Shown here: piece after piece, positions 1-64,000 of the stretch
Numbering within the stretch: the stretch's first letter is position 1
Layout: every line of letters starts with the position of its first letter
DNA from: a virus
Length of the DNA: 64,000 nt
IMG/VR virus record: IMGVR_UViG_3300043449_002510
Span: 32,001 to 96,000 of that record
Direction: 5' to 3' (one strand)
Made by a program: the position numbers and the translations under genes
Notes under the pieces: generated by a model
Databases searched by the model: none
The model's input: the letters and a program-made list of their open reading frames with translations, nothing else
Told to the model about the DNA's origin: nothing

Positions 1-1
1 T

Positions 2-220
2 GGCGATAGAATTTATTTTACAAAAGATGCAACTGGCCGTGTTTATTATTTTGATATTACAAAAAATATAGTAGTACCATCTACAACTATTCCTTATGGT
101 ATGGGTTCTGCAATAATTGGTAATAGAATAGAAATTATTCAAACAGAAGATGGCTTAAAATATCTTTATATAATGCGTCACAGCAGCCAAGAGTTTTGGA
201 GAACCTTATTATATTTATAA
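2..220 (+). CDS. 3' end of a virion/tail-associated protein (5'-truncated by window), beta-rich
   Basis: Open frame from base 2 (GDRIYFTKDATGRVYYFDI...QEFWRTLLYL*) to TAA at 218-220; same strand as the structural cluster. Confidence 0.6.
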   Translation, partial: GDRIYFTKDATGRVYYFDITKNIVVPSTTIPYGMGSAIIGNRIEIIQTEDGLKYLYIMRHSSQEFWRTLLYL

Positions 221-224
221 AATT

Positions 225-383
225 ATGACTATAGACGAATTATTATCAATTTTAAATAATAAAATGAATAATCTAGTATCACAAAAAGGCAATGCTTTTC
301 TTTCTGGTGATGCAGAAACAGTTTTAAAAATTGAATCTGAAATTGCAAATTTGCAATTAATTATCGATAAATTAAAATCTTAA
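225..383 (+). CDS. Small hypothetical helical protein (52 aa), not in the ORF track
   Basis: ATG 225 to TAA 381-383: MTIDELLSILNNKMNNLVSQKGNAFLSGDAETVLKIESEIANLQLIIDKLKS; fills the gap exactly, with the next ATG at 385. Confidence 0.65.
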   Translation: MTIDELLSILNNKMNNLVSQKGNAFLSGDAETVLKIESEIANLQLIIDKLKS

Positions 384-384
384 T

Positions 385-651
385 ATGCCATACACTTCTC
401 CACAAGCAGCTTTAGTAAAATCAGTTGGTGGATTTGGTTCTATTTTTGTAAATACGACCGGTCTTTATACTGGAAATTTTTGCGCTATTCAAGCGGTGGA
501 AGATTGTAGATTTTTATCTTTAGTTTGTCCAGAAATGGAAAATGCAAGCGGTTGGGTAACAAGCAATCAACTTTTGCCAGCAGGAATGATGATAGCTTCA
601 AACTTTACTTCTGTTAGTATTACTGGTGTTGCAGTACTTTACAAACATTAA
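385..651 (+). CDS. Small hypothetical virion-associated protein
   Basis: 88-aa ORF tightly packed with neighbours; beta-rich. Confidence 0.7.
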   Translation: MPYTSPQAALVKSVGGFGSIFVNTTGLYTGNFCAIQAVEDCRFLSLVCPEMENASGWVTSNQLLPAGMMIASNFTSVSITGVAVLYKH

Positions 652-654
652 TAT

Positions 655-3600
655 ATGATAGGAATTTCCAGTTCAAATGTAGGATATTCGAGATCTGCTG
701 TTGACGCAAAAATCGCAGCAATACCAAAGGTTTCTGGAGTTGTTTATACAACTGGAAATCAAAGCATTAGTGGGTCTAAAACATTTTTAAATGGCTTAAA
801 TGTTTCTGGAACTGAGGTTATTAGTTCAACAGGTGTATCAAATGTACCCTTAATTGTATCTGGAGTCAGCGGTCAAAGCGCCCACTTATTTAGGACGATA
901 AACGGAGCAAATGGAAGAATATTGACTTCATCAAGAAGTGATGGAACTCTTGCCGCCAATAAATTAGTTTTATTTAGAGATTCATATGGAAGTGATTTAG
1001 ACATTATTACGATGTCTATTAAAGATAATAATCAAGGTTTGTTAATTTATACTTATGGATCATATTATTGTTTTTCAAATCAAACTCCTGGAAAATTAGT
1101 CTCTGTTGGCGGATATATCGGCGGAACTGGAGATGAAGGATATTTTGCTTTAGGCGGGACAACCGTAACTCCAACTACAAATGGAGATGTATTTTTAAGG
1201 CGTGATGCAGCAAATATTTTTGCTCAACAAAATGGTGTAAATTCCCAGACTTTTAGAGTCTACAATACTTATACCAATACAAATAATTTTGAAAGAGCCA
1301 AAGTTGGCTGGAATAATAACGCCTTAGAAATTGGCACAGAGCAGGGTTCTACAGGTGGGCTTCCTAGAGACATAAAATTTTTGACGAGTGGAGTAGAAAG
1401 AGGTTATTTATCTGCGGATGGTTCATTATTTGCAGTGTCAGGAGTTTTGCAAGCTGGAGTCGGAAACAATAATAGCGCTCCGCAGATAAGAATGGGTGGA
1501 GTTTCTTCTAGCCAATATGCAGGATTTTCAAGAGGAAGTGGCGGCGGAGGCAATGGAGACATACTTGTCTGGAATGGTGGAGTAATGAAAACAGTTTTTT
1601 CTTATCAAGGAGTTTTAATTTCCTCTGATAATGCTTTAATGTTTTCAGATGGAACAAATCCAATTGGTATAAATTCAAAAAATGTTACACTCAGAAGAGA
1701 TGGAAATGGAATCTTGGCTCTAAGAAGTCATACTTTTGATACTAATAATACTCCACAACAATTTAGAATTTATAAAGATGTAAGTGCTACTACTGGCCAA
1801 TTTGGATTAGCAGGTTGGTCTGGTGATAATTTTGTTTTAGGGGCGCAGGCTTTTACTGGCGGAGTTGTATGGAATACAATTATTACTGGTAATTCAATTA
1901 ATTTACTTCCAAAGACTGGGATAGTTAATGTTAGTGGTCAAATTTTGACTAATCAGCGTCCATTGGTCAATGGAACAGGAGTTCTTCTTAGCGGCGAAGC
2001 AGCATCTTTGCCAACTACAATTGTTTATACCACTGGCAGCCAAACCATCTCTGGAAACAAAACTTTCACCGCAGATTTAAAAGCCAGTTCTCTTATCATA
2101 GAACCAGGAAGTTTTAGAATTTTTGATAATGTATTTTCTGGAGACGTTTTGAGTTTAACAGAAGGTTCATCTTTTGTTTTGGGAGCTGGCGCTTCTCAAA
2201 TCGATATATATAATCAAACAATTACTGGTTTTGGAATCTATTCTGATAACATTTATCAAAATGGAAACTTAGTAATAACAACTGCTGATACTGGAAACTT
2301 TTTAACAACATCATCTAATGTTGTTTATACTACTGGATCACAAAATATTACTGATTTAAAAACATTTGAATCTATTCGAATAGGAAATGATGCTGGAATA
2401 TATTTAACTGGTGGAAATAGTCAAATTATTTTCTATGATTCTTATTCTCCATTAGAAGCTCTTAGACTTGAACAAGAATTATTTGATTTAAAAGGGCCAG
2501 GTAATCAAATAATTAGAGTATATAATGGATTAATTGCAGGATTTAGTGAAATTTATTCTGAATATGTATATGGAGATAATTTAGTTTATTTAACCGGCAA
2601 CCAAACAATAACTGGAACTAAATATTTTAATAATGTTTACGCCAATAATCTTTATGTAAATGGTACTGAAACTATTGTTAACACAACTAGTTTAAATGTT
2701 GCAGATAATTTTATCTATTTAAATGCCACTGGAGGAGTAAGAGATGCTGGAATATTTATTAATTTTGCCTCTGATTCAGGAAGCGGCGCTTATATTGGTT
2801 GGGATATACCATCCAACTCATGGAGATTTGGAAGTGGAGTTTCTGAAACTGATTTAGGAACTTTAGATTACATTGCTTCTCAAAGCTGGGTAATAGGTCA
2901 ATCTTATGTAAATACTGGTCAAACTGGTATATTTTTAACTGCTGCTTCTAACGTAGTATATACCACTGGAAATCAAAATATAAGTGGAGTTAAAATTTTT
3001 AATGATGAAGTTATCGCTACTGGATCTTTGACTTTATCTGGAAATGGTGCCCTTTTAAAAGAGGCGGGAACATTTGGAGTACGTTTAGTACCGGCTTACG
3101 GCAGTAGCGCTTGGAGAGTTTCTCTTAACAACGTTCCCAACAATACATATTGCTATTTTGGTTATCATGGTGGCTTTAGAAATGGTTTTTGGAATAATTA
3201 TCTCGGAACTTTTGGGTGGACAGCAGATGGTAATGCTGCTAATACACCAGATACACTTTTAAGTAGAGATGCTGCTGGTATAATAGCTCAACAAAATGGA
3301 GTAAACGCCCAAACATTTAGGGTTTATAATACATACTCCACAACTGGAAGTTTCGAAAGAGCTAAATTAGGTTGGAACTCTAATGTTCTTGAAATTGGTA
3401 CTGAGCAAGGTTCTACTGGCGGAGTTGCAAGAAATTTAGCTTTAGTAACCAGCGGTCAACAAAGAGTTACTGTTGATACTATTGGCAGAGTTGGCATCAA
3501 TACAACTTCTCCTTCGGAAAGATTAAGTGTTAATGGTAACATATTAGTAACTGAATATATAATTAATGCCTCCAATTTAAGCGGCTTAAACACAAATTCT

Positions 3601-6600
3601 ATAGGCGTCAATGCGGGAATCAATGCAACAGGAGCAACTTATTCAAATTTCTTAGGAAATTATGCTGGTTATCAAGCGACCAACGCATTAAAATCAAACT
3701 TTTTAGGTGGATATGCTGGAAACGCTGCAATAAATTCTTCACAAAGTAATTTCTTGGGATATTATGCTGGATTTGGAGCAACAAATGCGAATGATTCAAA
3801 TTTTATTGGTCAACAAGCTGGTCAAAATGCAAATAACGCCAATAATTCTAACTTTTTAGGAAATTATGCTGGTGGTTTTGCAGTTAGTGCATCTAACTCA
3901 ACTTTTATAGGATCATTAGCTGGTTATGAAGCTGTCAGTGGAAACGATAGTAATTTTCAAGGAAATAGAGCTGGTTATCAAGCAAGCGGCGCGAATAATT
4001 CAAACTTTTTAGGTTATCAAGCTGGTTATCAAGCTTCATTAGCAAGGAATAGTAATTTTCAAGGTTATCAAGCTGGTTATCAAGCGACAAGTGGAAACGA
4101 TAGTAATTTCCAAGGATATCGCGCTGGTTATCAAGCTACTAGCGCTAATCGCTCTAACTTTTTAGGATATCAAGCTGGATATCAAGCAACAAATGCATTT
4201 GAATCAAACTTTTTTGGTTATTATGCTGGTTTATCAGCAACAACTGCTAATAATTCTAATTTCTTGGGAACTTTCGCTGGATGGAATGCAGTGAATGGTA
4301 ATAATTCTAACTTTTTTGGATATGCTGCCGGTACTGCTGCAACAAATGCATATCGTTCAAACTTTTTAGGATATTATGCTGGATATGCAGCAACAAATGC
4401 TTATAACTCAAATTTCTTAGGATTTTATGCTGGATATCAAGCTATAAATACTATTAATTCTAATTTCTTGGGATCAGAAGCTGGATATCAAGCAAGTGGT
4501 GCTGACAATAGTAATTTCCAGGGTTTCCAGGTGGGCTATCAGGCAACGAATGCTAATAGTTCTAGTTTTTTTGGTTATCGTGCCGGTTACCAAGCTGCGA
4601 GCGCTAATAACTCTAATTTCTTGGGACAAGAAGCAGGCTATCAAGCTTCTGGCGCTAATAGAAGCAATTTTCAAGGTTATCGTGCTGGTTACCAAGCGGC
4701 AAGCGCAAATCAATCAAATTTCTTGGGATATCAGGCTGGATATGTTGCGACAAATGCATATAGCTCTAACTTTTTTGGATTTCTTGCTGGTTATAATGCT
4801 ATAAATGCAAACAATTCTATTTTTATAGGAGATTATGCTGGTTATAGTTCTACAAATGCAAATAACTCTAATTTCTTAGGAAAACAAGCTGGAAGAGAAA
4901 CTAATGTAGTTTACTCAAACTTTTTAGGAGCTTCAGCTGGATATTTAGCTGCTAGCGCTAGTTATTCTAATTTCTTAGGAAATTACGCTGGATATTCTGG
5001 AGCACTCGCAAGTAATTCTAACTTCTTAGGAAATAACGCTGGGTATTTGGCAGTATATGCATATTACTCAAATTTCTTAGGCTATAGGGCTGGAAATCTT
5101 GCATCGAACGCTGATAATTCCAATTTCTTAGGACAAGATGCAGGATATCAAGCAACAAGCGGCAATAATAGTAATTTTCAAGGTTATCAAGCGGGATATC
5201 AAGCGACTGGCGCTAATAATTCAAATTTCTTAGGAAATCAAGCTGGATATCAAGCGACAAGTAGTAACAATTCAAACTTTTTAGGATATAGAGCGGGTTA
5301 TCAAGCTACAAGTGCTAGTAATTCTAATTTCGTTGGAAATACCGCAGGTCAATCTGCGCCAAATGCTAATCGTTCAAATTTCTTTGGACAACAAGCTGGA
5401 TATTTTGCAACAAGCGGTAATGATTCTAACTTTTTAGGATATCAAGCTGGAAGAGAAGCAGTAAGCGCTAATAACTCAAATTTCTTTGGGTATCAGGCCG
5501 GTTATCAAGCAACAAATGCTTTTAATTGTAATTTCTTGGGACAATATGCAGGGTATCAAGCAAGCGGCTTAAAACAATCAAACTTTTTAGGTAATGCTGC
5601 TGGTCAAAATGCAACTAATGCTGAATTTTCAAACTTTTTGGGTGCTAGTGCCGGTTTTAATTCTACAAATGCATATCATTCAAATTTCTTTGGAAGCAAT
5701 GCGGGTAGAGATGCAGCAACTGGACAATATTCAAACTTCTTTGGATTTAACGCTGGTAGAGAAGCGGTAAATGCTAATAATTCAAACTTTTTCGGATGGT
5801 TTGCGGGTTATCAAGCAAGTGGAGCTAGTAATTCTAATTTCTTAGGAAATTATGCTGGACAACAAGCCACAAATGCAAATAGATCAAATTTCTTTGGCTT
5901 AAATGCTGGTAATGGAGCGAGAAATGCAGCTGATTCAAATTTCTTTGGAAATTTAGCTGGCCAAAGTGCAATAGCTGCTGTATATTCTAACTTTTTAGGA
6001 TTTCAAGTTGGTTATCAAGCGAGTGGTGCAGAAATTTCTAATTTCTTAGGATATCAAGCAGGATATCAAGCAAGCGGCGCAAGTCATTCATTCTTTGCTG
6101 GTTACAGAGCTGGATATCAAGCTCCCAACGCCAATAACAGCATCTTCATTGGTCGAAGTGCTGGTGTTAATGATACAGTTAACAATGCAACTAATAAATC
6201 CTCCATTCTCATTGGTAACTATACTTCTACCAGCGGATATTCTGACAGTATTGCAATTGGTCAAGGTGTTGCAAACAGTGCAACACAACAGTTAAACATT
6301 GGAAATGTTTTATACGCAACAAATATAAACAATGCAACTACTCCAACTTCAACTCCTGTATTAGGAAGAGTTGGTGTGCGCGTAGCAAATCCTCAATATA
6401 CTCTTGACATAAATGGCTCTGGCAATTTCTCCAGCGGCATTTATGTAAGTGGTAATTCTACTTTCTACAACAATTTATCGATAAGCGGCCACTTATCTGC
6501 AACATCCAAAGCATTCAAAATAAATCATTTATCCAAGCCAGGAAAATATTTAATTCACGGCGCTTCTGAAGCTCCAGAGTGGACTGTTTTCGTCAGAGGG

Positions 6601-6825
6601 AAAACGGATGAACCAATAATCAGCTTACCAGATTACTGGTCATGGCTTGTTCACGAAAATTCTGTCACTTGCACAATAACGCCAATTGGCAAGCCAATGA
6701 ACTTATACATTGTAGAACAAACAAATGAAAAAATAGTAATTGGCGGCTTGGAAGCTGGCGGCAGCTACAATTATATTGTTTACGGCGAAAGAAAAGATAT
6801 TGACAAATTAATTCCTGAAATTTAA
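655..6825 (+). CDS. Long tail fibre/adhesin with 14-aa beta-roll (YadA-head-like) repeats and a C-terminal chaperone-like domain
   Basis: 2056 aa, G/N/S/T-rich; VYTTGNQ hinge motifs; GRVGINTTSP fibre motif; long NSNFLGYQAGYQAT repeat tract; C-terminal SKAFKINH...LPDYW domain typical of phage fibre ends. Confidence 0.8.
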   Translation: MIGISSSNVGYSRSAVDAKIAAIPKVSGVVYTTGNQSISGSKTFLNGLNVSGTEVISSTGVSNVPLIVSGVSGQSAHLFRTINGANGRILTSSRSDGTLAANKLVLFRDSYGSDLDIITMSIKDNNQGLLIYTYGSYYCFSNQTPGKLVSVGGYIGGTGDEGYFALGGTTVTPTTNGDVFLRRDAANIFAQQNGVNSQTFRVYNTYTNTNNFERAKVGWNNNALEIGTEQGSTGGLPRDIKFLTSGVERGYLSADGSLFAVSGVLQAGVGNNNSAPQIRMGGVSSSQYAGFSRGSGGGGNGDILVWNGGVMKTVFSYQGVLISSDNALMFSDGTNPIGINSKNVTLRRDGNGILALRSHTFDTNNTPQQFRIYKDVSATTGQFGLAGWSGDNFVLGAQAFTGGVVWNTIITGNSINLLPKTGIVNVSGQILTNQRPLVNGTGVLLSGEAASLPTTIVYTTGSQTISGNKTFTADLKASSLIIEPGSFRIFDNVFSGDVLSLTEGSSFVLGAGASQIDIYNQTITGFGIYSDNIYQNGNLVITTADTGNFLTTSSNVVYTTGSQNITDLKTFESIRIGNDAGIYLTGGNSQIIFYDSYSPLEALRLEQELFDLKGPGNQIIRVYNGLIAGFSEIYSEYVYGDNLVYLTGNQTITGTKYFNNVYANNLYVNGTETIVNTTSLNVADNFIYLNATGGVRDAGIFINFASDSGSGAYIGWDIPSNSWRFGSGVSETDLGTLDYIASQSWVIGQSYVNTGQTGIFLTAASNVVYTTGNQNISGVKIFNDEVIATGSLTLSGNGALLKEAGTFGVRLVPAYGSSAWRVSLNNVPNNTYCYFGYHGGFRNGFWNNYLGTFGWTADGNAANTPDTLLSRDAAGIIAQQNGVNAQTFRVYNTYSTTGSFERAKLGWNSNVLEIGTEQGSTGGVARNLALVTSGQQRVTVDTIGRVGINTTSPSERLSVNGNILVTEYIINASNLSGLNTNSIGVNAGINATGATYSNFLGNYAGYQATNALKSNFLGGYAGNAAINSSQSNFLGYYAGFGATNANDSNFIGQQAGQNANNANNSNFLGNYAGGFAVSASNSTFIGSLAGYEAVSGNDSNFQGNRAGYQASGANNSNFLGYQAGYQASLARNSNFQGYQAGYQATSGNDSNFQGYRAGYQATSANRSNFLGYQAGYQATNAFESNFFGYYAGLSATTANNSNFLGTFAGWNAVNGNNSNFFGYAAGTAATNAYRSNFLGYYAGYAATNAYNSNFLGFYAGYQAINTINSNFLGSEAGYQASGADNSNFQGFQVGYQATNANSSSFFGYRAGYQAASANNSNFLGQEAGYQASGANRSNFQGYRAGYQAASANQSNFLGYQAGYVATNAYSSNFFGFLAGYNAINANNSIFIGDYAGYSSTNANNSNFLGKQAGRETNVVYSNFLGASAGYLAASASYSNFLGNYAGYSGALASNSNFLGNNAGYLAVYAYYSNFLGYRAGNLASNADNSNFLGQDAGYQATSGNNSNFQGYQAGYQATGANNSNFLGNQAGYQATSSNNSNFLGYRAGYQATSASNSNFVGNTAGQSAPNANRSNFFGQQAGYFATSGNDSNFLGYQAGREAVSANNSNFFGYQAGYQATNAFNCNFLGQYAGYQASGLKQSNFLGNAAGQNATNAEFSNFLGASAGFNSTNAYHSNFFGSNAGRDAATGQYSNFFGFNAGREAVNANNSNFFGWFAGYQASGASNSNFLGNYAGQQATNANRSNFFGLNAGNGARNAADSNFFGNLAGQSAIAAVYSNFLGFQVGYQASGAEISNFLGYQAGYQASGASHSFFAGYRAGYQAPNANNSIFIGRSAGVNDTVNNATNKSSILIGNYTSTSGYSDSIAIGQGVANSATQQLNIGNVLYATNINNATTPTSTPVLGRVGVRVANPQYTLDINGSGNFSSGIYVSGNSTFYNNLSISGHLSATSKAFKINHLSKPGKYLIHGASEAPEWTVFVRGKTDEPIISLPDYWSWLVHENSVTCTITPIGKPMNLYIVEQTNEKIVIGGLEAGGSYNYIVYGERKDIDKLIPEI
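3595..6200 (+). repeat. Degenerate coding tandem repeat, 42-bp/14-aa unit, about 60 copies (consensus NSNF(L/F/Q)GYQAGYQA(T/S))
   Basis: Visible in protein and DNA (aattctaatttcttaggatatcaagctggttatcaagc variants); copy number estimated from length/42. Confidence 0.9.
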
Positions 6826-6831
6826 AAAAAT

Positions 6832-7107
6832 ATGAACTACGAAAATAGACAATATATGATATTTAATGTTAGTGAATTATCTAATATTAATTTTTCGGAA
6901 GTTTTAGAAACTTCTTCGGAAACAGTCCGAAAAAGCGTGGATGGTAGTAAAACTTTTGTTAAATGGGATGGCGAAAATACTCCACCCTCTGTTGAAGCTT
7001 TAGTTACAAAAGAGGGGCCATATACTTACTCAGAAATTTTGTCAATTTTGCAAACTCCAGAATGGACGCCGCCCGCCACAATTGGAGAATTAGCAAATGG
7101 CAACTAA
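6832..7107 (+). CDS. Hypothetical protein preceding the LamG-like cassette (possible fibre adaptor or chaperone)
   Basis: 91-aa ORF overlapping the next start; function inferred from context only. Confidence 0.65.
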   Translation: MNYENRQYMIFNVSELSNINFSEVLETSSETVRKSVDGSKTFVKWDGENTPPSVEALVTKEGPYTYSEILSILQTPEWTPPATIGELANGN

Positions 7108-7759
7108 TTACTCGCCTTCAATTGTTAAAGATGGATTGGTGCTTCATTTAGATGCAGCAAGCCCAAAAAGTTATGCTAGTGGAAGTGTCGTTTGGTATGA
7201 TTTAAGTAAAAATGGAGTTAATGGCGCTTTAACGAATGGTCCAACTTTTGATTCAAGTAACGCAGGAAATATAACTTTTGATGGATCTAATGATTATGTT
7301 AATTTCGGAACATATTCTCCTAATATTAATACAGTCGATGTATGGTTTAAATTATATGGTACAAATTCAATTGTTTGTCTTGGTAATGATGCAAATGACT
7401 CTAGCCAGTGGAGTTGGAGTATTTTTAGATACATAAATTCATTATATATTAGAGGAAATCCAGGTGGTATGGGAAGTATAAGTATAGATGTTTCTAATAT
7501 TTTATCTAAATGGACAAATGTAGTAATGATAAGAAGAAGAGCGTCTGACAGTAAATGTGCAGCATATATAAATGGCAAATTTTATAATTCGTCAAATGAC
7601 TCTACACTAACTGATACATATCCAAATTTAAGAATTGGAAAAGGTGGTACAAATTATACAAGCATGTCATTAAGTTGTTTAAGATTATACAATAGAGAAT
7701 TATCAGAATCAGAAATTTTTCAAAATTATAATGCCACCAAAGGGAGATTCAATTTATAA
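7097..7759 (+). CDS. LamG/concanavalin A-like lectin-domain protein, paralog 1
   Basis: DGLVLHLDAASPKSY...WYDLS...FDGSNDYV...LRLYNRELSESEIFQNYNA motifs. Confidence 0.8.
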   Translation: MATNYSPSIVKDGLVLHLDAASPKSYASGSVVWYDLSKNGVNGALTNGPTFDSSNAGNITFDGSNDYVNFGTYSPNINTVDVWFKLYGTNSIVCLGNDANDSSQWSWSIFRYINSLYIRGNPGGMGSISIDVSNILSKWTNVVMIRRRASDSKCAAYINGKFYNSSNDSTLTDTYPNLRIGKGGTNYTSMSLSCLRLYNRELSESEIFQNYNATKGRFNL

Positions 7760-7761
7760 TT

Positions 7762-8439
7762 ATGGCAACAATAGGAGGCCCCCCAATTATAACAAATGGA
7801 TTGGTTTTGCATTTGGATGCAGCCAATGAAAAAAGCTTTAAATCGGGGAATACTATTTGGCGTGACTTGAGTAAAAATGGCAATAATGGAACATTAACTA
7901 ATGGGCCGACTTTTAGTTCTGCTAATAATGGAAGTATTGTTTTTGATGGAGTTGATGATTATGTAACTGGAAGCATTTCATCGATATCTAATTGGACATT
8001 GAATATATGGCTTTTATCAACAAATATTTCATCTAAGTTTGTATATTATCCATTTTCATGTGCAATTAATTCAAGTACTACATATGGTGCGGGAATAGGT
8101 TTTGGAGGAACTTTTGATAGTATTGTACAAAATAAATGGTATTTTTATGATGGAAATATATCGTTTAGTAGCGATGCAACTTCAGTAGTTATTAACAAAT
8201 GGTATAATTTAGTAGTAACTAAAAATTCAACTTCTTATAATTTATATACAAATGGATTATTTTCTTTAAATGCAACCGGAGTTAACTTGACATGTAGCCA
8301 ATATTCATTAGGTAGACGATTAGATGGTATATGGAATTCAGTTGGATCAATATCTCAAGCGATGATTTATAATAGAGAATTGACAGCGCAAGAAGTATTA
8401 CAAAATTATAACTCAACCAAAGGAAGATTTAATTTATAA
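7762..8439 (+). CDS. LamG/concanavalin A-like lectin-domain protein, paralog 2
   Basis: Same N- and C-terminal motifs; WYNLVVT...LYTNG LamG core. Confidence 0.8.
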   Translation: MATIGGPPIITNGLVLHLDAANEKSFKSGNTIWRDLSKNGNNGTLTNGPTFSSANNGSIVFDGVDDYVTGSISSISNWTLNIWLLSTNISSKFVYYPFSCAINSSTTYGAGIGFGGTFDSIVQNKWYFYDGNISFSSDATSVVINKWYNLVVTKNSTSYNLYTNGLFSLNATGVNLTCSQYSLGRRLDGIWNSVGSISQAMIYNRELTAQEVLQNYNSTKGRFNL

Positions 8440-8442
8440 AAT

Positions 8443-9168
8443 ATGGCCTTTAAACATTCACCAACGATCATCACAGATGGGCTCGTCTTATGTTTGGACG
8501 CGGCCAGTCCAAAAAGCTATACCAGTGGTAGCGCCACTTGGTATGACTTAAGCAGAAACGGCAACAATGGCACTTTAACAAATGGCCCGACTTTTAGTTC
8601 TGAAAACAGGGGAAGTATTGTATTTGATGGGACAAATGATTATGGAAGTGTTCCATGTTCAAAATTTCAATCTGGCAATAACGAATTTTCTATGGCAGTC
8701 TGGTTTAAATGGAGAGGAGATGGATCGGCTAATATAGATGGTATTTTCGGTTATGGATTGGATGCGCCGGGAGGTGGTCAATGCGCAGTTATAGCTATAG
8801 ATGCTTCTAGTTTTTTAGCATTTGATTTCGGGTCTGGGGCTGGGTTGGTTAAAAGTTTATCAACTATGTCTCAAAATATTTGGTATTATGCAATTTATGT
8901 TTATGATAAAAGTACATCAAAATTATATTTAAATGGAAAAATAGAAAATTTTACAAATTACTCTTCTGCAAATGTAAACTTAACCGGAAGTAATGGCGCA
9001 AATGCTGGAATAGGTTGTCTTTTTAGTCCTTATGGCAACGTTTCTAGTCCTCAACGATATGGCACATTTAATGGAAATATTTCTATAATTAAATATTATA
9101 ATCGTGCTTTATCAGCGTCTGAAGTTCTCCAAAATTATAATGCAACTAAAGGTAGATTTAATTTATAA
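8443..9168 (+). CDS. LamG/concanavalin A-like lectin-domain protein, paralog 3
   Basis: Same motifs; KLYLNG...FNGNISIIKYYNRALSASEV. Confidence 0.8.
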   Translation: MAFKHSPTIITDGLVLCLDAASPKSYTSGSATWYDLSRNGNNGTLTNGPTFSSENRGSIVFDGTNDYGSVPCSKFQSGNNEFSMAVWFKWRGDGSANIDGIFGYGLDAPGGGQCAVIAIDASSFLAFDFGSGAGLVKSLSTMSQNIWYYAIYVYDKSTSKLYLNGKIENFTNYSSANVNLTGSNGANAGIGCLFSPYGNVSSPQRYGTFNGNISIIKYYNRALSASEVLQNYNATKGRFNL

Positions 9169-9204
9169 AATAAACCATTAAAAAAGTGTAAAATATATAT
9201 ATAA

Positions 9205-11274
9205 ATGCCCAACATTTTAATTAATCCAAGCTCAGGAATACTGGAATTCAATACAGGAATAGCCGGTGGATCATCTTTTTCTTCACTTTCTGGCGCGTCG
9301 AGGTTTACTTTTAATAGCGGCGAGATTAATCTTGCCAGTTACGCAACTGGCGTAAAAGACCGTTTTACTATTGATGGTTCGGCTGGCCGCTTATTTTCTG
9401 TCTCTGATGCATTAACGGGCACAATTTTTTCTGTTAACGATATAGCGGGCCTTCCGCTTATTGAAGTTGTTTCAACCAGCGGCGACACCATTACAATGGG
9501 GCCTTATAATACCAGCACTTTTGTAATAAAAGATACCAAAGTTGGCATTGGAACTGGAAATCCATCTTATATTTTAGATGTAAATGGATCAGCAAAAATC
9601 TTATCAATTTATGCAGATGGAGATAATGGAACTAGAATGGGAGCTATTGCAGAAGGTTTTGTAACAAATAGAACTTTATCTGTTGGAACTGTTACCTCTG
9701 GTCCTAATTATGCAAATTGTCAAGCTGTTATTATAGGTACAACTTCGACAAGGCATGCTTTAGTTGTTCAAGGATTAGATTCAACTTATACAGCAAATCT
9801 TTTGAGATTTAGAGTCGGAACAAATGTTGTTGGATTTATTAATTCTGGAGCTAACTTTTTTGCAATGGGTGGTACAGGAAATACTTCTGCCGCCATTAAA
9901 AGTTCTGGAATCTCTATTCAGGCAAGATTAGCTGATGATAGTGATTTTGCAGATTTTCAAGCAAAAAATATAACAGCAAATTCAAGCGGTATATTCGGAA
10001 GTGGATTTTTTAGAAGTGGCTTGTCTGCCAGTGGAACTTCAACATTTTATAATCAATTAAATGTTTCTGGAATAAAGTATGATGTATTGACGGGAACACA
10101 AATCCCACCAGCTTATCAAGAAGGTTTCTCTTGGTATGATGATGATAATAAAGCTTTATCTTATTATAATGATGTAAATGGAGTTCCAGTTCATATGGGA
10201 CAACAGCAGCTTGTAAGAGGAACTAATAATCTTCCATTTACTTTAACAAAAGGACAAGTAGTTTATATAACAGGCGCGGGTGGAGGAGACAAGTTCCCAG
10301 GTTTTAGTTTGGCTTTAGCTACTGGCGACAATACCTCCGCAAGAACTATTGGAGTAATTGCAAACGACATTACTTCAAATGGAAAAGGTTATGCAATTTC
10401 ATTCGGCAAATTGGAAGGAATAGATACGAGCGCATATAACGTTGGAGATACTCTTTATCTTTCTTGGACATCTAGCGGAAGTTTTACTGGAGCTAAACCT
10501 CAAGCACCATATCACATGGTCAGAGTCGGCACTGTTTTAAGACAAGGCAACTCTTCCAATGGAGTTATCTTTGTTACCATTCAAAACGGTTATGAATTAG
10601 AAGAATTACATGATGTAAGAATTACCAATCCGCAAAATAATCAAGCAATATTATGGAATTCAACAAGCGGAGTTTGGGCAAATGAACAAATAAGTACTGG
10701 AGACATAAATGGAATTAATAATTTGGTTACCGTTAGTGGAAATCAAACAATTTATGGAAATAAAACATTTGCCGCTGACTTAAATGCAAGCTCTCTTATT
10801 ATAGAACCAGGAAATTTAAGAATTTTTGATAGCGTACTTTCTGGTGATGTTTTTAATTTAACCGAAGGTTCAAATTGCATTGTAAATGGAATTGGTTGTC
10901 AAATTGATTTGTATAGTCAAGTAATTAGCGGATTTGAAATTTATTCTCAAAACATCTACCAAAATGGAAGCTTGGTTATTACTTCAAACGATACTGGTGA
11001 CTTTTTATCAGTATATTCTAATGTAGTTTATACTACTGGAAACCAAACAATCAATGGAATTAAAAATTTTACAAATTCTGTCGGAATTAATAATATATCT
11101 CCATCATATACATTTGACGTAAATGGAAGCGGCAATTTCACTAGTGGCATTTTGACAAGTGGAAATTTTGAATCTTCAACTGCTTCCAATGGAATAATAT
11201 TAAAGTCCCCAAATGGTTCCAGATACAAAATAACAGTAAATAACGATGGATCTTTAAGTACAACATTAATATAA
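9205..11274 (+). CDS. Tail fibre-like/virion structural protein
   Basis: KVGIGTGNPSYILDVNG fibre motif, ELEELHDVRITNPQNNQAILWN motif, and a block shared with the 655 gene. Confidence 0.75.
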   Translation: MPNILINPSSGILEFNTGIAGGSSFSSLSGASRFTFNSGEINLASYATGVKDRFTIDGSAGRLFSVSDALTGTIFSVNDIAGLPLIEVVSTSGDTITMGPYNTSTFVIKDTKVGIGTGNPSYILDVNGSAKILSIYADGDNGTRMGAIAEGFVTNRTLSVGTVTSGPNYANCQAVIIGTTSTRHALVVQGLDSTYTANLLRFRVGTNVVGFINSGANFFAMGGTGNTSAAIKSSGISIQARLADDSDFADFQAKNITANSSGIFGSGFFRSGLSASGTSTFYNQLNVSGIKYDVLTGTQIPPAYQEGFSWYDDDNKALSYYNDVNGVPVHMGQQQLVRGTNNLPFTLTKGQVVYITGAGGGDKFPGFSLALATGDNTSARTIGVIANDITSNGKGYAISFGKLEGIDTSAYNVGDTLYLSWTSSGSFTGAKPQAPYHMVRVGTVLRQGNSSNGVIFVTIQNGYELEELHDVRITNPQNNQAILWNSTSGVWANEQISTGDINGINNLVTVSGNQTIYGNKTFAADLNASSLIIEPGNLRIFDSVLSGDVFNLTEGSNCIVNGIGCQIDLYSQVISGFEIYSQNIYQNGSLVITSNDTGDFLSVYSNVVYTTGNQTINGIKNFTNSVGINNISPSYTFDVNGSGNFTSGILTSGNFESSTASNGIILKSPNGSRYKITVNNDGSLSTTLI

Positions 11275-11315
11275 TTTTTCAGTGTAATTAAAATAAACAA
11301 CAATATAATAAATAT

Positions 11316-11651
11316 ATGCCATTACCATTACCAAACCCAGTAGTTATACCTTCAACTCAAGAAAAGCAATATGATACAGCTTGGATTTATAATTTAAGCG
11401 TTCATGCGCCCGCCAACAATGCTGGCCGCATAAGTATAGAAGTGTTGCCATACAATCAACAAACCCAAGAAATAGCGCCCGGTTCTTACGTTCAAACAAT
11501 ACACACTGATAAGTTGTTTGAAGCAATGGCTGCTGTTCCAGAAGTTCAACAAGCTTTTGGCGCAATTCTTAACGCCATTGAACCATTAAGAACTTGGATT
11601 GCTGCGCAACAAACTCCTGCCCCTGCTCCAGAGCCAACTCCAGAGCCATAA
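11316..11651 (+). CDS. Small fibre-associated protein with a Pro/Glu-rich C-terminus
   Basis: 111-aa ORF between fibre genes, preceded by the GTGTAATT motif. Confidence 0.65.
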   Translation: MPLPLPNPVVIPSTQEKQYDTAWIYNLSVHAPANNAGRISIEVLPYNQQTQEIAPGSYVQTIHTDKLFEAMAAVPEVQQAFGAILNAIEPLRTWIAAQQTPAPAPEPTPEP

Positions 11652-11663
11652 TAGGAACATAAA

Positions 11664-13505
11664 ATGCCGCGCCACATAATTGATTCAGGAATTCAGTTCA
11701 TTAATGCCATAAATACATCAGGGGTTCCCTTGACTATTTCTGGCGTTAGTGGACAGAGTTCCAATTTGCTTAGAACAATAAACGGCGCAGATGGATCAGT
11801 TTTAACTTCTTTAAGAAGCAATGGATATGTTGGCTCAAAAGGTTTAAAAATAACAAATGATTCAAATGCTGATATAATAACTCTTTCATTATATAATAAT
11901 TATGGATTAATGGTTGATTGTTACGGTGGTCAAACATTTTTTAGCAATTCAAATGGAACAATAGTAACATTAGGTGGTTATATAGGTGGAACAACTAATG
12001 GATACTTTGCATTAGGAGCAACTACCTTAAATAATAGTGTTAATGCTGGTCAAGACACGATTTTTTATCGTGACGCCGCTGGAATATTCGCCCAAAGAAA
12101 TGGTGTAAATTCTCAAACTTTTAGAGTTTATAATACTTATTCAACAACTGGCAATTTTGAAAGAGGCAAAATAGGTTGGAACAACAACGCTTTTGAAATT
12201 GGAACCGAACAAGGTACAACTGGTGGAGTTGCAAGAGATTTGCGCTTTTTAACTAGCGGCTCTGGAAGAATGACGATTACTAGTGGCGGAAATGTAGGAA
12301 TAGGTACAATTAATCCTACAGCTAATTTAGATGTAGATGGTAGTGTAAAAATTGCTAGCGCCAGAAATAATCAATTTCCTCTTTCTATTTACGGAGGTAA
12401 TAGTTCCGCTCAAGCGTGTCATATAATATTGTACAACAATGTTCCTGTTGGAGTTATTAAAGCAGGTGGCAATGGTACAGTTGGGCAAGGATTCGCTAAT
12501 TCAAGTTATAATTACCAACTTTTTGTTAGATGGTCAGATGGTAATGTTGGAATAAATACAACATCACCAAATTATACTTTAGATGTCAATGGCTCTGGAA
12601 TTTTCCAAAGTGGTTTATCAGTTAGCGGTCAAATCATAACAAATCAACGTCCATTAATAAATGGCACCCCAGTTCTTCTCAGCGGAGAGGGCGGCGGAGC
12701 TACTCCAGCAAATTTAGTTTATACAACTGGTACCCAAACAATAGCTGGAGAAAAAACTTTCAGTAATAAAGCCAATTTTTATTCTGGTTTTTCTGTTGGT
12801 AATAATTATTTAAACGCTGACTTTAATAGTTTCGAAATTTTCGATGATCCAAATTTCCTTACTGTAATGAAGTATGCTGAAAATACTGAATTTTATTTTG
12901 AAGGGCCATCTGGAGCAAAAGTTGATGTATGGAATAGCAATGTTTCTAATTTTGATAAAATTTCTTCAAATTTAATTTCTGGCACTAACCTCAGTTTAGA
13001 AAGTGGAATTAAATTTAACGGAGGCATTTCTAATAAAAGCTTCGAGATCTATAAAGATGACAAAACTTACAATTTTAGCATGGGGCCTACTGGAACTTGG
13101 GGCGCTTTTGGTTCAACTTTAATTTCTTTAACTAGTGGTGGCCCAAACATTAGTAATAATTTTACTCCATCTTTTAAATTAATAGATCAATCAAATTCTC
13201 AATTTTTTGAAATTGGTGGATATTCTGATGATGAACAATATGGTTCATTTAGCACTTTTAGAATGGGGAGCGAGGGGCTTGGATATTGGAGTGCAGGTGG
13301 TGGAATTTTTGCTGTAAGAGGAACAAATGTAGGTATAGGTACTGCTTATCCTGGTCATAAATTAGATGTAGATGGTAATATTAATGCCACTAGTTTTTCT
13401 TCAAGTGGAAACGCAGGAATGACAACTTCCGTCTCTGTTATAGATAATAGCAACAATGTAATTACATTAAACTTTGAGAACGGATTACTTATATCAATAA
13501 CTTAA
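11664..13505 (+). CDS. Tail fibre-like protein, partial paralog of the 655 gene
   Basis: N-terminal ~200 aa homologous to the 655 product; three NVGI(G/N)T..P...LDV.G motifs. Confidence 0.75.
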   Translation: MPRHIIDSGIQFINAINTSGVPLTISGVSGQSSNLLRTINGADGSVLTSLRSNGYVGSKGLKITNDSNADIITLSLYNNYGLMVDCYGGQTFFSNSNGTIVTLGGYIGGTTNGYFALGATTLNNSVNAGQDTIFYRDAAGIFAQRNGVNSQTFRVYNTYSTTGNFERGKIGWNNNAFEIGTEQGTTGGVARDLRFLTSGSGRMTITSGGNVGIGTINPTANLDVDGSVKIASARNNQFPLSIYGGNSSAQACHIILYNNVPVGVIKAGGNGTVGQGFANSSYNYQLFVRWSDGNVGINTTSPNYTLDVNGSGIFQSGLSVSGQIITNQRPLINGTPVLLSGEGGGATPANLVYTTGTQTIAGEKTFSNKANFYSGFSVGNNYLNADFNSFEIFDDPNFLTVMKYAENTEFYFEGPSGAKVDVWNSNVSNFDKISSNLISGTNLSLESGIKFNGGISNKSFEIYKDDKTYNFSMGPTGTWGAFGSTLISLTSGGPNISNNFTPSFKLIDQSNSQFFEIGGYSDDEQYGSFSTFRMGSEGLGYWSAGGGIFAVRGTNVGIGTAYPGHKLDVDGNINATSFSSSGNAGMTTSVSVIDNSNNVITLNFENGLLISIT

Positions 13506-13520
13506 GTGTAATTATAAATA
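13506..13520 (+). promoter_or_regulatory. Representative putative late promoter motif GTGTAATT
   Basis: GTGTA(A/T)(T/A)(T/A) recurs just upstream of starts at 9186, 11282, 13506, 15116, 17058, 19070, 29416, 42875, 56757 (+) and 61267-61274 (-). Confidence 0.7.
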
Positions 13521-13521
13521 T

Positions 13522-14031
13522 ATGAAAGTTGTTGACATTGCCAACGAAATTTATCTTGAAAACGCCCAACCATCCGACACGAGCATTCCCGCCATTGCTT
13601 TTTGGATTAGATCAAATATTGGCAAATTAAATAATTTAATTTATACAAATTATTCAATTAATCAAACTAATTTAGAAGTAGTTGATTCTTCTGGTAACGA
13701 AATTGATATTTTAGCCGCCGCAATAGTAAAAACAATGTATAAAGTTTATAGAGTTGAACTTGACATAAGAGGTATATTGGGAGGTATAGGAGTTGATTCA
13801 GTTCTCGAAGCAAGAGATCAAGACTTTTCAGTCAAGAAAATAAACAAAAGTGAATTATTAAAAACAATGACGGCTTTCAAAAAAGACTCACTCAAAGAAC
13901 TTCATGATTTAGTTCATAACTACAGAAGTTACAATGGTTCGCCTTCTCAAGTCGCTGGAGATGATACTGTCGTTGGTTATTATGCAGGTATAACTTCTCA
14001 ATATGTAAGATCAAGCGTTGGCGGAACTTAA
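13522..14031 (+). CDS. Putative head-tail adaptor (neck) protein
   Basis: Helical 169-aa protein, first of four genes before the tail tube; call by synteny. Confidence 0.45.
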   Translation: MKVVDIANEIYLENAQPSDTSIPAIAFWIRSNIGKLNNLIYTNYSINQTNLEVVDSSGNEIDILAAAIVKTMYKVYRVELDIRGILGGIGVDSVLEARDQDFSVKKINKSELLKTMTAFKKDSLKELHDLVHNYRSYNGSPSQVAGDDTVVGYYAGITSQYVRSSVGGT

Positions 14032-14043
14032 TGAAAAATATTT

Positions 14044-14502
14044 ATGCCAAGTTTAGTTTCAAATTCAGAAAAACAGATTCTTACGGGTTTGTATAGAGAT
14101 ACATTTGATACTTTCTCCCGCGATATAGTCATTTTTAAAGAGCCAATAAAACAACAATTAATAACTGGTCCATCTAATCCGGGGCTTTTTGGTTTTGGAG
14201 ACGGGCAAATTCAACAAGAATACACTTACATTCCTGTAAGCGGAGTTTTTCCAGCAATTGTTCGTTATATTAATTTTAAAGGAAATATTTCAAGTAAAGA
14301 AGTGATTGATGAAACAAATGCTTTTATGCCATTTGGCGAAGTTATTATAAAAATAAAGCCAGATTGTCATGAATTTATTCAAAACGGAAAAACAGAGAAA
14401 TTTTCTTTTGATGATAGAGATTTTTATTTTGACGGTGAAGCAAAAGCCATGCCATTCTTAGGCGCCCTTTATTATACATATCAATTAAAAGCAAAATCAT
14501 AA
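14044..14502 (+). CDS. Putative head-closure/stopper protein
   Basis: 152-aa beta-rich protein; call by synteny. Confidence 0.45.
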   Translation: MPSLVSNSEKQILTGLYRDTFDTFSRDIVIFKEPIKQQLITGPSNPGLFGFGDGQIQQEYTYIPVSGVFPAIVRYINFKGNISSKEVIDETNAFMPFGEVIIKIKPDCHEFIQNGKTEKFSFDDRDFYFDGEAKAMPFLGALYYTYQLKAKS

Positions 14503-14503
14503 A

Positions 14504-15121
14504 ATGTCTAACGTTTCATTTAAAGTTAATTATATTGAATTGGGAAAAATCTTTGAACAAAAGATTGATTCTGATTCAAGGGTTGGCAATTTAGTGGACA
14601 ATTATATCAAAAATTTTTTTCAAAAGAATAAAAATTTATTAATCTCAGAATTTAATAATCATAAAATTACTGTTGAATTAAGAAATGGTCCTGGGGCTTC
14701 AAATATTAGTAATACATTAGGTGGATATGGTAATTTATTTTCATTTTTTGGATTCTTTCAATCTAAAAATCCAACAAAAGAATTAGAAGATTTATTGTCT
14801 TCGATGTCTATAAGAAAAACAACAAGAAAAGGTAGAGTTTTTTATTATACAATCAACTTACCAACAAAATCTCAAATAGCGGAAGCAACAAGAATGGATT
14901 GGGGTTCTGGGACAAGTTGGGCTTATGCCGTTGAAAGCGGTGGATTTGGTGGAGATGCAGATTTATCACATTATATTTATAAAACTTGGTTAAAAGGCAG
15001 ATCGAAAAAAGGTGTTCAAATTAAAGCAAATTATTCAGAAAAAAACTTTTCTCCAAAACCTTATCTTACTCCTATTTTTGAAAATTTTCAAAAAAGAATC
15101 AATGCTAATATACAAGTGTAA
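14504..15121 (+). CDS. Putative neck/tail-completion protein
   Basis: Basic protein with WAYAVESG and FSPKPYLTP motifs reminiscent of HK97 gp10-like proteins; synteny. Confidence 0.45.
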   Translation: MSNVSFKVNYIELGKIFEQKIDSDSRVGNLVDNYIKNFFQKNKNLLISEFNNHKITVELRNGPGASNISNTLGGYGNLFSFFGFFQSKNPTKELEDLLSSMSIRKTTRKGRVFYYTINLPTKSQIAEATRMDWGSGTSWAYAVESGGFGGDADLSHYIYKTWLKGRSKKGVQIKANYSEKNFSPKPYLTPIFENFQKRINANIQV

Positions 15122-15131
15122 TTAATTTAAT

Positions 15132-15965
15132 ATGCACCCGCAATTAGATAATAAAATAATAACAAGCTTCCTTTTGTATATTGATAATAGAATTCAACAA
15201 GTGGGAGAAGCGTATTATAATACAAATGGATTATTTTATCCAACAATAAGCAATGTAAATGGTTTATATGCTTATACTTGCCCATATAAACAATTATGTA
15301 ATGATCTTTCGGTATCAAATGCAACAGTAATGTCTGGCGTTTATTTAAATAATACATATGTTTCTGTTGGACAATCTGGTTTAGTAGCTATAAATCATTA
15401 TGATGGAGCCGTTTATTTTAATTCAGGTTTACCCAAAAATACTATTGTAAGTGGAAATTTCGGAATTAAAGAATTTTCTGTCTATTTATCTGATCAACCT
15501 GATTATAAATTATTATTTGAAACCAAATATTATCCAAATCCCAGATATGGAAATATACCCAAGAGTGGACTTGCTTTAGATACAAAAACAGCTCCCGCTG
15601 TATATTTAACAATAAAAAGTCAAGAAAATAAACCTCTTGCTTTTGCTGGTTTAGATGATAATTCAATACAATTAAGGGCAGTTATTGTTGCCGAAAATGT
15701 TTATCAAAAGATTGCTGTTTGTAATATATTAAAAAATTTATATATGCGACCATTTAAATTAATAGAATCTACTCCAATTGATTATTTGGGCAATATGACT
15801 GGAATTAATTATAATTATGCCGAACTTCCGGCTAGTACTTTTTATAAACCATTAGTATTAAAAAGTAAAGTTTCTGAAATTAATCTTGATGGTGAGTTTT
15901 TGGATATGAAAAAGCAATTTGCCTTTGTTGACTTTGATATCTCCACTTGGAATGGTAATGTTTAA
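15132..15965 (+). CDS. Putative tail terminator protein
   Basis: PAVYL...PLAFAG C-terminal half; immediately precedes the tail tube gene. Confidence 0.45.
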   Translation: MHPQLDNKIITSFLLYIDNRIQQVGEAYYNTNGLFYPTISNVNGLYAYTCPYKQLCNDLSVSNATVMSGVYLNNTYVSVGQSGLVAINHYDGAVYFNSGLPKNTIVSGNFGIKEFSVYLSDQPDYKLLFETKYYPNPRYGNIPKSGLALDTKTAPAVYLTIKSQENKPLAFAGLDDNSIQLRAVIVAENVYQKIAVCNILKNLYMRPFKLIESTPIDYLGNMTGINYNYAELPASTFYKPLVLKSKVSEINLDGEFLDMKKQFAFVDFDISTWNGNV

Positions 15966-16064
15966 AAAGGATATTTTTTCACATAAGTTATTAAAAAATG
16001 TATCTATAATTAGATTTAAGATTTTAAAATCATTATAAAAAATTAATAAATAAAGGAATTTTAT

Positions 16065-16991
16065 ATGCCAACATCAATACCAAGAGTCGCTTATTTTGCA
16101 CAATCTGGAAAGTTAGTTCTTCCAAGAACTGGAATCGGTCAATCTGGAGAAACTATTTATGTTTTACCAGTTAATTCTGCAAATATTGAAGTAACTAGGC
16201 CAATTGAAGCCGTAACTGCTTTCGGACAATTTGATTCTTTAAATACTGCCCAAACTAATATTACCACTTGCAAGAGCACTCTCAAAGTTTATTTGGGAAC
16301 AGGAAATTTAATTTCTGGGTTAACAAGTACTCTTCTTGATGAATTAATTTCGACAACTCAAAGTGGAAAAATTGGAATTATAGTTGAACCTGCCGGTTTT
16401 AAAATGACTGGAATTCTTTCCAGTATTGGAATCGATATTTCTCTTGGAAGCTTTGCAATGGCAGATTTAAGCTTCGATGGAGTAGGAAACCCAGAAATTA
16501 CTGATGGCACATCGTCTGCTACAAGTCCAGGAACCAGAGCTATGACAATTGCTCCTGTCACCACTTTGTCTATTGGCAGTGGTCAAGCTTTATCTGGAAT
16601 TTTTGCTACTTCAATAAAATTCTCTTATGATCTTCCAACTGAAACCCTTGGCGCCCTTGGAGAAAATCCAAACGCAATTCAATCAGAAATGAGAAGTATC
16701 ATTGCTACTAAAGCGCCATATAAATCAAGTATTACTGTTGAAGGATATGGAATTGATCTTTCTAGCGGAAGACTTGATACTAGTATTACTGGAGTTTTCG
16801 GAATTGGAAATATAGGGGTTTCTCTTCCAAAGGCAAAGATTAGTTCTAAATCGTTAAATAACGCCGCCGGTCAAGTTAGTGCAACATTTAGTATTACTGC
16901 TGAAGACGTTGGAGCTACATTTAGTACAATTGGTGTCTCGGGTTACGCTCAAAACTTCTCACAATCTGGTCTTCCAATGTACGGCGGTTAA
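16065..16991 (+). CDS. Major tail tube protein (putative)
   Basis: 308 aa, S/T/G-rich beta protein with two similar halves; AAAGGA RBS; followed by a terminator, chaperones and the TMP. Confidence 0.65.
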   Translation: MPTSIPRVAYFAQSGKLVLPRTGIGQSGETIYVLPVNSANIEVTRPIEAVTAFGQFDSLNTAQTNITTCKSTLKVYLGTGNLISGLTSTLLDELISTTQSGKIGIIVEPAGFKMTGILSSIGIDISLGSFAMADLSFDGVGNPEITDGTSSATSPGTRAMTIAPVTTLSIGSGQALSGIFATSIKFSYDLPTETLGALGENPNAIQSEMRSIIATKAPYKSSITVEGYGIDLSSGRLDTSITGVFGIGNIGVSLPKAKISSKSLNNAAGQVSATFSITAEDVGATFSTIGVSGYAQNFSQSGLPMYGG

Positions 16992-17022
16992 TATTGAAAT
17001 TATATTTAATATTAAAAACATT

Positions 17023-17055
17023 AAACCCCAAATTATTTTGGGGTTTTTTGTTTTT
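17023..17055 (+). terminator. Rho-independent terminator after the tail tube gene
   Basis: AAACCCCAAA-ttat-TTTGGGGTTT stem-loop followed by TTTGTTTTT. Confidence 0.85.
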
Positions 17056-17085
17056 ATGTGTATATCCTTTTAAGGAAAAAGGATT

Positions 17086-17364
17086 ATGGTGGAAAACAAT
17101 CTCATCTCTCTTCAGATAGAGAAGGAAATAACTTCTCTCTTCAAATTTTATTTAGAAGAACTTGAGCAACTCAAGTTAGATCCAGAAAAACACGAAATAC
17201 TCCGCAAAAAAATATTAGACCATGGTAATGATACTATAAGAAATACTTTAATTTTCTTGGGATATTTTGATTTTACAATAAATACCAAAAAAGTAGAAGA
17301 AGCTTCAAAAAATAGAATTGTTTATAAAAAAACCATTATTTCTAATCCGATTTTTATAAAATAA
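17086..17364 (+). CDS. Hypothetical protein
   Basis: 92-aa ORF with AAGGA RBS and an upstream GTGTATAT motif. Confidence 0.7.
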   Translation: MVENNLISLQIEKEITSLFKFYLEELEQLKLDPEKHEILRKKILDHGNDTIRNTLIFLGYFDFTINTKKVEEASKNRIVYKKTIISNPIFIK

Positions 17365-17368
17365 ATAT

Positions 17369-18199
17369 ATGGAAAAAGAAAAGCAAAAATACATCTACGA
17401 AACAACTGTAAAAAAAGAAGTTTTTGAAAAGGTAACTGAAGAACGCGAAGAAAATGGACAAAAAATTCAAGTTACAAAAGAAGTAAAAAAAGAAAAGCCA
17501 GCAAAAATAGCTATTTTAAAACCAGATCGTAAAAAATATAAAGAAGCTGAAATTTTTTACGCAAAAACTCTTTCTAATTATTTAAAAGAAGGCTTGCTTC
17601 CTCATTCATTAGTTTCTAAAAGATATATAAACGATGGTGGTCCATTAACTGAAAGTGAAAAGAAAACTCTTAATGCAATGCGTGATAGATATAACGAATT
17701 GCAAGAAGAATATTTTAAAATGGAGAATCCATTAACTGATGAACAAAACAAAAGACGTGGAGAAATTATTCTCGAAATGAGCGAAATTAATCGTTTAGTA
17801 AAAGAAATTAAAAATTCTTATTCTGATATTTTTGAAAATACTGCAGAAGCTAAAGCTAAAAATGACACCATTGAATGGTGGGTTTTAAATTTGAGCTTAA
17901 TTAATGAAGATAATTCTGAGTACAAGTTATTTTATGGTGATGGAGATTTAGATTCTAAAATTAATTCTTTGGAAAATATTGAATCAAAAGATGACCCTTT
18001 TTATAACGAAGTAATAAAAAAATTATCTTATTTTATTAGCTTTTGGTATGCTTCTGGTGCTAATGCTAGTTTAGAAGATTTTAAATCAGCAGAAGAACAC
18101 TATAATTTAAATATTTCAACCTACTTAAAAGAAGAAATTACCCCCTCTGAAATAGATAAAAAAGTAGAAGAATTAAAAAAGGAAGATAAAAATTCTTAA
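17369..18199 (+). CDS. Putative tail assembly chaperone 1
   Basis: Charged, helical 276-aa protein between the tail tube and TMP genes. Confidence 0.55.
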   Translation: MEKEKQKYIYETTVKKEVFEKVTEEREENGQKIQVTKEVKKEKPAKIAILKPDRKKYKEAEIFYAKTLSNYLKEGLLPHSLVSKRYINDGGPLTESEKKTLNAMRDRYNELQEEYFKMENPLTDEQNKRRGEIILEMSEINRLVKEIKNSYSDIFENTAEAKAKNDTIEWWVLNLSLINEDNSEYKLFYGDGDLDSKINSLENIESKDDPFYNEVIKKLSYFISFWYASGANASLEDFKSAEEHYNLNISTYLKEEITPSEIDKKVEELKKEDKNS

Positions 18200-18208
18200 A
18201 TTTGAAAA

Positions 18209-19069
18209 GTGGACAATAAAGAAGAATTAAATATTTCAGAAGTAGACGAATTAAAACTTTTTTATTATGAAATTTTGAATGGTTCGTCTTTTATTTCAGA
18301 CAATTCTTTTTTTATAAAACACTTCTCAGAAAGAGAAAGTTATTTAATTCAAAAAAAGAAAATTGAGCTTTTCTATTACTACGCAAAAGAGGGGGTTCCT
18401 CATGAATCTGAAGTTTTAGAAAATTCTTTAAAAAATGGGGAATGGACAAAAGAAAAAGAAAACAAAATCCTTGAATTAAAATTTGCTATTTCTGATAACG
18501 AAAGAAATATTCAAAATATAATAATCGAACAGCGACCTTTGATTCAGGCCGCTATAGATGAGAATAAAAAAGAATTATCTGAATTAATTATTGAAAGAAA
18601 ACAAGTTTTAGGTAAAAGTGTTGAAGATTTAGTTGATGATGATATAAATGACTATATTTCTTTTATATCCTTTTTTAAAGATGAAAAATGTAAAATCTCA
18701 GCATTTGAATCTTTCGAAGAATTTGAAAAAATTGATTTTTATCAAATTTTAAAATTAAACAAAATCCTTTCTTCTCATTATGAGAAAATATCAGAATTAG
18801 TTATTAAGAAAATAGCTGCAATGCCATTTTTTTTAAATAAATTTTCTTATGCAAAAGAAGATATAAGTTCTTTTTTGGGAGTTCCATTAAATGATTTAAC
18901 TCATAATCAAAATCATTTATTTTCTATTGGAATAAGAAATTTAAATGTTTTATCCAATACAAACGGGAATCCTCCAGATTTATCATTGGGAGCAAAACCA
19001 ATAAACTTAGTAAATTGGTACGATATTCAAAATTCTATACTTATTTCAAAAAGAAATCAATCAAAATAA
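18209..19069 (+). CDS. Putative tail assembly chaperone 2 (GTG start)
   Basis: Charged, helical 286-aa protein directly upstream of the TMP. Confidence 0.5.
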   Translation: MDNKEELNISEVDELKLFYYEILNGSSFISDNSFFIKHFSERESYLIQKKKIELFYYYAKEGVPHESEVLENSLKNGEWTKEKENKILELKFAISDNERNIQNIIIEQRPLIQAAIDENKKELSELIIERKQVLGKSVEDLVDDDINDYISFISFFKDEKCKISAFESFEEFEKIDFYQILKLNKILSSHYEKISELVIKKIAAMPFFLNKFSYAKEDISSFLGVPLNDLTHNQNHLFSIGIRNLNVLSNTNGNPPDLSLGAKPINLVNWYDIQNSILISKRNQSK

Positions 19070-19112
19070 GTGTAATTTACTTTATAGTTATAAACTATAA
19101 AGGTAAAAGAAT

Positions 19113-22100
19113 ATGGCAATGCAATTAAATGTTACGGTTAATCCCGTATTTAATAATTCTCAATTTACGGCAGCAGGAGTTCAGGCAGGATCTAATTTTG
19201 CTAATGGATTAAATTCTGCTATTTCTAAATCTCAACCATTAGGCAGAATAACTGGTCAAGTCTCTGAATTTGAAAAATCAATGGAAGCTGCAAACGCTCG
19301 CGTTTTAGCTTTCGGTGCTTCTGCTGGATCTATTTACTTGATAAAAAGCGCATTTGATAAATTGTTTTTCTCTACAGTTCAAGTTGAAAAAGCTTTAGCT
19401 GACATTAATGCGATTCTTGGAGTTGGAAGTTCTCTTTTAAAATCTTTTTCTAACGAAATATTCAAAGCCGCCTCTTTTACTGGTCAAACATTCGAAACGG
19501 CGGCAAAAGTAGCTCTTGAATTTGCTCGCCAAGGTGCTGGAGCGGAAGAAGCTGCAAAAAGGATGAAGGCTGCCCTAGAATTAATGAGAATTTCAGGTTT
19601 AAACGCAGATGAAGCCGTCAATTCTATAACTTCTTCCTTAAATGCTTTTTCAAAAGAAGCTTTAACAGCAGAAGATGTTGTAAATAGATTAACCGCTGTT
19701 GATACTAAATTCGCAGTTAGTTCAAAAGACTTGGCTAATGCACTTCAGCGTGTTGGGGCCGTTGCTAGTGACGCCGGAATTCAATTTAATGAACTCTTAG
19801 GTTTAGTTACCGCCGCTCAAACTATAACTGCTCGCGGTGGAGCAGTTATTGGTAACGCATTTAAATCTATTTTTACTAGATTAGCTAGACCTCAAGTTTT
19901 AGATGACTTGGAGGCCGTGGGAGTTACAACAAGAAATGCTTCTGGACAAATTCTTCCAATGATAAGCGTTTTAAAAAATCTTGCTAATCAATACAACTCT
20001 CTTGGTTCAGCACAGAAATCTTTTATATCTGAATCTGTTGGCGGAGTTTATCAAGTCAATATTTTAAAAGCGGCCTTGGCTGATTTAGGTGATGGCATTT
20101 CTATTTTTGATAAAGCAACAATTGCGGCAGGTCAATCTACTGGATTAATTCAAAAAAGAATGGAAGAGCTTAATGAAACAATTTCTTCCAAACTTAATAC
20201 TTCTGCTGTGGAATTGACAAAATTATTCGCTGATCTTGGACAAAAAGCTTTTGGTTCAAGCGCAAAAGGAGCAATAGACGCCTTTAATAAAAATATATCA
20301 TTTTTAAGTAATGCATTAAGTGACGTAGAGCCAGATGATAATGTTGGAGAACAAATAGGTAAAACCATTGCTCAAGGAATTGTTAAAGGAATAGGGGGAA
20401 TTATATCTGGCCCAGGAGTTCAAATCGCAGCAGTTTTATTAACAAAAATGTTTTCCAACATCGGGAAGTTTGCCATTGAGGCTTCTCGTGATTTTATGGG
20501 AGCAAATGAGGCTTTAAAAAAGCAGGAAAGTATTGTTAGTAGCATTCAAAACTTCTTAAGTAAAAATCCAACTATCCTCCAAGCAATAAAAGCTGGACAA
20601 TTAAATGTAAATCAAGCTCATTTAATTTATTTACAGCAGTTGCAACAAGAAAATCAACTTAGGGCTCAGAATGCTGCTATAGCTACAACAATTGCGACTA
20701 ATGCTGCACCTTATATAACTACTTCTAAAAAACAAACTCCTGGAGCTGGTTATATTCCTAATTTTGCCCAAGATGAAAGTAGTACTGAAAAAAGAATTGC
20801 TCTTAATCATGGATATGCTCCAGGCCCCACTTATAAAAAAATAATTCATGATGGAAAAGGTGGAGCTTTTTTAACTACAGTAAATGGAGCAGAAAATATA
20901 TATAACTTTACTAATAAAAAGGGTTATAAAGCTACAATGGTTGTTCCACCTAATGGATTTGGAGAAAACACAATGATGGCTGGCTCTGGTTTTATTCCAA
21001 ATTTTGCTAAAATTTCTCGAACTGGAACACAAATATCAAATAATAAAAGTTTTTCAACATTAATTAGTGGAAAACATGCAAATGGAATAGATACATTTAG
21101 TGCAAGCTATAATTTATTTACTTTAAATGAAACTAATAAACAGATTGAGAGAGAAGCGAAGGCAAAAAATATAAGTAAAGGAAGATTAACTGAATTAAAG
21201 GCAATTGAATATTTAAAGAAAAAATCTCCAAACAAAAAAGCCAATGACCTTAATGAAATTAATAGTACATATCCTTTTGATTTAGAACAGGGTGGTAATT
21301 TTTATGAAGTAAGGGGAAGAAGAAATGTTGGAGCGACCGCTCTCGTAGCAAAAGCTGCAAGATATAAAATAAATAAAAATAATAAATTTAATAATGTTAC
21401 TTTTGATTCTCCTCCCAAAAAACAATCAGAAGAATTAGGAAATTTTAATTTAATAACTTTAAAAAATTCTATATTAGCTAGCGAATTCTTAAATAAAGGA
21501 AGTGGATTTATTCCAAATTTCGCAGAGTCTTCTTTGCCGCCAATTCCATTTCAAATAGTTGGATTAAATAAAAAATTAAAAAATCTCAAAGAAAAAGCAA
21601 AACAAGATCCAAAACTTTGGGATCAATTTAGAATGGCGTATCAAGACCATGCCATAAAAATTTTTGAAAAAAAATTAACACAATTATATCCGGGAACAGT
21701 AATAAAAAGTTCTACTCCAACTGCAAACATTAGTGGAGCTGGACTTGGATTCACTGGTAAAAAAAGTTTTCCTGGATTCGATGGAGTTACAGAAATACAA
21801 ACAGTTAATCCAGATTTATTACAAATATTAGGATGGCCACCTAACAAAAATTCAGGAAAAATTCTTATTTCAGCAAAATCTGGATCTGAAAAAGGAGCAG
21901 ATGTAAGAGAACAATTCGGAAAAGGAGTAAGCGCTCTTTCTTCATCTGGATATTTAAAACCGGAAGAACCTTTTTATTCACTTGTAGCTGGACTTGTTCC
22001 TGGATCTGGTTTAAAACCAAATAATCCACTTCATCCTTTGGGACACGCCTATGCGTCTGGTTTTATTCCAAATTTTGTTTCTGAAAATGCAATTAATGCA

Positions 22101-25100
22101 CTGAGAGAAATTGCAAGTGGAAAGCGTGGTGGTACGAAAGCAGAAATTGCGAACGCACAAGAAAAAATAAATAAAATTTTAGGCTCAGATAAATTAAGTA
22201 AATCTTTAATATTAACGAACAGATCTTTATTTGGCAAAAAATTAGACTCTGATGCTTTGGCATATATTTCTAAAACTTCTCCAGAACAATTAACCAAAGA
22301 CTTAAAAAGTGGTTATTTAGAGGGATCAATTGGCCACGATCTTTCTAATTTTAGAAATTCAATATTTAGCGCTGGTTCTGGTTTTCTTCCAAATTTTGCT
22401 TATGGTTATTATTCTAAATATAGTTCTTCATATGGCAAACAAAGTGGATATAAACCTAGTAAAAGTTTACAAAAAGAAAAGGAAGAAAAGAGAAGACAAA
22501 AAGAATTATATGGAAATTATTATAAAAGCCCAGAAATAACAAGTAATCCTTGGTCAAAAAATTTCGGTAAAGATTTTTCTGCTTCAGGATTTCTACCAAA
22601 CTTTGGTTACTTAAAAAAAGTAATGGGATTAGAAAAAACTCTTAGCGGCAAGGAGCCAATTTTAGATACCACTACTGGTCCATTTCCTTTTATTAGGAAT
22701 ACAGACCAACCGAATTTTGCAGCAGCGGTCGCTGATCATGGAGGATTAAAAAATGCCTTAAAAGATTCTTCTAAAAATCAAAAAGCCGCTGGAATAATGG
22801 CTGGAGGTGGTTTTATTCCAAATTTTGGAGTAGAAGAAAGTTTAATGCTTGGCGTTGTTCAAGCTTTTTCTGGACAATTATCTTCAAAATTAAAACCTCT
22901 TTCTTTTGGATATGATAAACAAATTGAAGAAAGTCAAAAAGTAGTTTCTGCAGCTCAACCATTAGCCGACGCTTTTGACGAATTAAAAAATAAATTGGCT
23001 TCCGTAAGCAAACAATATAAAGAAGAAGCTAAAAAACGACAAACGCCAAAGAGAAGAGCCGAGCAACAAGCAAGAATCTCAGAAATGAAATCTGTCTCTG
23101 CAGAAATGCGTGTAAAACGAACTGAATATAAAAAAGAAACGGGATTAGATATTAACAGACAAAAAAGAGAAGATCAAGCTAAAAAATTTGTTGAATATGA
23201 ACAAAAATTAACAGGAACAAGAGAAAAAATACAGGGTATCAGTGGTATCGCTTCTATTGTTTCTCCAATGGCTGGAGGTATGGCGGCCTCTGCATTAAAA
23301 ACACTTGGAGTCTCACCAGATACCACAAAGGGAGTAGAAACTTTATTTGAAGGAGCAGGTATGGCTGGACAAGCATTAATGGCCATGCCTAATCCAATCG
23401 GAATAGCAGTTGCTGGACTTTTAGGCGTCACCAAAATAAACACAGCCTTAAATGAATTTACTTCTGGTCTTGAAAAGGCAAAAGCGTCTTATGAAAGAGA
23501 AATGCAATCAATAGAAAAAACAACTAATGCATTAAATTCAATTCAACAAAATTATCAAAATTTAGATAATATTTTAAAATCTGGAACCGCTTCTCTTTCT
23601 CAATTTTTATCTGCAAATAGAAAATTTTCAGAATCAATGGTTAAACTAGCTTCTGCTAATCCACAATTAGCAGAAAAAATGAGAAAAGCCACTACAGAAG
23701 AAGAAAGAATGGCAATTCAGAGTGAATTTTCAGAGGCTTCTGAATTAAAAAAGAGACAAAAAGAATTCGACGTAATGTACGCCGAGAGGAAAAAAGAAAC
23801 AAATGTTTTAGGGTCAAATGTTCTTGCGATGGGTCGTGAAAGAGGGAGATTTTCTGTTGGAATGTTTGCTGGAAAAGAAGAGGAAAAAAAAGTAGAAAGC
23901 GAATTAAAAGAAGCCGCAACATTAATTCAATCTGAAGTTATAGATGCTCTTTCAAAGAGTGAGAAAAAAGAAGAAAGAGATTTAGCGGCAGAAATAACCA
24001 GAGGTTTATCAAAAGGATACATTACTGAAGAAAACAAAAAAGAATTATTAAGTTATGCTGAATATGGAAGAGAAGGAAAACAGTATTCTGAAACTATTGG
24101 CAAAATGGATATTTATGCAGAAATAAAGGCTTCTTTACAAGAGTTATCTAAAATTCTCGATACTTTTGGAATGAGTGCAAGCAGTGTTGAACAATACGAA
24201 AATCTTCTAAAAGAACAAAACGAAATAACTAGTAAACAAAATGCAATAAGAAGAAAACATAACCAAGATTTACAAAACTCACTAAATAGAGGTATTACGC
24301 TTGGGATGATTGAAAATAAAAGACGCCAACAATCATTAGAACAAAAAGAAAGAGATACGGGCATGAAATATGCTTTTGAAGAATCTAATATAAATTTAGA
24401 GTCTTTGGTTTCTTCCGAAGCGGATATACGTTATAGACGCGGAGTTTCGAGACAAAATCAAATAATTGAAGAAGGACAATTAAAACAAGAAAAAACAAAG
24501 AGTGTCTTTGAAGAAAATCGTCTTGGACAATTAATGGAAGTAGTTAAACAACAAATGGAGGCAAAAAATGCTTCTTCATTAAAAAGTGGTAAAGATGTTT
24601 ATAGTATAGAGCCATCTAAAGAATCCCAATCCCTTGCTAATTTTTTAGAATCAAAATCTAAAGAATTTTCTGGAGGAAATGTTGGAAAATTAACTGAATT
24701 ATTAAAATTGACTCCAGAAAAATTTACTGAAGCTTTTCTTGGTCCAAAAGAGAAAGCGCAAAAAGATTTTGGAATTTCGAGTTCAACTTATGACACATTA
24801 TTTACAGATATACAAACCCTTACTCTTTCGGGAAAAAATACAGAAGAAACTAATAATTATTTAAATGATTTATTAAGAACCGCGCAAGAAACCAAGAATA
24901 ATGCTGAAAAAAATGCTTTAGAAACTCAAACTGCAATTAAAGAAATTAGTTTCAAAGAACTAAGTCAATCATTAGGCGGTTTAAGTTTGCTGGAAAGAGG
25001 TGGAGTTAGAAAAGAGCGTAGAGAAATAAGAAGAGCTGAATTTCTTGCTGAACGCGGAGCAACTCCAGAAGCTAGAGCTAGAGGAGCTGCTGCTTTATTA

Positions 25101-25946
25101 AAACGTATACCAGAAACCATGAGAGATGTTAGAAATCCAATGGTTGCTGATTTACTTAAAACAGTTGAATTAGGATTTCGATCTGGCAATGAAAAAGTTT
25201 TATCTGGAACTAAATTAGGTGCTTCTGGTTTAATGGGAAGTCCTGAACAAATGATTCTAGCTCAAACATATGGAAATATAAAAACATCTGGATTAGGAGA
25301 AGACTTCTTTAAGAAAGCGGGATTAACTATTGAAAAAGGAGAGATTGGTCGAGGTCAATTTCAAGAATTAAACACTGAGCCTTTACAACAATCCATAACA
25401 AAAATATCTTCATCTTTATATATTTGGGAAACAAATCTTTTAAACTCAATCAAATCAGTAAATTTTAATTCAGTAAAAACACAACTTTCTGATTTGGAAG
25501 AAGCTTCAAAAGGCGTGACTGACGAATTGAGAAATTTAAAAGAAAGCCTTACTCCGAAAACTCCAGTGGAATCAAAAGGTTCACCAAAAGCTATTCCAAC
25601 TAGTTTCGCTAATTTACAAGCGGTAGTAAGTAAAAACGCACCCTCTGAAACTTTAAATGTTACTCAATCAACTCCAAAAGTTAAAAAAACACCAGCAGGA
25701 AAAGAAGAGGAGTCTAAAAAGACAGAAAATAAATCAGAACAAGGAACGTCTGCATTAAATGAGGAATTAATTGAAAATATAAGATCATTAACTTCTGTCA
25801 TGAATGAAGCTGCAAATGCTTTTAAAGAATCTAAATCAACAATGAGCGCTGATGAACTTAAACGGGCTTTCGGTCCAACTAATGAAATTTTAGGCTCAAT
25901 TCTTGGCGCAACTCAGTCAGATAAAAATTTACCAGTTTCAGTATAA
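19113..25946 (+). CDS. Tail tape measure protein (TP901-like N-terminal core) with an internal multi-module insert
   Basis: Ala-rich helical N-terminus (VEKALADINAIL...EFARQG...DLANALQRVG...GGAVIGNAFKSIFTRL), hydrophobic segments and a long coiled-coil C-terminal half; position after the chaperones. Confidence 0.9.
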   Translation: MAMQLNVTVNPVFNNSQFTAAGVQAGSNFANGLNSAISKSQPLGRITGQVSEFEKSMEAANARVLAFGASAGSIYLIKSAFDKLFFSTVQVEKALADINAILGVGSSLLKSFSNEIFKAASFTGQTFETAAKVALEFARQGAGAEEAAKRMKAALELMRISGLNADEAVNSITSSLNAFSKEALTAEDVVNRLTAVDTKFAVSSKDLANALQRVGAVASDAGIQFNELLGLVTAAQTITARGGAVIGNAFKSIFTRLARPQVLDDLEAVGVTTRNASGQILPMISVLKNLANQYNSLGSAQKSFISESVGGVYQVNILKAALADLGDGISIFDKATIAAGQSTGLIQKRMEELNETISSKLNTSAVELTKLFADLGQKAFGSSAKGAIDAFNKNISFLSNALSDVEPDDNVGEQIGKTIAQGIVKGIGGIISGPGVQIAAVLLTKMFSNIGKFAIEASRDFMGANEALKKQESIVSSIQNFLSKNPTILQAIKAGQLNVNQAHLIYLQQLQQENQLRAQNAAIATTIATNAAPYITTSKKQTPGAGYIPNFAQDESSTEKRIALNHGYAPGPTYKKIIHDGKGGAFLTTVNGAENIYNFTNKKGYKATMVVPPNGFGENTMMAGSGFIPNFAKISRTGTQISNNKSFSTLISGKHANGIDTFSASYNLFTLNETNKQIEREAKAKNISKGRLTELKAIEYLKKKSPNKKANDLNEINSTYPFDLEQGGNFYEVRGRRNVGATALVAKAARYKINKNNKFNNVTFDSPPKKQSEELGNFNLITLKNSILASEFLNKGSGFIPNFAESSLPPIPFQIVGLNKKLKNLKEKAKQDPKLWDQFRMAYQDHAIKIFEKKLTQLYPGTVIKSSTPTANISGAGLGFTGKKSFPGFDGVTEIQTVNPDLLQILGWPPNKNSGKILISAKSGSEKGADVREQFGKGVSALSSSGYLKPEEPFYSLVAGLVPGSGLKPNNPLHPLGHAYASGFIPNFVSENAINALREIASGKRGGTKAEIANAQEKINKILGSDKLSKSLILTNRSLFGKKLDSDALAYISKTSPEQLTKDLKSGYLEGSIGHDLSNFRNSIFSAGSGFLPNFAYGYYSKYSSSYGKQSGYKPSKSLQKEKEEKRRQKELYGNYYKSPEITSNPWSKNFGKDFSASGFLPNFGYLKKVMGLEKTLSGKEPILDTTTGPFPFIRNTDQPNFAAAVADHGGLKNALKDSSKNQKAAGIMAGGGFIPNFGVEESLMLGVVQAFSGQLSSKLKPLSFGYDKQIEESQKVVSAAQPLADAFDELKNKLASVSKQYKEEAKKRQTPKRRAEQQARISEMKSVSAEMRVKRTEYKKETGLDINRQKREDQAKKFVEYEQKLTGTREKIQGISGIASIVSPMAGGMAASALKTLGVSPDTTKGVETLFEGAGMAGQALMAMPNPIGIAVAGLLGVTKINTALNEFTSGLEKAKASYEREMQSIEKTTNALNSIQQNYQNLDNILKSGTASLSQFLSANRKFSESMVKLASANPQLAEKMRKATTEEERMAIQSEFSEASELKKRQKEFDVMYAERKKETNVLGSNVLAMGRERGRFSVGMFAGKEEEKKVESELKEAATLIQSEVIDALSKSEKKEERDLAAEITRGLSKGYITEENKKELLSYAEYGREGKQYSETIGKMDIYAEIKASLQELSKILDTFGMSASSVEQYENLLKEQNEITSKQNAIRRKHNQDLQNSLNRGITLGMIENKRRQQSLEQKERDTGMKYAFEESNINLESLVSSEADIRYRRGVSRQNQIIEEGQLKQEKTKSVFEENRLGQLMEVVKQQMEAKNASSLKSGKDVYSIEPSKESQSLANFLESKSKEFSGGNVGKLTELLKLTPEKFTEAFLGPKEKAQKDFGISSSTYDTLFTDIQTLTLSGKNTEETNNYLNDLLRTAQETKNNAEKNALETQTAIKEISFKELSQSLGGLSLLERGGVRKERREIRRAEFLAERGATPEARARGAAALLKRIPETMRDVRNPMVADLLKTVELGFRSGNEKVLSGTKLGASGLMGSPEQMILAQTYGNIKTSGLGEDFFKKAGLTIEKGEIGRGQFQELNTEPLQQSITKISSSLYIWETNLLNSIKSVNFNSVKTQLSDLEEASKGVTDELRNLKESLTPKTPVESKGSPKAIPTSFANLQAVVSKNAPSETLNVTQSTPKVKKTPAGKEEESKKTENKSEQGTSALNEELIENIRSLTSVMNEAANAFKESKSTMSADELKRAFGPTNEILGSILGATQSDKNLPVSV
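20748..22826 (+). repeat. Seven dispersed in-frame G(F/Y)(I/L)PNF motifs inside the TMP
   Basis: Motif Gly codons at 20748, 20988, 21504, 22059, 22380, 22587 and 22809; three copies share the identical 18-mer ggttttattccaaatttt. Confidence 0.95.
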
Positions 25947-25961
25947 TATTTAAATAAATGT

Positions 25962-27752
25962 ATGTCATTTAAAGGTTTAATAACGGGAACATTAGGATAT
26001 GAATTAAGAAAAGATTTCTTAGCTAATTCTTTAATGTATCGTGAATTAGAAACTTTTAATTATGATATTTATAGCGTAGATTTTTCTGGACTTAGTGCTT
26101 TAGAAATTCAAAAACAAATAAAAAATGAATTTAATAACATTTATTCTGGTGATATAAACGTTAAAGTTTTTAATACAGCTAATGCTTTACAATATCCAAG
26201 CGACAGTATTAGAGCCGCACGTTATACAGTTAATGTAGAGATAGCCAAATCTCTTTCATATTCACTTTTAACTGGCCAATTTCCAGAGCTTGAAACAAGT
26301 TATTTTAAAGGTATAGATTCTTTGTTTTGGGCTAATAATGGAAAATATATATTAGATTTTAAAGAAGATTATGGTTTTGGAATAAATAGTAATGGTAATA
26401 GAGAATTTAATCACAATCTTTCGTTTTCTTTGAGAAGTGGGAAAATTTCAGATCAAATTGAAAGAAAAAATCTTGCTCAGAAGATCGCGACGGGAATATT
26501 TGATCAGGACAAAAATACAACATTTGGAATATCTTTGCTTTCTGGAGAGATTTCTTCAGTAGGAGATGCTTCAACTTTTAGAAATTATTATAATGAATCT
26601 TACGATTACTTCAAAAATTCTTATTCTTTTTCGAGACGTAGAGAATTATTACCTTTTTCTGATGCCAACACAATTTTTAATATAAATCAAACATTGACAA
26701 TGAATGAAAATGGAATCATTGACATTATTGAAAAAGGTTTTACTTTAGGAAAAATAAATTTTTCATTAGCTAAAAATGATTTAGAAAATACTTTATCTCA
26801 ATCTTATAATCGTTGTACTGGATTTTATTATAAATTTTATAATACTGGAATATTATTGCAAGATTCTCAATATAAAGATAATTTACCATTTAATTTTCTT
26901 CCATTAATTAACACTCCAGTAAAATTAGTAAAAAATTATGATGTAAATGTTCTAGCCGCAAATTATGAAGTTACATATACTAATAACCCCCAATTTTCTG
27001 GAGACGGAACGGTGACTTCCCAAACTGTTGAATTCAACATCAATGAATTTAATAAAGTTGAAGCAACTCATTCTTATGATTATACTTTAAATAAAATAAT
27101 TAAAAATTCAGATTATTTTGTTACGGGATTATTCAAATATACCACTGGAGAAAGTCCTTCCTTAATGTTTAATTATTATACAGGAATTTACTCAAATATA
27201 TTTTCAGTATATCCAAATTTAAATTTAACAAAATCTTCAGCTAATTTTCCTAATATAAAAACAAAAGCATCTGTTAGATTTACATATAATAATGATCCAA
27301 CTTATTTTGTAAATGTAAATGGAAAAGAGTTTAAAATTTTTGATGTAACAATTGACAAAAAAAATCCAACAGATATTGTAAGTGAATACAAAATTATAAA
27401 TCGAACAACAAAAGATAAAAAATCTATATTATCTTATGCTTATCAGACAGAAAAAGGAAGTATCATAATAAAAATTGTTGCAAATATAGGAAAATATAGT
27501 AAGCAATTCATTTCTGACGGAGTGGGAGACTTTTTATTAGTTGGATCAGATCATTCTTTTAAATTAAGCGAATATCTTGAAGCGATTTATAAATTTGCTG
27601 GACAAGCATTTTTTAATAATTTTGGACAACCAATGTCTGCTTTTAATTGGTTTATTGAAGATTCAAATTATTCTTTTAGTTCTGAAGGAATAATTGATGT
27701 CTCAATAACTTATGCTTATACATTAAAGAAAAGGAATTCAAACAATTTTTAA
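25962..27752 (+). CDS. Putative tail tip/baseplate protein
   Basis: Beta-rich 596 aa, directly after the TMP. Confidence 0.55.
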   Translation: MSFKGLITGTLGYELRKDFLANSLMYRELETFNYDIYSVDFSGLSALEIQKQIKNEFNNIYSGDINVKVFNTANALQYPSDSIRAARYTVNVEIAKSLSYSLLTGQFPELETSYFKGIDSLFWANNGKYILDFKEDYGFGINSNGNREFNHNLSFSLRSGKISDQIERKNLAQKIATGIFDQDKNTTFGISLLSGEISSVGDASTFRNYYNESYDYFKNSYSFSRRRELLPFSDANTIFNINQTLTMNENGIIDIIEKGFTLGKINFSLAKNDLENTLSQSYNRCTGFYYKFYNTGILLQDSQYKDNLPFNFLPLINTPVKLVKNYDVNVLAANYEVTYTNNPQFSGDGTVTSQTVEFNINEFNKVEATHSYDYTLNKIIKNSDYFVTGLFKYTTGESPSLMFNYYTGIYSNIFSVYPNLNLTKSSANFPNIKTKASVRFTYNNDPTYFVNVNGKEFKIFDVTIDKKNPTDIVSEYKIINRTTKDKKSILSYAYQTEKGSIIIKIVANIGKYSKQFISDGVGDFLLVGSDHSFKLSEYLEAIYKFAGQAFFNNFGQPMSAFNWFIEDSNYSFSSEGIIDVSITYAYTLKKRNSNNF

Positions 27753-27761
27753 AATAATTTT

Positions 27762-29411
27762 ATGCCATTAGATAGAAGACTTTATGTTTATTATGATGAC
27801 AAGGAGTTGTATCCAACTCCTTTAATTAATTATAGTTATCAACCAATAAATTTTGGCTATATTTATGGATATAATACAGAAATAACTCTAGAAGGGATAA
27901 TTACAGGAATAGATAATAAGGAATCTGGGATATCAGAGATAACTGGAATATTTGCAAAACAATTTTCTACTTTAAAAGTGGAAAACGAAAAACATAGTGG
28001 AATTTATCAATGGAATAATGTAACTGTTGACAATATAAGTTTTGAACAAAGTCAATATTTAAAAGGGAGTTTTGTAAAATATAACGTTAAATGTTTTGTT
28101 TATGATATACCAAGTGGAGTAATAGATCCTTCAAACGAATATTCTTTTACACAAAATGAAGATGGGACAGTAAACGTTAATCACAAAATTAGTGCGAGAG
28201 GTGTAAGAAATAATTTAGGAGCATTTCAAAATGCAATAAATTTTGTAAAATCTTTTACTGGAAAAGATCCTTTTTCAAATTGTGTGCCCTACTTTGTCCC
28301 TAGTGGATCTGGAGTTTTATTAAATTTATCTGAAAATATAAATAGAGCAGATGGAATTTATTCTGTTACTGAGGTATATAAGTATAATACGGGAGTTATT
28401 TCTGAAGCTTTACATATTACATCATTAGATATTGATGAAAGCTTGGGGTCTGAATATAGTTCAATAAGTTATAATTTAAAAGTTATTGGTTCTCCAATTT
28501 ATAAGAATACAGACTCAATTATAAGTAATTATTTAAATTATAATCTTTTAAATGATATTCAAAATGATTTTGGTTTAAATACATCTGGCTGGGTAAAAAA
28601 TACATATTCTGCCGCCGTTGATTCTGGAGCCGCAACAATTGATATAAAAGTCGAATATCTTTCTGGCGCAAATCCTAGTGGTTTTTTTGATTATGTTATA
28701 TCTTGCGACAAGGATCATTTAATGGGAATAGAAAATTGGAAGATAGAGGGAGAATTTAAATGTTTCGGTCCTTTAGATTATAAAATTAATCAATTAAACG
28801 CTTTCAAATCTACAAATAAGAATAATTCTTGGAGAACGTATTTAATTAATTTGATAACTAATTCGCAAATTTACAATTCTTTACATGATGTAGACAAAGT
28901 TTTTTCTATAAACACAAACGTTAATCAGGATGAAAATTTAAAAATCGGAGCTTTAAAGTTATCTCTTACTTTAAATATGGGATACGAGCCTGATGGACTT
29001 GCTGATTTAAAATATTCAATTAATGGAAGTCCAAGCAAATGGATCTACGAACTTATGCCATCGGTTAATATAGAAGGGGCTTATGTTGTTCAAAGTTTGG
29101 AGACAAAAACGAATGGCGTAATTGAATTAAATGTTTCAGCTAAATCTCTTCAAAAAGAAAATGGATTGAATCTATGCAATAGTTATATAAATAATTTGGC
29201 AAATACTTACATTGATTCTGGAAATGATTTGAATGTGAAAGCATTTTTGATTGAAGATTTTTATTCTACTGGAACATACGATGTTTCTTACTCAAAAAAA
29301 TTTATAGGAAATATAAAAGATATAGATTCAACTTTGGTTAATTTACAATGTTTTGGAACATTTGATTATTCAGTGCCAACAAGAATAAAAGGATATAATT
29401 TTGGTTACTAA
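27762..29411 (+). CDS. Putative tail tip/baseplate protein, possibly a distant paralog of the preceding gene
   Basis: 549 aa; NEYSFTQNEDGTVNVNHKISARG resembles EDYGFGINSNGNREFNHNLSFS in the 25962 product. Confidence 0.55.
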   Translation: MPLDRRLYVYYDDKELYPTPLINYSYQPINFGYIYGYNTEITLEGIITGIDNKESGISEITGIFAKQFSTLKVENEKHSGIYQWNNVTVDNISFEQSQYLKGSFVKYNVKCFVYDIPSGVIDPSNEYSFTQNEDGTVNVNHKISARGVRNNLGAFQNAINFVKSFTGKDPFSNCVPYFVPSGSGVLLNLSENINRADGIYSVTEVYKYNTGVISEALHITSLDIDESLGSEYSSISYNLKVIGSPIYKNTDSIISNYLNYNLLNDIQNDFGLNTSGWVKNTYSAAVDSGAATIDIKVEYLSGANPSGFFDYVISCDKDHLMGIENWKIEGEFKCFGPLDYKINQLNAFKSTNKNNSWRTYLINLITNSQIYNSLHDVDKVFSINTNVNQDENLKIGALKLSLTLNMGYEPDGLADLKYSINGSPSKWIYELMPSVNIEGAYVVQSLETKTNGVIELNVSAKSLQKENGLNLCNSYINNLANTYIDSGNDLNVKAFLIEDFYSTGTYDVSYSKKFIGNIKDIDSTLVNLQCFGTFDYSVPTRIKGYNFGY

Positions 29412-29444
29412 TTTTGTGTAATTATATTGGTAAAAAGGTAAAGA

Positions 29445-32375
29445 ATGAATAAGGATGTATTTTTAAATTGTTTGTCATATACTGGAATTAATACAGGAAT
29501 TTCAGTAATGGGTCTTTATTCTTTTTCTAGTGGTCTTTCTGGAGCTTGTTTCAATCAATTGTATTCATCTGGATATAATTATTTTAGTGGATTGCCGTAT
29601 GAAGGCGCTCTTCCATTAATTTATAATGGGGCTGGAAATCAAACTAGTGGTATTTTTTCTTCTAATCAGTCGTATCATATACCAATAAAAAATTTTAATA
29701 GTTTTGGTGCTTTAATTTCTTTAAATCATAGTGGCTGTTTAAATACTGGAAATACTAATTTAGTTTTATTCTCTACTGTTTCTGATTTCTCAGGAATAAA
29801 TTCTGGGATAGTATTGGGAATTACTCCTTCTAATAGGTTGTTTTTAAATGCTTCTGGATATCTTTCGACCATTTCAGAAGAAATAACTCCAAATGATTTT
29901 GTTTTCGTTAGTTTAGAAGAGAAAAGATTTGTTAATTTTGGAATATTTAACATAAAACATAATGAATTTTATAAAAAATCTTATGATTATAATTCTTCAG
30001 ATTTAATTATTGAGAAATTGTATTTTGGAGGGGTTTTGAAATATCCTTCTATTTATACGGGTTATTCTGGAAAATTAAATGAAATTTATTTTTTTAGTGG
30101 AGCTATAGATGATTTTTTGTTTAACTCTTGTATTGATTGCACTTATGCAACCGGATATTCTTATTCGCAATCAATAGATATTTTTAATCAAGTAAAAATA
30201 ACAGGTTCTTTCTGGAGTGGAATAAAAGAAACAAGAATTACTGGAAGCAAAAAAACAACGGGCACTTTTTTAAAAACCGATGGTTCAACTGGTAATTTTT
30301 ATTATGATTCTGGCTTAAGTGGAAGTGTAGAAGTTTATCAAAACTTATTTCCCGGAACAGGAATAGAAAATTTATATATAACAGGTAGTGGTATAGATTT
30401 TTATTTTGATTCTAGTAAAAAAATTTCTCAAACAAGTTTTGATTTATTTTTTGATCTGGGGTTAGATTCTGGAGATGTTCTGGAAATTTATACATATAAA
30501 AATTTTAATCCTAATGTTAACTTAAATATTATTGACGATTTTTTCCCATCTACAGATAATTATGTTCAATTATTTGCCAACGGTTTGGCCGAAACGAAGG
30601 ATGGAGAAAGTCAATATTTTTCAGATTTTTATACTGGTTTTAATAATAAAATTTATAATTTTGATTCGCAAGATATTCTTTCTTGTGATTTTACTACTGG
30701 AAATTCTATAACTATTCCTTACAATAATCAAGGTTGCATTACTGGTGAAGCCACTTCAAGCGAAGTGATTGATATATATCAAATAAACGCCTATCCCTTC
30801 TTCCCAGAGGTAAGTAGCGAAGAAGAAATTCCTCCTTTTATTTACGATCTTTATTTGAATGGCAAAAAATTAATAAGTGGTTTAGACTATATTATAACTG
30901 GAGTTCCGGGGGGTATTGATGGTTGGTCTAATCATATTTATCTTTCTGGAGATAATAGTTTGTTATTTAATTTAGAAAATCCTCAAGAATTTAAATTAGT
31001 TATATCTCAACCAAATTATGTAAGAAATTTATTTTATATAACTAAAGATACTCATTATTTAACTGGTTTGTCTGGATTTTCAGAGCAAATTTGGAAAAAT
31101 GGTATTCGTCAAAAAAATAAAATAGACTATTATATAAAGAATTCTTGTAATTTTTATTCTGGAGAATATTTAGATCCAAACTATTCTTTCCAATTATTAA
31201 ATTCTACAAATTCGTTTATTAATGATTTTACAAGTTTAGGTAATTATGTTTATAGAAATGCTCAACAACAAATAGAATCATTGACTCAAAATTCATCTGT
31301 TGATACGAAGAAAATTTTTTCAAATACTGATTTTATTAATTATGAAACTCAAACTTCTTTGCCTTCATGCGTTTTTAGTGGAAGTGGAGTAAATAAAAAT
31401 TTATACGTAACAAATATAAGCTCTGGAACAATAAAGAGTGGAATGTTTATATATGGGGCAAATTATCAAAATCAAATTATAACAGGATTTGTCCAAGGAA
31501 CCTATGGAAATACCGGTTTATATTCAACAAATACATCAGATAACTTTTCTCAAAAATTATTGACTGGCTATTCTATTCCAAATTTTGAAAGAAATACTGG
31601 TTGTTGGGTTTATCCTCTTGGAAAAGAATTGACATGTATCAGCCCATGGAATTCTCACAATTTATTTGAATCAAATACTAGAACTTGCACTTTAATAACT
31701 CCACAACATGTATTATGCGCCACTCACTTTCCACCAAATTCTGCCGGAAATACAATTGTTTTTGTAACGGAAGATAATCAAATAATTACAAGAAAAGTCG
31801 TAGATAATTCTTATGTCCAAAATTTCATGAGTGATTTACTTGTTATTTTGTTAGATTCTCCATTGCCAGATTCAATAAAACCATGTCTTTTATTACCTTC
31901 TAATTATTTAAATTATTTAAATTTTAAACCTATTATTAGTAACATTCAATATAGTTATAAACATACTTCTCCGGAAGTTTGCGGTCTTTTTTTAGACAAG
32001 CAAAAACAAGCCAATATAGGCGCTATGGAATTCGGTTTTAAATTAGATGGTGTTAATATAATAAGTAATGGAACAAGAACCGTTAGAATAATAGATTCAG
32101 AAAATGAACTTTTGAAATCTTTTTATGAACAAGTTATTGTTGGAGACTCTGGTAGCCCTCTTTTTCTTATAATAAATGGAAAACTGTGCTTGTTAACTAC
32201 ATTTAAAGATCCTGGAGGTGGACATTTGGTGGGAGATTATATTTCTTATATTAATTCCGCTATAGCAACACTAAAAATAGAAAATCCAGATTGGATTTCT
32301 ACTGATTATACAGTTACAGAATTTGACTTTTCTGAATTTGATAAACGAAATAATTATCCATTTTTTTATCCTTAA
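29445..32375 (+). CDS. Tail protein with an N-terminal LamG-like region and a C-terminal trypsin-fold serine protease
   Basis: YSGKLNEIYFFSG LamG-like strand; triad motifs TLITPQHVLCATH (His, 31725), SDLLVILLD (Asp, 31833) and VGDSGSPLF (Ser, 32148). Confidence 0.8.
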   Translation: MNKDVFLNCLSYTGINTGISVMGLYSFSSGLSGACFNQLYSSGYNYFSGLPYEGALPLIYNGAGNQTSGIFSSNQSYHIPIKNFNSFGALISLNHSGCLNTGNTNLVLFSTVSDFSGINSGIVLGITPSNRLFLNASGYLSTISEEITPNDFVFVSLEEKRFVNFGIFNIKHNEFYKKSYDYNSSDLIIEKLYFGGVLKYPSIYTGYSGKLNEIYFFSGAIDDFLFNSCIDCTYATGYSYSQSIDIFNQVKITGSFWSGIKETRITGSKKTTGTFLKTDGSTGNFYYDSGLSGSVEVYQNLFPGTGIENLYITGSGIDFYFDSSKKISQTSFDLFFDLGLDSGDVLEIYTYKNFNPNVNLNIIDDFFPSTDNYVQLFANGLAETKDGESQYFSDFYTGFNNKIYNFDSQDILSCDFTTGNSITIPYNNQGCITGEATSSEVIDIYQINAYPFFPEVSSEEEIPPFIYDLYLNGKKLISGLDYIITGVPGGIDGWSNHIYLSGDNSLLFNLENPQEFKLVISQPNYVRNLFYITKDTHYLTGLSGFSEQIWKNGIRQKNKIDYYIKNSCNFYSGEYLDPNYSFQLLNSTNSFINDFTSLGNYVYRNAQQQIESLTQNSSVDTKKIFSNTDFINYETQTSLPSCVFSGSGVNKNLYVTNISSGTIKSGMFIYGANYQNQIITGFVQGTYGNTGLYSTNTSDNFSQKLLTGYSIPNFERNTGCWVYPLGKELTCISPWNSHNLFESNTRTCTLITPQHVLCATHFPPNSAGNTIVFVTEDNQIITRKVVDNSYVQNFMSDLLVILLDSPLPDSIKPCLLLPSNYLNYLNFKPIISNIQYSYKHTSPEVCGLFLDKQKQANIGAMEFGFKLDGVNIISNGTRTVRIIDSENELLKSFYEQVIVGDSGSPLFLIINGKLCLLTTFKDPGGGHLVGDYISYINSAIATLKIENPDWISTDYTVTEFDFSEFDKRNNYPFFYP

Positions 32376-32393
32376 TTCCAAATATAATAATAT

Positions 32394-35300
32394 ATGATTC
32401 AAAAATTGCAAGGAGTTAAAATAACGCCAAGGGGCAGTGATAATAGATTTGTTAAACAAAACTGGCCTAATTCATACGCTTTTGGTGGGTGGATTTATAG
32501 CGCTAATGTTTCTATTGGTTATAATGATAATCCAACAGAAATTAGAATGAGTATAGTTTTAGAAACCTCTACCTTTTCTCAATCTGCTGCGAAATTTGAC
32601 ATACTTGAATCTGATTTGCGTTGTGATGCCGGAAATGGAGGCTTAAATAATGAAACATGGTTTGATATAGATCTAGAAGGTTTACTTTTTAAAAATTTTC
32701 TTCTTTATCAATACGATTTTTCAATAGAATCAAATCAAAAAATTTTAAATATATTATTTAAAGATTATTCTATTCTTTTAGATAAAATTTATATCGGTCT
32801 TTATAAAAAACAAAGTTATAAAGAAAATTTTATAAAAAGTGCTAAATGCGAAATTAATTTACCAATCAGATGTCAAGATTGCGAATATAATGGATCTGCA
32901 ATTATTGGAACTGGAAGTGCATATAGAGACATCGGCTTTGCTTCTTACGCCGGAGTAAACGGGAAAATTTTTGATAATTTTAGTAATTTTTATTATGGAG
33001 CTGGAAATGTTTATGATGCTTGGAATCAATTAATTTCTAATACTGGAGTTGGCCCTGGAAAATTTGATTTAAATGGTGGTTATTTAATTATCGGTACAGA
33101 AAGCGCAACTGAAGAAAGGTGTAATTCTTCTCCAAACATAACTTATAGTTTCATAGAGCTGTTAGCTTCTTTAAGAAAAAATGGAATGAAATTCATAGGT
33201 TCTTTTCCGACTGGGTTAGTCGATTCTGATTTTATTTACAGAGCAAATCATATAGGTTCATTAAGAGAAGTGTTACAAAATTGGTGTTCTGATTTGGGTT
33301 ATACTTTTTATTGTAGTGGTAGAAGTTTTGTTGGAATTGACTTAAAAAATCCGATAGATATTTCTAATATAGCAAATATTGCGGATCCAACAACTAATTT
33401 AGGTAAATATTTTGTTATAAATAATCGCAATACAGAAATAGGTGGTTCAGATACCAATAGTGCAATTTTATCTTTCAAATCTTCTTTTTCTTTGGATAAT
33501 ACTTTTAAACAATCTGTAATAGTAGAAAATAGTTATCCTACAACAGAGTCAAACACTTCAAAAACTGTCAAAAGATATGTGGGGATTACTCCATTACATC
33601 CAATATCTTTAAATCAATACGATAGAGATAATATTGCAGATTCAAATATTTATGGAGAACCATTTATTAGGCCACGCTTTGATATAAAATGGTATGATAA
33701 TCAATATGTAAATGGAGATTCTCTTTACGCAAATTTTGAAATGTTAGATGGTAGAAGTTATTATGATGTTGATGCTGCTATAGCTTTATCAAATTATAAT
33801 GATGTATTAAGAGATTTATTTGTAGCTCAAAGAGTTTTGTATAACGTTAGATCATTAAATGCTAGCGAGACAGATTCTTTAGCGAATCCGTATTGTTTAG
33901 CTAATTTTAATGCCTTGGGAATGTTTCCAATTTTAGAAATAGACGATAGTCAAATCAAAGCTGATATAATTACAGACTATTTTAGTAATGGAGAAAAAGA
34001 TGACGTTTCTAATTTAAATATGGAATCCGAATATTTTCGAGTTTTTGTTGGTTTTTATAACGAAGACTTAAAAAACGAAATCGTTTCATGGGAAAAAAAT
34101 GCGGCTAATTCTATGTATAAATATGGAGTAGTAACTAATGGGCCTTTGAGATATGCACCTTATGTTTCTCCAGATGTTTTAAGTGATGTTTCTCCAACTC
34201 TTGGTTTTTATGGTAAAGATGGATTGATATATAATAGAATAAAAAATAACTTTACTCCTTCTGCTGATAGATATGCGAGTGTAAAATATACTCCATTCTT
34301 AGACGTTTTACTTTATGATGGTTTAGTCAGAAGTTCTAGCGAAGGAATTTATCCTGAAAATAATCCAAATTATCCAGAGTTTGTTCCACCCGGTTATTCT
34401 ATTTCTTCAGCAAGAATCCCAACTGGTTTATGGATTGCTGCATTGGAAAACGATTGGGGAACTTCAAAGCAAGAATTTGACAAAGCTCTTTCTTTTAATT
34501 TTGATGATGAATGCGCTTCTCAATATTCTTTGGATCAAACAGTATCTCAAATTGTTACTGCGAGCGATAGAAATGCCCAAGATTGGAATTTAAATTATTT
34601 CAAACCAATAGCTAGTCCAAATTTAGAAAAGATAAGTGATATCATTGAAAGCGATTTGTATAATTTTGATTCAGTCTTAGATAATGTAATAACAACTTAT
34701 ACTGATTTTCATTGGGTAGAAAAAAAACATTGTCAAAAATTACATGTATTAATAATTCCAGATACAACAAGACACCCGAATTTAAATATTTCCTTTGCTA
34801 AAAATGGTATCAATAAAGTTAATGGGCAAGTTTTAGAACAATTTAAACAAAAACTTTACAACAAAGACCAAGAAAAGAAAGTTACAAAAACTCCAAGTAT
34901 TTGTTCTTTAGGAGTTTTAGAAGAGATGTGCAGAAATGTTTTAAGTGGAAATACCTCTTCAAATTTTAAAAACTTAGACGGTAGCAAGTTATATACTTAT
35001 CAAGTTGGGTGCGCAATTTTTGAAGATAAAGATAATTACTTTTTAGATGGCTTTGATAGCAACCTTTTGTATTCTCCTAATTCAAGAAGTTTAAGTATAA
35101 CAATTAGTAAAAATCCGGGGGGGTACAACGAAATAGGCCATTCTGTTGATGATAATGGAGATTATTATTATGAAGATTTAGATTTGGGGATATTAGAAAT
35201 TAAAAGCAATTCGGCTACTTTAGATATTGTATATCCAATACAATCTAATGCAGGTTCTGCAAATTATTATGGTATTTTATCAACTGAAGTTTCAACAGAT

Positions 35301-35768
35301 ATTCGTCTTCCAGCTTTTACTCAAGTATACGGAGAACCAGTTAATACAACGAACAATAATGTTTCTTCTTTTAAGATAATAAATAACATAACTGATAATT
35401 CTTTAAATCCAAAATTAGATCCTTATAGTAATCAAGTTAAATCTTATATGACTGTAATAACTGGAGGGGGGTCGGATACTATTATCACTACGCCTGATCA
35501 ATATTATAATTATGTTAAAAATTTAAATAACTATAATCTTGAAACACCAATGAAAACGGTTGAAGTTACTTTGGCTGGGCCTCCAAATCAATTCGGTAAT
35601 TTTATTAAATATTTAAACCCGTCTTATGGATTAAACCAATTGTCTCTTTCTATTTCTGATAATGGAGTCAAAACTTCGCTTTCTTTTTCTGATAGACCAA
35701 AAACATTACCGAAACAAGAAGCAATTTTAAATAACATAGGACCAAGAATTAAGGGTAATTATAATTAA
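32394..35768 (+). CDS. Putative baseplate hub/central tail-tip protein
   Basis: 1124 aa; hub-like GSLREVLQNWCSDLGYTFY segment and C-terminal LSLSISDNGVKTSLSF strands; context. Confidence 0.5.
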   Translation: MIQKLQGVKITPRGSDNRFVKQNWPNSYAFGGWIYSANVSIGYNDNPTEIRMSIVLETSTFSQSAAKFDILESDLRCDAGNGGLNNETWFDIDLEGLLFKNFLLYQYDFSIESNQKILNILFKDYSILLDKIYIGLYKKQSYKENFIKSAKCEINLPIRCQDCEYNGSAIIGTGSAYRDIGFASYAGVNGKIFDNFSNFYYGAGNVYDAWNQLISNTGVGPGKFDLNGGYLIIGTESATEERCNSSPNITYSFIELLASLRKNGMKFIGSFPTGLVDSDFIYRANHIGSLREVLQNWCSDLGYTFYCSGRSFVGIDLKNPIDISNIANIADPTTNLGKYFVINNRNTEIGGSDTNSAILSFKSSFSLDNTFKQSVIVENSYPTTESNTSKTVKRYVGITPLHPISLNQYDRDNIADSNIYGEPFIRPRFDIKWYDNQYVNGDSLYANFEMLDGRSYYDVDAAIALSNYNDVLRDLFVAQRVLYNVRSLNASETDSLANPYCLANFNALGMFPILEIDDSQIKADIITDYFSNGEKDDVSNLNMESEYFRVFVGFYNEDLKNEIVSWEKNAANSMYKYGVVTNGPLRYAPYVSPDVLSDVSPTLGFYGKDGLIYNRIKNNFTPSADRYASVKYTPFLDVLLYDGLVRSSSEGIYPENNPNYPEFVPPGYSISSARIPTGLWIAALENDWGTSKQEFDKALSFNFDDECASQYSLDQTVSQIVTASDRNAQDWNLNYFKPIASPNLEKISDIIESDLYNFDSVLDNVITTYTDFHWVEKKHCQKLHVLIIPDTTRHPNLNISFAKNGINKVNGQVLEQFKQKLYNKDQEKKVTKTPSICSLGVLEEMCRNVLSGNTSSNFKNLDGSKLYTYQVGCAIFEDKDNYFLDGFDSNLLYSPNSRSLSITISKNPGGYNEIGHSVDDNGDYYYEDLDLGILEIKSNSATLDIVYPIQSNAGSANYYGILSTEVSTDIRLPAFTQVYGEPVNTTNNNVSSFKIINNITDNSLNPKLDPYSNQVKSYMTVITGGGSDTIITTPDQYYNYVKNLNNYNLETPMKTVEVTLAGPPNQFGNFIKYLNPSYGLNQLSLSISDNGVKTSLSFSDRPKTLPKQEAILNNIGPRIKGNYN

Positions 35769-35769
35769 T

Positions 35770-37554
35770 ATGCAATTTTCAGAAAAAACTATTTTTTATG
35801 ATCTTCCTCAAGTAGAAAATTTTTCTTTCTGCATTAGTGGAATTTCAATTTTTGATATGTCTGACGTATCATTTTCGTTTTTTGATACTGGTTCTGGCTC
35901 ATTTTCTTTTAATTTAAAAAGTGGTTTATTATACGCAGACAAACTGGTATATACTTATAATACTCAAGAAAAAATTGATATTTATGGTTATACGAAAAGT
36001 GGAGATATAATTTATAAAATAAATGATGTAGCAGGAAAAATAACGGGAAAATTTTCTAAATTAGACAAGCTTTCTATAGATTTATTTGGCGAGCCCATTT
36101 ATTGTGATATTTATATAAATTCTTATCCTATAAATTATAATTTATCTGTTCTACCTAACTATTCTTTAAGTGGTACATTATCTGGCTCATTAATATCTGA
36201 TGCAAAATTTAATGTAAAAGATTATTCTTTATTGTTTTATAATTCAAATATAAACCTTCTTTCTGGAGAAAGTAATTTAACTGGCAAAGTTCTTGTTGGA
36301 GAAAAAGCTATTTCTTTTAAAGATATCGATCCTTCTAATTTTGAATACACAAATCCTTTTGTAATAACTCTGAATACTGTATTTGGAGGAATACAAAAAA
36401 GTGTTTCTTCTTATAGAGGAGATTTTTATAATAGAAATACTTTTTCTTTAAACGGAAATTTAATTAATGATTATGAAAAATCATTATTATTCGATGGGTC
36501 TTGGGAGGGAAATAAATTTACTTATTCTAAAACAAATCAAAATTATAATTTAAATTATTCTTTTCAAAGTTTAGATTATGTTGGAACAGTTTTATCAACT
36601 TCAGTATCAGCAAAATTTGAACCAATTTTTCCAATTAACAATTCTTATTACAAGTCTGAATATGTAACTGGATTTATTCTTACAAATTCCGGAATTTATT
36701 CGGGACAAAAACCAACTGCAGAATTTTCAAAATACTATTATGTGGAAGGTGTTAGTCAACCATTTCAAAATTTACTTTTTAGTTCTGGTTGCGGAGACTC
36801 TATTTTAATAAATTATATTGGAAATTCAACTGGGCAAGCTAGCGGGTATTTAACAGCTAGAAATGTATATATTAGTGGCATCTATGGAGAAGGAGTAAAT
36901 CTTTATAAAGGAATATTTAAATATACTTCTTATAGTAATGGGTCTGGTTATACAGAGGCTCCTTTAATTTCTTGGGGGACTGGTGGGGGTTGTTTTAGTT
37001 TGGCCGATGTTTCTGGAGAAAAAGGTCAATTTAAAAAAATAAATGGAACTAAAGCTAATGTAATCTCTCACGCAGATTATTTAGCTGGAACTGTATTAAC
37101 TGAGGATTTAATAAGTGGGTCTTATGTTACTGGATATAAAGTATCTGGATTAAAAATAACAAACATTGGATCTGGATATAACTCCACCTTTCCTCCAAAA
37201 GTTACTTTCATAAGATTTAATGGAGATTCTTTAAATAATAATGCATCTGGAGTTTTAAATTACAAACAGAGTGGTTTATATAATTTTACTGGATCTTGGT
37301 CTGTTAATTATAATTTATTAGACTCGGATAATTATAATTTAAGTGGTTATTCTAATTATTATTCTGGAGATATTGTGTTGCCTTCTGGAAAAAATATTAT
37401 TAATTTTAATATAAATTTATCTGGTTTAGATAACACGAGCCCTATATCTGGATTGTTTACTTTGAAAATGGGATATGGGTCAAATGAAAAAATAATACAA
37501 AATTACATTTATAATGATAGATCTTATAATTCAAATACTGGAGCTTTAAATTAA
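35770..37554 (+). CDS. Virion structural protein, S/T-G rich
   Basis: 594 aa with NGSGYTEAP and ITNIGSGYNSTFPPKVT motifs common in phage structural proteins. Confidence 0.6.
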   Translation: MQFSEKTIFYDLPQVENFSFCISGISIFDMSDVSFSFFDTGSGSFSFNLKSGLLYADKLVYTYNTQEKIDIYGYTKSGDIIYKINDVAGKITGKFSKLDKLSIDLFGEPIYCDIYINSYPINYNLSVLPNYSLSGTLSGSLISDAKFNVKDYSLLFYNSNINLLSGESNLTGKVLVGEKAISFKDIDPSNFEYTNPFVITLNTVFGGIQKSVSSYRGDFYNRNTFSLNGNLINDYEKSLLFDGSWEGNKFTYSKTNQNYNLNYSFQSLDYVGTVLSTSVSAKFEPIFPINNSYYKSEYVTGFILTNSGIYSGQKPTAEFSKYYYVEGVSQPFQNLLFSSGCGDSILINYIGNSTGQASGYLTARNVYISGIYGEGVNLYKGIFKYTSYSNGSGYTEAPLISWGTGGGCFSLADVSGEKGQFKKINGTKANVISHADYLAGTVLTEDLISGSYVTGYKVSGLKITNIGSGYNSTFPPKVTFIRFNGDSLNNNASGVLNYKQSGLYNFTGSWSVNYNLLDSDNYNLSGYSNYYSGDIVLPSGKNIINFNINLSGLDNTSPISGLFTLKMGYGSNEKIIQNYIYNDRSYNSNTGALN

Positions 37555-37555
37555 T

Positions 37556-38482
37556 ATGCCATCAACATCTAAAACAATAGAAGAAATAAAGAAAACAAAT
37601 AAAAATATTAAAGATCAAAATAGTGTTTATGATGCATTTGTTTTAGCTAACTATGGCGATCCCGGATTAGATGAAGATTATTTTGCAGATATTCACAGTA
37701 GGTATCTTATATGTATATTAGATTCGCCATTAAGGCTTTTTAGTTATGATCGCTGGTATGTAAAAATGACTGTATTGGTGAAAAGACCAGAGCAATTATG
37801 GATAGACTATGAAGGGGATTTTTTAAATTCTCCATCTTCACAAAAAAGAAAAGATTATTCTTATAATATTAATTCTGGACCCGCTGGCTCTTATGTCGTT
37901 GATAATATACCGAGAATAAATTATCCTTACGAAATTGGTGAAAAAATTAAAATAAAAAATACTTCTCCTCAAGATATTTTCTATTCAAAAACTCCAGTAG
38001 AACTTTTTGAAAGCAATCTTTTGTATAAAACATGGCACAAAAAAGGCGCTGACAAATTAAATTTTTATACTTTAGATAATCCTATAGAAAATTATTTAAA
38101 TACTAGAACAATTTACCCAATTGAAAAAATAAATGATTCATTAAGTAATTATGGGGTATTTTTTAATAAATATCAATATGAAGCAATGATTTTGAATTTA
38201 TTAAATAATTCTTTTTTAAGAAATTTTTTCAAAGGTTTAAATACAGAAGCATTTTTTAATAATGCTCATGGTGGATATTTTTTTAGAAGAGAAGCGGCTA
38301 CTCCAGCTATTAGTTTTAAAAAATTAATATACGAAGATGTAAACGTCGGTGGAAAAGCAAGAATTGCTTCAAATAGCTGTCTCCCTTTGGTTGTAACGTC
38401 TCCAAACTCTTTTGCGACACCCAAAGTAAGAGAAGGTGGAGTTATAAATTATAACCCCACCTATATTCCTTATACAAATTAG
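37556..38482 (+). CDS. Hypothetical protein, last gene of the tail cluster
   Basis: 308-aa ORF, 1 nt after the previous stop. Confidence 0.65.
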   Translation: MPSTSKTIEEIKKTNKNIKDQNSVYDAFVLANYGDPGLDEDYFADIHSRYLICILDSPLRLFSYDRWYVKMTVLVKRPEQLWIDYEGDFLNSPSSQKRKDYSYNINSGPAGSYVVDNIPRINYPYEIGEKIKIKNTSPQDIFYSKTPVELFESNLLYKTWHKKGADKLNFYTLDNPIENYLNTRTIYPIEKINDSLSNYGVFFNKYQYEAMILNLLNNSFLRNFFKGLNTEAFFNNAHGGYFFRREAATPAISFKKLIYEDVNVGGKARIASNSCLPLVVTSPNSFATPKVREGGVINYNPTYIPYTN

Positions 38483-38495
38483 TAGTAAATAAAAA

Positions 38496-39224
38496 TTATT
38501 TTTTATTAACTTTCTTTTTTATTCTCTCTATTAATTCAAATTGCTTGAATTTGGGGATATCAGAAATCGATTCTAATGAGCCCGCATTATCAAAATTTTC
38601 TTCGATTAATTTATCTTTAATTTTTTGAAATGAAATTCCGTGTTTTTTCATTAATTCTTCAAGAATATTTGAAGAAGTATCCTCTATCGTTTGCTCAGAC
38701 ACAGAAGGGGCCATCTCGTCTTGACCAGTAATGTTGATTTTTAAGAAATTCCGTACGCAACGAATAAAAGCTCGATTTTCAGCTATTGGTCCAAGAAAAT
38801 TTTTACCAAAACTTGTCGTATTAAATGGACTAGCGTCACCTATTGCACTAAATGTAATTGCCTTATTCTCTGTCTCAAAATTAGGATTCCAAGTTATTTT
38901 GCAAACGACGGCGATATAATCTCCAGCTGGAGAATCAATCTGATATTCTACGGATTGATAACCTCTAATTTGAGCTAATTCTTTAATTCCGCCAAGTAAA
39001 ATTAAAAGATCCTTGTCTTCAAGACCATCTATGTTTTTAGGCACAGCTTTTCCAAACTTTTCAAAATTTTGTTTATTTGGAACAAGATATTTTGGATTTA
39101 TCATTCTTCTCCAATCTACAAGACCTTCTGAAGTATAAGAATATTTTACTGATCCATTGTTGATTAATCCATACTCATTTCTGGTGACAAAAATACTTGG
39201 GATAAAAGAATTGTTTTGACTCAT
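38496..39224 (-). CDS. Putative Rad52/Sak-like single-strand annealing protein
   Basis: AVVCKITW...FSAIGDAS...IAENRAFIRCVRNFLKI resembles the Rad52-fold core; has its own sigma70-like promoter. Confidence 0.5.
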   Translation of the reverse strand: MSQNNSFIPSIFVTRNEYGLINNGSVKYSYTSEGLVDWRRMINPKYLVPNKQNFEKFGKAVPKNIDGLEDKDLLILLGGIKELAQIRGYQSVEYQIDSPAGDYIAVVCKITWNPNFETENKAITFSAIGDASPFNTTSFGKNFLGPIAENRAFIRCVRNFLKINITGQDEMAPSVSEQTIEDTSSNILEELMKKHGISFQKIKDKLIEENFDNAGSLESISDIPKFKQFELIERIKKKVNKK

Positions 39225-39230
39225 TTTCTA

Positions 39231-39258
39231 ATGATAGAACTTTTTCTAAAAAAGTCAA
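39231..39258 (-). promoter_or_regulatory. Sigma70-like promoter TTGACT-N16-TATCAT, 6 nt before the ATG
   Basis: + strand agtcaa at 39253-39258 and atgata at 39231-39236; same architecture at 56708-56735. Confidence 0.7.
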
Positions 39259-40439
39259 GTATTTATTTTGACTATAGTATAAAATTCTATATTTTCCCAA
39301 AACTCAGGAGAATCAATTACTTTTTGATATTCAACTGTATTTTCTAATGGAAAATCTTTGTTTTTCGCAGCTAGACTATAATACATTTTATTATTAGAAG
39401 ACGTTATTTTAGAAGATTTATAATATAATTTATTTAAGTCTTTTTTCAATTCCTCCACTTTCTCTTGATGATTTGGAGAAATTTTATTTATAGAGCCAAA
39501 TTCATAATAATTTATTTTTTCTTTTTTTAAATCTTCTTCGTTCATTTCAGAGACCAAATGAATATTTAATCCTATTCCTCTTGCTTTTTCCAAAAATTTT
39601 ATATTATTATTTTTTGTAATTTTAAAGACTATCAAATTTATATGGCTTTTAAATTTTTCAAGAATATTTAAATTAATTTCTTTGTCAGTTATGAGGATGA
39701 CTTTTTTATAATTTGAAAGTTGAAAATCAAAACTTTCTTCGTCATATTCATGATCAACTTTTATTTCAACTAATGTTTCTGGATGAAAAAGAATGCTTTT
39801 GTGATTTGGAATTACTTCTTGGATTCTATGATTACCGTATTTTTGTCCACAAAAAACTGTTTCAAAAGGTATTTTGAAATTTATTTTTAATAATTCAAAT
39901 ATAGCGTTAGCGATTTGTTCTGGTTTAATTGAATTTATTGATTTTGGATTTTCTTGAGAATTAAAAGAAGCTTTTCCATTTCCCACATTTTTAAAACTTT
40001 CAAAAACTTTTTGTATATTTTTATTTCCAAAATAAGAGCCGGTATTTTCTTTATATGTGATGCTATTGATTGAAACTGCGGGTACATTTTCTGCACCAGC
40101 TATATGGAATTCCAATCCATCATTTCCAAAAATTAACATTGAGTTACTTATTAAATAAGAAATTTGATTTACAGAAGCTTGTCCACAAATATTTATAATT
40201 TTATTATAAATAGTATTGTTTTTTGGACCAACTTGCAATATTTTAATATTCTCCTTTTCAAGAATTGGGAAAATCATATCTATCACATCTTGAAAATAAT
40301 TATACTCTTTGCTTGGGGATTTTGCGTTTGGAGCAAAAATAATAAATTTTTCAAATGGAATTGGAAAAAAGTTTTTATAAACAAAAGGTTTGTCTATTTT
40401 TGCGCCACAGTTTAACGAATAAGATTCTAAAATATGCAT
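39255..40439 (-). CDS. GT9 (heptosyltransferase-like) glycosyltransferase C-terminal domain plus an unknown domain
   Basis: FAPNAKSPSKEYNYFQDVI...ILQVG...NICGQASVNQISYLISNSMLIFGNDGLEFHIAGAENVP matches the GT9 C-terminal Rossmann pattern. Confidence 0.7.
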   Translation of the reverse strand: MHILESYSLNCGAKIDKPFVYKNFFPIPFEKFIIFAPNAKSPSKEYNYFQDVIDMIFPILEKENIKILQVGPKNNTIYNKIINICGQASVNQISYLISNSMLIFGNDGLEFHIAGAENVPAVSINSITYKENTGSYFGNKNIQKVFESFKNVGNGKASFNSQENPKSINSIKPEQIANAIFELLKINFKIPFETVFCGQKYGNHRIQEVIPNHKSILFHPETLVEIKVDHEYDEESFDFQLSNYKKVILITDKEINLNILEKFKSHINLIVFKITKNNNIKFLEKARGIGLNIHLVSEMNEEDLKKEKINYYEFGSINKISPNHQEKVEELKKDLNKLYYKSSKITSSNNKMYYSLAAKNKDFPLENTVEYQKVIDSPEFWENIEFYTIVKINT

Positions 40440-40446
40440 AATTAAA

Positions 40447-42375
40447 TTAATTATTTAAAGAAAAAGCTATCTTGTCGATTCCATTGTGCATAAAAGAAGG
40501 AAATTTTTGAGTAGTCAGATAAGGCAAATAAGCTATATCGAAATATCCTTTGTGATTATTATTTCCTTCTAAGAAAATTATATTTTCCATAACTGGCGAG
40601 AATTCTAGCCATTTATGCACATAAGGATTACCATCTATTAATCCTTTGTGTTCTGGTTTTGTTGCAACATACAGCGACCAATCTGGATAATTTTCTTTAA
40701 TAGACTTAAATAAAGAAGTCAATAAATAAATATCTTCTGCGCTATCTGGTTGAACGATTATCACTCTTCCTTTATCATTTTTATCTAAAGCGTCTTCAAA
40801 ACTTTTTGTCTTGCCATCTTTTTCTTGTATTTTTTGAGTTGCAACTTGTCTAAAATATTGATCAATTTGTTTTCGATTCAAGTCTTTATTTATTCTCAAC
40901 ATCCAATGCTTATATCCATCATCATTTTTGTCGATTTCTTTTCTATCTAAAATATTATGATACAAACTAATAATCCAATCCCCATCATCTTTTATTTCTG
41001 GAATTACAGCGTTCGGATTTGGGTTTTCTTTATTCTCTACAATAGAGAAATCTATTACTTTTGGAGCCGAATCAATAAAATCCTCTAAATATTTTCCTAT
41101 TGTTTCTACGGAGAAGTTATCTATAACCCATTGGCGAGCTTTTTTACCCAATTCTTTTTTACTTTCCGGCTTCATTTCTAATACTTTATTTAATTGTTTT
41201 GCTATAGAACTTGGGTAAGTGCTTGCCTTGATAAACATTGTATCTGGCTCTCTATATTCTGCCCAATCCAAAGAAAGAGATCCAGCTTCTGGCTCGCAAG
41301 AATCCTCTCCACAGCTATAATTAGTGACTAAAGTAATAAGTTCTGTTAATTTAGCTTCTTGAATTGGAATTTCTTGACCGCCAGAAGTGAATGGATGACA
41401 ATAAACGTCCATTAAATTATAAATTTCATTTAATTGAATTTCATTTACTCCAAAGCCGGGGCTAGTTGTCGTTTGAGACTTTTGTGTACGACAAAAATTA
41501 CAATTTTCTTCATTGCTTGAAAATGACTTTATTTCGTATTTTCCACAATTTTTGCAGACATATGTAGTTAAAATATCTGAATTTGAAACACCATGTTCTT
41601 GCAAAAGTTTTTGAATATTCCAGCCTTCTGACCAAGAAGTATGTAATAATAATTTTGTTTTTAATTTAGGATTGTTTTGTTTAAATAATTTGAATCCTTG
41701 AATTAAATTAGGAACACTTTTTCTGAGTTGATTTCTAAATACGAATCCAACAATAAAAGTATCTTTATCTATTTTATTTTTTTGTCTAATCTGTAATCTT
41801 TCGGAATCGCTTAATCTATAAAAATTATTAACATTTAAACTTCCTCTTACAGTTTTAACATGATTGAGCCCCATTTTATGCATTGCTTTAGTTGCAAAAT
41901 CAGCCCAACTCCAAAAATGTTTTGTTTTTTGTGCAGCAACAACTGCTTTATCTAAAATTGGCAAAGAGTCCAGCGTTGTCCATAAGACTGAGGTTATCTT
42001 ATTAAACCATGGTTTTTCTATTGAAAAATCAATTCCCCAAATATCTTGTATCGATATTAAAACATCTGGTTTTTCTTGTTTAATAGCATCATCAATGCTG
42101 TAAGCTCCATATCCAGCCATTCTACTAATAGCATCCCAGCTCTTAGGATCATTTTGTTGGTGAATTTGTTGTACTTTCTCTGGATTAACAGTTCCAATTG
42201 TTTTCCAAGGAGTTCTTTCTAATTCATGAGTATTTGTGGTTAAAGAACCAACTGCTAAGTTAACAAGTTCATATTTGTTTGTTTTATATAAGTATTCCAT
42301 TATGTTTCTGCAATTTTTGCCGAAACCCGTTTTAGCCAATGGAAAATCCGAATGAATTAAAACCTTTTTTTTCAT
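40447..42375 (-). CDS. GT4-like (GT-B) glycosyltransferase with a Zn-ribbon insertion and a C-terminal GT9-like N-domain
   Basis: KTGFG N-terminal loop, FRNQLRKSVP, LNEIYNLMDVYCHPFTSGGQEIPIQEA; CKNC...CNFC insertion. Confidence 0.8.
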   Translation of the reverse strand: MKKKVLIHSDFPLAKTGFGKNCRNIMEYLYKTNKYELVNLAVGSLTTNTHELERTPWKTIGTVNPEKVQQIHQQNDPKSWDAISRMAGYGAYSIDDAIKQEKPDVLISIQDIWGIDFSIEKPWFNKITSVLWTTLDSLPILDKAVVAAQKTKHFWSWADFATKAMHKMGLNHVKTVRGSLNVNNFYRLSDSERLQIRQKNKIDKDTFIVGFVFRNQLRKSVPNLIQGFKLFKQNNPKLKTKLLLHTSWSEGWNIQKLLQEHGVSNSDILTTYVCKNCGKYEIKSFSSNEENCNFCRTQKSQTTTSPGFGVNEIQLNEIYNLMDVYCHPFTSGGQEIPIQEAKLTELITLVTNYSCGEDSCEPEAGSLSLDWAEYREPDTMFIKASTYPSSIAKQLNKVLEMKPESKKELGKKARQWVIDNFSVETIGKYLEDFIDSAPKVIDFSIVENKENPNPNAVIPEIKDDGDWIISLYHNILDRKEIDKNDDGYKHWMLRINKDLNRKQIDQYFRQVATQKIQEKDGKTKSFEDALDKNDKGRVIIVQPDSAEDIYLLTSLFKSIKENYPDWSLYVATKPEHKGLIDGNPYVHKWLEFSPVMENIIFLEGNNNHKGYFDIAYLPYLTTQKFPSFMHNGIDKIAFSLNN

Positions 42376-42380
42376 TTTTA

Positions 42381-42869
42381 TTAAAAATCTTTGACTGTTG
42401 GTTTAACAAAAGCTTTTCTTAAAGAAAAAATCAAAAACTCTCTAATCAATCTTGATTCAGCAAAAGTTAATCCAATATAAAAACTGTTTTTTGAAGTAGA
42501 ATCTTCTTTATCTGTTACCGTTATAGAAAATGAGTAGCCTTTTTGTGTTGGTTTTTCTCCCTCTGCCACTTTATTCATCCATGGAGAAAACTGTATTGAT
42601 TTTATATATTTTTCTCCATCATGCATTGTAGAAAATGAACGATTTTTATCAATACAATCTAAAATAGCCCCCACTTCAACGGGCTCTAATTTTACGCTAA
42701 CATTTTTAGAGGGATCATTTTTACTATCTTTAAATACTCCTATTTTTTTATTTACATCCCAACCGCATTGTTTTAATAAAGTAGCAAAAATAGTCTTATC
42801 TTTATCTGATTGAGAAAATGAACAGGCAAACCCAGTATTATTTTTATTTGGATGATATATTTGCGGCAT
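42381..42869 (-). CDS. Putative Whirly-like ssDNA-binding protein
   Basis: VKLEPVEVGAIL...FSTMHD...KSIQF...GYSFSI...FYIGLTFAESRLI parallels the Whirly motif order. Confidence 0.5.
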   Translation of the reverse strand: MPQIYHPNKNNTGFACSFSQSDKDKTIFATLLKQCGWDVNKKIGVFKDSKNDPSKNVSVKLEPVEVGAILDCIDKNRSFSTMHDGEKYIKSIQFSPWMNKVAEGEKPTQKGYSFSITVTDKEDSTSKNSFYIGLTFAESRLIREFLIFSLRKAFVKPTVKDF

Positions 42870-42920
42870 ATATTGTGTATTTTATTATAGAATAAATAGG
42901 TAAAAGGTTCTAAAATTTAG

Positions 42921-45900
42921 ATGAATTTAGGAGAAAAAAATTCAACATTAAAGAATAAAGTTTTTGATGGAGCTTATTCTGTTTTTATTACTTCAATTGA
43001 TCCAGAGTTGGAGAGTTTTTGGATTTCTACGGGAATAAATCCAAGTGGGGTAACTGGCATTTTAGTAAAATATACTAGCGGTAACAAAAATATTGAAAGT
43101 GGATTTTATGCCACAGGATTAAGGCCAAATATAGGATATCAATCTGGAGCGTCAAGCGTTGGTGATTTAAGTGGATATCTTTACTACAGGGTAAATGTTC
43201 CCATTTTTGGGACATGTCATGGATTTGGAAATGATGAAAATACTTGGTATAGCGGATATAATTTTTATAACGCTTTTCATCCAGAGGGATTTGTCTCTCC
43301 ACCTTTTGGACAAAATTTTTCCACTTACAAAGCTGGAAATTATGGGTTTTCAGCTTTAGATTTAAATGGTAGCTGCTCTTCTTTGACTTCAAAAGAATAT
43401 AATGATTTATTCGGTATAGTTTCTCAAAGTGATGATGGAATTACAGCTTCGGCAGAAGAAATAGATCCTCAAGCTGATTCTTTTTTAAATTCTCCAGCTA
43501 TAGCTTGTCCACAAGATCTGTCTGTTGCTTATTATTGGAGAGAAAAGCAATATAAAATAATAGCTGGTACAGCCGGTGCAATTACTGCGAATATATTTTT
43601 TAATAATAATCCTATTCCAATTTCATTGGATATGTTTGATATTAAAACTAGCTTTAGATATGATTCCAGTGGAGAAAAATTAGATGGAGATTTATACGAA
43701 GATTCAGATGGAAGAAAAAAAGAAAAAATTTTATATACAATAAAATATTTAAATGGTAAACCAGTTCCCAAATATTACAATTTAGTAACTAAAGGCAGTA
43801 ATCCTCTATTAAGTAAAACATGTTACGGCTCCATAACTGAAGGGAAATTGGTAGAAGGAAGTGTTTTAGGCAGTACACAAATTACAAGTTTGTTAATAGA
43901 TTCTCCAGACATTCTTGGAGAGCCATCAAAAAGCGCTTTTGATCCTTTTGTTTGGTGGAATTCTTGGCATTTTTTGTTTAAAGAAAATTCTGATGGGTTT
44001 CCTTTTCAAAATGACTATAAATCTTACTCTACTGAAGGTGGAGATTATTTTGGTCTTGCAAAAACTCCTAATAGTGCAAATTATGGAAGCAAAATATTTA
44101 AAGCTGAATTATCTGACCCAGATCATTATTGGGAAAATAGACAATGCCCAGGAATTGTAGATTTCCTTCCTCATACTTTTGGAGCTTCTATATATGCTTG
44201 TCCATCTTATTATTTTGATGTTCCATATTATGCTGCTTTAAATAAATTTGGTTTTTATGGAGTTAGGTTTTTTAATGGTTGCGTTAGTTTAAATTTGAAC
44301 TATCCATCCTCTGGATATAATCCTAATTCGAACCCTCCTTCTGGAGCGGAAAATGCTTTAGAGCTTCCCGGAGAAGGTTATTCTTATGTTTATCCAGAAG
44401 AAGATGAGCCAGATGAAGATGTTGGAATAAATTATGGAAATAATATATATGATAATTTATTAAATATAGCTAAATCAGAAGAGTCGGTTAATGATTTTTT
44501 TGCTTTAAACAAGTCTTTTTTTCTGTGGGCAAATTATCAAATAATCACTGGTATTAATGAATATAATATTTTAACAGGAAAATATTCTTTCTTTTCTGGC
44601 TTATTGTCAAGATATTTAAATGAATTTGATTTAATTTTTCCAAGTGGTAAAAACGATTTATTGTCAAATAAAAATTGGTTTCAATTACAAGAGTCAAAGT
44701 TATTTTTTGATACTGGATTTTCTTCCTCACTTCTTTCGAATAATGAAAATTACAAACAGTTAACAAAATCTATACTTAATTCGATTTCTCCAGAAGATCT
44801 TTCTTTCTGGGATAAAATAGAAAAAGAATTTTCTAATTACGTTTTGTTTGAGTCTGGAATAGTTGACACCGGATTTTATGACTCGTTTGAGAAAGCAAAA
44901 ATAGAAAGATTCCAAACTAGATATTTAGAAAATTTTGTACAAGGCAATGCAATAGATTTATACCCATCAAATAAAATAACTTTCGGTTTTGATTACGCAA
45001 AAAATTTTATAGATAGTCCATCTTGGGGGAAAGCAATAAATCTTTTTGGCTTAACTTCTAAATTTGAAGACTCGGGATTAGATAGAAGATATTTTGTTGG
45101 TGCTTATGCAGAAGCATTAGATTTCGTTGGATATTCAGAGTACATAAATTTAATAAATTCTCAAATAGAAAATCATTCGTTCTATCCGGGTTATTTTAAT
45201 TCTAAATTTGGAAAAGATTTTCAAGATGAAGAATATTTGCCGGTATTAATGGGTAATGCTTTTTCTGGAGAAGAGATAAATAAAAATACAATTACTGGGG
45301 GAAGAAATATATTTAAAGATGGTTGGTTTGCCTTGGGATATGGAGGAATGATTAAATTAAAAAATTCTTATTCTTGTTTTACTCCCATTTTTATTCAACA
45401 ACCGATAAATACAGTTCATTGTAAAATAGGACAATCTCCAACTTTCAGATGTTTGGCAGTTGACTATCACACCATTCCAGAAGATAAGATAAATGATCGA
45501 TATCCAGAAATAATTTATTGGACTAAGAAATTAAAAATAATAGATTCAAAATATAAAAATAAATACCCTTTATCTTATAAATGGTTCAGAATACCTAAAT
45601 CAAGCTGTGGAAATAATTTTGATAATTTTTTACTTAGTGGTTATTTTACAAACACGGGAACTACTGATTATTTTCATAATCCAACCGGTTTTCCTCCTTT
45701 GGAACCTTCTGATATAAGTGGAAAGTGGTGCTGTCTAGAAGGAGATGGTCCAAATTGCACTTTAATTCACCCAAAAGAATGTATTCCTGTTTTTTCTGGT
45801 AACGCTTCTTGGTCTTCAAAATATGAAGGAACTCCTGGATTCGAAGATGCTAAAAGAAATAATTTCTACATGAAATTAAAAAAAGGAGCAATTAAGGATG

Positions 45901-47828
45901 AAGATGATGAATATTATTATTTTTGTATGACAAAAGGAAGATTTGGAATTAGAATTAGCGAACCTTCTGAATTATTTGTAGATGAAACTTTAAGATTTGA
46001 TATATCTGTTCAAAATGGAGGTAATTCAAAAATTAATCCAAAAATTTCTTTTGACTTCGGAACTGGGATAATAGAAATCGGAGAAGTTGAAGTTCCTTCT
46101 TATGGAGGTTTTTATAAAGATTCAAATTTTATACCAGAAAACATAGTTCAACAAAAAATACCTCCTCCAAATAAAGGTTTTGGAGATGTTTATTCATATA
46201 AATTTGTTGGAACTTGGGGTTATGGAGGAGCTTTACAAACTTACTCACCGGGAACATTAGACGACACGAGAGGTTTAAAAGAAACATGGGGTAGATTTTT
46301 ACATTATGGATCATTAATAAAATATCAAAAACAATTGTCTCAGTCAGAGGGAGATTTAATTTATGGGACTCCTCATTTACCAACCTGTGTTAGCGGTTTA
46401 ATAAAAGAAGATAAATATGGTTTATTTCTAAACATAAGCGTTGACACAAAAAATGGTTCTTCAAAAATTATTCATTGGGCAAATATGCAGGACCCAATTG
46501 TTAGTACAGATGGAAAATTCGGAGTTCTTTGGAAAAAATTAGGAAACGCTGGAGAGCTTTATAATCCAATTTCTTATTTAAAGAATGGAGCAATAGATTC
46601 CTCTATATCTCCCGGTTTAGGGCAGTGGCAGTGGGGAAATAATTTGGGAACAATCCACAAGTTTGGATATACGAGTCCAAACAGTGAATTAAAAACCTCT
46701 CCTGGATTTTTAAATGACGATAACAAAAATGAATTGAAAGAAAAACTATTAAAGAATAGTTTGGATGGTCCTGATTGTGGTTGGAATGAATACGGTTTGG
46801 GAAGAAATATGCTTTATTGGATTGAAGGTTTTAGCTCTTTTTATCTTTTTTGTGATCCAATCAAAAAGAAGAATGTAACTAATTATAACTATATGGGTCC
46901 GGCATTGAGACAAACAAATAGTTCAATTCAACATTTTTGGCTTGGTAAACCATCAAATACTTATTTAAAAAGATATCCAATGTTTGGGCCTTATGCATAT
47001 CAATGGAAAGTTATGCCACATAATAGAGATAGAAATGGTAATGGAATGTCAGAAGGATTTTACTCTTATGGTTGGGGAACAAACTATAACTCCATGTATG
47101 ATGCACCAGCTATATATGGTTTATTTAGACAATACAAAGAACCTTCAGAAGGACAACAAGAAGAAATAAATCAAATAAATAATTTAAGAACAGAAATTTT
47201 TGGGGTGTTTGGTCAAGCAGCAGTGAGAAGTACTCGTTTCGGATTTACTTATGGAAATGGTGGAGCAGTTCGATATGGAAATATTTGGATAGGAAAAATA
47301 ACGGAAACTGGAACCGGAATAAATTATCCTAATTATAAGATTCGAGAATATGTTAAATCTGGGGAATACTTATCTAAGTATCCAAAATTTGGATTGTATG
47401 GATGCGATGATTCTGATTTAAAAAATGGGGATTGTTTTGACCCATGTTTAAGTATACGATATCCTTTTGGATTTTTACCGGGAGGAAAAAAACAAAAACT
47501 TACAAGTGCGGTACCTAGTGGCTCTGGTTATAGTATAGTTGCAAACAATATATTTTCTGGAGATTCTTTTTATGAAAAAACTTCTTATTTAAGTGGCGAA
47601 TTTTTTCGGGGCCCCTTTGGAACTCCTCATCATATATATTTAAAAGGAACAGGAAAAAACATAAATGGTTTTTCTCCTTGTTCTGATGGTGGAGCAGATC
47701 ATTGCAATTATCTTACTCCAACTATCAATTTAGGGGCTTCTTCTTATTTATCTACAGAAATTCCAACTATGATATCTGCTTCAGCGGTAGCAACTTCTTC
47801 AATTGATTACGTGCTTCCTAATTTATAA
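42921..47828 (+). CDS. Giant Cys/Trp/Tyr-rich virion-like protein with an interrupted Ig-like domain
   Basis: 1635 aa; PIFIQQP...GQSPTFRCLA...PLSYKWFR...YYYFCMTKGRFGIRISEPSEL; GTGTATTT motif upstream. Confidence 0.6.
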   Translation: MNLGEKNSTLKNKVFDGAYSVFITSIDPELESFWISTGINPSGVTGILVKYTSGNKNIESGFYATGLRPNIGYQSGASSVGDLSGYLYYRVNVPIFGTCHGFGNDENTWYSGYNFYNAFHPEGFVSPPFGQNFSTYKAGNYGFSALDLNGSCSSLTSKEYNDLFGIVSQSDDGITASAEEIDPQADSFLNSPAIACPQDLSVAYYWREKQYKIIAGTAGAITANIFFNNNPIPISLDMFDIKTSFRYDSSGEKLDGDLYEDSDGRKKEKILYTIKYLNGKPVPKYYNLVTKGSNPLLSKTCYGSITEGKLVEGSVLGSTQITSLLIDSPDILGEPSKSAFDPFVWWNSWHFLFKENSDGFPFQNDYKSYSTEGGDYFGLAKTPNSANYGSKIFKAELSDPDHYWENRQCPGIVDFLPHTFGASIYACPSYYFDVPYYAALNKFGFYGVRFFNGCVSLNLNYPSSGYNPNSNPPSGAENALELPGEGYSYVYPEEDEPDEDVGINYGNNIYDNLLNIAKSEESVNDFFALNKSFFLWANYQIITGINEYNILTGKYSFFSGLLSRYLNEFDLIFPSGKNDLLSNKNWFQLQESKLFFDTGFSSSLLSNNENYKQLTKSILNSISPEDLSFWDKIEKEFSNYVLFESGIVDTGFYDSFEKAKIERFQTRYLENFVQGNAIDLYPSNKITFGFDYAKNFIDSPSWGKAINLFGLTSKFEDSGLDRRYFVGAYAEALDFVGYSEYINLINSQIENHSFYPGYFNSKFGKDFQDEEYLPVLMGNAFSGEEINKNTITGGRNIFKDGWFALGYGGMIKLKNSYSCFTPIFIQQPINTVHCKIGQSPTFRCLAVDYHTIPEDKINDRYPEIIYWTKKLKIIDSKYKNKYPLSYKWFRIPKSSCGNNFDNFLLSGYFTNTGTTDYFHNPTGFPPLEPSDISGKWCCLEGDGPNCTLIHPKECIPVFSGNASWSSKYEGTPGFEDAKRNNFYMKLKKGAIKDEDDEYYYFCMTKGRFGIRISEPSELFVDETLRFDISVQNGGNSKINPKISFDFGTGIIEIGEVEVPSYGGFYKDSNFIPENIVQQKIPPPNKGFGDVYSYKFVGTWGYGGALQTYSPGTLDDTRGLKETWGRFLHYGSLIKYQKQLSQSEGDLIYGTPHLPTCVSGLIKEDKYGLFLNISVDTKNGSSKIIHWANMQDPIVSTDGKFGVLWKKLGNAGELYNPISYLKNGAIDSSISPGLGQWQWGNNLGTIHKFGYTSPNSELKTSPGFLNDDNKNELKEKLLKNSLDGPDCGWNEYGLGRNMLYWIEGFSSFYLFCDPIKKKNVTNYNYMGPALRQTNSSIQHFWLGKPSNTYLKRYPMFGPYAYQWKVMPHNRDRNGNGMSEGFYSYGWGTNYNSMYDAPAIYGLFRQYKEPSEGQQEEINQINNLRTEIFGVFGQAAVRSTRFGFTYGNGGAVRYGNIWIGKITETGTGINYPNYKIREYVKSGEYLSKYPKFGLYGCDDSDLKNGDCFDPCLSIRYPFGFLPGGKKQKLTSAVPSGSGYSIVANNIFSGDSFYEKTSYLSGEFFRGPFGTPHHIYLKGTGKNINGFSPCSDGGADHCNYLTPTINLGASSYLSTEIPTMISASAVATSSIDYVLPNL

Positions 47829-47839
47829 TATAATGCTTT

Positions 47840-50800
47840 ATGAGTTCTGCTAATTATATTTATGGTTTAACTGCTGTAACTGCTTTTCTTAGGTGCGAAG
47901 CGAAAGCCTCTAATTTAACAGAGGTTCTTTTGCAAAATTTAAGTTTGGCTTTTGGTGGTAAAATTGAAGATGGAATTTATTTATATAAAAACTTTAAATT
48001 AAATTCAAGCCTTAATCAAACTTTGGGTTTCACTAATGCTGAATGGGATAATTTGGAAGCATTAATAGATGGAAATCAGCAGTCAAAAATAGGAATAGCT
48101 TCATTAATATATTGTTTTTCTATATATTCAAATATTGAAAATAAATATAGAGAATATTATGTAAATAAATTATTTAATTATATTTATAGTAACAAACCTC
48201 CTAAATACTTTTCTTCTTCCGAAATAAAAACTTTAGTTGATTCATTTTCTATTTCAGCAATTAATTTAGAAATAGAGCAATCTAATGCAAAAACAAGCTC
48301 TAAAGCAATAAATTATAATTTTTATGATTCTCTTCCATTGTTTGCAAATCTTGAGTCAGATTCTAATTTAAAACAATTAATAAAAGATTCTGAAAATCAA
48401 TATTATTATCTTTCTGGAGAACTTATTTATGACCTTGATGTAAAGTCAACGGAGTGCGAAAAAAATATTATTTCTATATTAACTCCAAGCGGAGAAATAA
48501 CAACAACTGTTTACAGAAATATTCCATGTTTTGAAAAAGACTCATTTGTTGGACCCGTTTCTGGAATTAAATTTTTAAGATTTTTTAATGACGGCCCTCC
48601 AAGCTCTGGGTATTTTGAGAAGGATATTATGGAGGCTTATATAAAATTTGATGAAAATATAAATAATTCTAAAGATTATCTTTCTAACAAAAACATTTTA
48701 TACTCTTTTGTAAAAGATCAAAGTGGAAACTATATATATTTAAAATCTGGAGTTCAGATTGACGCTCAAGGAGCTTTCAGTTCAACTGGAGAGTATGGGT
48801 ATCTTCATACTAATTTAATTTATTCTGACGAAGGTTGTGAATGGACGAAAGAAGAGTTAGAAAAGCTGCCTTTAATGCGAATGCATCAAGGAGATAATAT
48901 ACCTAAATATATCTATTCAAAAACTAAAAATTTATCAAATGAATGTGTTACAGGTATAAGTGGTCCATTTAATTGGACGGGATTTAAGTTTGTCAATTTT
49001 GAATTAAAAGATTCTTGGTTAAAATATTTCGATTTTATTGATGTTAATCCGAGAATGGATAAATCAAGAACGTTAAAAAGGGCTTTGAATATAGAGAATG
49101 ATTTGCAAGATTCAATTATTCATTCTCCTTATTTAAATGTTACGAGTTCGGAAAATGGAGTTTTAGAATGCAATCAATATGTCGGCCCACCACAATTGAA
49201 TTCAGATTATTCTAGTTTGCCGGGATTTGCTTTTTATCAAACTTTTGATAATAAAAATTTTGGAACTGGAAATTCAGAAGAGTTTTCTACCATAAATATT
49301 TTTCCGACTATATCCTCGGGGTCCGCTTTTACAAATTTAAAATCCAATAGAGAGCTAAGTGTATCTTCATTTCCAATTTTTACTGGAAAAAAAATAAATC
49401 ATGATTCATTTAATAATACAACAAAAATAATAATAAACAAGACCTTTAACTCCAGTTCTATTGCTGATTATGATGATATTTTCAAAAAATCAATTGCAAT
49501 TGGTGACGCTTTTAATAATCAAATTTCTGGAACGACTTCTCTTCAATATAATGCTGGTTATTTCTATACTGGATATGATATTTACAAGAATGGAGAAAAA
49601 GTAATTTTAGGATCTTTGTTGTCCGAATATGAAGATAAAAAAATTGGAGCAAAATATTCAAAAGTAAAGTATTTAACAGGGTATTTAGATACTGAAACTG
49701 ATAAAGTATATTCAATTACCCCTCTAACTGCTCATATTTTTACTGGGATTTCTGGCGAAAATTTAAAATCTGTTGGTGAATATATAGTTTATTATTACTT
49801 TAATACAAACACTGGGGCTGGATCTATCCTTTCGGTGAACACAGGATGGAATGCGAGTTTTGCTCCTATCCCAGAGGGTGTTTTACAAAATCCAAGTAAA
49901 TATAGTGGTCTTTATGATTATCAAAAAGTAGAAAATTATTTTCCAAGATATTATAGCGGTCCATTTGCATCTTACGAGAATAAATTTCTTTATCCAAACG
50001 CTGAATACACATACAACGAATATAGTTCTTTTGTAAATGGATTTCCATATAAAATTTCTTACAAAATAAAAATAAAAGAAGAAACGGTTCGCGAGATATG
50101 TTTTTCTTCCGGTTTTGATGGTTCATTCGAATATTTAAATGTTATAAGAGCTGGACCATCTGGTGTTGATACGCCTTATGTTGATTATAATGCTTTGACA
50201 GGATTAGAAAGAAAAATGGTTACGCCATTTACTTTAAGTACCCCAGATTTGTCTTTACAAAATAAATACAATTTTTATAAAAATACTGGTTTTTATAATT
50301 CTAATGGTTGGTTTTTTTACAATTCTCCAATTTCTTTAAATCAAAACTCTTCTTTTGTTGATTCTTTTTATGTTAGGGGCAGCGTGAATTATTGGCTTCC
50401 AGAAAAAATAAACAACACAAATTATAAATTTTCAATTATTGATTATAACAAATCCGTTAATAGACTCAATACATTTTTTAATGGTGTTAGAATTACTGGG
50501 TTACCAATTCAGAAAAAAATAAAAATAAGTAATAATTTAGAAAAGACTGTTTCATCCATTGTTGAAGCTCCCTCTTCTCTTTATTGGGGCTACAAGGGGA
50601 CTGAAATTAGTGGCGAGATGTTTTATTGTCCTCCAATTTTTGATTTAAATTATTATCAAAAATATATAAATAGTGGATTTTTAAATGTTTTCGCTAAAGA
50701 AAATAGTAAATTTTGGACTTTTTATGGAGAGCCTAGACATGTTTTCTCTCTTAATGGAAAAATTAAAGAGACAGACAGGCTATATAGTGGAAATTCAGTT

Positions 50801-52738
50801 TATACTTATAATGGTAGAGATCCATTATTTTATCAATATATTGGGGGTAGAATAGGGGATGGTGCAGAGTTGGAGGGTGGATATAATGACAAAGGTATTA
50901 TTGGGGATAGTTGGTATAGCTTCTCTGGAGAAAGAATAGATGGTAAATTTAATAGAAATTTTGTTACCCTTTATCCGGAGGATATTATAGTTAGAGATAC
51001 ACAAAAAGATTCTTATTTGCTATTGTTTTCAATAGACAGTGGGAATTTTAATATATATACAAAAGGGTTGTCTTTTTATCCTTATTTTTATAACTTTCAA
51101 TATAAACCATTTATTAGTCCAACTTTGGCTGAACCAATTGGGGTTTCTTTAAATTATCTAACAGTAAACAATGCAGAATACTATTATCAATTTAATTTAA
51201 AAAATTATTTTCCTTTTAAAAACGTTTCATCAGAAGGATCTTTTTATCTTGAATCTGGATTAGATATTGGCCCTTTTGATAGAGATGTAGAGTTGTGTGT
51301 AATGAGTGGAAATTCCGTGTTTCCATCTGGTAATTTAATTATAGATAATAGGGAAATAGCTGGTCCAGGTCCTTTTTATAATGCTTATGGTGGAGATTTT
51401 AATGGTAATATTATTTTTTATGATAATTATGTAAATTTAAATCAAATAATTTCATATATTGCCCCAAGCACTGGAGAAGCTGGTAATACTAGAAACTCAA
51501 CGATAACAACTTTTAAAATGATTCCCAAAGGGGAAAAGATAAATATAAATATCTCTGGAAAGACTGGTATTGGTTTTAAAGATTCTGCTATTGTAACTAT
51601 AAGACCAAGAACGGTTCTTTCATCAACTTATACAAATAATATTCTTGATGAAGCGAGTGACCCTATTTTTTCTCCTTTCATCACTCAGGGTGATCCTTCT
51701 TATTTAAATATTTTTAACTATATAGATAATGGAGCAGAAACAAAGTTTTCTCTACCTCATCAAGGAGAATTTAAAAATTTAGTTGGAAAAAAATTCGAAT
51801 TTCAGACAAGACCTGTTTTAAAAGTTTTATATCCTGAACCAGAAGAAGATTTTATTCAAACTCTCTTAAGTAAGAATTATATTTCTTACGATTCTTATGG
51901 AAATTATGTTTACAACAGAACGCCCGGTCCAACTCATGATTATTGGAAATTAAAAAATCCAAGTTTAAAATTAACTGGAATAAGAGATGTTTCTAAAATA
52001 TCTTTTGAAATTGAATCTATAGATTTAGAATATGGCGACATTCCATACCAATCTCAAAAAATAATTATTCCATCTGGAAATTGTACAATAAGTGGAGTTT
52101 TTGCTTATACTGGTCAAACAGAGAGCGCAATTTTATCTCAAGGATTATTTCTGACTGGTGTTACAAGACCAAGCGCATTAGACTCTTATTATAGCCCACA
52201 TTATGTTTCTGATATTTTAAAAAGACTGCCCGAAGAAATTCAAGTATTACCATCTGGAAGTGGAAAATATATAGTTCTTGACGCGCCATCTTATGCAAAA
52301 AAAAGGAAAAATTATTTTTCAATTAATAACCAATCAGAATACGAAAACTATTCTCCATTTGGATTAAATTATAATAAATTTATTTGGCCTGCGCTAAGTG
52401 ATTTAGCGGAATTAAATCCAGACATTGTTTACGAAGAATTAATGCCGGAAGACGATAAGACTTTTAAAAATAGTTATTTATTTTTTAGCGCTTCTCAAGG
52501 TCAAGTTTTATTTAGTGGAGTTAGCGGTCTTTCTAATCCAAATGAAAATGCTACTTATAAAACAGAATATTTGTATGCTTTTGTAGACAGTACTTCAACG
52601 AATTCATCTTACAATACTGGAAAATGCATAATAAAAGCAAATGGAGTTATAGACACATTGGACTCTGGTAACTTATCAGGTATTTTGACAAGTGAAGGTT
52701 TAACATTAGGATTAATAAACAGCTTTAGCAATCTTTAA
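47840..52738 (+). CDS. Giant hypothetical virion-like protein
   Basis: 1632-aa uninterrupted ORF, aromatic and S/T-G rich like the tail proteins. Confidence 0.6.
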   Translation: MSSANYIYGLTAVTAFLRCEAKASNLTEVLLQNLSLAFGGKIEDGIYLYKNFKLNSSLNQTLGFTNAEWDNLEALIDGNQQSKIGIASLIYCFSIYSNIENKYREYYVNKLFNYIYSNKPPKYFSSSEIKTLVDSFSISAINLEIEQSNAKTSSKAINYNFYDSLPLFANLESDSNLKQLIKDSENQYYYLSGELIYDLDVKSTECEKNIISILTPSGEITTTVYRNIPCFEKDSFVGPVSGIKFLRFFNDGPPSSGYFEKDIMEAYIKFDENINNSKDYLSNKNILYSFVKDQSGNYIYLKSGVQIDAQGAFSSTGEYGYLHTNLIYSDEGCEWTKEELEKLPLMRMHQGDNIPKYIYSKTKNLSNECVTGISGPFNWTGFKFVNFELKDSWLKYFDFIDVNPRMDKSRTLKRALNIENDLQDSIIHSPYLNVTSSENGVLECNQYVGPPQLNSDYSSLPGFAFYQTFDNKNFGTGNSEEFSTINIFPTISSGSAFTNLKSNRELSVSSFPIFTGKKINHDSFNNTTKIIINKTFNSSSIADYDDIFKKSIAIGDAFNNQISGTTSLQYNAGYFYTGYDIYKNGEKVILGSLLSEYEDKKIGAKYSKVKYLTGYLDTETDKVYSITPLTAHIFTGISGENLKSVGEYIVYYYFNTNTGAGSILSVNTGWNASFAPIPEGVLQNPSKYSGLYDYQKVENYFPRYYSGPFASYENKFLYPNAEYTYNEYSSFVNGFPYKISYKIKIKEETVREICFSSGFDGSFEYLNVIRAGPSGVDTPYVDYNALTGLERKMVTPFTLSTPDLSLQNKYNFYKNTGFYNSNGWFFYNSPISLNQNSSFVDSFYVRGSVNYWLPEKINNTNYKFSIIDYNKSVNRLNTFFNGVRITGLPIQKKIKISNNLEKTVSSIVEAPSSLYWGYKGTEISGEMFYCPPIFDLNYYQKYINSGFLNVFAKENSKFWTFYGEPRHVFSLNGKIKETDRLYSGNSVYTYNGRDPLFYQYIGGRIGDGAELEGGYNDKGIIGDSWYSFSGERIDGKFNRNFVTLYPEDIIVRDTQKDSYLLLFSIDSGNFNIYTKGLSFYPYFYNFQYKPFISPTLAEPIGVSLNYLTVNNAEYYYQFNLKNYFPFKNVSSEGSFYLESGLDIGPFDRDVELCVMSGNSVFPSGNLIIDNREIAGPGPFYNAYGGDFNGNIIFYDNYVNLNQIISYIAPSTGEAGNTRNSTITTFKMIPKGEKININISGKTGIGFKDSAIVTIRPRTVLSSTYTNNILDEASDPIFSPFITQGDPSYLNIFNYIDNGAETKFSLPHQGEFKNLVGKKFEFQTRPVLKVLYPEPEEDFIQTLLSKNYISYDSYGNYVYNRTPGPTHDYWKLKNPSLKLTGIRDVSKISFEIESIDLEYGDIPYQSQKIIIPSGNCTISGVFAYTGQTESAILSQGLFLTGVTRPSALDSYYSPHYVSDILKRLPEEIQVLPSGSGKYIVLDAPSYAKKRKNYFSINNQSEYENYSPFGLNYNKFIWPALSDLAELNPDIVYEELMPEDDKTFKNSYLFFSASQGQVLFSGVSGLSNPNENATYKTEYLYAFVDSTSTNSSYNTGKCIIKANGVIDTLDSGNLSGILTSEGLTLGLINSFSNL

Positions 52739-55292
52739 GATCAGAAAGTTTTGTATAAATTTTATTTTGCTGAGTAGCAATAAGATCTGCAAAAACAGTG
52801 TCGTCTTCCATTTTGGTACCACAAACAATAACTATGTCTCCTTCTTTGGGAAGACCATTGTTTAAAGATTTGCATTCTTCTAGCTTTTCTTTAAAAATCA
52901 TAACTTTTAAAGATCCAGTTTCATCTGAAATCTGAAATTTTGCATAGGCGTTACCATTTTTAGATTTGCCAATTTTAGGATCTTCTTCGATTTTACCAAT
53001 GAAATCACATTTTCTTTTAGTTGTAAAATCTTTAATTATATTAATAGATTCAAGGCTCTCTTTTTTCGTGAGAAAAATATCGATTAGTCTTTTATTACTT
53101 GTATAACCAAGTAGTTTGTTCTCATACCACCAATTTGCAAAATCTTGACTAATTTTATTCTGAGTATAGATAGCCTTGTATTTTTCGCTATTCTTTTTGA
53201 TAGTTTCAAGTCTAGAGCCTTTGATTATAGGTTTGCTTTTTTCATCTTTAATATTTTCACACAAAGCTTTAACTGTTTTAGAAATATTGTTTTCATAATC
53301 TTTAGCATAAGAAACAACATACTTTTTTTCTTTTTCAGTTAAGATGTTCCAAAGTTGGGCTTCATAGACCAACAAAACTCTATTTTTAGAAATAGAATCA
53401 AGAGTTCCCGCCTGAATCAAAGCTGAAAGAACGCCGATTCCAAGTCCAGCCTCTTTTGCAGATTGAAACAGTTCAAATTTATTTGCATGCTCTCTTTTAA
53501 AGTTATTAATCTTCTCAATGGTTTTTTCACTAATACCTTTAATAGAAGACAAGCCAAATCTAATATTTTTATCTTCAATAGAAAAGTCCATTTTTGACTT
53601 GGTTAAACTTGGAGGCAAAAGTTCAACACCAAGAGCAGACATTTCTTTACTGATTTTCGAAATTTCTCCAATTGGATCTGGTTCATGCCTAGTCATTTTG
53701 AGTAATGACAAATAAAATTCGGCAGTATGATTAAATTTAAGATAAATTGTTTGAGCCGAAAGGGCTGCATATGCAGCAGCATGAGATTTATTAAAAGAAT
53801 AATCCGCAGAGTCCAAAAGAAGACTCCAAAAGAAATCACCAGCAGATTCAATATTCTTTTCTTTGGCTCTTTGCTTGATGATTTTCTCAAACTTCATCAT
53901 ATCCTCTTTCTTTTTCTTACCGCAGGCGCGACGAACCATTTCAGCTTCATCAAGAGAAAGATCAAAAACCTCTTTACAAGCTCGCATTAAAGTCTCTTGA
54001 AAAAGACAGCATCCACCAGTCTCTTTCAGGATATCATCAAGAATTTTAGATCCAGTATTTATATCAATAGTCCCAGTGTTTGTAAATCTTGCGTATTGAT
54101 CTGTAAATTGCATAGCACCGGGACGACCAAGGCTAAGAACCGCAGCCAATTCTTCAATGTTTTTGGGCTTAACCTTTTGTGTAACTTTATAATTAACATC
54201 CGCTTCAATTTGAAAAAGACCATGAGGATGCTTTAAGTCTTGCAGATATCTATAAATAGAAGAATCATTAATATCAATATCCTCTGTCTTTATTCCAATA
54301 GACTTACAACAATCATCAACAACAGAAACGCTTCTTAAACCAAGGGCGTCAAGTTTTACAGTAAACAAAGAAACCCAACTCATGTCATAACCAGAAACAT
54401 CTTCCTTATCAGAAGAGAACTCTACTGGACAGCAATCTTCAAGGGCTTCAAAAGAAATAAGAATTCCAGAAGGATGAACACCCTTATTTTTAATAAGGTT
54501 CTTTAATTTGAGAGCAGTTTGATAAATTAAAATATTTTCATCACACCATTCTTTAAATTCTTTAACTTCAGAATAAGCTTTTTCAATGTCTTCGACTTGA
54601 CCATGAACCTTTGGAATAAGGCCAGTGACATGAGTCATTTCTTCTTCAGATTTCATTCCGAGGATTTTACCAACTTCTTTGATAAGAAGTTTTGAAGAAA
54701 GAGTATTTAAGGTAAGAATCTTACAAGTTTTACCTTGGTATTTATTATTAACATACTCAAGAACTTTATGTCTCTGATAATAATCAAAATCAATATCAAC
54801 ATCAGGCATCAGAGACCCATCAAGATAAGTAATACCATCTACAACCGTCTTTTTAGCCCTTGTCTTAGAAACGAAACGCTCAAAATAGAGACCATACTTA
54901 AGTGAATCAATTTTTGTGACGCCAATCAGGAACAAAACTAGACTACCAGCAGCAGAACCACGACCAGGTCCAGTTGGAATATTGTTTTCTCTACAGAAGT
55001 TGACAACATCCCAAACAAGCAAAATATAATCAACGAATCCTAAGTCATTAAGAATTTCGAGTTCGTACTTGATTCTATTTGCATACTCATTGTACTCTTT
55101 TGAATTCTTCTTAAGATTTAAATTTAAGAATCCCTTCTTGCACAACGCTCTCAAAAAATCATAATTCGAGCAATTATTTTCAAGCCCAACCTCTTTCTTG
55201 TATTTGTCTTCAATCTTTAATACAGGAAGACGAACGCCTTTAATCGGGGTTTCAATATCAGAAAAAGTATTTACAAAATCAACTGGATTCAT
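52725..55292 (-). CDS. dnaE: DNA polymerase III alpha (family C) catalytic part lacking most of the PHP domain
   Basis: GPGRGSAAGSLV, FERF, MPDVDIDFD, HPSG, KLDALGL, YSFNKSHA, RFGLSSIKGI and a C-terminal OB fold. Confidence 0.93.
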   Translation of the reverse strand: MNPVDFVNTFSDIETPIKGVRLPVLKIEDKYKKEVGLENNCSNYDFLRALCKKGFLNLNLKKNSKEYNEYANRIKYELEILNDLGFVDYILLVWDVVNFCRENNIPTGPGRGSAAGSLVLFLIGVTKIDSLKYGLYFERFVSKTRAKKTVVDGITYLDGSLMPDVDIDFDYYQRHKVLEYVNNKYQGKTCKILTLNTLSSKLLIKEVGKILGMKSEEEMTHVTGLIPKVHGQVEDIEKAYSEVKEFKEWCDENILIYQTALKLKNLIKNKGVHPSGILISFEALEDCCPVEFSSDKEDVSGYDMSWVSLFTVKLDALGLRSVSVVDDCCKSIGIKTEDIDINDSSIYRYLQDLKHPHGLFQIEADVNYKVTQKVKPKNIEELAAVLSLGRPGAMQFTDQYARFTNTGTIDINTGSKILDDILKETGGCCLFQETLMRACKEVFDLSLDEAEMVRRACGKKKKEDMMKFEKIIKQRAKEKNIESAGDFFWSLLLDSADYSFNKSHAAAYAALSAQTIYLKFNHTAEFYLSLLKMTRHEPDPIGEISKISKEMSALGVELLPPSLTKSKMDFSIEDKNIRFGLSSIKGISEKTIEKINNFKREHANKFELFQSAKEAGLGIGVLSALIQAGTLDSISKNRVLLVYEAQLWNILTEKEKKYVVSYAKDYENNISKTVKALCENIKDEKSKPIIKGSRLETIKKNSEKYKAIYTQNKISQDFANWWYENKLLGYTSNKRLIDIFLTKKESLESINIIKDFTTKRKCDFIGKIEEDPKIGKSKNGNAYAKFQISDETGSLKVMIFKEKLEECKSLNNGLPKEGDIVIVCGTKMEDDTVFADLIATQQNKIYTKLSDLKDC

Positions 55293-55933
55293 AATTCAAT
55301 TTGAAACTTCAATCTATTCCAAACTTTGAGATTGAGTCTTAGATCAACAAGAGCATTGTGCAAATTCTCGTAATCGTGCTCAATGTTATACTCTTTTCCC
55401 AAAGAAGTCAAATTGGTCTTTATACCTCTCACAAAAGTATTTGCCATTCTGTATTGATATTCTAACCAAATGTCATCATTAGGTTTATAAGGGCAATTCA
55501 TTTTAATACCTTGAGCGACTGACTTTGTATCAATCGTTTTATTTAAAATAAAAGACCAATCTTCACCCATATATTCTGCATAACCTTTGAGCAAGTGAAT
55601 ATCAAATCTCAAACCATTATGCATTATGATATGATCAGCCCATTGAAGAATAGGCCAAAATTTTTCGAAAGCTTCATCTGGTCCAATACAATTAGCATTA
55701 AAATGATTTTCATTAAATTTAGTTACAGCGGCGGCTCCAGCACCGATTTTAAATTTGCAATCATCCCATTTAATTAAACAATCAACTTCTTCAAGGATTT
55801 GTTCTCCTTGAACTTTCAAAACAGCAACTTGCCAAGGGCGATTGATTTGAAAATTTAAAGCTAAATTATATGTTTCAACATCAATAAAAGCTATTTTAGC
55901 ATTTTTATTAAATCTAAGCCAATTTTCTTCCAT
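55289..55933 (-). CDS. DEDDh 3'-5' exonuclease (DnaQ/epsilon-like)
   Basis: Exo I FIDVET, Exo II HNGLRFD, Exo III HNALVD; ATGA-type overlap with dnaE. Confidence 0.88.
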   Translation of the reverse strand: MEENWLRFNKNAKIAFIDVETYNLALNFQINRPWQVAVLKVQGEQILEEVDCLIKWDDCKFKIGAGAAAVTKFNENHFNANCIGPDEAFEKFWPILQWADHIIMHNGLRFDIHLLKGYAEYMGEDWSFILNKTIDTKSVAQGIKMNCPYKPNDDIWLEYQYRMANTFVRGIKTNLTSLGKEYNIEHDYENLHNALVDLRLNLKVWNRLKFQIEL

Positions 55934-55935
55934 AT

Positions 55936-56700
55936 TTAAACCTTTTCCTCTCTTCTAAGCCAACTTTCATAATTAAATGAATCACTGCACAAGTGATTAA
56001 ATTCTGGCTTTTCTATAGTTCTTCTTTCCGAAATGCACTTGAAAGTCATATAAGCAATAAAATCACTCTTTGATTTATAATAAATACTTTGAGAATTAAT
56101 TGAGTCAAAGCCATTGTCTTTACAATATTTTTCGACTTTAGACTTTAGGTATGCATCAAAAGGGATATTATTGTTCTCTATAAAGAACTTTGGTTTAATT
56201 GAATCAAACTCTGGAACATGAAAATATCCTTCAAGGGAATTCAAATGAAGAAATGAATCATAGAAAGGGACAACAAGCGTTAAATTTTTATTCCAGAGAT
56301 TTTTTAAATTTTTAAAATCAATACAAGGATTATAATAAAATCCTTCTCTAGCTGCCAGAGACCAAATTTTGATTAACGCTTTGTATCCATCGTTATTATT
56401 CGCAAAAATGATATACTTAGCTCTATTCTTCAGAGACTTTTCGTCTTGATTTTCAATATCCTTAGTTACATCTAGTCTAAGACCAAACATTAACTTTAAT
56501 TTATTTTCTTGACAATTTTTGCTTGCTTCAAGAAAACTTGTCATATTGTCTTCAACTAGACAAAGAAAATCTTTTTTAGAATGTAAAACTAAATCAAAAA
56601 TAGAAGTTGGATAATTATCAATGCTTCCAGTTGGTTTTTCGAGAGTTAAGATTGATTTGCCCAAAGAGTAGTGACTTTTATAGCAAGGTAGAGATTGCAT
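55936..56700 (-). CDS. Stand-alone PHP domain of DNA polymerase III alpha (degenerate metal site)
   Basis: KSHYSLGKSIL, LVEDNM, KLMFGLRL, IFANNNDGYKALIKIWS..AREGFYYNPCID match the DnaE N-terminal PHP. Confidence 0.85.
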   Translation of the reverse strand: MQSLPCYKSHYSLGKSILTLEKPTGSIDNYPTSIFDLVLHSKKDFLCLVEDNMTSFLEASKNCQENKLKLMFGLRLDVTKDIENQDEKSLKNRAKYIIFANNNDGYKALIKIWSLAAREGFYYNPCIDFKNLKNLWNKNLTLVVPFYDSFLHLNSLEGYFHVPEFDSIKPKFFIENNNIPFDAYLKSKVEKYCKDNGFDSINSQSIYYKSKSDFIAYMTFKCISERRTIEKPEFNHLCSDSFNYESWLRREEKV

Positions 56701-56707
56701 ATTTTAT

Positions 56708-56735
56708 ATGATATCTAATCTTGATCAAAAGTCAA
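56708..56735 (-). promoter_or_regulatory. Sigma70-like promoter TTGACT-N16-TATCAT for the polymerase operon, overlapped by an inverted repeat
   Basis: + strand agtcaa at 56730-56735 and atgata at 56708-56713; ATG 7 nt downstream. Confidence 0.7.
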
Positions 56736-56770
56736 GATTTTCTGTAAAATATATCGGTGTAATTAAAAAT

Positions 56771-57496
56771 ATGCTTGATATAAATTTTTCTGGATTGCAA
56801 TCGTTTGCTTCAAACAAAGAAAGTCTTGAACAAACAATAAAATATTTATTAAATAAAAATAAAGTTCTTCTTCTTGCTACATCTAATCGTTGGGAGGGTC
56901 ACGAAGATGATACTCCTAAATCTACATTGTTGGCAAAAATTGTTAAAGCTCATCTCGGTGAAAAAGCAGAATTAATTGATGTAAGCAAACTTCATATTTA
57001 TATTTGCGAAGGAAATGTCTCAAGTAAAGAAGGCAATCATTGTGGAACAAAAGACTCCGTTTTAAAAGACAAAAGCAAAAATCCAAGTGGCCATCACAGA
57101 TGTTGGGCAAGTATAAATAATAAAGATGATGAACTATGGAAAATTAGCAAACCTTTATTTGAGAGTGATGCTATTGTATTTTTTACTTCCATTAGATGGG
57201 GACAAACAAACAGTATTTATCAAAAATTAATTGAAAGACTTTGCTGGATAGAAAATAGACACTCAACTCTTAAAGAAGATAATATAATTAAAAATATTGA
57301 CGCTGGAGTTATTGCTATTGGCCAAAATTGGAATGGAGCAAATGTAATTGAAACTCAGAAAAAAGTATTGTCCTTTTATGGTTTTAATACCCCAAATCAA
57401 TTAAGTTGGAATTGGCAATATACTCAAAATCCTTTAGATGAAACAAAAGAAAGTTATAACAATGCAATAATTAAATTTAAAAATACTTTTCTTTAA
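56771..57496 (+). CDS. NAD(P)H-dependent FMN reductase/iron-sulfur flavoprotein-like flavodoxin-fold protein
   Basis: VLLLATSNR, KSTLLA, HIYICEG...HC...RCWAS..KDDEL, SDAIVFFTSIRWG; start placed at ATG 56771 after the GTGTAATT motif. Confidence 0.75.
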   Translation: MLDINFSGLQSFASNKESLEQTIKYLLNKNKVLLLATSNRWEGHEDDTPKSTLLAKIVKAHLGEKAELIDVSKLHIYICEGNVSSKEGNHCGTKDSVLKDKSKNPSGHHRCWASINNKDDELWKISKPLFESDAIVFFTSIRWGQTNSIYQKLIERLCWIENRHSTLKEDNIIKNIDAGVIAIGQNWNGANVIETQKKVLSFYGFNTPNQLSWNWQYTQNPLDETKESYNNAIIKFKNTFL

Positions 57497-58545
57497 AAAT
57501 CATCAAGTATATCTTTTTTAATTAATTTTTTATTATCGCCAATTTCTTCAACTACATTTCTATGTTTAGGGCAACCTTCGTAGTAAATTTCTTCTATTGA
57601 TTCACCCTCTTTTAAAGTCGGAACTTCTTCCTTCTTTAAATAAGATTTAATTATTTTTCCATCCTTTTTAACTGCGTAATAATAGAAACTCCATTTCATA
57701 GGACATCCCCATTTTACGGTTCCATCTTTTTTTAATTCTCCCGGTTTTGAATTAAAACCACAAAGTAATTTTCCTTTAAATTCACCATTACTTGGCATAG
57801 GTTGATCTGCGGCAAAGTTTGAATAAGCATGTTTTGAAGAAAAAGAATCGAGCTGTTTTTGTATTGATTCCAAATAATACTCAAAACCTTTTAAAGCGTC
57901 TTCTTCAAAAGTAACTGGCAACATTGGGTCATCTGGGAACTGAAGAAAAATAAATCTGACTTCAGGTTTTAACTCTGGCCATATTTTCTTACAAGCTAAA
58001 CTATAAATTAAACCTTGAAGATTTGATTCAATGTCTTCTCCCTCAAATTTCTTTTTAGAAGATTTAAAATCATCGATAATAATTTTATTTCCTTTTATAA
58101 AAGGTTTATCAATGAATCCTTTTATATAGTAATATGGAGATTCGTTTAGAATGTTGAATTCATATTCTGGTTTTACAAGCTTGCCGCCTTTAACAAAAAA
58201 ATCACTATTCAAACCAACCATGATCATTTTATCAATATGGTCAAAAAGTTGATCAGTATATCTTAATTTATAAAAAGAAATATATTTACGAACTAATCTT
58301 TCTACGCTCTTTCTACCCTTAATTGACTTAGCCTTGATTATGTCTTTATATTTTTGTTTATGTTTTGGATTAAGCAATAATTCAAAAATATTATGACAAA
58401 CAGAACCTTTGAGAGCCCCATCGTTGGTAGGCTCAGGTACTTTAAGAATATATTTTGAATAATAAAGCCAACTACAATTTTCAAAAGTTTTAATTCTGGA
58501 AGCAGATATCGGAGTTGTTTCTAGTTTTGGTAATGATTCTTCCAT
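57493..58545 (-). CDS. PD-(D/E)xK nuclease (RecB/AddB/Cas4-like exonuclease)
   Basis: ISASRIKTFENC, GSVCH, KGFIDK, IIDDFKSSK, QGLIY and C-terminal cysteines. Confidence 0.85.
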   Translation of the reverse strand: MEESLPKLETTPISASRIKTFENCSWLYYSKYILKVPEPTNDGALKGSVCHNIFELLLNPKHKQKYKDIIKAKSIKGRKSVERLVRKYISFYKLRYTDQLFDHIDKMIMVGLNSDFFVKGGKLVKPEYEFNILNESPYYYIKGFIDKPFIKGNKIIIDDFKSSKKKFEGEDIESNLQGLIYSLACKKIWPELKPEVRFIFLQFPDDPMLPVTFEEDALKGFEYYLESIQKQLDSFSSKHAYSNFAADQPMPSNGEFKGKLLCGFNSKPGELKKDGTVKWGCPMKWSFYYYAVKKDGKIIKSYLKKEEVPTLKEGESIEEIYYEGCPKHRNVVEEIGDNKKLIKKDILDDF

Positions 58546-58546
58546 T

Positions 58547-59458
58547 TTAATTTAAAAGTTTATTTTCTAAGCAAAAATTTTTAAATGATTCTCTGTCTTT
58601 AATGAGCATGTCATTTAAATCATTTTCTGGTGGAGTAACAATTTCTATTTGAGAATCATCAAAGTGACTCAAAAGCTCTTTCTTTATTTCTCCAGCGGCC
58701 TTATTGCCAACAAAATTATTATCATAATCGTTATTAAGAATAATTTTAACATTATTAATATCACTTTTTAAGAGGTAACAGATTATTTTTGGACTTATGC
58801 TTACTCCAAAAAGAACGATTACATTTTTAACTCCTACTTCTATTAGACTAAGAGCGTCACCGGGAGATTCTACGAGAATAGCACTTTTTTTGTTTTGAAT
58901 CTCTTTAAATCCAAAGTTTGGGAACAGCCAATTTGATTTATTTCCTAAATGCTTCCAGCGAATATTATTTTTATTAATAGCTCTACCAGTAAAACCTATA
59001 ATATCTCCTTTTTCATCAAAGATCGGAAAAACGTATCTACCCTTCATTCTCCCATTATCAGCTATTCCACCCTTAAACTGCTCAAGAGTAAAAGGGCTTA
59101 TGCCCCTAGCCTGCCAATAAGAATGATCTTTAATTAATTTATTAATTAATATTTTATCGAATTTTTTAACATCTATTAGCCCTATTTCCTGGTTTGAGCT
59201 ATTTGTGGGTATGGAAAGACCTCCTAAATGCTGTTTTACGCTATCAAGAGATGACAAATTAAGCGTTTTCTGTATCAGTTGGGGTAATTTACCCCCTACG
59301 CGCTCAGAAAAGTCGTACCATTCACCTGTAGACTTTTTTATACATAGAGAAGTTGGGTTATCAGAAGGCCTATAAATAGGCTTGGTTCTCCAAGAATCTC
59401 CAAAGTCTTTTAAATCAGAATAACCTATATTATTTAATATAATTAAAATTTCATTCAT
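58547..59458 (-). CDS. DnaG-type DNA primase
   Basis: YWQARGIS, RYVFPIFD..GDIIGFTGR, TOPRIM ILVESPGDAL and LNNDYD...G. Confidence 0.88.
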   Translation of the reverse strand: MNEILIILNNIGYSDLKDFGDSWRTKPIYRPSDNPTSLCIKKSTGEWYDFSERVGGKLPQLIQKTLNLSSLDSVKQHLGGLSIPTNSSNQEIGLIDVKKFDKILINKLIKDHSYWQARGISPFTLEQFKGGIADNGRMKGRYVFPIFDEKGDIIGFTGRAINKNNIRWKHLGNKSNWLFPNFGFKEIQNKKSAILVESPGDALSLIEVGVKNVIVLFGVSISPKIICYLLKSDINNVKIILNNDYDNNFVGNKAAGEIKKELLSHFDDSQIEIVTPPENDLNDMLIKDRESFKNFCLENKLLN

Positions 59459-60939
59459 AGGGTTTCAGATTCAACTGTTGCCTGTTGGTCTTGAACTAAA
59501 AATTGACTGTTTTGACGATTAATTGAATCAACCAATGATCCTCTTTCTTCGACTTTAAAATTACGAATCTCAAAATTAATAAAATTCTTAACGTATTTAA
59601 CCTTACCGTCTGGGAACTGCCTTCTAATAAGATCTTGGTGACCAGCCGCATCTCTACCCTGAAAACGAGCCACAAGCTCAATTAGTTTGTGTGTTCCGCT
59701 CTCTGGAGTGTCTAGAGTAATCTCTTCAGCAACTCTCCTTCTCAGGAGACCAACGTAAGTTGCATACCAAGTAATTCGATCAGAGATACCGATAGAACTT
59801 TCATCATCAACGATTTCGGAAACATCCCTATTGGTAACGATGCCACTTCTATTATTTTGGACGGCAGTAATAATTGGAGTATCAAGCTCTTCAGCCAACT
59901 TTTTAAGAGAATCAACTTTTTCGCCCATGAGCTGATATTCTTGCTGATTACCACTAAGCTTATCAATTGCTTTAATGTAATCAAATACAATCATGCATTT
60001 ATTTCCTCTGCCTACTTCCCTCAAATACCATCTTCTGGCCATCGACATAATTTCGTCTATCTTCTTGTTGCCAATAAAGTGGTGAGTAACATTATAATTA
60101 TTTTTAATATCTTTTAATACGCCTCTGACCTTGGTAACCATTTCCTGGTTCTTTCTCCAATTGCCAGTTTCAATATACCAGAGTGGAACACTAGTCTTTG
60201 CAGCGATTGCTCTAAACTTAGTTTCTTCAGTTGACATTTCTGTATCAAGATACAAAACTTTCATCTTATGAATCTTACTCATTTCCGATGCGACTTCGTT
60301 AAGAAATGTAGATTTACCGCTTTTAGCTCTTGAAGCAATAATATAAAGATTTCTTCTTCTGAAGCCTCCATACAATCTGTTAAACTCTGGGAATGGGGTA
60401 GCATAGCCAATTTCTTCTTGGGGATTATTTCCTCTTTCTTCTGCGAGATCTAAAAGGTCTTCAAAAAGGTTTTGATTGCCTTGTTCAATTGAAAAAGAAT
60501 TAATTTTATCTCCGTAAATTGCATCAATTTCAGAAACCGTTTTATCTAAAGATTGATTTACAGATTTATTGATGTGATCTTTGATTTCGTCACAAGTACT
60601 TTCGACTTCTCTCAAGGCTCTTAATTTGACAAGCTCTTGACAAGCCTTAATTGTGGCATCCTTTGTAATCGGAGCAAAGGAAATGCTATCAATATAATCA
60701 AAAATATTAATATTATCTTTAAAAGATATACCAAGATTTTTAATTTTTTGCGCAAGAATGACTTTGTCTATCTTTTCCTTTTGAAGATAAGAAGAGATTA
60801 TGCAGCTATAAATTGTGGAATGAGGTTGAGCAACAAAATCCGATGCAGAAACAAATCCCTCTATTTCAGAAATTGCTTCCTGATTTTGGATTAGTCCACC
60901 AAGAACATGTTTTTCAATTTGAAGAGAATGAAGAGGCAT
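59455..60939 (-). CDS. dnaB: Replicative DnaB-like helicase
   Basis: PLHSLQIEKHVLGGL N-domain, Walker A ASRAKSGKST, LDTEM, VFDYI, AVQNNR. Confidence 0.92.
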   Translation of the reverse strand: MPLHSLQIEKHVLGGLIQNQEAISEIEGFVSASDFVAQPHSTIYSCIISSYLQKEKIDKVILAQKIKNLGISFKDNINIFDYIDSISFAPITKDATIKACQELVKLRALREVESTCDEIKDHINKSVNQSLDKTVSEIDAIYGDKINSFSIEQGNQNLFEDLLDLAEERGNNPQEEIGYATPFPEFNRLYGGFRRRNLYIIASRAKSGKSTFLNEVASEMSKIHKMKVLYLDTEMSTEETKFRAIAAKTSVPLWYIETGNWRKNQEMVTKVRGVLKDIKNNYNVTHHFIGNKKIDEIMSMARRWYLREVGRGNKCMIVFDYIKAIDKLSGNQQEYQLMGEKVDSLKKLAEELDTPIITAVQNNRSGIVTNRDVSEIVDDESSIGISDRITWYATYVGLLRRRVAEEITLDTPESGTHKLIELVARFQGRDAAGHQDLIRRQFPDGKVKYVKNFINFEIRNFKVEERGSLVDSINRQNSQFLVQDQQATVESETL

Positions 60940-60947
60940 ATTGTATT

Positions 60948-60976
60948 ATTATGCCAGTTTTTCTGCTGAAAGTCAA
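60948..60976 (-). promoter_or_regulatory. Sigma70-like promoter TTGACT-N17-CATAAT for the helicase-primase-nuclease operon
   Basis: + strand agtcaa at 60971-60976 and attatg at 60948-60953; TG at the extended -10 position; ATG 8 nt downstream. Confidence 0.7.
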
Positions 60977-61257
60977 GAATCTTGTCCGTTTAAGCCTTCT
61001 GGATCTTCTCCAACTGCCTTTTCAATATCATGCCTAGCATTTTCTATATTTATATCTCCAAGAGCAATCGCCCAATCCGTTATGTATTTTTGTAAAGCTA
61101 AACAATGAGCAGGAGAATCAAAAGTCATCGCGTGTTCTGGGGAGCCGGATTCTGAATTAAAATAAAATATAATAAAACCACCAGCAGTATGTTCTATCAA
61201 CTGATTTAATAAATGATTTGGCACACCACCGTGATTTTTATTTTTTTGATTTGCCAT
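60973..61257 (-). CDS. Hypothetical protein
   Basis: 94-aa ORF preceded on its own strand by GTGTAATA (61267-61274). Confidence 0.7.
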   Translation of the reverse strand: MANQKNKNHGGVPNHLLNQLIEHTAGGFIIFYFNSESGSPEHAMTFDSPAHCLALQKYITDWAIALGDINIENARHDIEKAVGEDPEGLNGQDS

Positions 61258-61283
61258 CTTAAAATTTATTACACATTTTATTT

Positions 61284-61700
61284 TTAAAGTTTTAAATCAA
61301 ATTTTTCTAAGAAGAATTCTTTATTTAATTTTGGAACCTCGTCTTCCATTATTTCAATTAATTTAAAATTATTCTTTTCTAACCATTTTATTTTTTTAAA
61401 ATCATTTTTGATTCCTTTTAAATAATTGGCTGGATTTCCATTATGAAAAAATGAATTGAAAGATTCGTGCTGCTTGCCATGAACTTCGATTGCTATTTTT
61501 AAAGTAGCGTTTAAAATGTCTACTTTAAGAAGAGTTCCAAAGCAGGGGAACTCTTCATAAACAATTTGACTTTGCCAAAATGGTCTTAGAAACTGTTTTG
61601 TTAAAAATTGTACATTTGAACGAGACTTTTTGTCCCAATCAATTATATAATTAGAAACATTCCTGTTTACTAATCTTCCATTTATATCAAATAATCTCAT
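61284..61700 (-). CDS. DUF559/Vsr-like endonuclease
   Basis: EEFP...KVDIL...IAIEVHGKQH...NDFKKIKWLEKNNFKLIEI. Confidence 0.75.
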   Translation of the reverse strand: MRLFDINGRLVNRNVSNYIIDWDKKSRSNVQFLTKQFLRPFWQSQIVYEEFPCFGTLLKVDILNATLKIAIEVHGKQHESFNSFFHNGNPANYLKGIKNDFKKIKWLEKNNFKLIEIMEDEVPKLNKEFFLEKFDLKL

Positions 61701-62830
61701 TTTGAGAGAGCTTCTTTAAATTTATTAAAGAAATACTTGGTTACATTTTGATTTTCTTCAAGATAAGATCTGAGATTGTCCATGCCTTGATGCTGCTGCT
61801 GAATTTCAACTCCAGCTTCTTTAGCTTCTTTAAGAATGGATTCATTAAAACTGAGCCATGGACCTTTCTTAATAATCATCTCCCACATGAGAAGCATGTC
61901 ACAAATCTCGTACTCAACCCAAATACTGTTACCACCAGTTCTTCCATGTTTAACTGGATATTTAATTTTAACCATTTCATTTTCTTTATCGCTTTTCTTG
62001 ATGGTTACGGAAACCCAATGACCAATAATTTTATTTTTATCTGGGTCAGGCTTTTCATTTGGCTTTTCAAGAATATTGTCACCATTATAACGGGGCTCAA
62101 ATTCAAGAATATAATTAGCAAAATGTACTAATCCATAACCGCCACCGCCAGATGTTAAACGAGGTGGTTCTTTCGAATAAGGATCAAGCTTGATAGGGGA
62201 ACTCATTTGAGAAATGCAAATGCAAACACATCCATATTTATGGATTGGTAAAGAAAGTCTCTGCAAAAATCTCTTCATTAGACCTTGGGGTCCAGCAACT
62301 TTTTCAGAACCAAGCTCCTTTTTTTCGTCAGCTTTGAGTCTTAAACCATCAACGGAATCAATGATGATACAAAGCTTTTCCCCCTTTTCGTAACAAGTTT
62401 TAATAAGAGATTCAATCATAGAACAAATTGCTTCCATGATATTTGACTCAAGAACAAAACAGGTTCCAAAATCCCATTCCTCAGCAGAAAAAACAAATTT
62501 TAATCCTGATCTGCTTTTTACATTTTCAGAAAGTCTTCCTTCGGCTTTGACGAGAAGACCTCTGTGTTTTGGGTCAAGTTCCAAGAAGTTTTTCATTACA
62601 AGGAGTGACTCTGAGCTTTTTCCAGCGCCAGTATATCCACAAAATCTATGAACACCTTCGCTAAGTGAAACTTGTTGGTCAAGAATTAGAGATCCAGTTG
62701 AAACTTTTACCGGATTATCTTCTACGAAGTTGTAGTGGTCATCCTTGTATCCAGAGAGGAGTGAAGAAAGCAAGTTCTTTGTCTCTTCACCCGAATTTTT
62801 AACATCATCTGTATTTTTATTTTTAGCCAT
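61697..62830 (-). CDS. RecA/UvsX-like recombinase
   Basis: VSTGSLILD, Walker A GYTGAGKSS, IIIDSV, ISQ, SGGGYGLVHFA. Confidence 0.85.
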   Translation of the reverse strand: MAKNKNTDDVKNSGEETKNLLSSLLSGYKDDHYNFVEDNPVKVSTGSLILDQQVSLSEGVHRFCGYTGAGKSSESLLVMKNFLELDPKHRGLLVKAEGRLSENVKSRSGLKFVFSAEEWDFGTCFVLESNIMEAICSMIESLIKTCYEKGEKLCIIIDSVDGLRLKADEKKELGSEKVAGPQGLMKRFLQRLSLPIHKYGCVCICISQMSSPIKLDPYSKEPPRLTSGGGGYGLVHFANYILEFEPRYNGDNILEKPNEKPDPDKNKIIGHWVSVTIKKSDKENEMVKIKYPVKHGRTGGNSIWVEYEICDMLLMWEMIIKKGPWLSFNESILKEAKEAGVEIQQQHQGMDNLRSYLEENQNVTKYFFNKFKEALSK

Positions 62831-62832
62831 AA

Positions 62833-63222
62833 TTATTTAAATAAATTTAAAAAGTCTTTTAACGATTTTGGTTTTTTTACTATTTGTGCGTCTTCCCCCA
62901 CTTTGTATTCTTCCATTTTGATATTACTTTGTTGTGGAGATAGATTGTTTTTTGTCTTTTGATATTCAAAAAGCTGGTCAGAAAGATAATTCTTGCCGTC
63001 TTTGGTGAGAAAGAAAGCGAGGGTTGAAACTTTATAATTTGAGGGTGGAGAAAGCCATTCAAGAAATTCTATACCATAAACTCCAATGAGCTTATTAAGC
63101 ATTTTCATTTCGCGAGGCCAGAAGTTCTTATTACAAAAGAACTCGACATTGACAAATTTTTTAATTAAAATTTGATTTTTGCTAAGTTTTCTAGCTTTTT
63201 TAGGTTTGGATTCCAACTTCAT
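62833..63222 (-). CDS. Hypothetical basic protein
   Basis: 129-aa ORF packed between gmd and the recA-like gene. Confidence 0.65.
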   Translation of the reverse strand: MKLESKPKKARKLSKNQILIKKFVNVEFFCNKNFWPREMKMLNKLIGVYGIEFLEWLSPPSNYKVSTLAFFLTKDGKNYLSDQLFEYQKTKNNLSPQQSNIKMEEYKVGEDAQIVKKPKSLKDFLNLFK

Positions 63223-64000
63223 TAAGGCATGATTCTACCATACATTTTACTAAGTTGTCAAACGAAATCTCAGGTTTCCAATTTAGCTCCTGTCTGGCAG
63301 GAGTAGAATCTCCAAGAAGTAAATCCACTTCTGCTGGCCTATAAAATTTGGGATTAATTTTTACTAAAATAGAACTTTTTAAATTAAATTTTTCAACAGT
63401 CTCTTTTGTTGCAGAATATTCTTCGCTAACGCCATTACCATGCCAAACACCTTTTAATCCAGCGTATTCAAAAGCTTTTTCTACAAACTCTCTAATACTA
63501 TGAGTTTCATTAGAAGAAAGGATGTATTCTTTAGGTTTTTCTTGGTTCATCATTAACCAAATACCTTTAATAAAATCTTTCGCGTGAGACCAATCCCTTT
63601 TTGAATCAAGATTTCCGAGTTCAAGGGCTTGAAAAGTTTCTTGATTTAAAATAGATTTTTTAATTCTTGCTACATTTTTTGTTATTTTTTGAGTAACAAA
63701 CTCTTCTCCTCTTCTTTCGCTCTCATGATTGTAAAGAATAGAGTGGATAGCGTATAGTCCATATGAATCTCTGTAAACTTTAGTTATGTGTCTGGCGGCA
63801 GCTTTTGCTGCTCCATATGGAGAACGCGGCCTAATTGGATGGTTTAAATCTTGAGGGGAATAAACAACATCCCCCATTTCTTCAGAACTTCCTGCACTAT
63901 AAAAACGACACTGAGGAGCCAGTTTTCTTATTGCTTCAAGACATCGCAACACTCCCATTGCAACACAATCAAATGTTTGCTCCGGAATTTGCCAACTTGC
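63200..64000 (-). CDS. gmd: GDP-mannose 4,6-dehydratase (5' end outside the window)
   Basis: SSEEMG, PRSPYGAAK, NHESERRGEEFVTQKI, LGNLDSKRDW, YRPAEVDLLLGD; frame stays open to 64000 (ASWQIPEQTFDCVAMG). Confidence 0.92.
   Translation of the reverse strand, partial: ASWQIPEQTFDCVAMGVLRCLEAIRKLAPQCRFYSAGSSEEMGDVVYSPQDLNHPIRPRSPYGAAKAAARHITKVYRDSYGLYAIHSILYNHESERRGEEFVTQKITKNVARIKKSILNQETFQALELGNLDSKRDWSHAKDFIKGIWLMMNQEKPKEYILSSNETHSIREFVEKAFEYAGLKGVWHGNGVSEEYSATKETVEKFNLKSSILVKINPKFYRPAEVDLLLGDSTPARQELNWKPEISFDNLVKCMVESCLNEVGIQT

Follow-up and report, generated by a model that had tools for sequence, protein, structure and literature searches.

Tape measure proteins (TMPs) are, in the textbook account, the rulers of tail length, and a few are known that contain one wall-degrading domain and are cut once. 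The TMP gene of the phage analysed here (19113-25946, + strand; P0001, 2277 aa) raises the question why the middle of such a ruler should be divided by seven copies of one short peptide. The gene is located in a window of 64,000 nucleotides, the whole stretch of DNA that was analysed, which corresponds to positions 32,001 to 96,000 of the IMG/VR virus record IMGVR_UViG_3300043449_002510. A preliminary description had proposed that the peptide is a repeated cleavage or sorting signal, and the TMP a polyprotein which releases several independent effectors at infection. No published description of this motif-fenced TMP architecture was found.

The TMP gene and its motif array

The gene was identified from the list of open reading frames and their translations, and was assigned by matches to PF10145, TIGR01760 and 12 PHROG TMP families. 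The NCBIfam model TIGR01760 covers the conserved TP901-type core at aa 82-396 (19356-20300, + strand; E 1.4e-35, 123 bits against a cut-off of 28.8), and the Pfam model PF10145 matches aa 123-304 (E 5.5e-25, 88.9 bits against a cut-off of 33.2). With core-model scores exceeding the curated cut-offs, P0001 is, judged by sequence, a member of the TP901 family of TMPs. The core is the only part of the protein common to cultured phages, with 23-28% identity over aa 8-405. Long helices were predicted by AlphaFold up to about aa 531 and from about aa 1261, flanking the array, which makes it fair to describe the array, as was done before, as lying between the core at the N-terminus and a C-terminal part made of helices. 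Shortly after the array, a Gly/Ala-rich hydrophobic segment is present (aa 1421-1447; 23373-23453, + strand; Kyte-Doolittle window >1.4), which may insert into a membrane.

The gene order of the tail block, encoding products of about 288 aa, the TMP, and about 600, about 550, 605-976 and about 1000 aa, is also conserved in relatives, including the open reading frame of about 288 aa that immediately precedes the TMP. No PHROG or Pfam name was matched for the neighbours of the TMP gene in this block. Just upstream of the TMP, two products of 276 aa and 286 aa are encoded at 17369-19069.

A motif scan identified motif 1, GYIPNF, at aa 546 (20748-20765), followed by GFIPNF as motif 2 at aa 626 (20988-21005), motif 3 at aa 798 (21504-21521) and motif 4 at aa 983 (22059-22076), GFLPNF as motif 5 at aa 1090 (22380-22397) and motif 6 at aa 1159 (22587-22604), and again GFIPNF as motif 7 at aa 1233 (22809-22826), all on the + strand. 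The seven G[FY][IL]PNF motifs and their spacings of 80, 172, 185, 107, 69 and 74 aa are exactly those given before. From the composition of the TMP, 0.00017 motifs would be expected by chance, and even a single one arose in only 2 of 20,000 shuffles. A scan of all six frames revealed no strict motif elsewhere in the window, and the only other matches to [ILVM]PN[FY] in window reading frames of at least 70 aa are SIPNF at 31575 and LPNY at 36151. In the AlphaFold model all seven motifs are coil, in or beside segments with pLDDT below 50, between folded modules; the alternative that they fold together into one repeat domain was checked, and seven low-confidence coils were found in its place. Sequence and model thus show one short conserved peptide at every module junction, in what is predicted to be a flexible linker.

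Six modules are bounded by these motifs, all of them basic with pI 9.0-9.9, and all on the + strand. Module 1 (aa 552-625; 20766-20987) is the conserved first end module, modelled with pLDDT 93-97 as one helix and four strands, and a region spanning it (aa 430-640) aligns in 79 of 80 IMG/VR loci. The conserved last end module, module 6 (aa 1165-1232; 22605-22808), was modelled at pLDDT of about 90 as a helix, two strands and two helices, and its cluster was found in 90 of 120 homologues among the matches listed. Both end modules start 2-3 residues past the preceding motif, with pLDDT 90-97, while modules 2-5 were modelled at low confidence. Module 2 (aa 632-797; 21006-21503; net charge +13) shares 43% identity across 162 aa with a single module of the homologue P0013; a free-standing homologue was looked for and none was found. 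For module 3 (aa 804-982; 21522-22058; net charge +8), no relative at the module level was identified, the only alignments, with P0019 and P0020 at 31-34%, being long and gapped. Module 4 (aa 989-1089; 22077-22379) clusters with modules of four other TMPs at 40-44% identity, and for the Y/S/K-rich module 5 (aa 1096-1158; 22398-22586), also at low AlphaFold confidence, no relative was found at E <0.01. The Atlas scores of module 2 (0.88 to unnamed clusters, 0.85 to DpnI) and module 3 (0.89 unnamed, 0.85 to Mrr_cat) all lie below the lead threshold of 0.9. A PD-(D/E)xK nuclease had no Pfam match in these two modules, and Foldseek and VIA-align were uninformative on them.

The modules are mutually dissimilar (all pairwise BLASTP E >1.9), as had been noticed from the sequence, in which they also did not resemble TMP helical repeats. 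AlphaFold gives alpha+beta or broken-helical structures inside the array. No Pfam, NCBIfam or PDB family was matched by the modules of P0001, nor was an enzyme or toxin family recognisable in them.

Module exchange among homologues

At least 588 TMP relatives are present in IMG/VR. Among the matches listed, 120 of 120 homologous giant TMPs contain 3-12 copies of the motif, and at least two strict copies were found in 72 of 80 IMG/VR loci; by sequence, the motif array is a family trait. Clustering of 537 modules from the 120 proteins among the matches listed gave 102 clusters, and 815 modules from 200 proteins gave 151, including 89 singletons. In the homologues, the core at the N-terminus and both of the small end modules are kept, whereas shuffling affects the modules between the motifs. 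The closest full-length relatives retain aa 4-634 and 1235-2036, with the centre replaced. These alignments show that modules are swapped at the motif among related phages. The main prediction of the preliminary description, that homologues share the flanks and differ in module number and identity, was thereby borne out, and the same six modules in fixed order were not found in the homologues.

Some of the exchanged modules are, by domain matches, whole enzyme domains bounded by motifs. In P0107, an ART-PolyVal domain (877-1037) lies between the motifs at 849 and 1049, and a DUF7178 domain (1064-1260) between those at 1049 and 1335, while GNAT domains are located within single modules of P0008 and P0118. 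At the site of motif 1, many homologues have a degenerate sequence such as GHIPAF or GYVPTA. No free-standing homologues of modules 2-5 were found, and a search for stand-alone proteins of the module family that is most frequent in the IMG/VR loci was likewise negative. Because of the latter, the term "independent effectors" has to be taken as inferred.

Selection on the peptide and the factor that reads it

A comparison of 655 motif sites revealed that conservation is limited to positions -2 to +6, with leave-one-out counts of 625/628 for G, 625/625 for P, 625/642 for N and 625/645 for F. In a 20-sequence alignment, G626, P629, N630 and F631 of motif 2 are invariant. The codons at the motif vary synonymously, so that selection acts at the level of the peptide instead of the DNA, and a mere recombination joint at the DNA level is ruled out by the same combination of synonymous codons and invariant peptide. 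Among 104 loci, 368 motif copies were counted in TMP reading frames, compared to 3 elsewhere.

A variant of the motif is informative on how it is used. At locus L005, PNF is changed to PNL at four of four sites, located between unrelated modules, with the Leu codons CTA, TTG, TTA and TTA; at locus L060, PNL is present at three of five sites. Nine within-protein PNL pairs were found where 1.4 were expected, a number reached in none of 2000 shuffles. The coordinated change with different codons at L005 implies that a single common trans-acting factor reads the peptide, as far as can be judged from sequence.

This bears on the possibility of an intrinsic structural joint, in which the motif would be a clamp that brings the three TMP chains back into register behind every globular insert, or only a tolerated linker remaining from cassette recombination. 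Such a joint would be in agreement with the presence of the motif at every exchange point and with the trimeric TMP reported for T5 in the available part of PMC10038345. However, the monomer model gives a coil and not a repeat domain, a self-packing clamp would need no joint change and yet all four sites of L005 have changed, and the exclusion of a mere DNA-level joint counts against the linker; the structural joint is considered improbable.

If the common factor cuts, the motif would be a processing signal and the TMP a polyprotein with delivered cargo modules, which is the reading that we tentatively prefer, at somewhat less than even probability. The middle third of a TP901-type TMP would have been turned into a rack of six basic, separately folding modules with small, conserved end modules, joined by the peptide [AS][SGK]G[FY][IV]PNF[A] in a flexible linker and read in trans by one factor. 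The TMP would be laid in the tail lumen and expelled before the DNA at infection, and cuts at the motifs would free the modules inside the host. We infer that the reading of the motif is a cutting, that the modules are delivered, as the general biology of TMPs suggests, and that they act on host targets. The polyprotein with effectors proposed in the preliminary description is supported in part, by the variable cassettes, the common reader and the enzyme domains in homologues, while no common protease emerged and no enzyme or toxin family was recognised in the phage's own modules.

A single protease candidate emerged. A trypsin-fold serine protease domain (31560-32372, + strand) was identified with AlphaFold and Foldseek at the C-terminus of the 976-aa distal tail protein (29445-32375). 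It was modelled at pLDDT 79.8, Foldseek matched it to plasmin and chymotrypsin with probability 1.0 and E ~2e-8, and H, D and S are invariant in 20 relatives. This enzyme might, in this phage, cut the TMP at the motifs on its way out of the tail tip, and might release itself at the upstream GYSIPNF: the triad is intact and conserved in a confirmed trypsin/chymotrypsin fold, the SIPNF directly before the domain is the only IPNF of the window outside the TMP, and a chymotrypsin-like enzyme would probably suit a cut after Phe. However, none of the records of 14 relatives, of which three have a completeness of 90% or more, contains the domain (own-genome control, E 4e-88), and it is also missing from the orthologous tail proteins, although the motif is retained in the TMPs concerned. 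In alignments, the Phe of SIPNF falls on a [YF]-x-R-N element found throughout the family, LPNF or IPNF occurs at the domain boundary in just 1 of 150 relatives, and G-Y-S-I-P-N-F has an extra residue and hence is not the motif. Related domains occur as fusions with Big_2 or CBM5_12, like those of surface-degrading tail enzymes. The domain is lineage-specific, a link to the motif is not supported, and its action on the TMP is given little probability. A protease common to these phages was not found.

The missing common protease would be explained if the motif cleaved itself, with the Asn in a fixed turn (G-F-I-P-N/F, the slash marking the cut) cyclising to a succinimide after confinement of the TMP within the tail. 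Comparable assembly-dependent Asn-X cleavages occur in the capsid proteins of nodaviruses, tetraviruses and reoviruses, and the near-invariance of G, P and N is stricter than most protease sites require. In an alignment anchored on F-[VI]-P, the cut in T5, as given in the accessible text on pb2, follows the residue matching Asn, but this residue is Arg in T5. A nine-residue peptide in a disordered linker also has no evident catalytic surroundings, and the co-varying F to L change one position further on suggests a binding pocket more than chemistry, so that self-cleavage is regarded as very improbable.

A more serious competitor, possible although on the whole unlikely, is an uncut assembly or docking handle, by which a tail-assembly partner (a chaperone, the tube lumen or the hub) would keep the non-helical inserts ordered and allow polymerisation of the tube over these. 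The tail tube lumen is negatively charged and would be suited by basic modules. The 276-aa and 286-aa products encoded upstream of the TMP are candidate chaperones, and the retention in relatives of the reading frame of about 288 aa would fit such a role. A linear linker peptide confined to TMPs, modules not found outside TMPs and the lack of a common protease are likewise in line with docking, and the coordinated PNF to PNL change suits any single reader. Against docking, the helical C-terminal part of about 1000 aa also needs chaperoning, yet contains no motif, and the whole GNAT and ART inserts in homologues suggest a function after delivery.

The preferred reading as a cleavage signal has to be weighed with the same care. 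The bounds of the motif, its codons, module exchange, enzyme inserts, coil structure, the PNL variant and the confinement to TMPs fit a binding signal equally well. In addition to the missing common protease, the modules of P0001 match no family and modules 2-5 are of low model confidence; having no free-standing homologues, modules 2-5 and the commonest module family would be explained as integral pieces of the TMP just as well as by cargo; and many members of the family have a degenerate first site.

Comparison to known systems and implications

The closest precedent for a cut TMP is pb2 of T5, which according to the available part of Linares 2023 (PMC10038345) is cut after R1127, between a hydrophobic stretch and an enzyme domain, and matures to pb2* and pb2C, both of which remain in the tail. 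In both proteins a defined TMP site would separate an enzyme domain from the rest, but as far as that account goes, pb2 has one site, no array and no cassette shuffling, and Arg replaces Asn-Phe. The pb2 site NSFVPR/AEGG shares with SGF[IV]PNFA only F-[VI]-P, a likeness of three residues. Lambda gpH contains no such motif; in the portion of PMC12617516 at hand, the cutting of the T5 and lambda TMPs is stated to be unexplained, with the lambda site unmapped.

Single-enzyme TMPs, such as T5 pb2 with its metallopeptidase and SPbeta YomI with an annotated transglycosylase, similarly contain an enzyme inside a TP901-type or related TMP which is presumably expelled at infection. However, they have one cell-wall enzyme and no junction motifs, compared to up to 12 motif-fenced modules in at least 151 clusters here, and no wall hydrolase was recognised among the motif-fenced modules.

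A second comparison is offered by the polyvalent proteins (Iyer et al. 2017, PMC5512222), described in the available part of that article as single virion-associated polypeptides with many unrelated domains and a mosaic, fast-changing domain content, which are believed to reach the host together with the DNA. The homologue P0107 even contains the ART-PolyVal domain of that family between two motifs, and disparate activities in one polypeptide are represented in homologues by GNAT, ART-PolyVal and DUF7178, while none can be assigned in the modules of P0001, which match none of the polyvalent-protein domains. For such proteins the same article, in the text available, proposes that an MPTase peptidase domain within the chain processes them into separate units; TMPs are not mentioned there, and no repeated junction peptide is described. 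An in-chain peptidase was found neither in P0001 at E up to 1 nor in 10 homologous TMPs that were scanned.

MuF-type toxins are also virion proteins with variable domains; MuF proteins, however, are head proteins with one C-terminal toxin and no internal array, and P0001 has no Pfam match to a MuF domain. In viral polyproteins and in RiPP precursors like the cyanobactin precursor PatE, variable cassettes are separated by a short conserved peptide which is read by a single enzyme. The motif-fenced TMP follows the same logic but has no homology to these, and cutting is here only proposed.

A bolder, and in our estimate unlikely, extension is that GFIPNF serves as an address label in a general system by which phages inject proteins, in which any domain between two peptides is loaded into the tail lumen within the TMP and then cut free at infection by the same activity, possibly host-assisted, that matures T5 pb2 at FVPR/A.

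In a large uncultured family, with the IMG/VR relatives counted above, the middle of the ruler is a rack on which up to 12 modules can be exchanged, acetyltransferase and ADP-ribosyltransferase domains among them, with a single strictly conserved peptide at the joints. The modules make up more than 150 families, most of them unannotated, which are candidate early-acting phage factors. Should the peptide signal cutting or loading, it would provide an experimental handle on TMP maturation, the step left unexplained for lambda and T5 in the available text of PMC12617516, a new route for pre-made phage proteins into the host before the genome, and a natural scaffold to load chosen proteins into phage tails. 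If the address-label reading is true, the peptide would be the first sequence code for TMP maturation, and the array a natural, re-programmable cargo rack.

The tape measure protein and its surroundings

The source record, from an uncultured virus, is 124 kb long, with a CheckV completeness of 81% and a G+C content of about 30%. The tape measure protein (TMP) of 2277 aa is encoded at 19113-25946, and it was identified as a TP901-type TMP by matches to PF10145, TIGR01760 and 12 PHROG TMP families. Seven G[FY][IL]PNF motifs are located at aa 546, 626, 798, 983, 1090, 1159 and 1233, at the positions reported in the preliminary description. From the composition of the protein 0.00017 motifs are expected, and at least one motif arose in only 2 of 20,000 shuffles. 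The six stretches between the motifs, here designated modules 1 to 6, are all basic (pI 9.0-9.9) and show no similarity to one another, as had been claimed. Directly C-terminal to the array, a hydrophobic Gly/Ala/Met-rich stretch was noticed at aa 1381-1447 (about 23253-23453 in the window), and the same region of homologues gave weak glycine-zipper matches. It is a candidate membrane-inserting segment.

An AlphaFold model of aa 430-1300 (871 residues), built on a checked 61-row alignment, reached 57.5 in mean pLDDT. Confidence was high for the core helices, for module 1, modelled as one helix with four strands (pLDDT 93-97), and for module 6 (pLDDT about 90), and modules 2-5 consist of broken helices of low confidence. 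All seven motifs were modelled as coil, inside or bordering segments with pLDDT below 50, at a distance of 2-3 residues to the following module and with 7-14 residues between the preceding fold and the motif. Folding of the motifs into one repeat domain had been named as an argument against a polyprotein. Since all motifs lie as coil in linkers, they are not predicted to form such a domain in this monomer model, and they may be ordered in a trimer or tube. With the multi-domain model, Foldseek against the PDB returned nothing at E up to 0.001, VIA-align in its wide mode matched nothing but coiled coils, at model residues 1-109 (Z up to 5.9), and no BFVD row exceeded a TM-score of 0.09.

Among 12 scanned ORFs flanking the TMP gene (14504-19069 and 25962-38482), no real PHROG or Pfam match was identified, the only Pfam rows being two sub-threshold matches on 17369-18199. 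Current libraries do not allow this lineage's tail module to be annotated; its gene order is nonetheless kept in relatives. Further upstream, at 7097-9168, three tandem paralogous ORFs code for proteins of 220, 225 and 241 aa, which all match phrog_24074 and phrog_8510, annotated as 'virion structural protein'. Downstream, at 42921-52738 on the plus strand, two adjacent giant ORFs of 1635 and 1632 aa are present, which may be tandem paralogues, for example fibre or decoration proteins.

Distribution of the array and exchange of modules

Using aa 530-1260 as query, 181 proteins were matched. The 120 listed are all TMP-like, of metagenomic origin and 1544-3799 aa in length, and every one contains 3-12 copies of the motif. 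A scan of IMG/VR identified at least 588 relatives. In the TMP ORFs of the 80 IMG/VR loci that were kept, at least two strict copies are present in 72, one in 6 and none in 2; the closest relatives, with one strict copy each, also contain relaxed copies such as GGLVPNFA. Over 104 loci, the motif was counted 368 times in TMP ORFs versus 3 times elsewhere. The motif array is a family trait. No cultured relative was found when phage GenBank records were searched by tblastn with aa 530-1262, and matches of aa 1-640 to the phage GenBank collection were restricted to the PF10145 core. A scan of contigs in the species genome collection yielded 24 loci with relatives, 23 on MAG-titled contigs and one titled as a strain assembly. 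Their bin labels are very mixed, with 9 of the 24 assigned to Flavobacteri* and others including Saccharibacteria, Neomarinimicrobiota and Cellvibrionales. Because bin labels are weak evidence, no host is claimed; these loci are probably phage contigs binned with their hosts or by chance.

When the 120 TMPs were split at the motifs, 537 modules in 102 clusters were obtained, and adding the loci raised this to 815 modules from 200 TMPs, which form 151 clusters including 89 singletons. Modules 1 and 6 of the window are members of two conserved end families: the cluster of module 6 is present in 90 of the 120 proteins, and the region containing module 1 (aa 430-640) aligns in 79 of the 80 loci. 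Between these ends, module 4 has four relatives at the module level and module 2 has a single one. No such relative was found for modules 3 and 5, though there are long gapped alignments to two homologous TMPs (P0019 and P0020). Module architectures vary freely from protein to protein, and the nearest full-length relatives (core identity 53-59%) retain aa 4-634 and 1235-2036 with the centre replaced. This shuffling of clusters and the replaced centres bear out the prediction of conserved flanks enclosing variable modules. In three IMG/VR loci (L070, L072 and L073), the TMP contains three tandem copies of one module of about 200 aa, each preceded by SKGH[IV]PNF, which shows that modules have been duplicated inside the array.

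Identity of the modules

In the homologous TMP P0107, an ART-PolyVal domain (877-1037) lies between motifs at 849 and 1049, followed by DUF7178 (1064-1260) between the motifs at 1049 and 1335. GNAT domains were identified within single modules of two further homologues, P0008 and P0118, and the corresponding cluster is present in 26 of the 120 proteins. When 10 homologous TMPs were scanned with Pfam, ART-PolyVal, DUF7178 and GNAT were the only matches located in modules between motifs, and the majority of modules have no Pfam match. The modules of the window gave neither a Pfam or NCBIfam match nor a free-standing homologue. The proposal that the array carries effectors was thus supported in part: it agrees with the family names of some relatives' modules and gains nothing from those of the window, which match no family. 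The named leads in the Atlas, both sub-threshold, are the restriction-nuclease families DpnI (0.85) and Mrr_cat (0.85). For the middle module that occurs most often in the IMG/VR loci, the alignment revealed invariant E, D and K columns, which by their sequence look nuclease-like. A PDB profile search, a Pfam scan and a search for free-standing homologues gave nothing usable for this module, and it is unrelated to modules 2 and 3 of the window.

The junction peptide and its reader

At 655 sites, the conserved span comprises about nine residues, [AS][SGK]G[FY][IV]PNF[A], with free flanks; leave-one-out counts were 625/628 for G, 625/625 for P, 625/642 for N and 625/645 for F. The motif codons vary synonymously at every position, and therefore selection acts on the peptide and not on the DNA. 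A DNA-level recombination joint or gene conversion was ruled out, since the codons at the motif differ. In one IMG/VR locus, L005, the sequence AGGF[VI]PNLA is present at all four sites and separates modules of different clusters, the Leu codons being CTA, TTG, TTA and TTA; in another, L060, PNL is found at 3 of 5 sites. Within-protein PNL pairs number 9 versus 1.4 expected, and none of 2000 shuffles reached 9, the shuffle ignoring relatedness and the signal coming mainly from these two loci. Because each site of the L005 protein underwent the change on its own, a single trans-acting partner is argued for, and the pattern argues against gene conversion and purely self-packing joints. Taken together, a rack of exchangeable cassettes with a junction peptide read in trans is considered a highly probable description.

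The L005 pattern fits a partner that cuts as well as one that binds. Cleavage and release, the reading given in the preliminary description, is put forward tentatively, as a real possibility. The main rival, in which the motif is an assembly or docking signal that stays uncut, accommodates the same pattern and is regarded as rather unlikely. On the side of cleavage, a comparison with T5 can be drawn: a cut has been mapped in just one TMP, T5 pb2, where it falls after R1127 and separates an enzyme domain (PMC10038345). The T5 site, NSFVPR/AEGG with the slash at the cut, has F-[VI]-P in common with the motif, a likeness that is suggestive at most. A role of the host in cleaving a T5 tail protein was reportedly described by Zweig and Cummings in 1973, to go by the title. 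Lambda gpH is without such a motif, and in PMC12617516 both the cleavage site and the catalyst of the lambda TMP are given as unknown.

A trypsin-fold serine protease domain is encoded near the TMP gene, at 31560-32372, where it forms the C-terminus of a conserved distal tail protein of 976 aa (29445-32375). Its AlphaFold model has a pLDDT of 79.8, and Foldseek matched it to plasmin, tryptase and chymotrypsin with a probability of 1.0. At least 2041 proteins make up the family of this domain, which has no Pfam entry; its members share a GDSG[NS]P motif, with His, Asp and Ser invariant. Fusions of its relatives to Big_2 or CBM5_12 domains are frequent, an arrangement like that of tail enzymes which degrade surfaces, and the domain probably serves as a tail enzyme directed at surface proteins of the host. 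A single-domain scan of viral contigs gave no match to it, and a profile search of the records of 14 relatives, of which three are 90% complete or more, detected it in 0 of 14, with a positive control in its own genome. The orthologous tail proteins of relatives stop short of the domain, which is an add-on of this lineage. Its absence from the 14 records and from the orthologues rules out the tail-tip protease as the general cutter or reader, and a local role on the motif in this phage is very improbable. An SIPNF upstream of the domain coincides in part with a [YF]-x-R-N element that occurs throughout the family. Only 1 of 150 relatives has IPNF at the domain boundary, which rules it out as a trait of the protease family. 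A predicted complex of the domain (residues 10-271 of its alignment) with TMP aa 606-650 scored 0.00 against a mark of 0.32 and, calculated without controls, weighs neither way.

The array was not found described in literature on TMPs as polyproteins, as polyvalent proteins or as ejected effector carriers, or on 'FIPNF'. With polyvalent proteins it has the logic and one domain family in common; PMC5512222 makes no mention of tape measures and invokes an in-chain peptidase, which is absent here. As far as the literature searches reach the array is unpublished, and it belongs with known kinds, namely TMPs with embedded domains and polyvalent proteins.

Follow-up and report, generated by a model that had tools for sequence, protein, structure and literature searches.

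The tail module of the viral genome studied here encodes, at the C-terminus of one of its proteins, what appears to be a serine protease, and this raises the question of what a protease would act on from such a position. The first-pass annotation proposed that the enzyme may cut the tape measure protein (TMP) encoded upstream at its repeated GFIPNF sites and process itself at a copy of the same motif; alternatively, it would digest a proteinaceous host surface layer. The window, by which we mean the whole stretch of DNA analysed, comprises 64 kb of a 124-kb genome, and the protein concerned (P0001, 976 aa; 29445..32375, + strand, from the ORF list) consists of a core, a linker and the protease domain.

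The TMP (2277 aa; 19113..25946, + strand) is recognized by PF10145 (E 5.5e-25) and by 12 PHROG TMP families, and its seven copies of G[FY][IL]PNF span 20748..22826 (+ strand), with the 18-nt motifs starting at 20748, 20988, 21504, 22059, 22380, 22587 and 22809. P0001 is encoded by the third ORF after it, in the order 25962-27752, 27762-29411 and 29445-32375 (+ strand). The gaps between ORFs from the TMP to P0001 are only 9-33 nt, giving a tightly packed + strand tail operon, and the overlapping ORFs on the minus strand opposite the P0001 gene are short (75 aa and 62 aa). Pfam and PHROG searches matched no family to the genes adjoining P0001 in the tail module, and the second gene after the TMP gave Dit-like ESM Atlas leads that fell below the acceptance bar. 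A BLAST comparison of the window's 16 tail-region ORFs with one another detected no paralogy. A tblastn search with P0001 against 50,697 phage records returned no match, while P0001 alone as a query in viral contigs gave 24 pattern matches, 0 of which were confirmed as related loci. Searches with the polymerase and with the N-terminal part of the TMP, aimed at inferring the host, yielded best identities below 30%, with scattered hosts and no closer cultured relative.

The C-terminal domain of P0001, of about 260 residues (aa 710-966; 31572..32342, + strand; delimited from the family HMM, the AlphaFold2 model, Foldseek and VIA), is predicted with confidence to adopt the trypsin/chymotrypsin fold, a double beta-barrel (AlphaFold2 pLDDT 88.3, pTM 0.89). 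Alignment of the domain model with VIA identified 112 chains at Z≥8, which among the matches listed are S1 proteases, the best being 1ym0_A (Z 17.1, rmsd 3.7 Å, 193 residues aligned), and Foldseek against the PDB returned at least 500 matches at E≤0.001, nearly all of which, among the matches listed, are S1-type proteases or protease-like domains. The fold is the same as that of earthworm fibrinolytic enzyme (1ym0), Streptomyces griseus trypsin (2fmj) and staphylococcal V8 protease (1qy6), with Z-scores of 15.5-17.1 over 177-201 aligned residues. The architecture of the model, with the two six-stranded beta-barrels of chymotrypsin, places the domain in the S1/PA clan at the structural level, and the His-Asp-Ser order and G-D-S-G-x-P motif of S1-type proteases, as read from the sequence, also occur in P0001 and its family.

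However, the P0001 domain differs from these enzymes in several respects. Its score against the Pfam Trypsin family (PF00089) is 12.1 bits, below the gathering cut-off of 20.6 (E 0.17), and the match covers domain residues 40-115 only; it has its own conserved ends, a lead-in of the form [DN]HxxxxY[VTI]RNxxCW and a C-terminal tail of the form TGYxLTxxDLSxF; and it is joined to tail or fibre proteins of phages instead of being secreted by itself. Full-length P0001 matched no Pfam family at E≤0.1, and hence not PF13884 (Peptidase_S74). The domain sequence had 0 matches in the PDB at E≤10, and a profile of A2 retrieved mainly Big_2-type structures, owing to the partner domains, together with weak trypsin matches (E 0.045-1). 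Neither PHROGs nor NCBIfam had a family for the protease domain or for any of the relatives compared (20 and 11). The protease family is outside the coverage of Pfam, PHROGs and NCBIfam.

The first-pass annotation described the protease as intact, and, to judge from the predicted fold and the conservation of the triad, its active site does appear so. In an alignment of 132 family members, 130 rows of which are free of gaps at the triad, His, Asp and Ser are all retained in 128 of these 130 rows and G-D-S-G-x-P is near-invariant. The catalytic residues of P0001 are His761 in CATHF (codon CAC, 31725..31727, + strand; H in 131/132 rows), Asp797 in SDLLVILLD (codon GAT, 31833..31835, + strand; D in 129/132 rows) and Ser902 in GDSGSP (codon TCT, 32148..32150, + strand; S in 131/132 rows). 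A Gln had also been reported at the usual S1 position, and Gln896 (codon CAA, 32130..32132, + strand), six residues before Ser902, is indeed the equivalent of chymotrypsin residue 189 by linear position, as distinct from coordinates. The equivalent column is highly variable across the 132 rows (S 26, D 22, T 16, N 13, P 10, L 9, G 8, Q 6), a pattern more in keeping with a range of substrates than with a single one.

Comparison with orthologous tail proteins revealed how the protease is attached. Residues 1-597 of P0001 (29445..31235, + strand; BLAST boundaries) form a conserved tail-protein core of about 600 residues that was found in 23 viral loci, where its position is conserved. It is followed by a linker or small domain of about 108 residues (aa 598-705; 31236..31559, + strand; BLAST boundaries) that is common to P0003 only, and the point at which modules are swapped relative to the other proteins is the start of this linker. 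Among the 23 proteins with the core (P0001 and 22 others), four carry the protease domain, 14 consist of the core only (544-618 aa) and five have other extensions, so that the protease module is missing from 19 of the 23. The closest ortholog, P0168, is 74% identical to P0001 over the core, and its C-terminal extension holds a ConA-like lectin domain (aa 699-886; PF13385, E 8.5e-11). Residues 1-700 of P0001 gave weak LamG/ConA-like ESM Atlas leads only (scores 0.88-0.90, TM<0.5). The protease is an optional piece that is exchanged at the C-terminus of a conserved tail protein.

The domain belongs to a wider family of 2,041 representative clusters at E≤0.001 (916 at E≤1e-10), the members of which are mutually only 30-45% identical, and relatives are encoded in 170 of 376 candidate stretches of viral contigs. 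It is fused to partners of the sort that characterizes phage fibres and surface proteins (Big_2, CBM_5_12, Peptidase_S74 and the collagen-like N-terminus of a tail fibre). In other proteins the protease domain is found at the N-terminus, at the C-terminus and in tandem, and some phages have two or three paralogs, or tandem protease domains within one ORF. The genomic context of the members is mixed, some lying near baseplate or tail genes and others beside an endolysin or portal gene. The Peptidase_S74 intramolecular chaperone of endosialidase-type tail fibres is likewise a module of peptidase type at the C-terminus of phage fibre proteins; however, S74 differs in fold and frees itself by means of a Ser-Lys dyad, P0001 has no match to it, and the P0001-type domain also occurs in N-terminal and tandem positions. 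One family member, P0078, has an S74 match elsewhere in the same chain.

Several observations could be taken to favour the proposal that the G[FY][IL]PNF junctions of the TMP are cleaved by the protease, which would also free or activate itself by a cut at the IPNF in its own chain. In addition to the seven copies in the TMP, P0001 has an IPNF three residues ahead of the R-N that is conserved across the family where the protease domain begins, with an expectation by composition of 0.023 in P0001 alone. The one other record with both array and protease, G024/L134, has the same gene order as here, and its protease is also on the third gene after the TMP. Cleavage of TMPs during tail assembly is known, T5 pb2 being cut after R1127 and lambda gpH also being cut (PMC10038345); host involvement in T5 is named in the title of a 1973 work cited there, and the accessible part of that source describes no tail-tip trypsin-like protease. 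The co-occurrence of protease and array that the first-pass annotation put forward as a check nevertheless fails here. The protease is present in 1 of 32 array-bearing phage records, in 1 of the 27 that reach at least 6.5 kb past the TMP (a hand count from tables) and in none of the four that are at least 90% complete, and no GFIPNF motif lies within 10 kb of any of the 75 protease-bearing loci. At the 23 loci with the orthologous tail protein, 12 of which have the motif in the upstream TMP, no protease was found within 10 kb (0/23), and a check of the whole record for 14 of these loci likewise gave 0/14.

The site in P0001 is also difficult to reconcile with TMP processing. TGYSIPNFE is encoded just upstream of the protease domain, as had been noted (31563..31589, + strand); according to the sequence and the family alignment, it is a variant of the family lead-in [DN]HxxxxY[VTI]RN in which the Phe of IPNF is aligned with the lead-in Tyr (Y in 112/132 rows). 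The first-pass annotation had noticed no other IPNF outside the TMP. Among window ORFs of at least 60 aa, [IL]PNF outside the TMP is confined to P0001 and a 66-aa minus-strand frame, and elsewhere in the 124-kb genome a 129-aa ORF that lies beyond the window has a further IPNF. Since composition predicts 0.53 copies of IPNF in the 37,900 residues that are not part of the TMP, a stray copy or two would not exceed chance. Moreover, the register differs, GY-S-IPNF in P0001 having one extra residue relative to G[FY][IL]PNF in the TMP, and the swap point of the module is about 113 residues upstream of the IPNF. [ILV]PNF is found at this site in just 2 of the 132 aligned family members; of the four protease-bearing orthologs only P0001 has IPNF, its nearest homolog P0003 having IPIF and P0064 and P0179 neither, and the protease protein of L134 reads N-A-S-R-N at the lead-in position.

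The IPNF upstream of the protease thus appears to be a local, lineage-specific variant of a structural, family-wide lead-in, and its description as a copy of the TMP motif with a self-processing role is not supported. Three outcomes had been named as counting against cleavage of the TMP, and two of them, the general lack of the protease among array-bearing phages and the lack of IPNF in homologs, are what we observed; because GFIPNF arrays mostly occur without the protease and homologs occur without IPNF, the proposal is not supported. As judged from these sequence comparisons, P0001 is probably not a dedicated TMP-processing protease, and we regard cleavage of the TMP by this enzyme as highly improbable. 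The TMP is context here, and nothing in the present analysis ties it to the protease in function. A literature search for IPNF in tape measure proteins found nothing, supplements aside. The P0001 protease does not explain the junction peptide GFIPNF that recurs in giant tape measure proteins, and if this peptide is cut at all, the protease would be elsewhere, such as a host enzyme, a head protease or self-cleavage.

Other roles have to be weighed for the domain. It is conceivable that cutting plays no part and that the domain is a receptor-binding module gripping a host surface protein by the protease cleft. This would agree with its place in a C-terminal extension where the closest ortholog, P0168, has a lectin-type domain, and with the presence among its structural matches of the trypsin-like domains of UmbA (8w20_C, Z 15.2; 9oee_A, Z 14.8). 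UmbA, from the umbrella toxin particles of Streptomyces (8w20, 9oee), carries the trypsin fold in a large extracellular targeting assembly beside lectin-type domains; it uses this possibly catalytically dead domain for docking, and the fold can thus act as a pure binding module. However, no sequence relationship between UmbA and P0001 was detected, the biological setting is different, and retention of the triad together with GDSGxP in 128/130 rows of so divergent a family is not expected for a pure binder, which makes this reading unlikely. Some S1-type proteases, for example the alpha-lytic protease of Lysobacter, are bacteriolytic, and the domain might be an endopeptidase of the cell wall, cleaving the stem peptides or cross-bridges of peptidoglycan so that the tail can pass. 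The gene does lie in the tail module just past the TMP, a position at which virion-associated wall hydrolases are common according to the accessible part of PMC6116005. Yet a module missing from 19/23 orthologs is not a core penetration function, the variable S1 column and the multiple paralogs per phage agree better with diverse targets than with a wall peptide that is conserved, and there is no Pfam match to known peptidoglycan peptidase families; we give this explanation a slim chance.

An equally slim chance attaches to a self-processing or assembly protease that cleaves itself or adjacent tail proteins as the tail matures, possibly at the near-invariant R-N. In zymogen activation of the S1A type, a cut produces a new N-terminus that pairs with the Asp before the catalytic Ser. 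Domain residues R11 and N12 are kept in 123/132 and 120/132 rows, respectively, and the Asp preceding the catalytic Ser in 130/132. The structural alignments begin at domain residue 15, paired with chymotrypsin residue 20. Allowing for alignment error, this brings the R-N close to the 15/16 activation bond, roughly where S1 zymogens are activated. Against such a role, not all orthologous tail proteins have the domain, and its N-terminal, C-terminal and tandem placements elsewhere are unlike a fixed maturation device.

On balance, we favour the explanation that P0001 is a conserved protein of the tail tip or baseplate whose exchangeable protease module is virion-borne and directed at the host envelope, and that the IPNF of P0001 is a lead-in variant rather than the mark of a TMP-processing enzyme. 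On this view a protein of some 600 residues from the tail tip or baseplate would, in this phage, have acquired the C-terminal trypsin-fold serine protease, with an active site that appears intact. The module would probably be displayed on the virion, facing the host, where it may bind, and probably cut, a protein or peptide of the host envelope at adsorption or penetration. This is close to the alternative initially considered, digestion of a proteinaceous host surface layer. In such a role the module would be the proteolytic counterpart of the glycan-cutting tailspike depolymerases. Tailspike and tail-fibre depolymerases such as the LKA1 gp49 O-antigen lyase (PMC5701251, accessible part) are virion-borne enzymes that destroy receptors, and they share with P0001 the arrangement of an enzyme module on a tail protein. 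P0001 is likewise a tail-module gene product in which the enzyme is borne by a structural tail protein; the module is exchanged among related phages while the anchor is kept (protease in 4/23, lectin in P0168, core only in 14), and there are sometimes several paralogs per genome. In contrast, known depolymerases cut polysaccharides, teichoic acids or lipids, whereas the P0001 module has a peptidase fold.

To our knowledge, the known virion-borne entry enzymes cut sugars, teichoic acids or peptidoglycan. Trypsin-fold tail proteases as a class of virion enzyme were not covered in the reviews and literature searched, supplements aside, and in the main text of a 2018 review of virion enzymes (PMC6116005), as far as it is accessible, the word 'protease' occurs 0 times. 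A search for tail fiber together with peptidase S1 in phage found nothing; one for chymotrypsin-like phage receptor-binding tail proteins gave nothing relevant among the matches listed, within the accessible parts of the sources; and the mentions of 'trypsin-like' in the accessible parts of the phage literature searched concerned other proteins. We tentatively raise the possibility that an unnamed large phage family of trypsin-fold proteases serves as swappable host-range modules on fibres and tail tips, acting as 'proteolytic depolymerases' against the protein receptors or protein coats of the host, such as S-layers, pili or outer-membrane proteins. If a widespread tail protease module of this kind exists, protein surface layers and protein receptors would join what phages degrade, and the family would be a new source of specific proteases and host-range determinants.

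The family also extends to cellular genomes, where relatives were collected by a pattern scan of genome contigs that gave at least 120 stretches, a biased sample. In a branch from Verrucomicrobiota, the N-termini among the matches listed have, on our reading, lipoprotein-like signal sequences, which points to extracytoplasmic action.

The protease domain at the C-terminus of P0001, the 976-aa tail-module protein encoded at 29445–32375 (+), carries the apparently complete catalytic triad recognised in the first-pass annotation, with His761 in CATHF (31725–31727), Asp797 in SDLLVILLD (31833–31835) and Ser902 in GDSGSP (32148–32150), all on the plus strand; the Gln read in EQVIVGDSG is likewise present as Gln896, six residues N-terminal to Ser902. 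The trypsin fold is barely recognisable from sequence alone: Pfam Trypsin matches the domain at E 0.17 and 12.1 bits, below the 20.6 cut-off, and a PDB sequence search with the domain matched zero chains. An AlphaFold2 model (pLDDT 88.3, pTM 0.89) was built on an alignment of the domain with 131 of the 150 listed family matches plus P0003, its nearest homolog, with proteins longer than ~700 aa excluded. Foldseek matches in the PDB at E ≤ 0.001 number at least 500 and, of those listed, nearly all are S1-type proteases or protease-like domains; VIA-align against 48,161 chains gave Z ≥ 8 for 112, the best being 1ym0_A (Z 17.1, rmsd 3.7 Å, 193 aligned). The H/D/S triad is kept in 128 of the 130 rows that are gap-free at the triad columns, both exceptions falling at the Asp column (one Asn, one Glu), and G-D-S-G-x-P is near-invariant across the alignment. 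At the linear S1 position the residue varies widely between rows.

Up to about residue 600, P0001 is a conserved tail protein, to which the protease is an optional C-terminal addition. Among the 23 proteins, including P0001, that match this core at E ≤ 0.001, 14 consist of the core alone (544–618 aa), five bear other extensions and four (P0001, P0003, P0179 and P0064, the last with repeated copies) bear the protease domain. The closest ortholog, P0168 (74% core identity), has instead a ConA-like lectin domain at residues 699–886 (PF13385, E 8.5e-11). Homology between P0001 and its core-only relatives stops near residue 597, ~113 residues ahead of the IPNF motif, which therefore does not mark the module junction.

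This motif, TGYSIPNFE at 31563–31589 (+), lies ahead of the protease domain where it was originally reported, as the only IPNF noticed outside the tape measure protein (TMP). Across the whole genome, two copies outside the TMP are observed against a composition expectation of 0.53, the second lying beyond the window in an ORF of 129 aa (G000:C1:101451–101837, starting MNKKIYIPNFNTF). In the family, the segment immediately ahead of the first barrel is a lead-in with the consensus [DN]-H-x-x-x-x-Y-[VTI]-R-N-x-x-C-W, to which G-Y-S-I-P-N-F-E-R-N of P0001 aligns. The Phe sits on the Tyr column (Y in 112 and F in 15 of 132 rows), the Pro column is Pro in 35/132 and the Asn column Asn in 15/132, and the R and N that follow (E-R-N-T, 31587–31598) are kept in 123/132 and 120/132 rows, respectively. 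Variants of the lead-in include DHSTPNYVRN. [ILV]PNF occurs at this site in only two of 132 rows, P0001 and P0147 (NYSLPNFIRN), and P0003, at 59% domain identity, reads GYAIPIFERN; these observations do not support the earlier proposal that the IPNF is a self-processing site. The register is also shifted relative to the TMP motif, with one residue inserted. Given the alignment to the lead-in, the rarity of the motif in the family, the P0003 sequence, the shifted register and the composition expectation, the IPNF most plausibly arose by chance as a variant of a structural segment.

The distribution of the protease likewise offers no support for the main proposal, that it cuts the TMP at its GFIPNF sites. 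TMP processing is known in T5, where the cut falls after R1127, and in lambda (PMC10038345). A pattern scan of viral contigs for G[FYW][ILVM]PNF returned at least 149 stretches, and arrays of 2–9 copies are common in giant TMP-like ORFs (1,732–5,097 aa) of many uncultured phage contigs (L077–L155). From 41 distinct array-bearing contigs, 32 were searched along the entire record, with the window's own genome and G024 as positive controls, and the protease was present in one, G024 (locus L134), and in none of the four records at least 90% complete. By a hand count from the locus tables, 27 of the 32 extend at least 6.5 kb past the TMP, giving 1/27 where the protease gene would in principle be visible. 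Locus L134 was also the sole match of the family HMM across the loci examined. Conversely, the motif was absent from ORFs of at least 100 aa within 10 kb on each side at all 75 protease-relative viral loci. The protease was found within 10 kb of the core tail-protein gene at 0/23 viral loci, 12 of which show the motif in as much of the upstream TMP as is visible, and in none of the 14 searched along the entire record. The underlying sequence observation is confirmed; nothing in this analysis links the P0001 protease to TMP processing. No description of the IPNF motif in TMPs was found in the literature searched. Separately, a small-protein family, phrog_32199 (unknown function, 199–253 aa; L091:6565–7317, L094:9612–10310, L106:2098–2727 and 14 further ORFs), contains an invariant GFIPNF in the conserved context [EY][FY]GFIPNF[DE]; giant TMPs are missing from its gene neighbourhood.

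The protease domain family is the more interesting outcome. In an exhaustive HMMER search, the number of representative clusters was 2,041 at E ≤ 0.001, falling to 916 at E ≤ 1e-10 and to nine at E ≤ 1e-30; Pfam, PHROGs and NCBIfam hold no model for the domain, and members are annotated at source as 'hypothetical protein' throughout. The family HMM matched 85 ORFs across 76 loci, the majority with the domain C-terminal in proteins of ~400 aa and a second group with it at residues 33–261. Some phages encode two protease domains per protein (the 637-aa ORF of L052–L054) and some loci two or three paralogs, three in a row at L055. Partner domains are Big_2, CBM_5_12, Peptidase_S74, RCC1, FG-GAP and a collagen-like tail-fibre N-terminus, and neighbouring genes are mixed, with baseplate wedge, minor tail and central fibre at some loci and endolysin or portal at others. 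A pattern scan of bacterial genomes returned at least 120 stretches, with strong matches, among those listed, in diverse metagenome-assembled genomes. A weaker cellular branch in Verrucomicrobiota (Akkermansiaceae, Luteolibacter, Roseibacillus; L308:2845–3666, L284:2671–3696, L295:2377–3153 and about 25 further loci among the matches listed) comprises proteins of 250–340 aa with a conserved GDSGNP, whose N-termini, on our reading, resemble lipoprotein signal sequences.

The conserved active site, the swap with a lectin domain, the multiple paralogs per phage and the variable specificity pocket fit a host-facing, exchangeable putative enzyme module on the tail protein. Such a module would resemble a depolymerase in being an exchangeable enzyme on a tail protein but differ in its peptidase fold. 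We therefore favour, with moderate confidence, a predicted host-surface protease, the reading that the first-pass annotation had offered as its alternative. A non-cutting binding module and a cell-wall endopeptidase remain as rivals, as does a self-processing role; the near-invariant R-N lies close to where, by structural alignment, the zymogen activation bond of S1 proteases would fall. None of the literature searched was found to describe a trypsin-type protease carried by a phage tail fibre or tip, and 'protease' is absent from the main text of a 2018 review of virion enzymes (PMC6116005).

The window spans bases 32001–96000 of a virus record of 124,148 bp (estimated 81% complete) and has a GC content of 31%. 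The tail operon is tightly packed on the plus strand: the 2277-aa TMP (19113–25946; PF10145, E 5.5e-25; 12 PHROG TMP families), with seven copies of G[FY][IL]PNF at 20748–22826, is followed by ORFs of 596 and 549 aa, P0001, and ORFs of 1124, 594 and 308 aa, and none of these six downstream proteins is matched in Pfam or PHROGs. Elsewhere, three tandem paralogous ORFs (7097–9168; 220, 225 and 241 aa) each match both phrog_24074 and a family of virion structural proteins, a 2056-aa ORF (655–6825) has only C-terminal PHROG matches, to families of unknown function, and PHROGs offers no match for two adjacent giant ORFs (42921–52738; 1635 and 1632 aa). A DnaE-like polymerase appears, from its profile matches, to be split on the minus strand (52725–56700), an 855-aa ORF matching phrog_405 positions 324–1082 and a 254-aa ORF positions 72–274, with an exonuclease-subunit gene between them.
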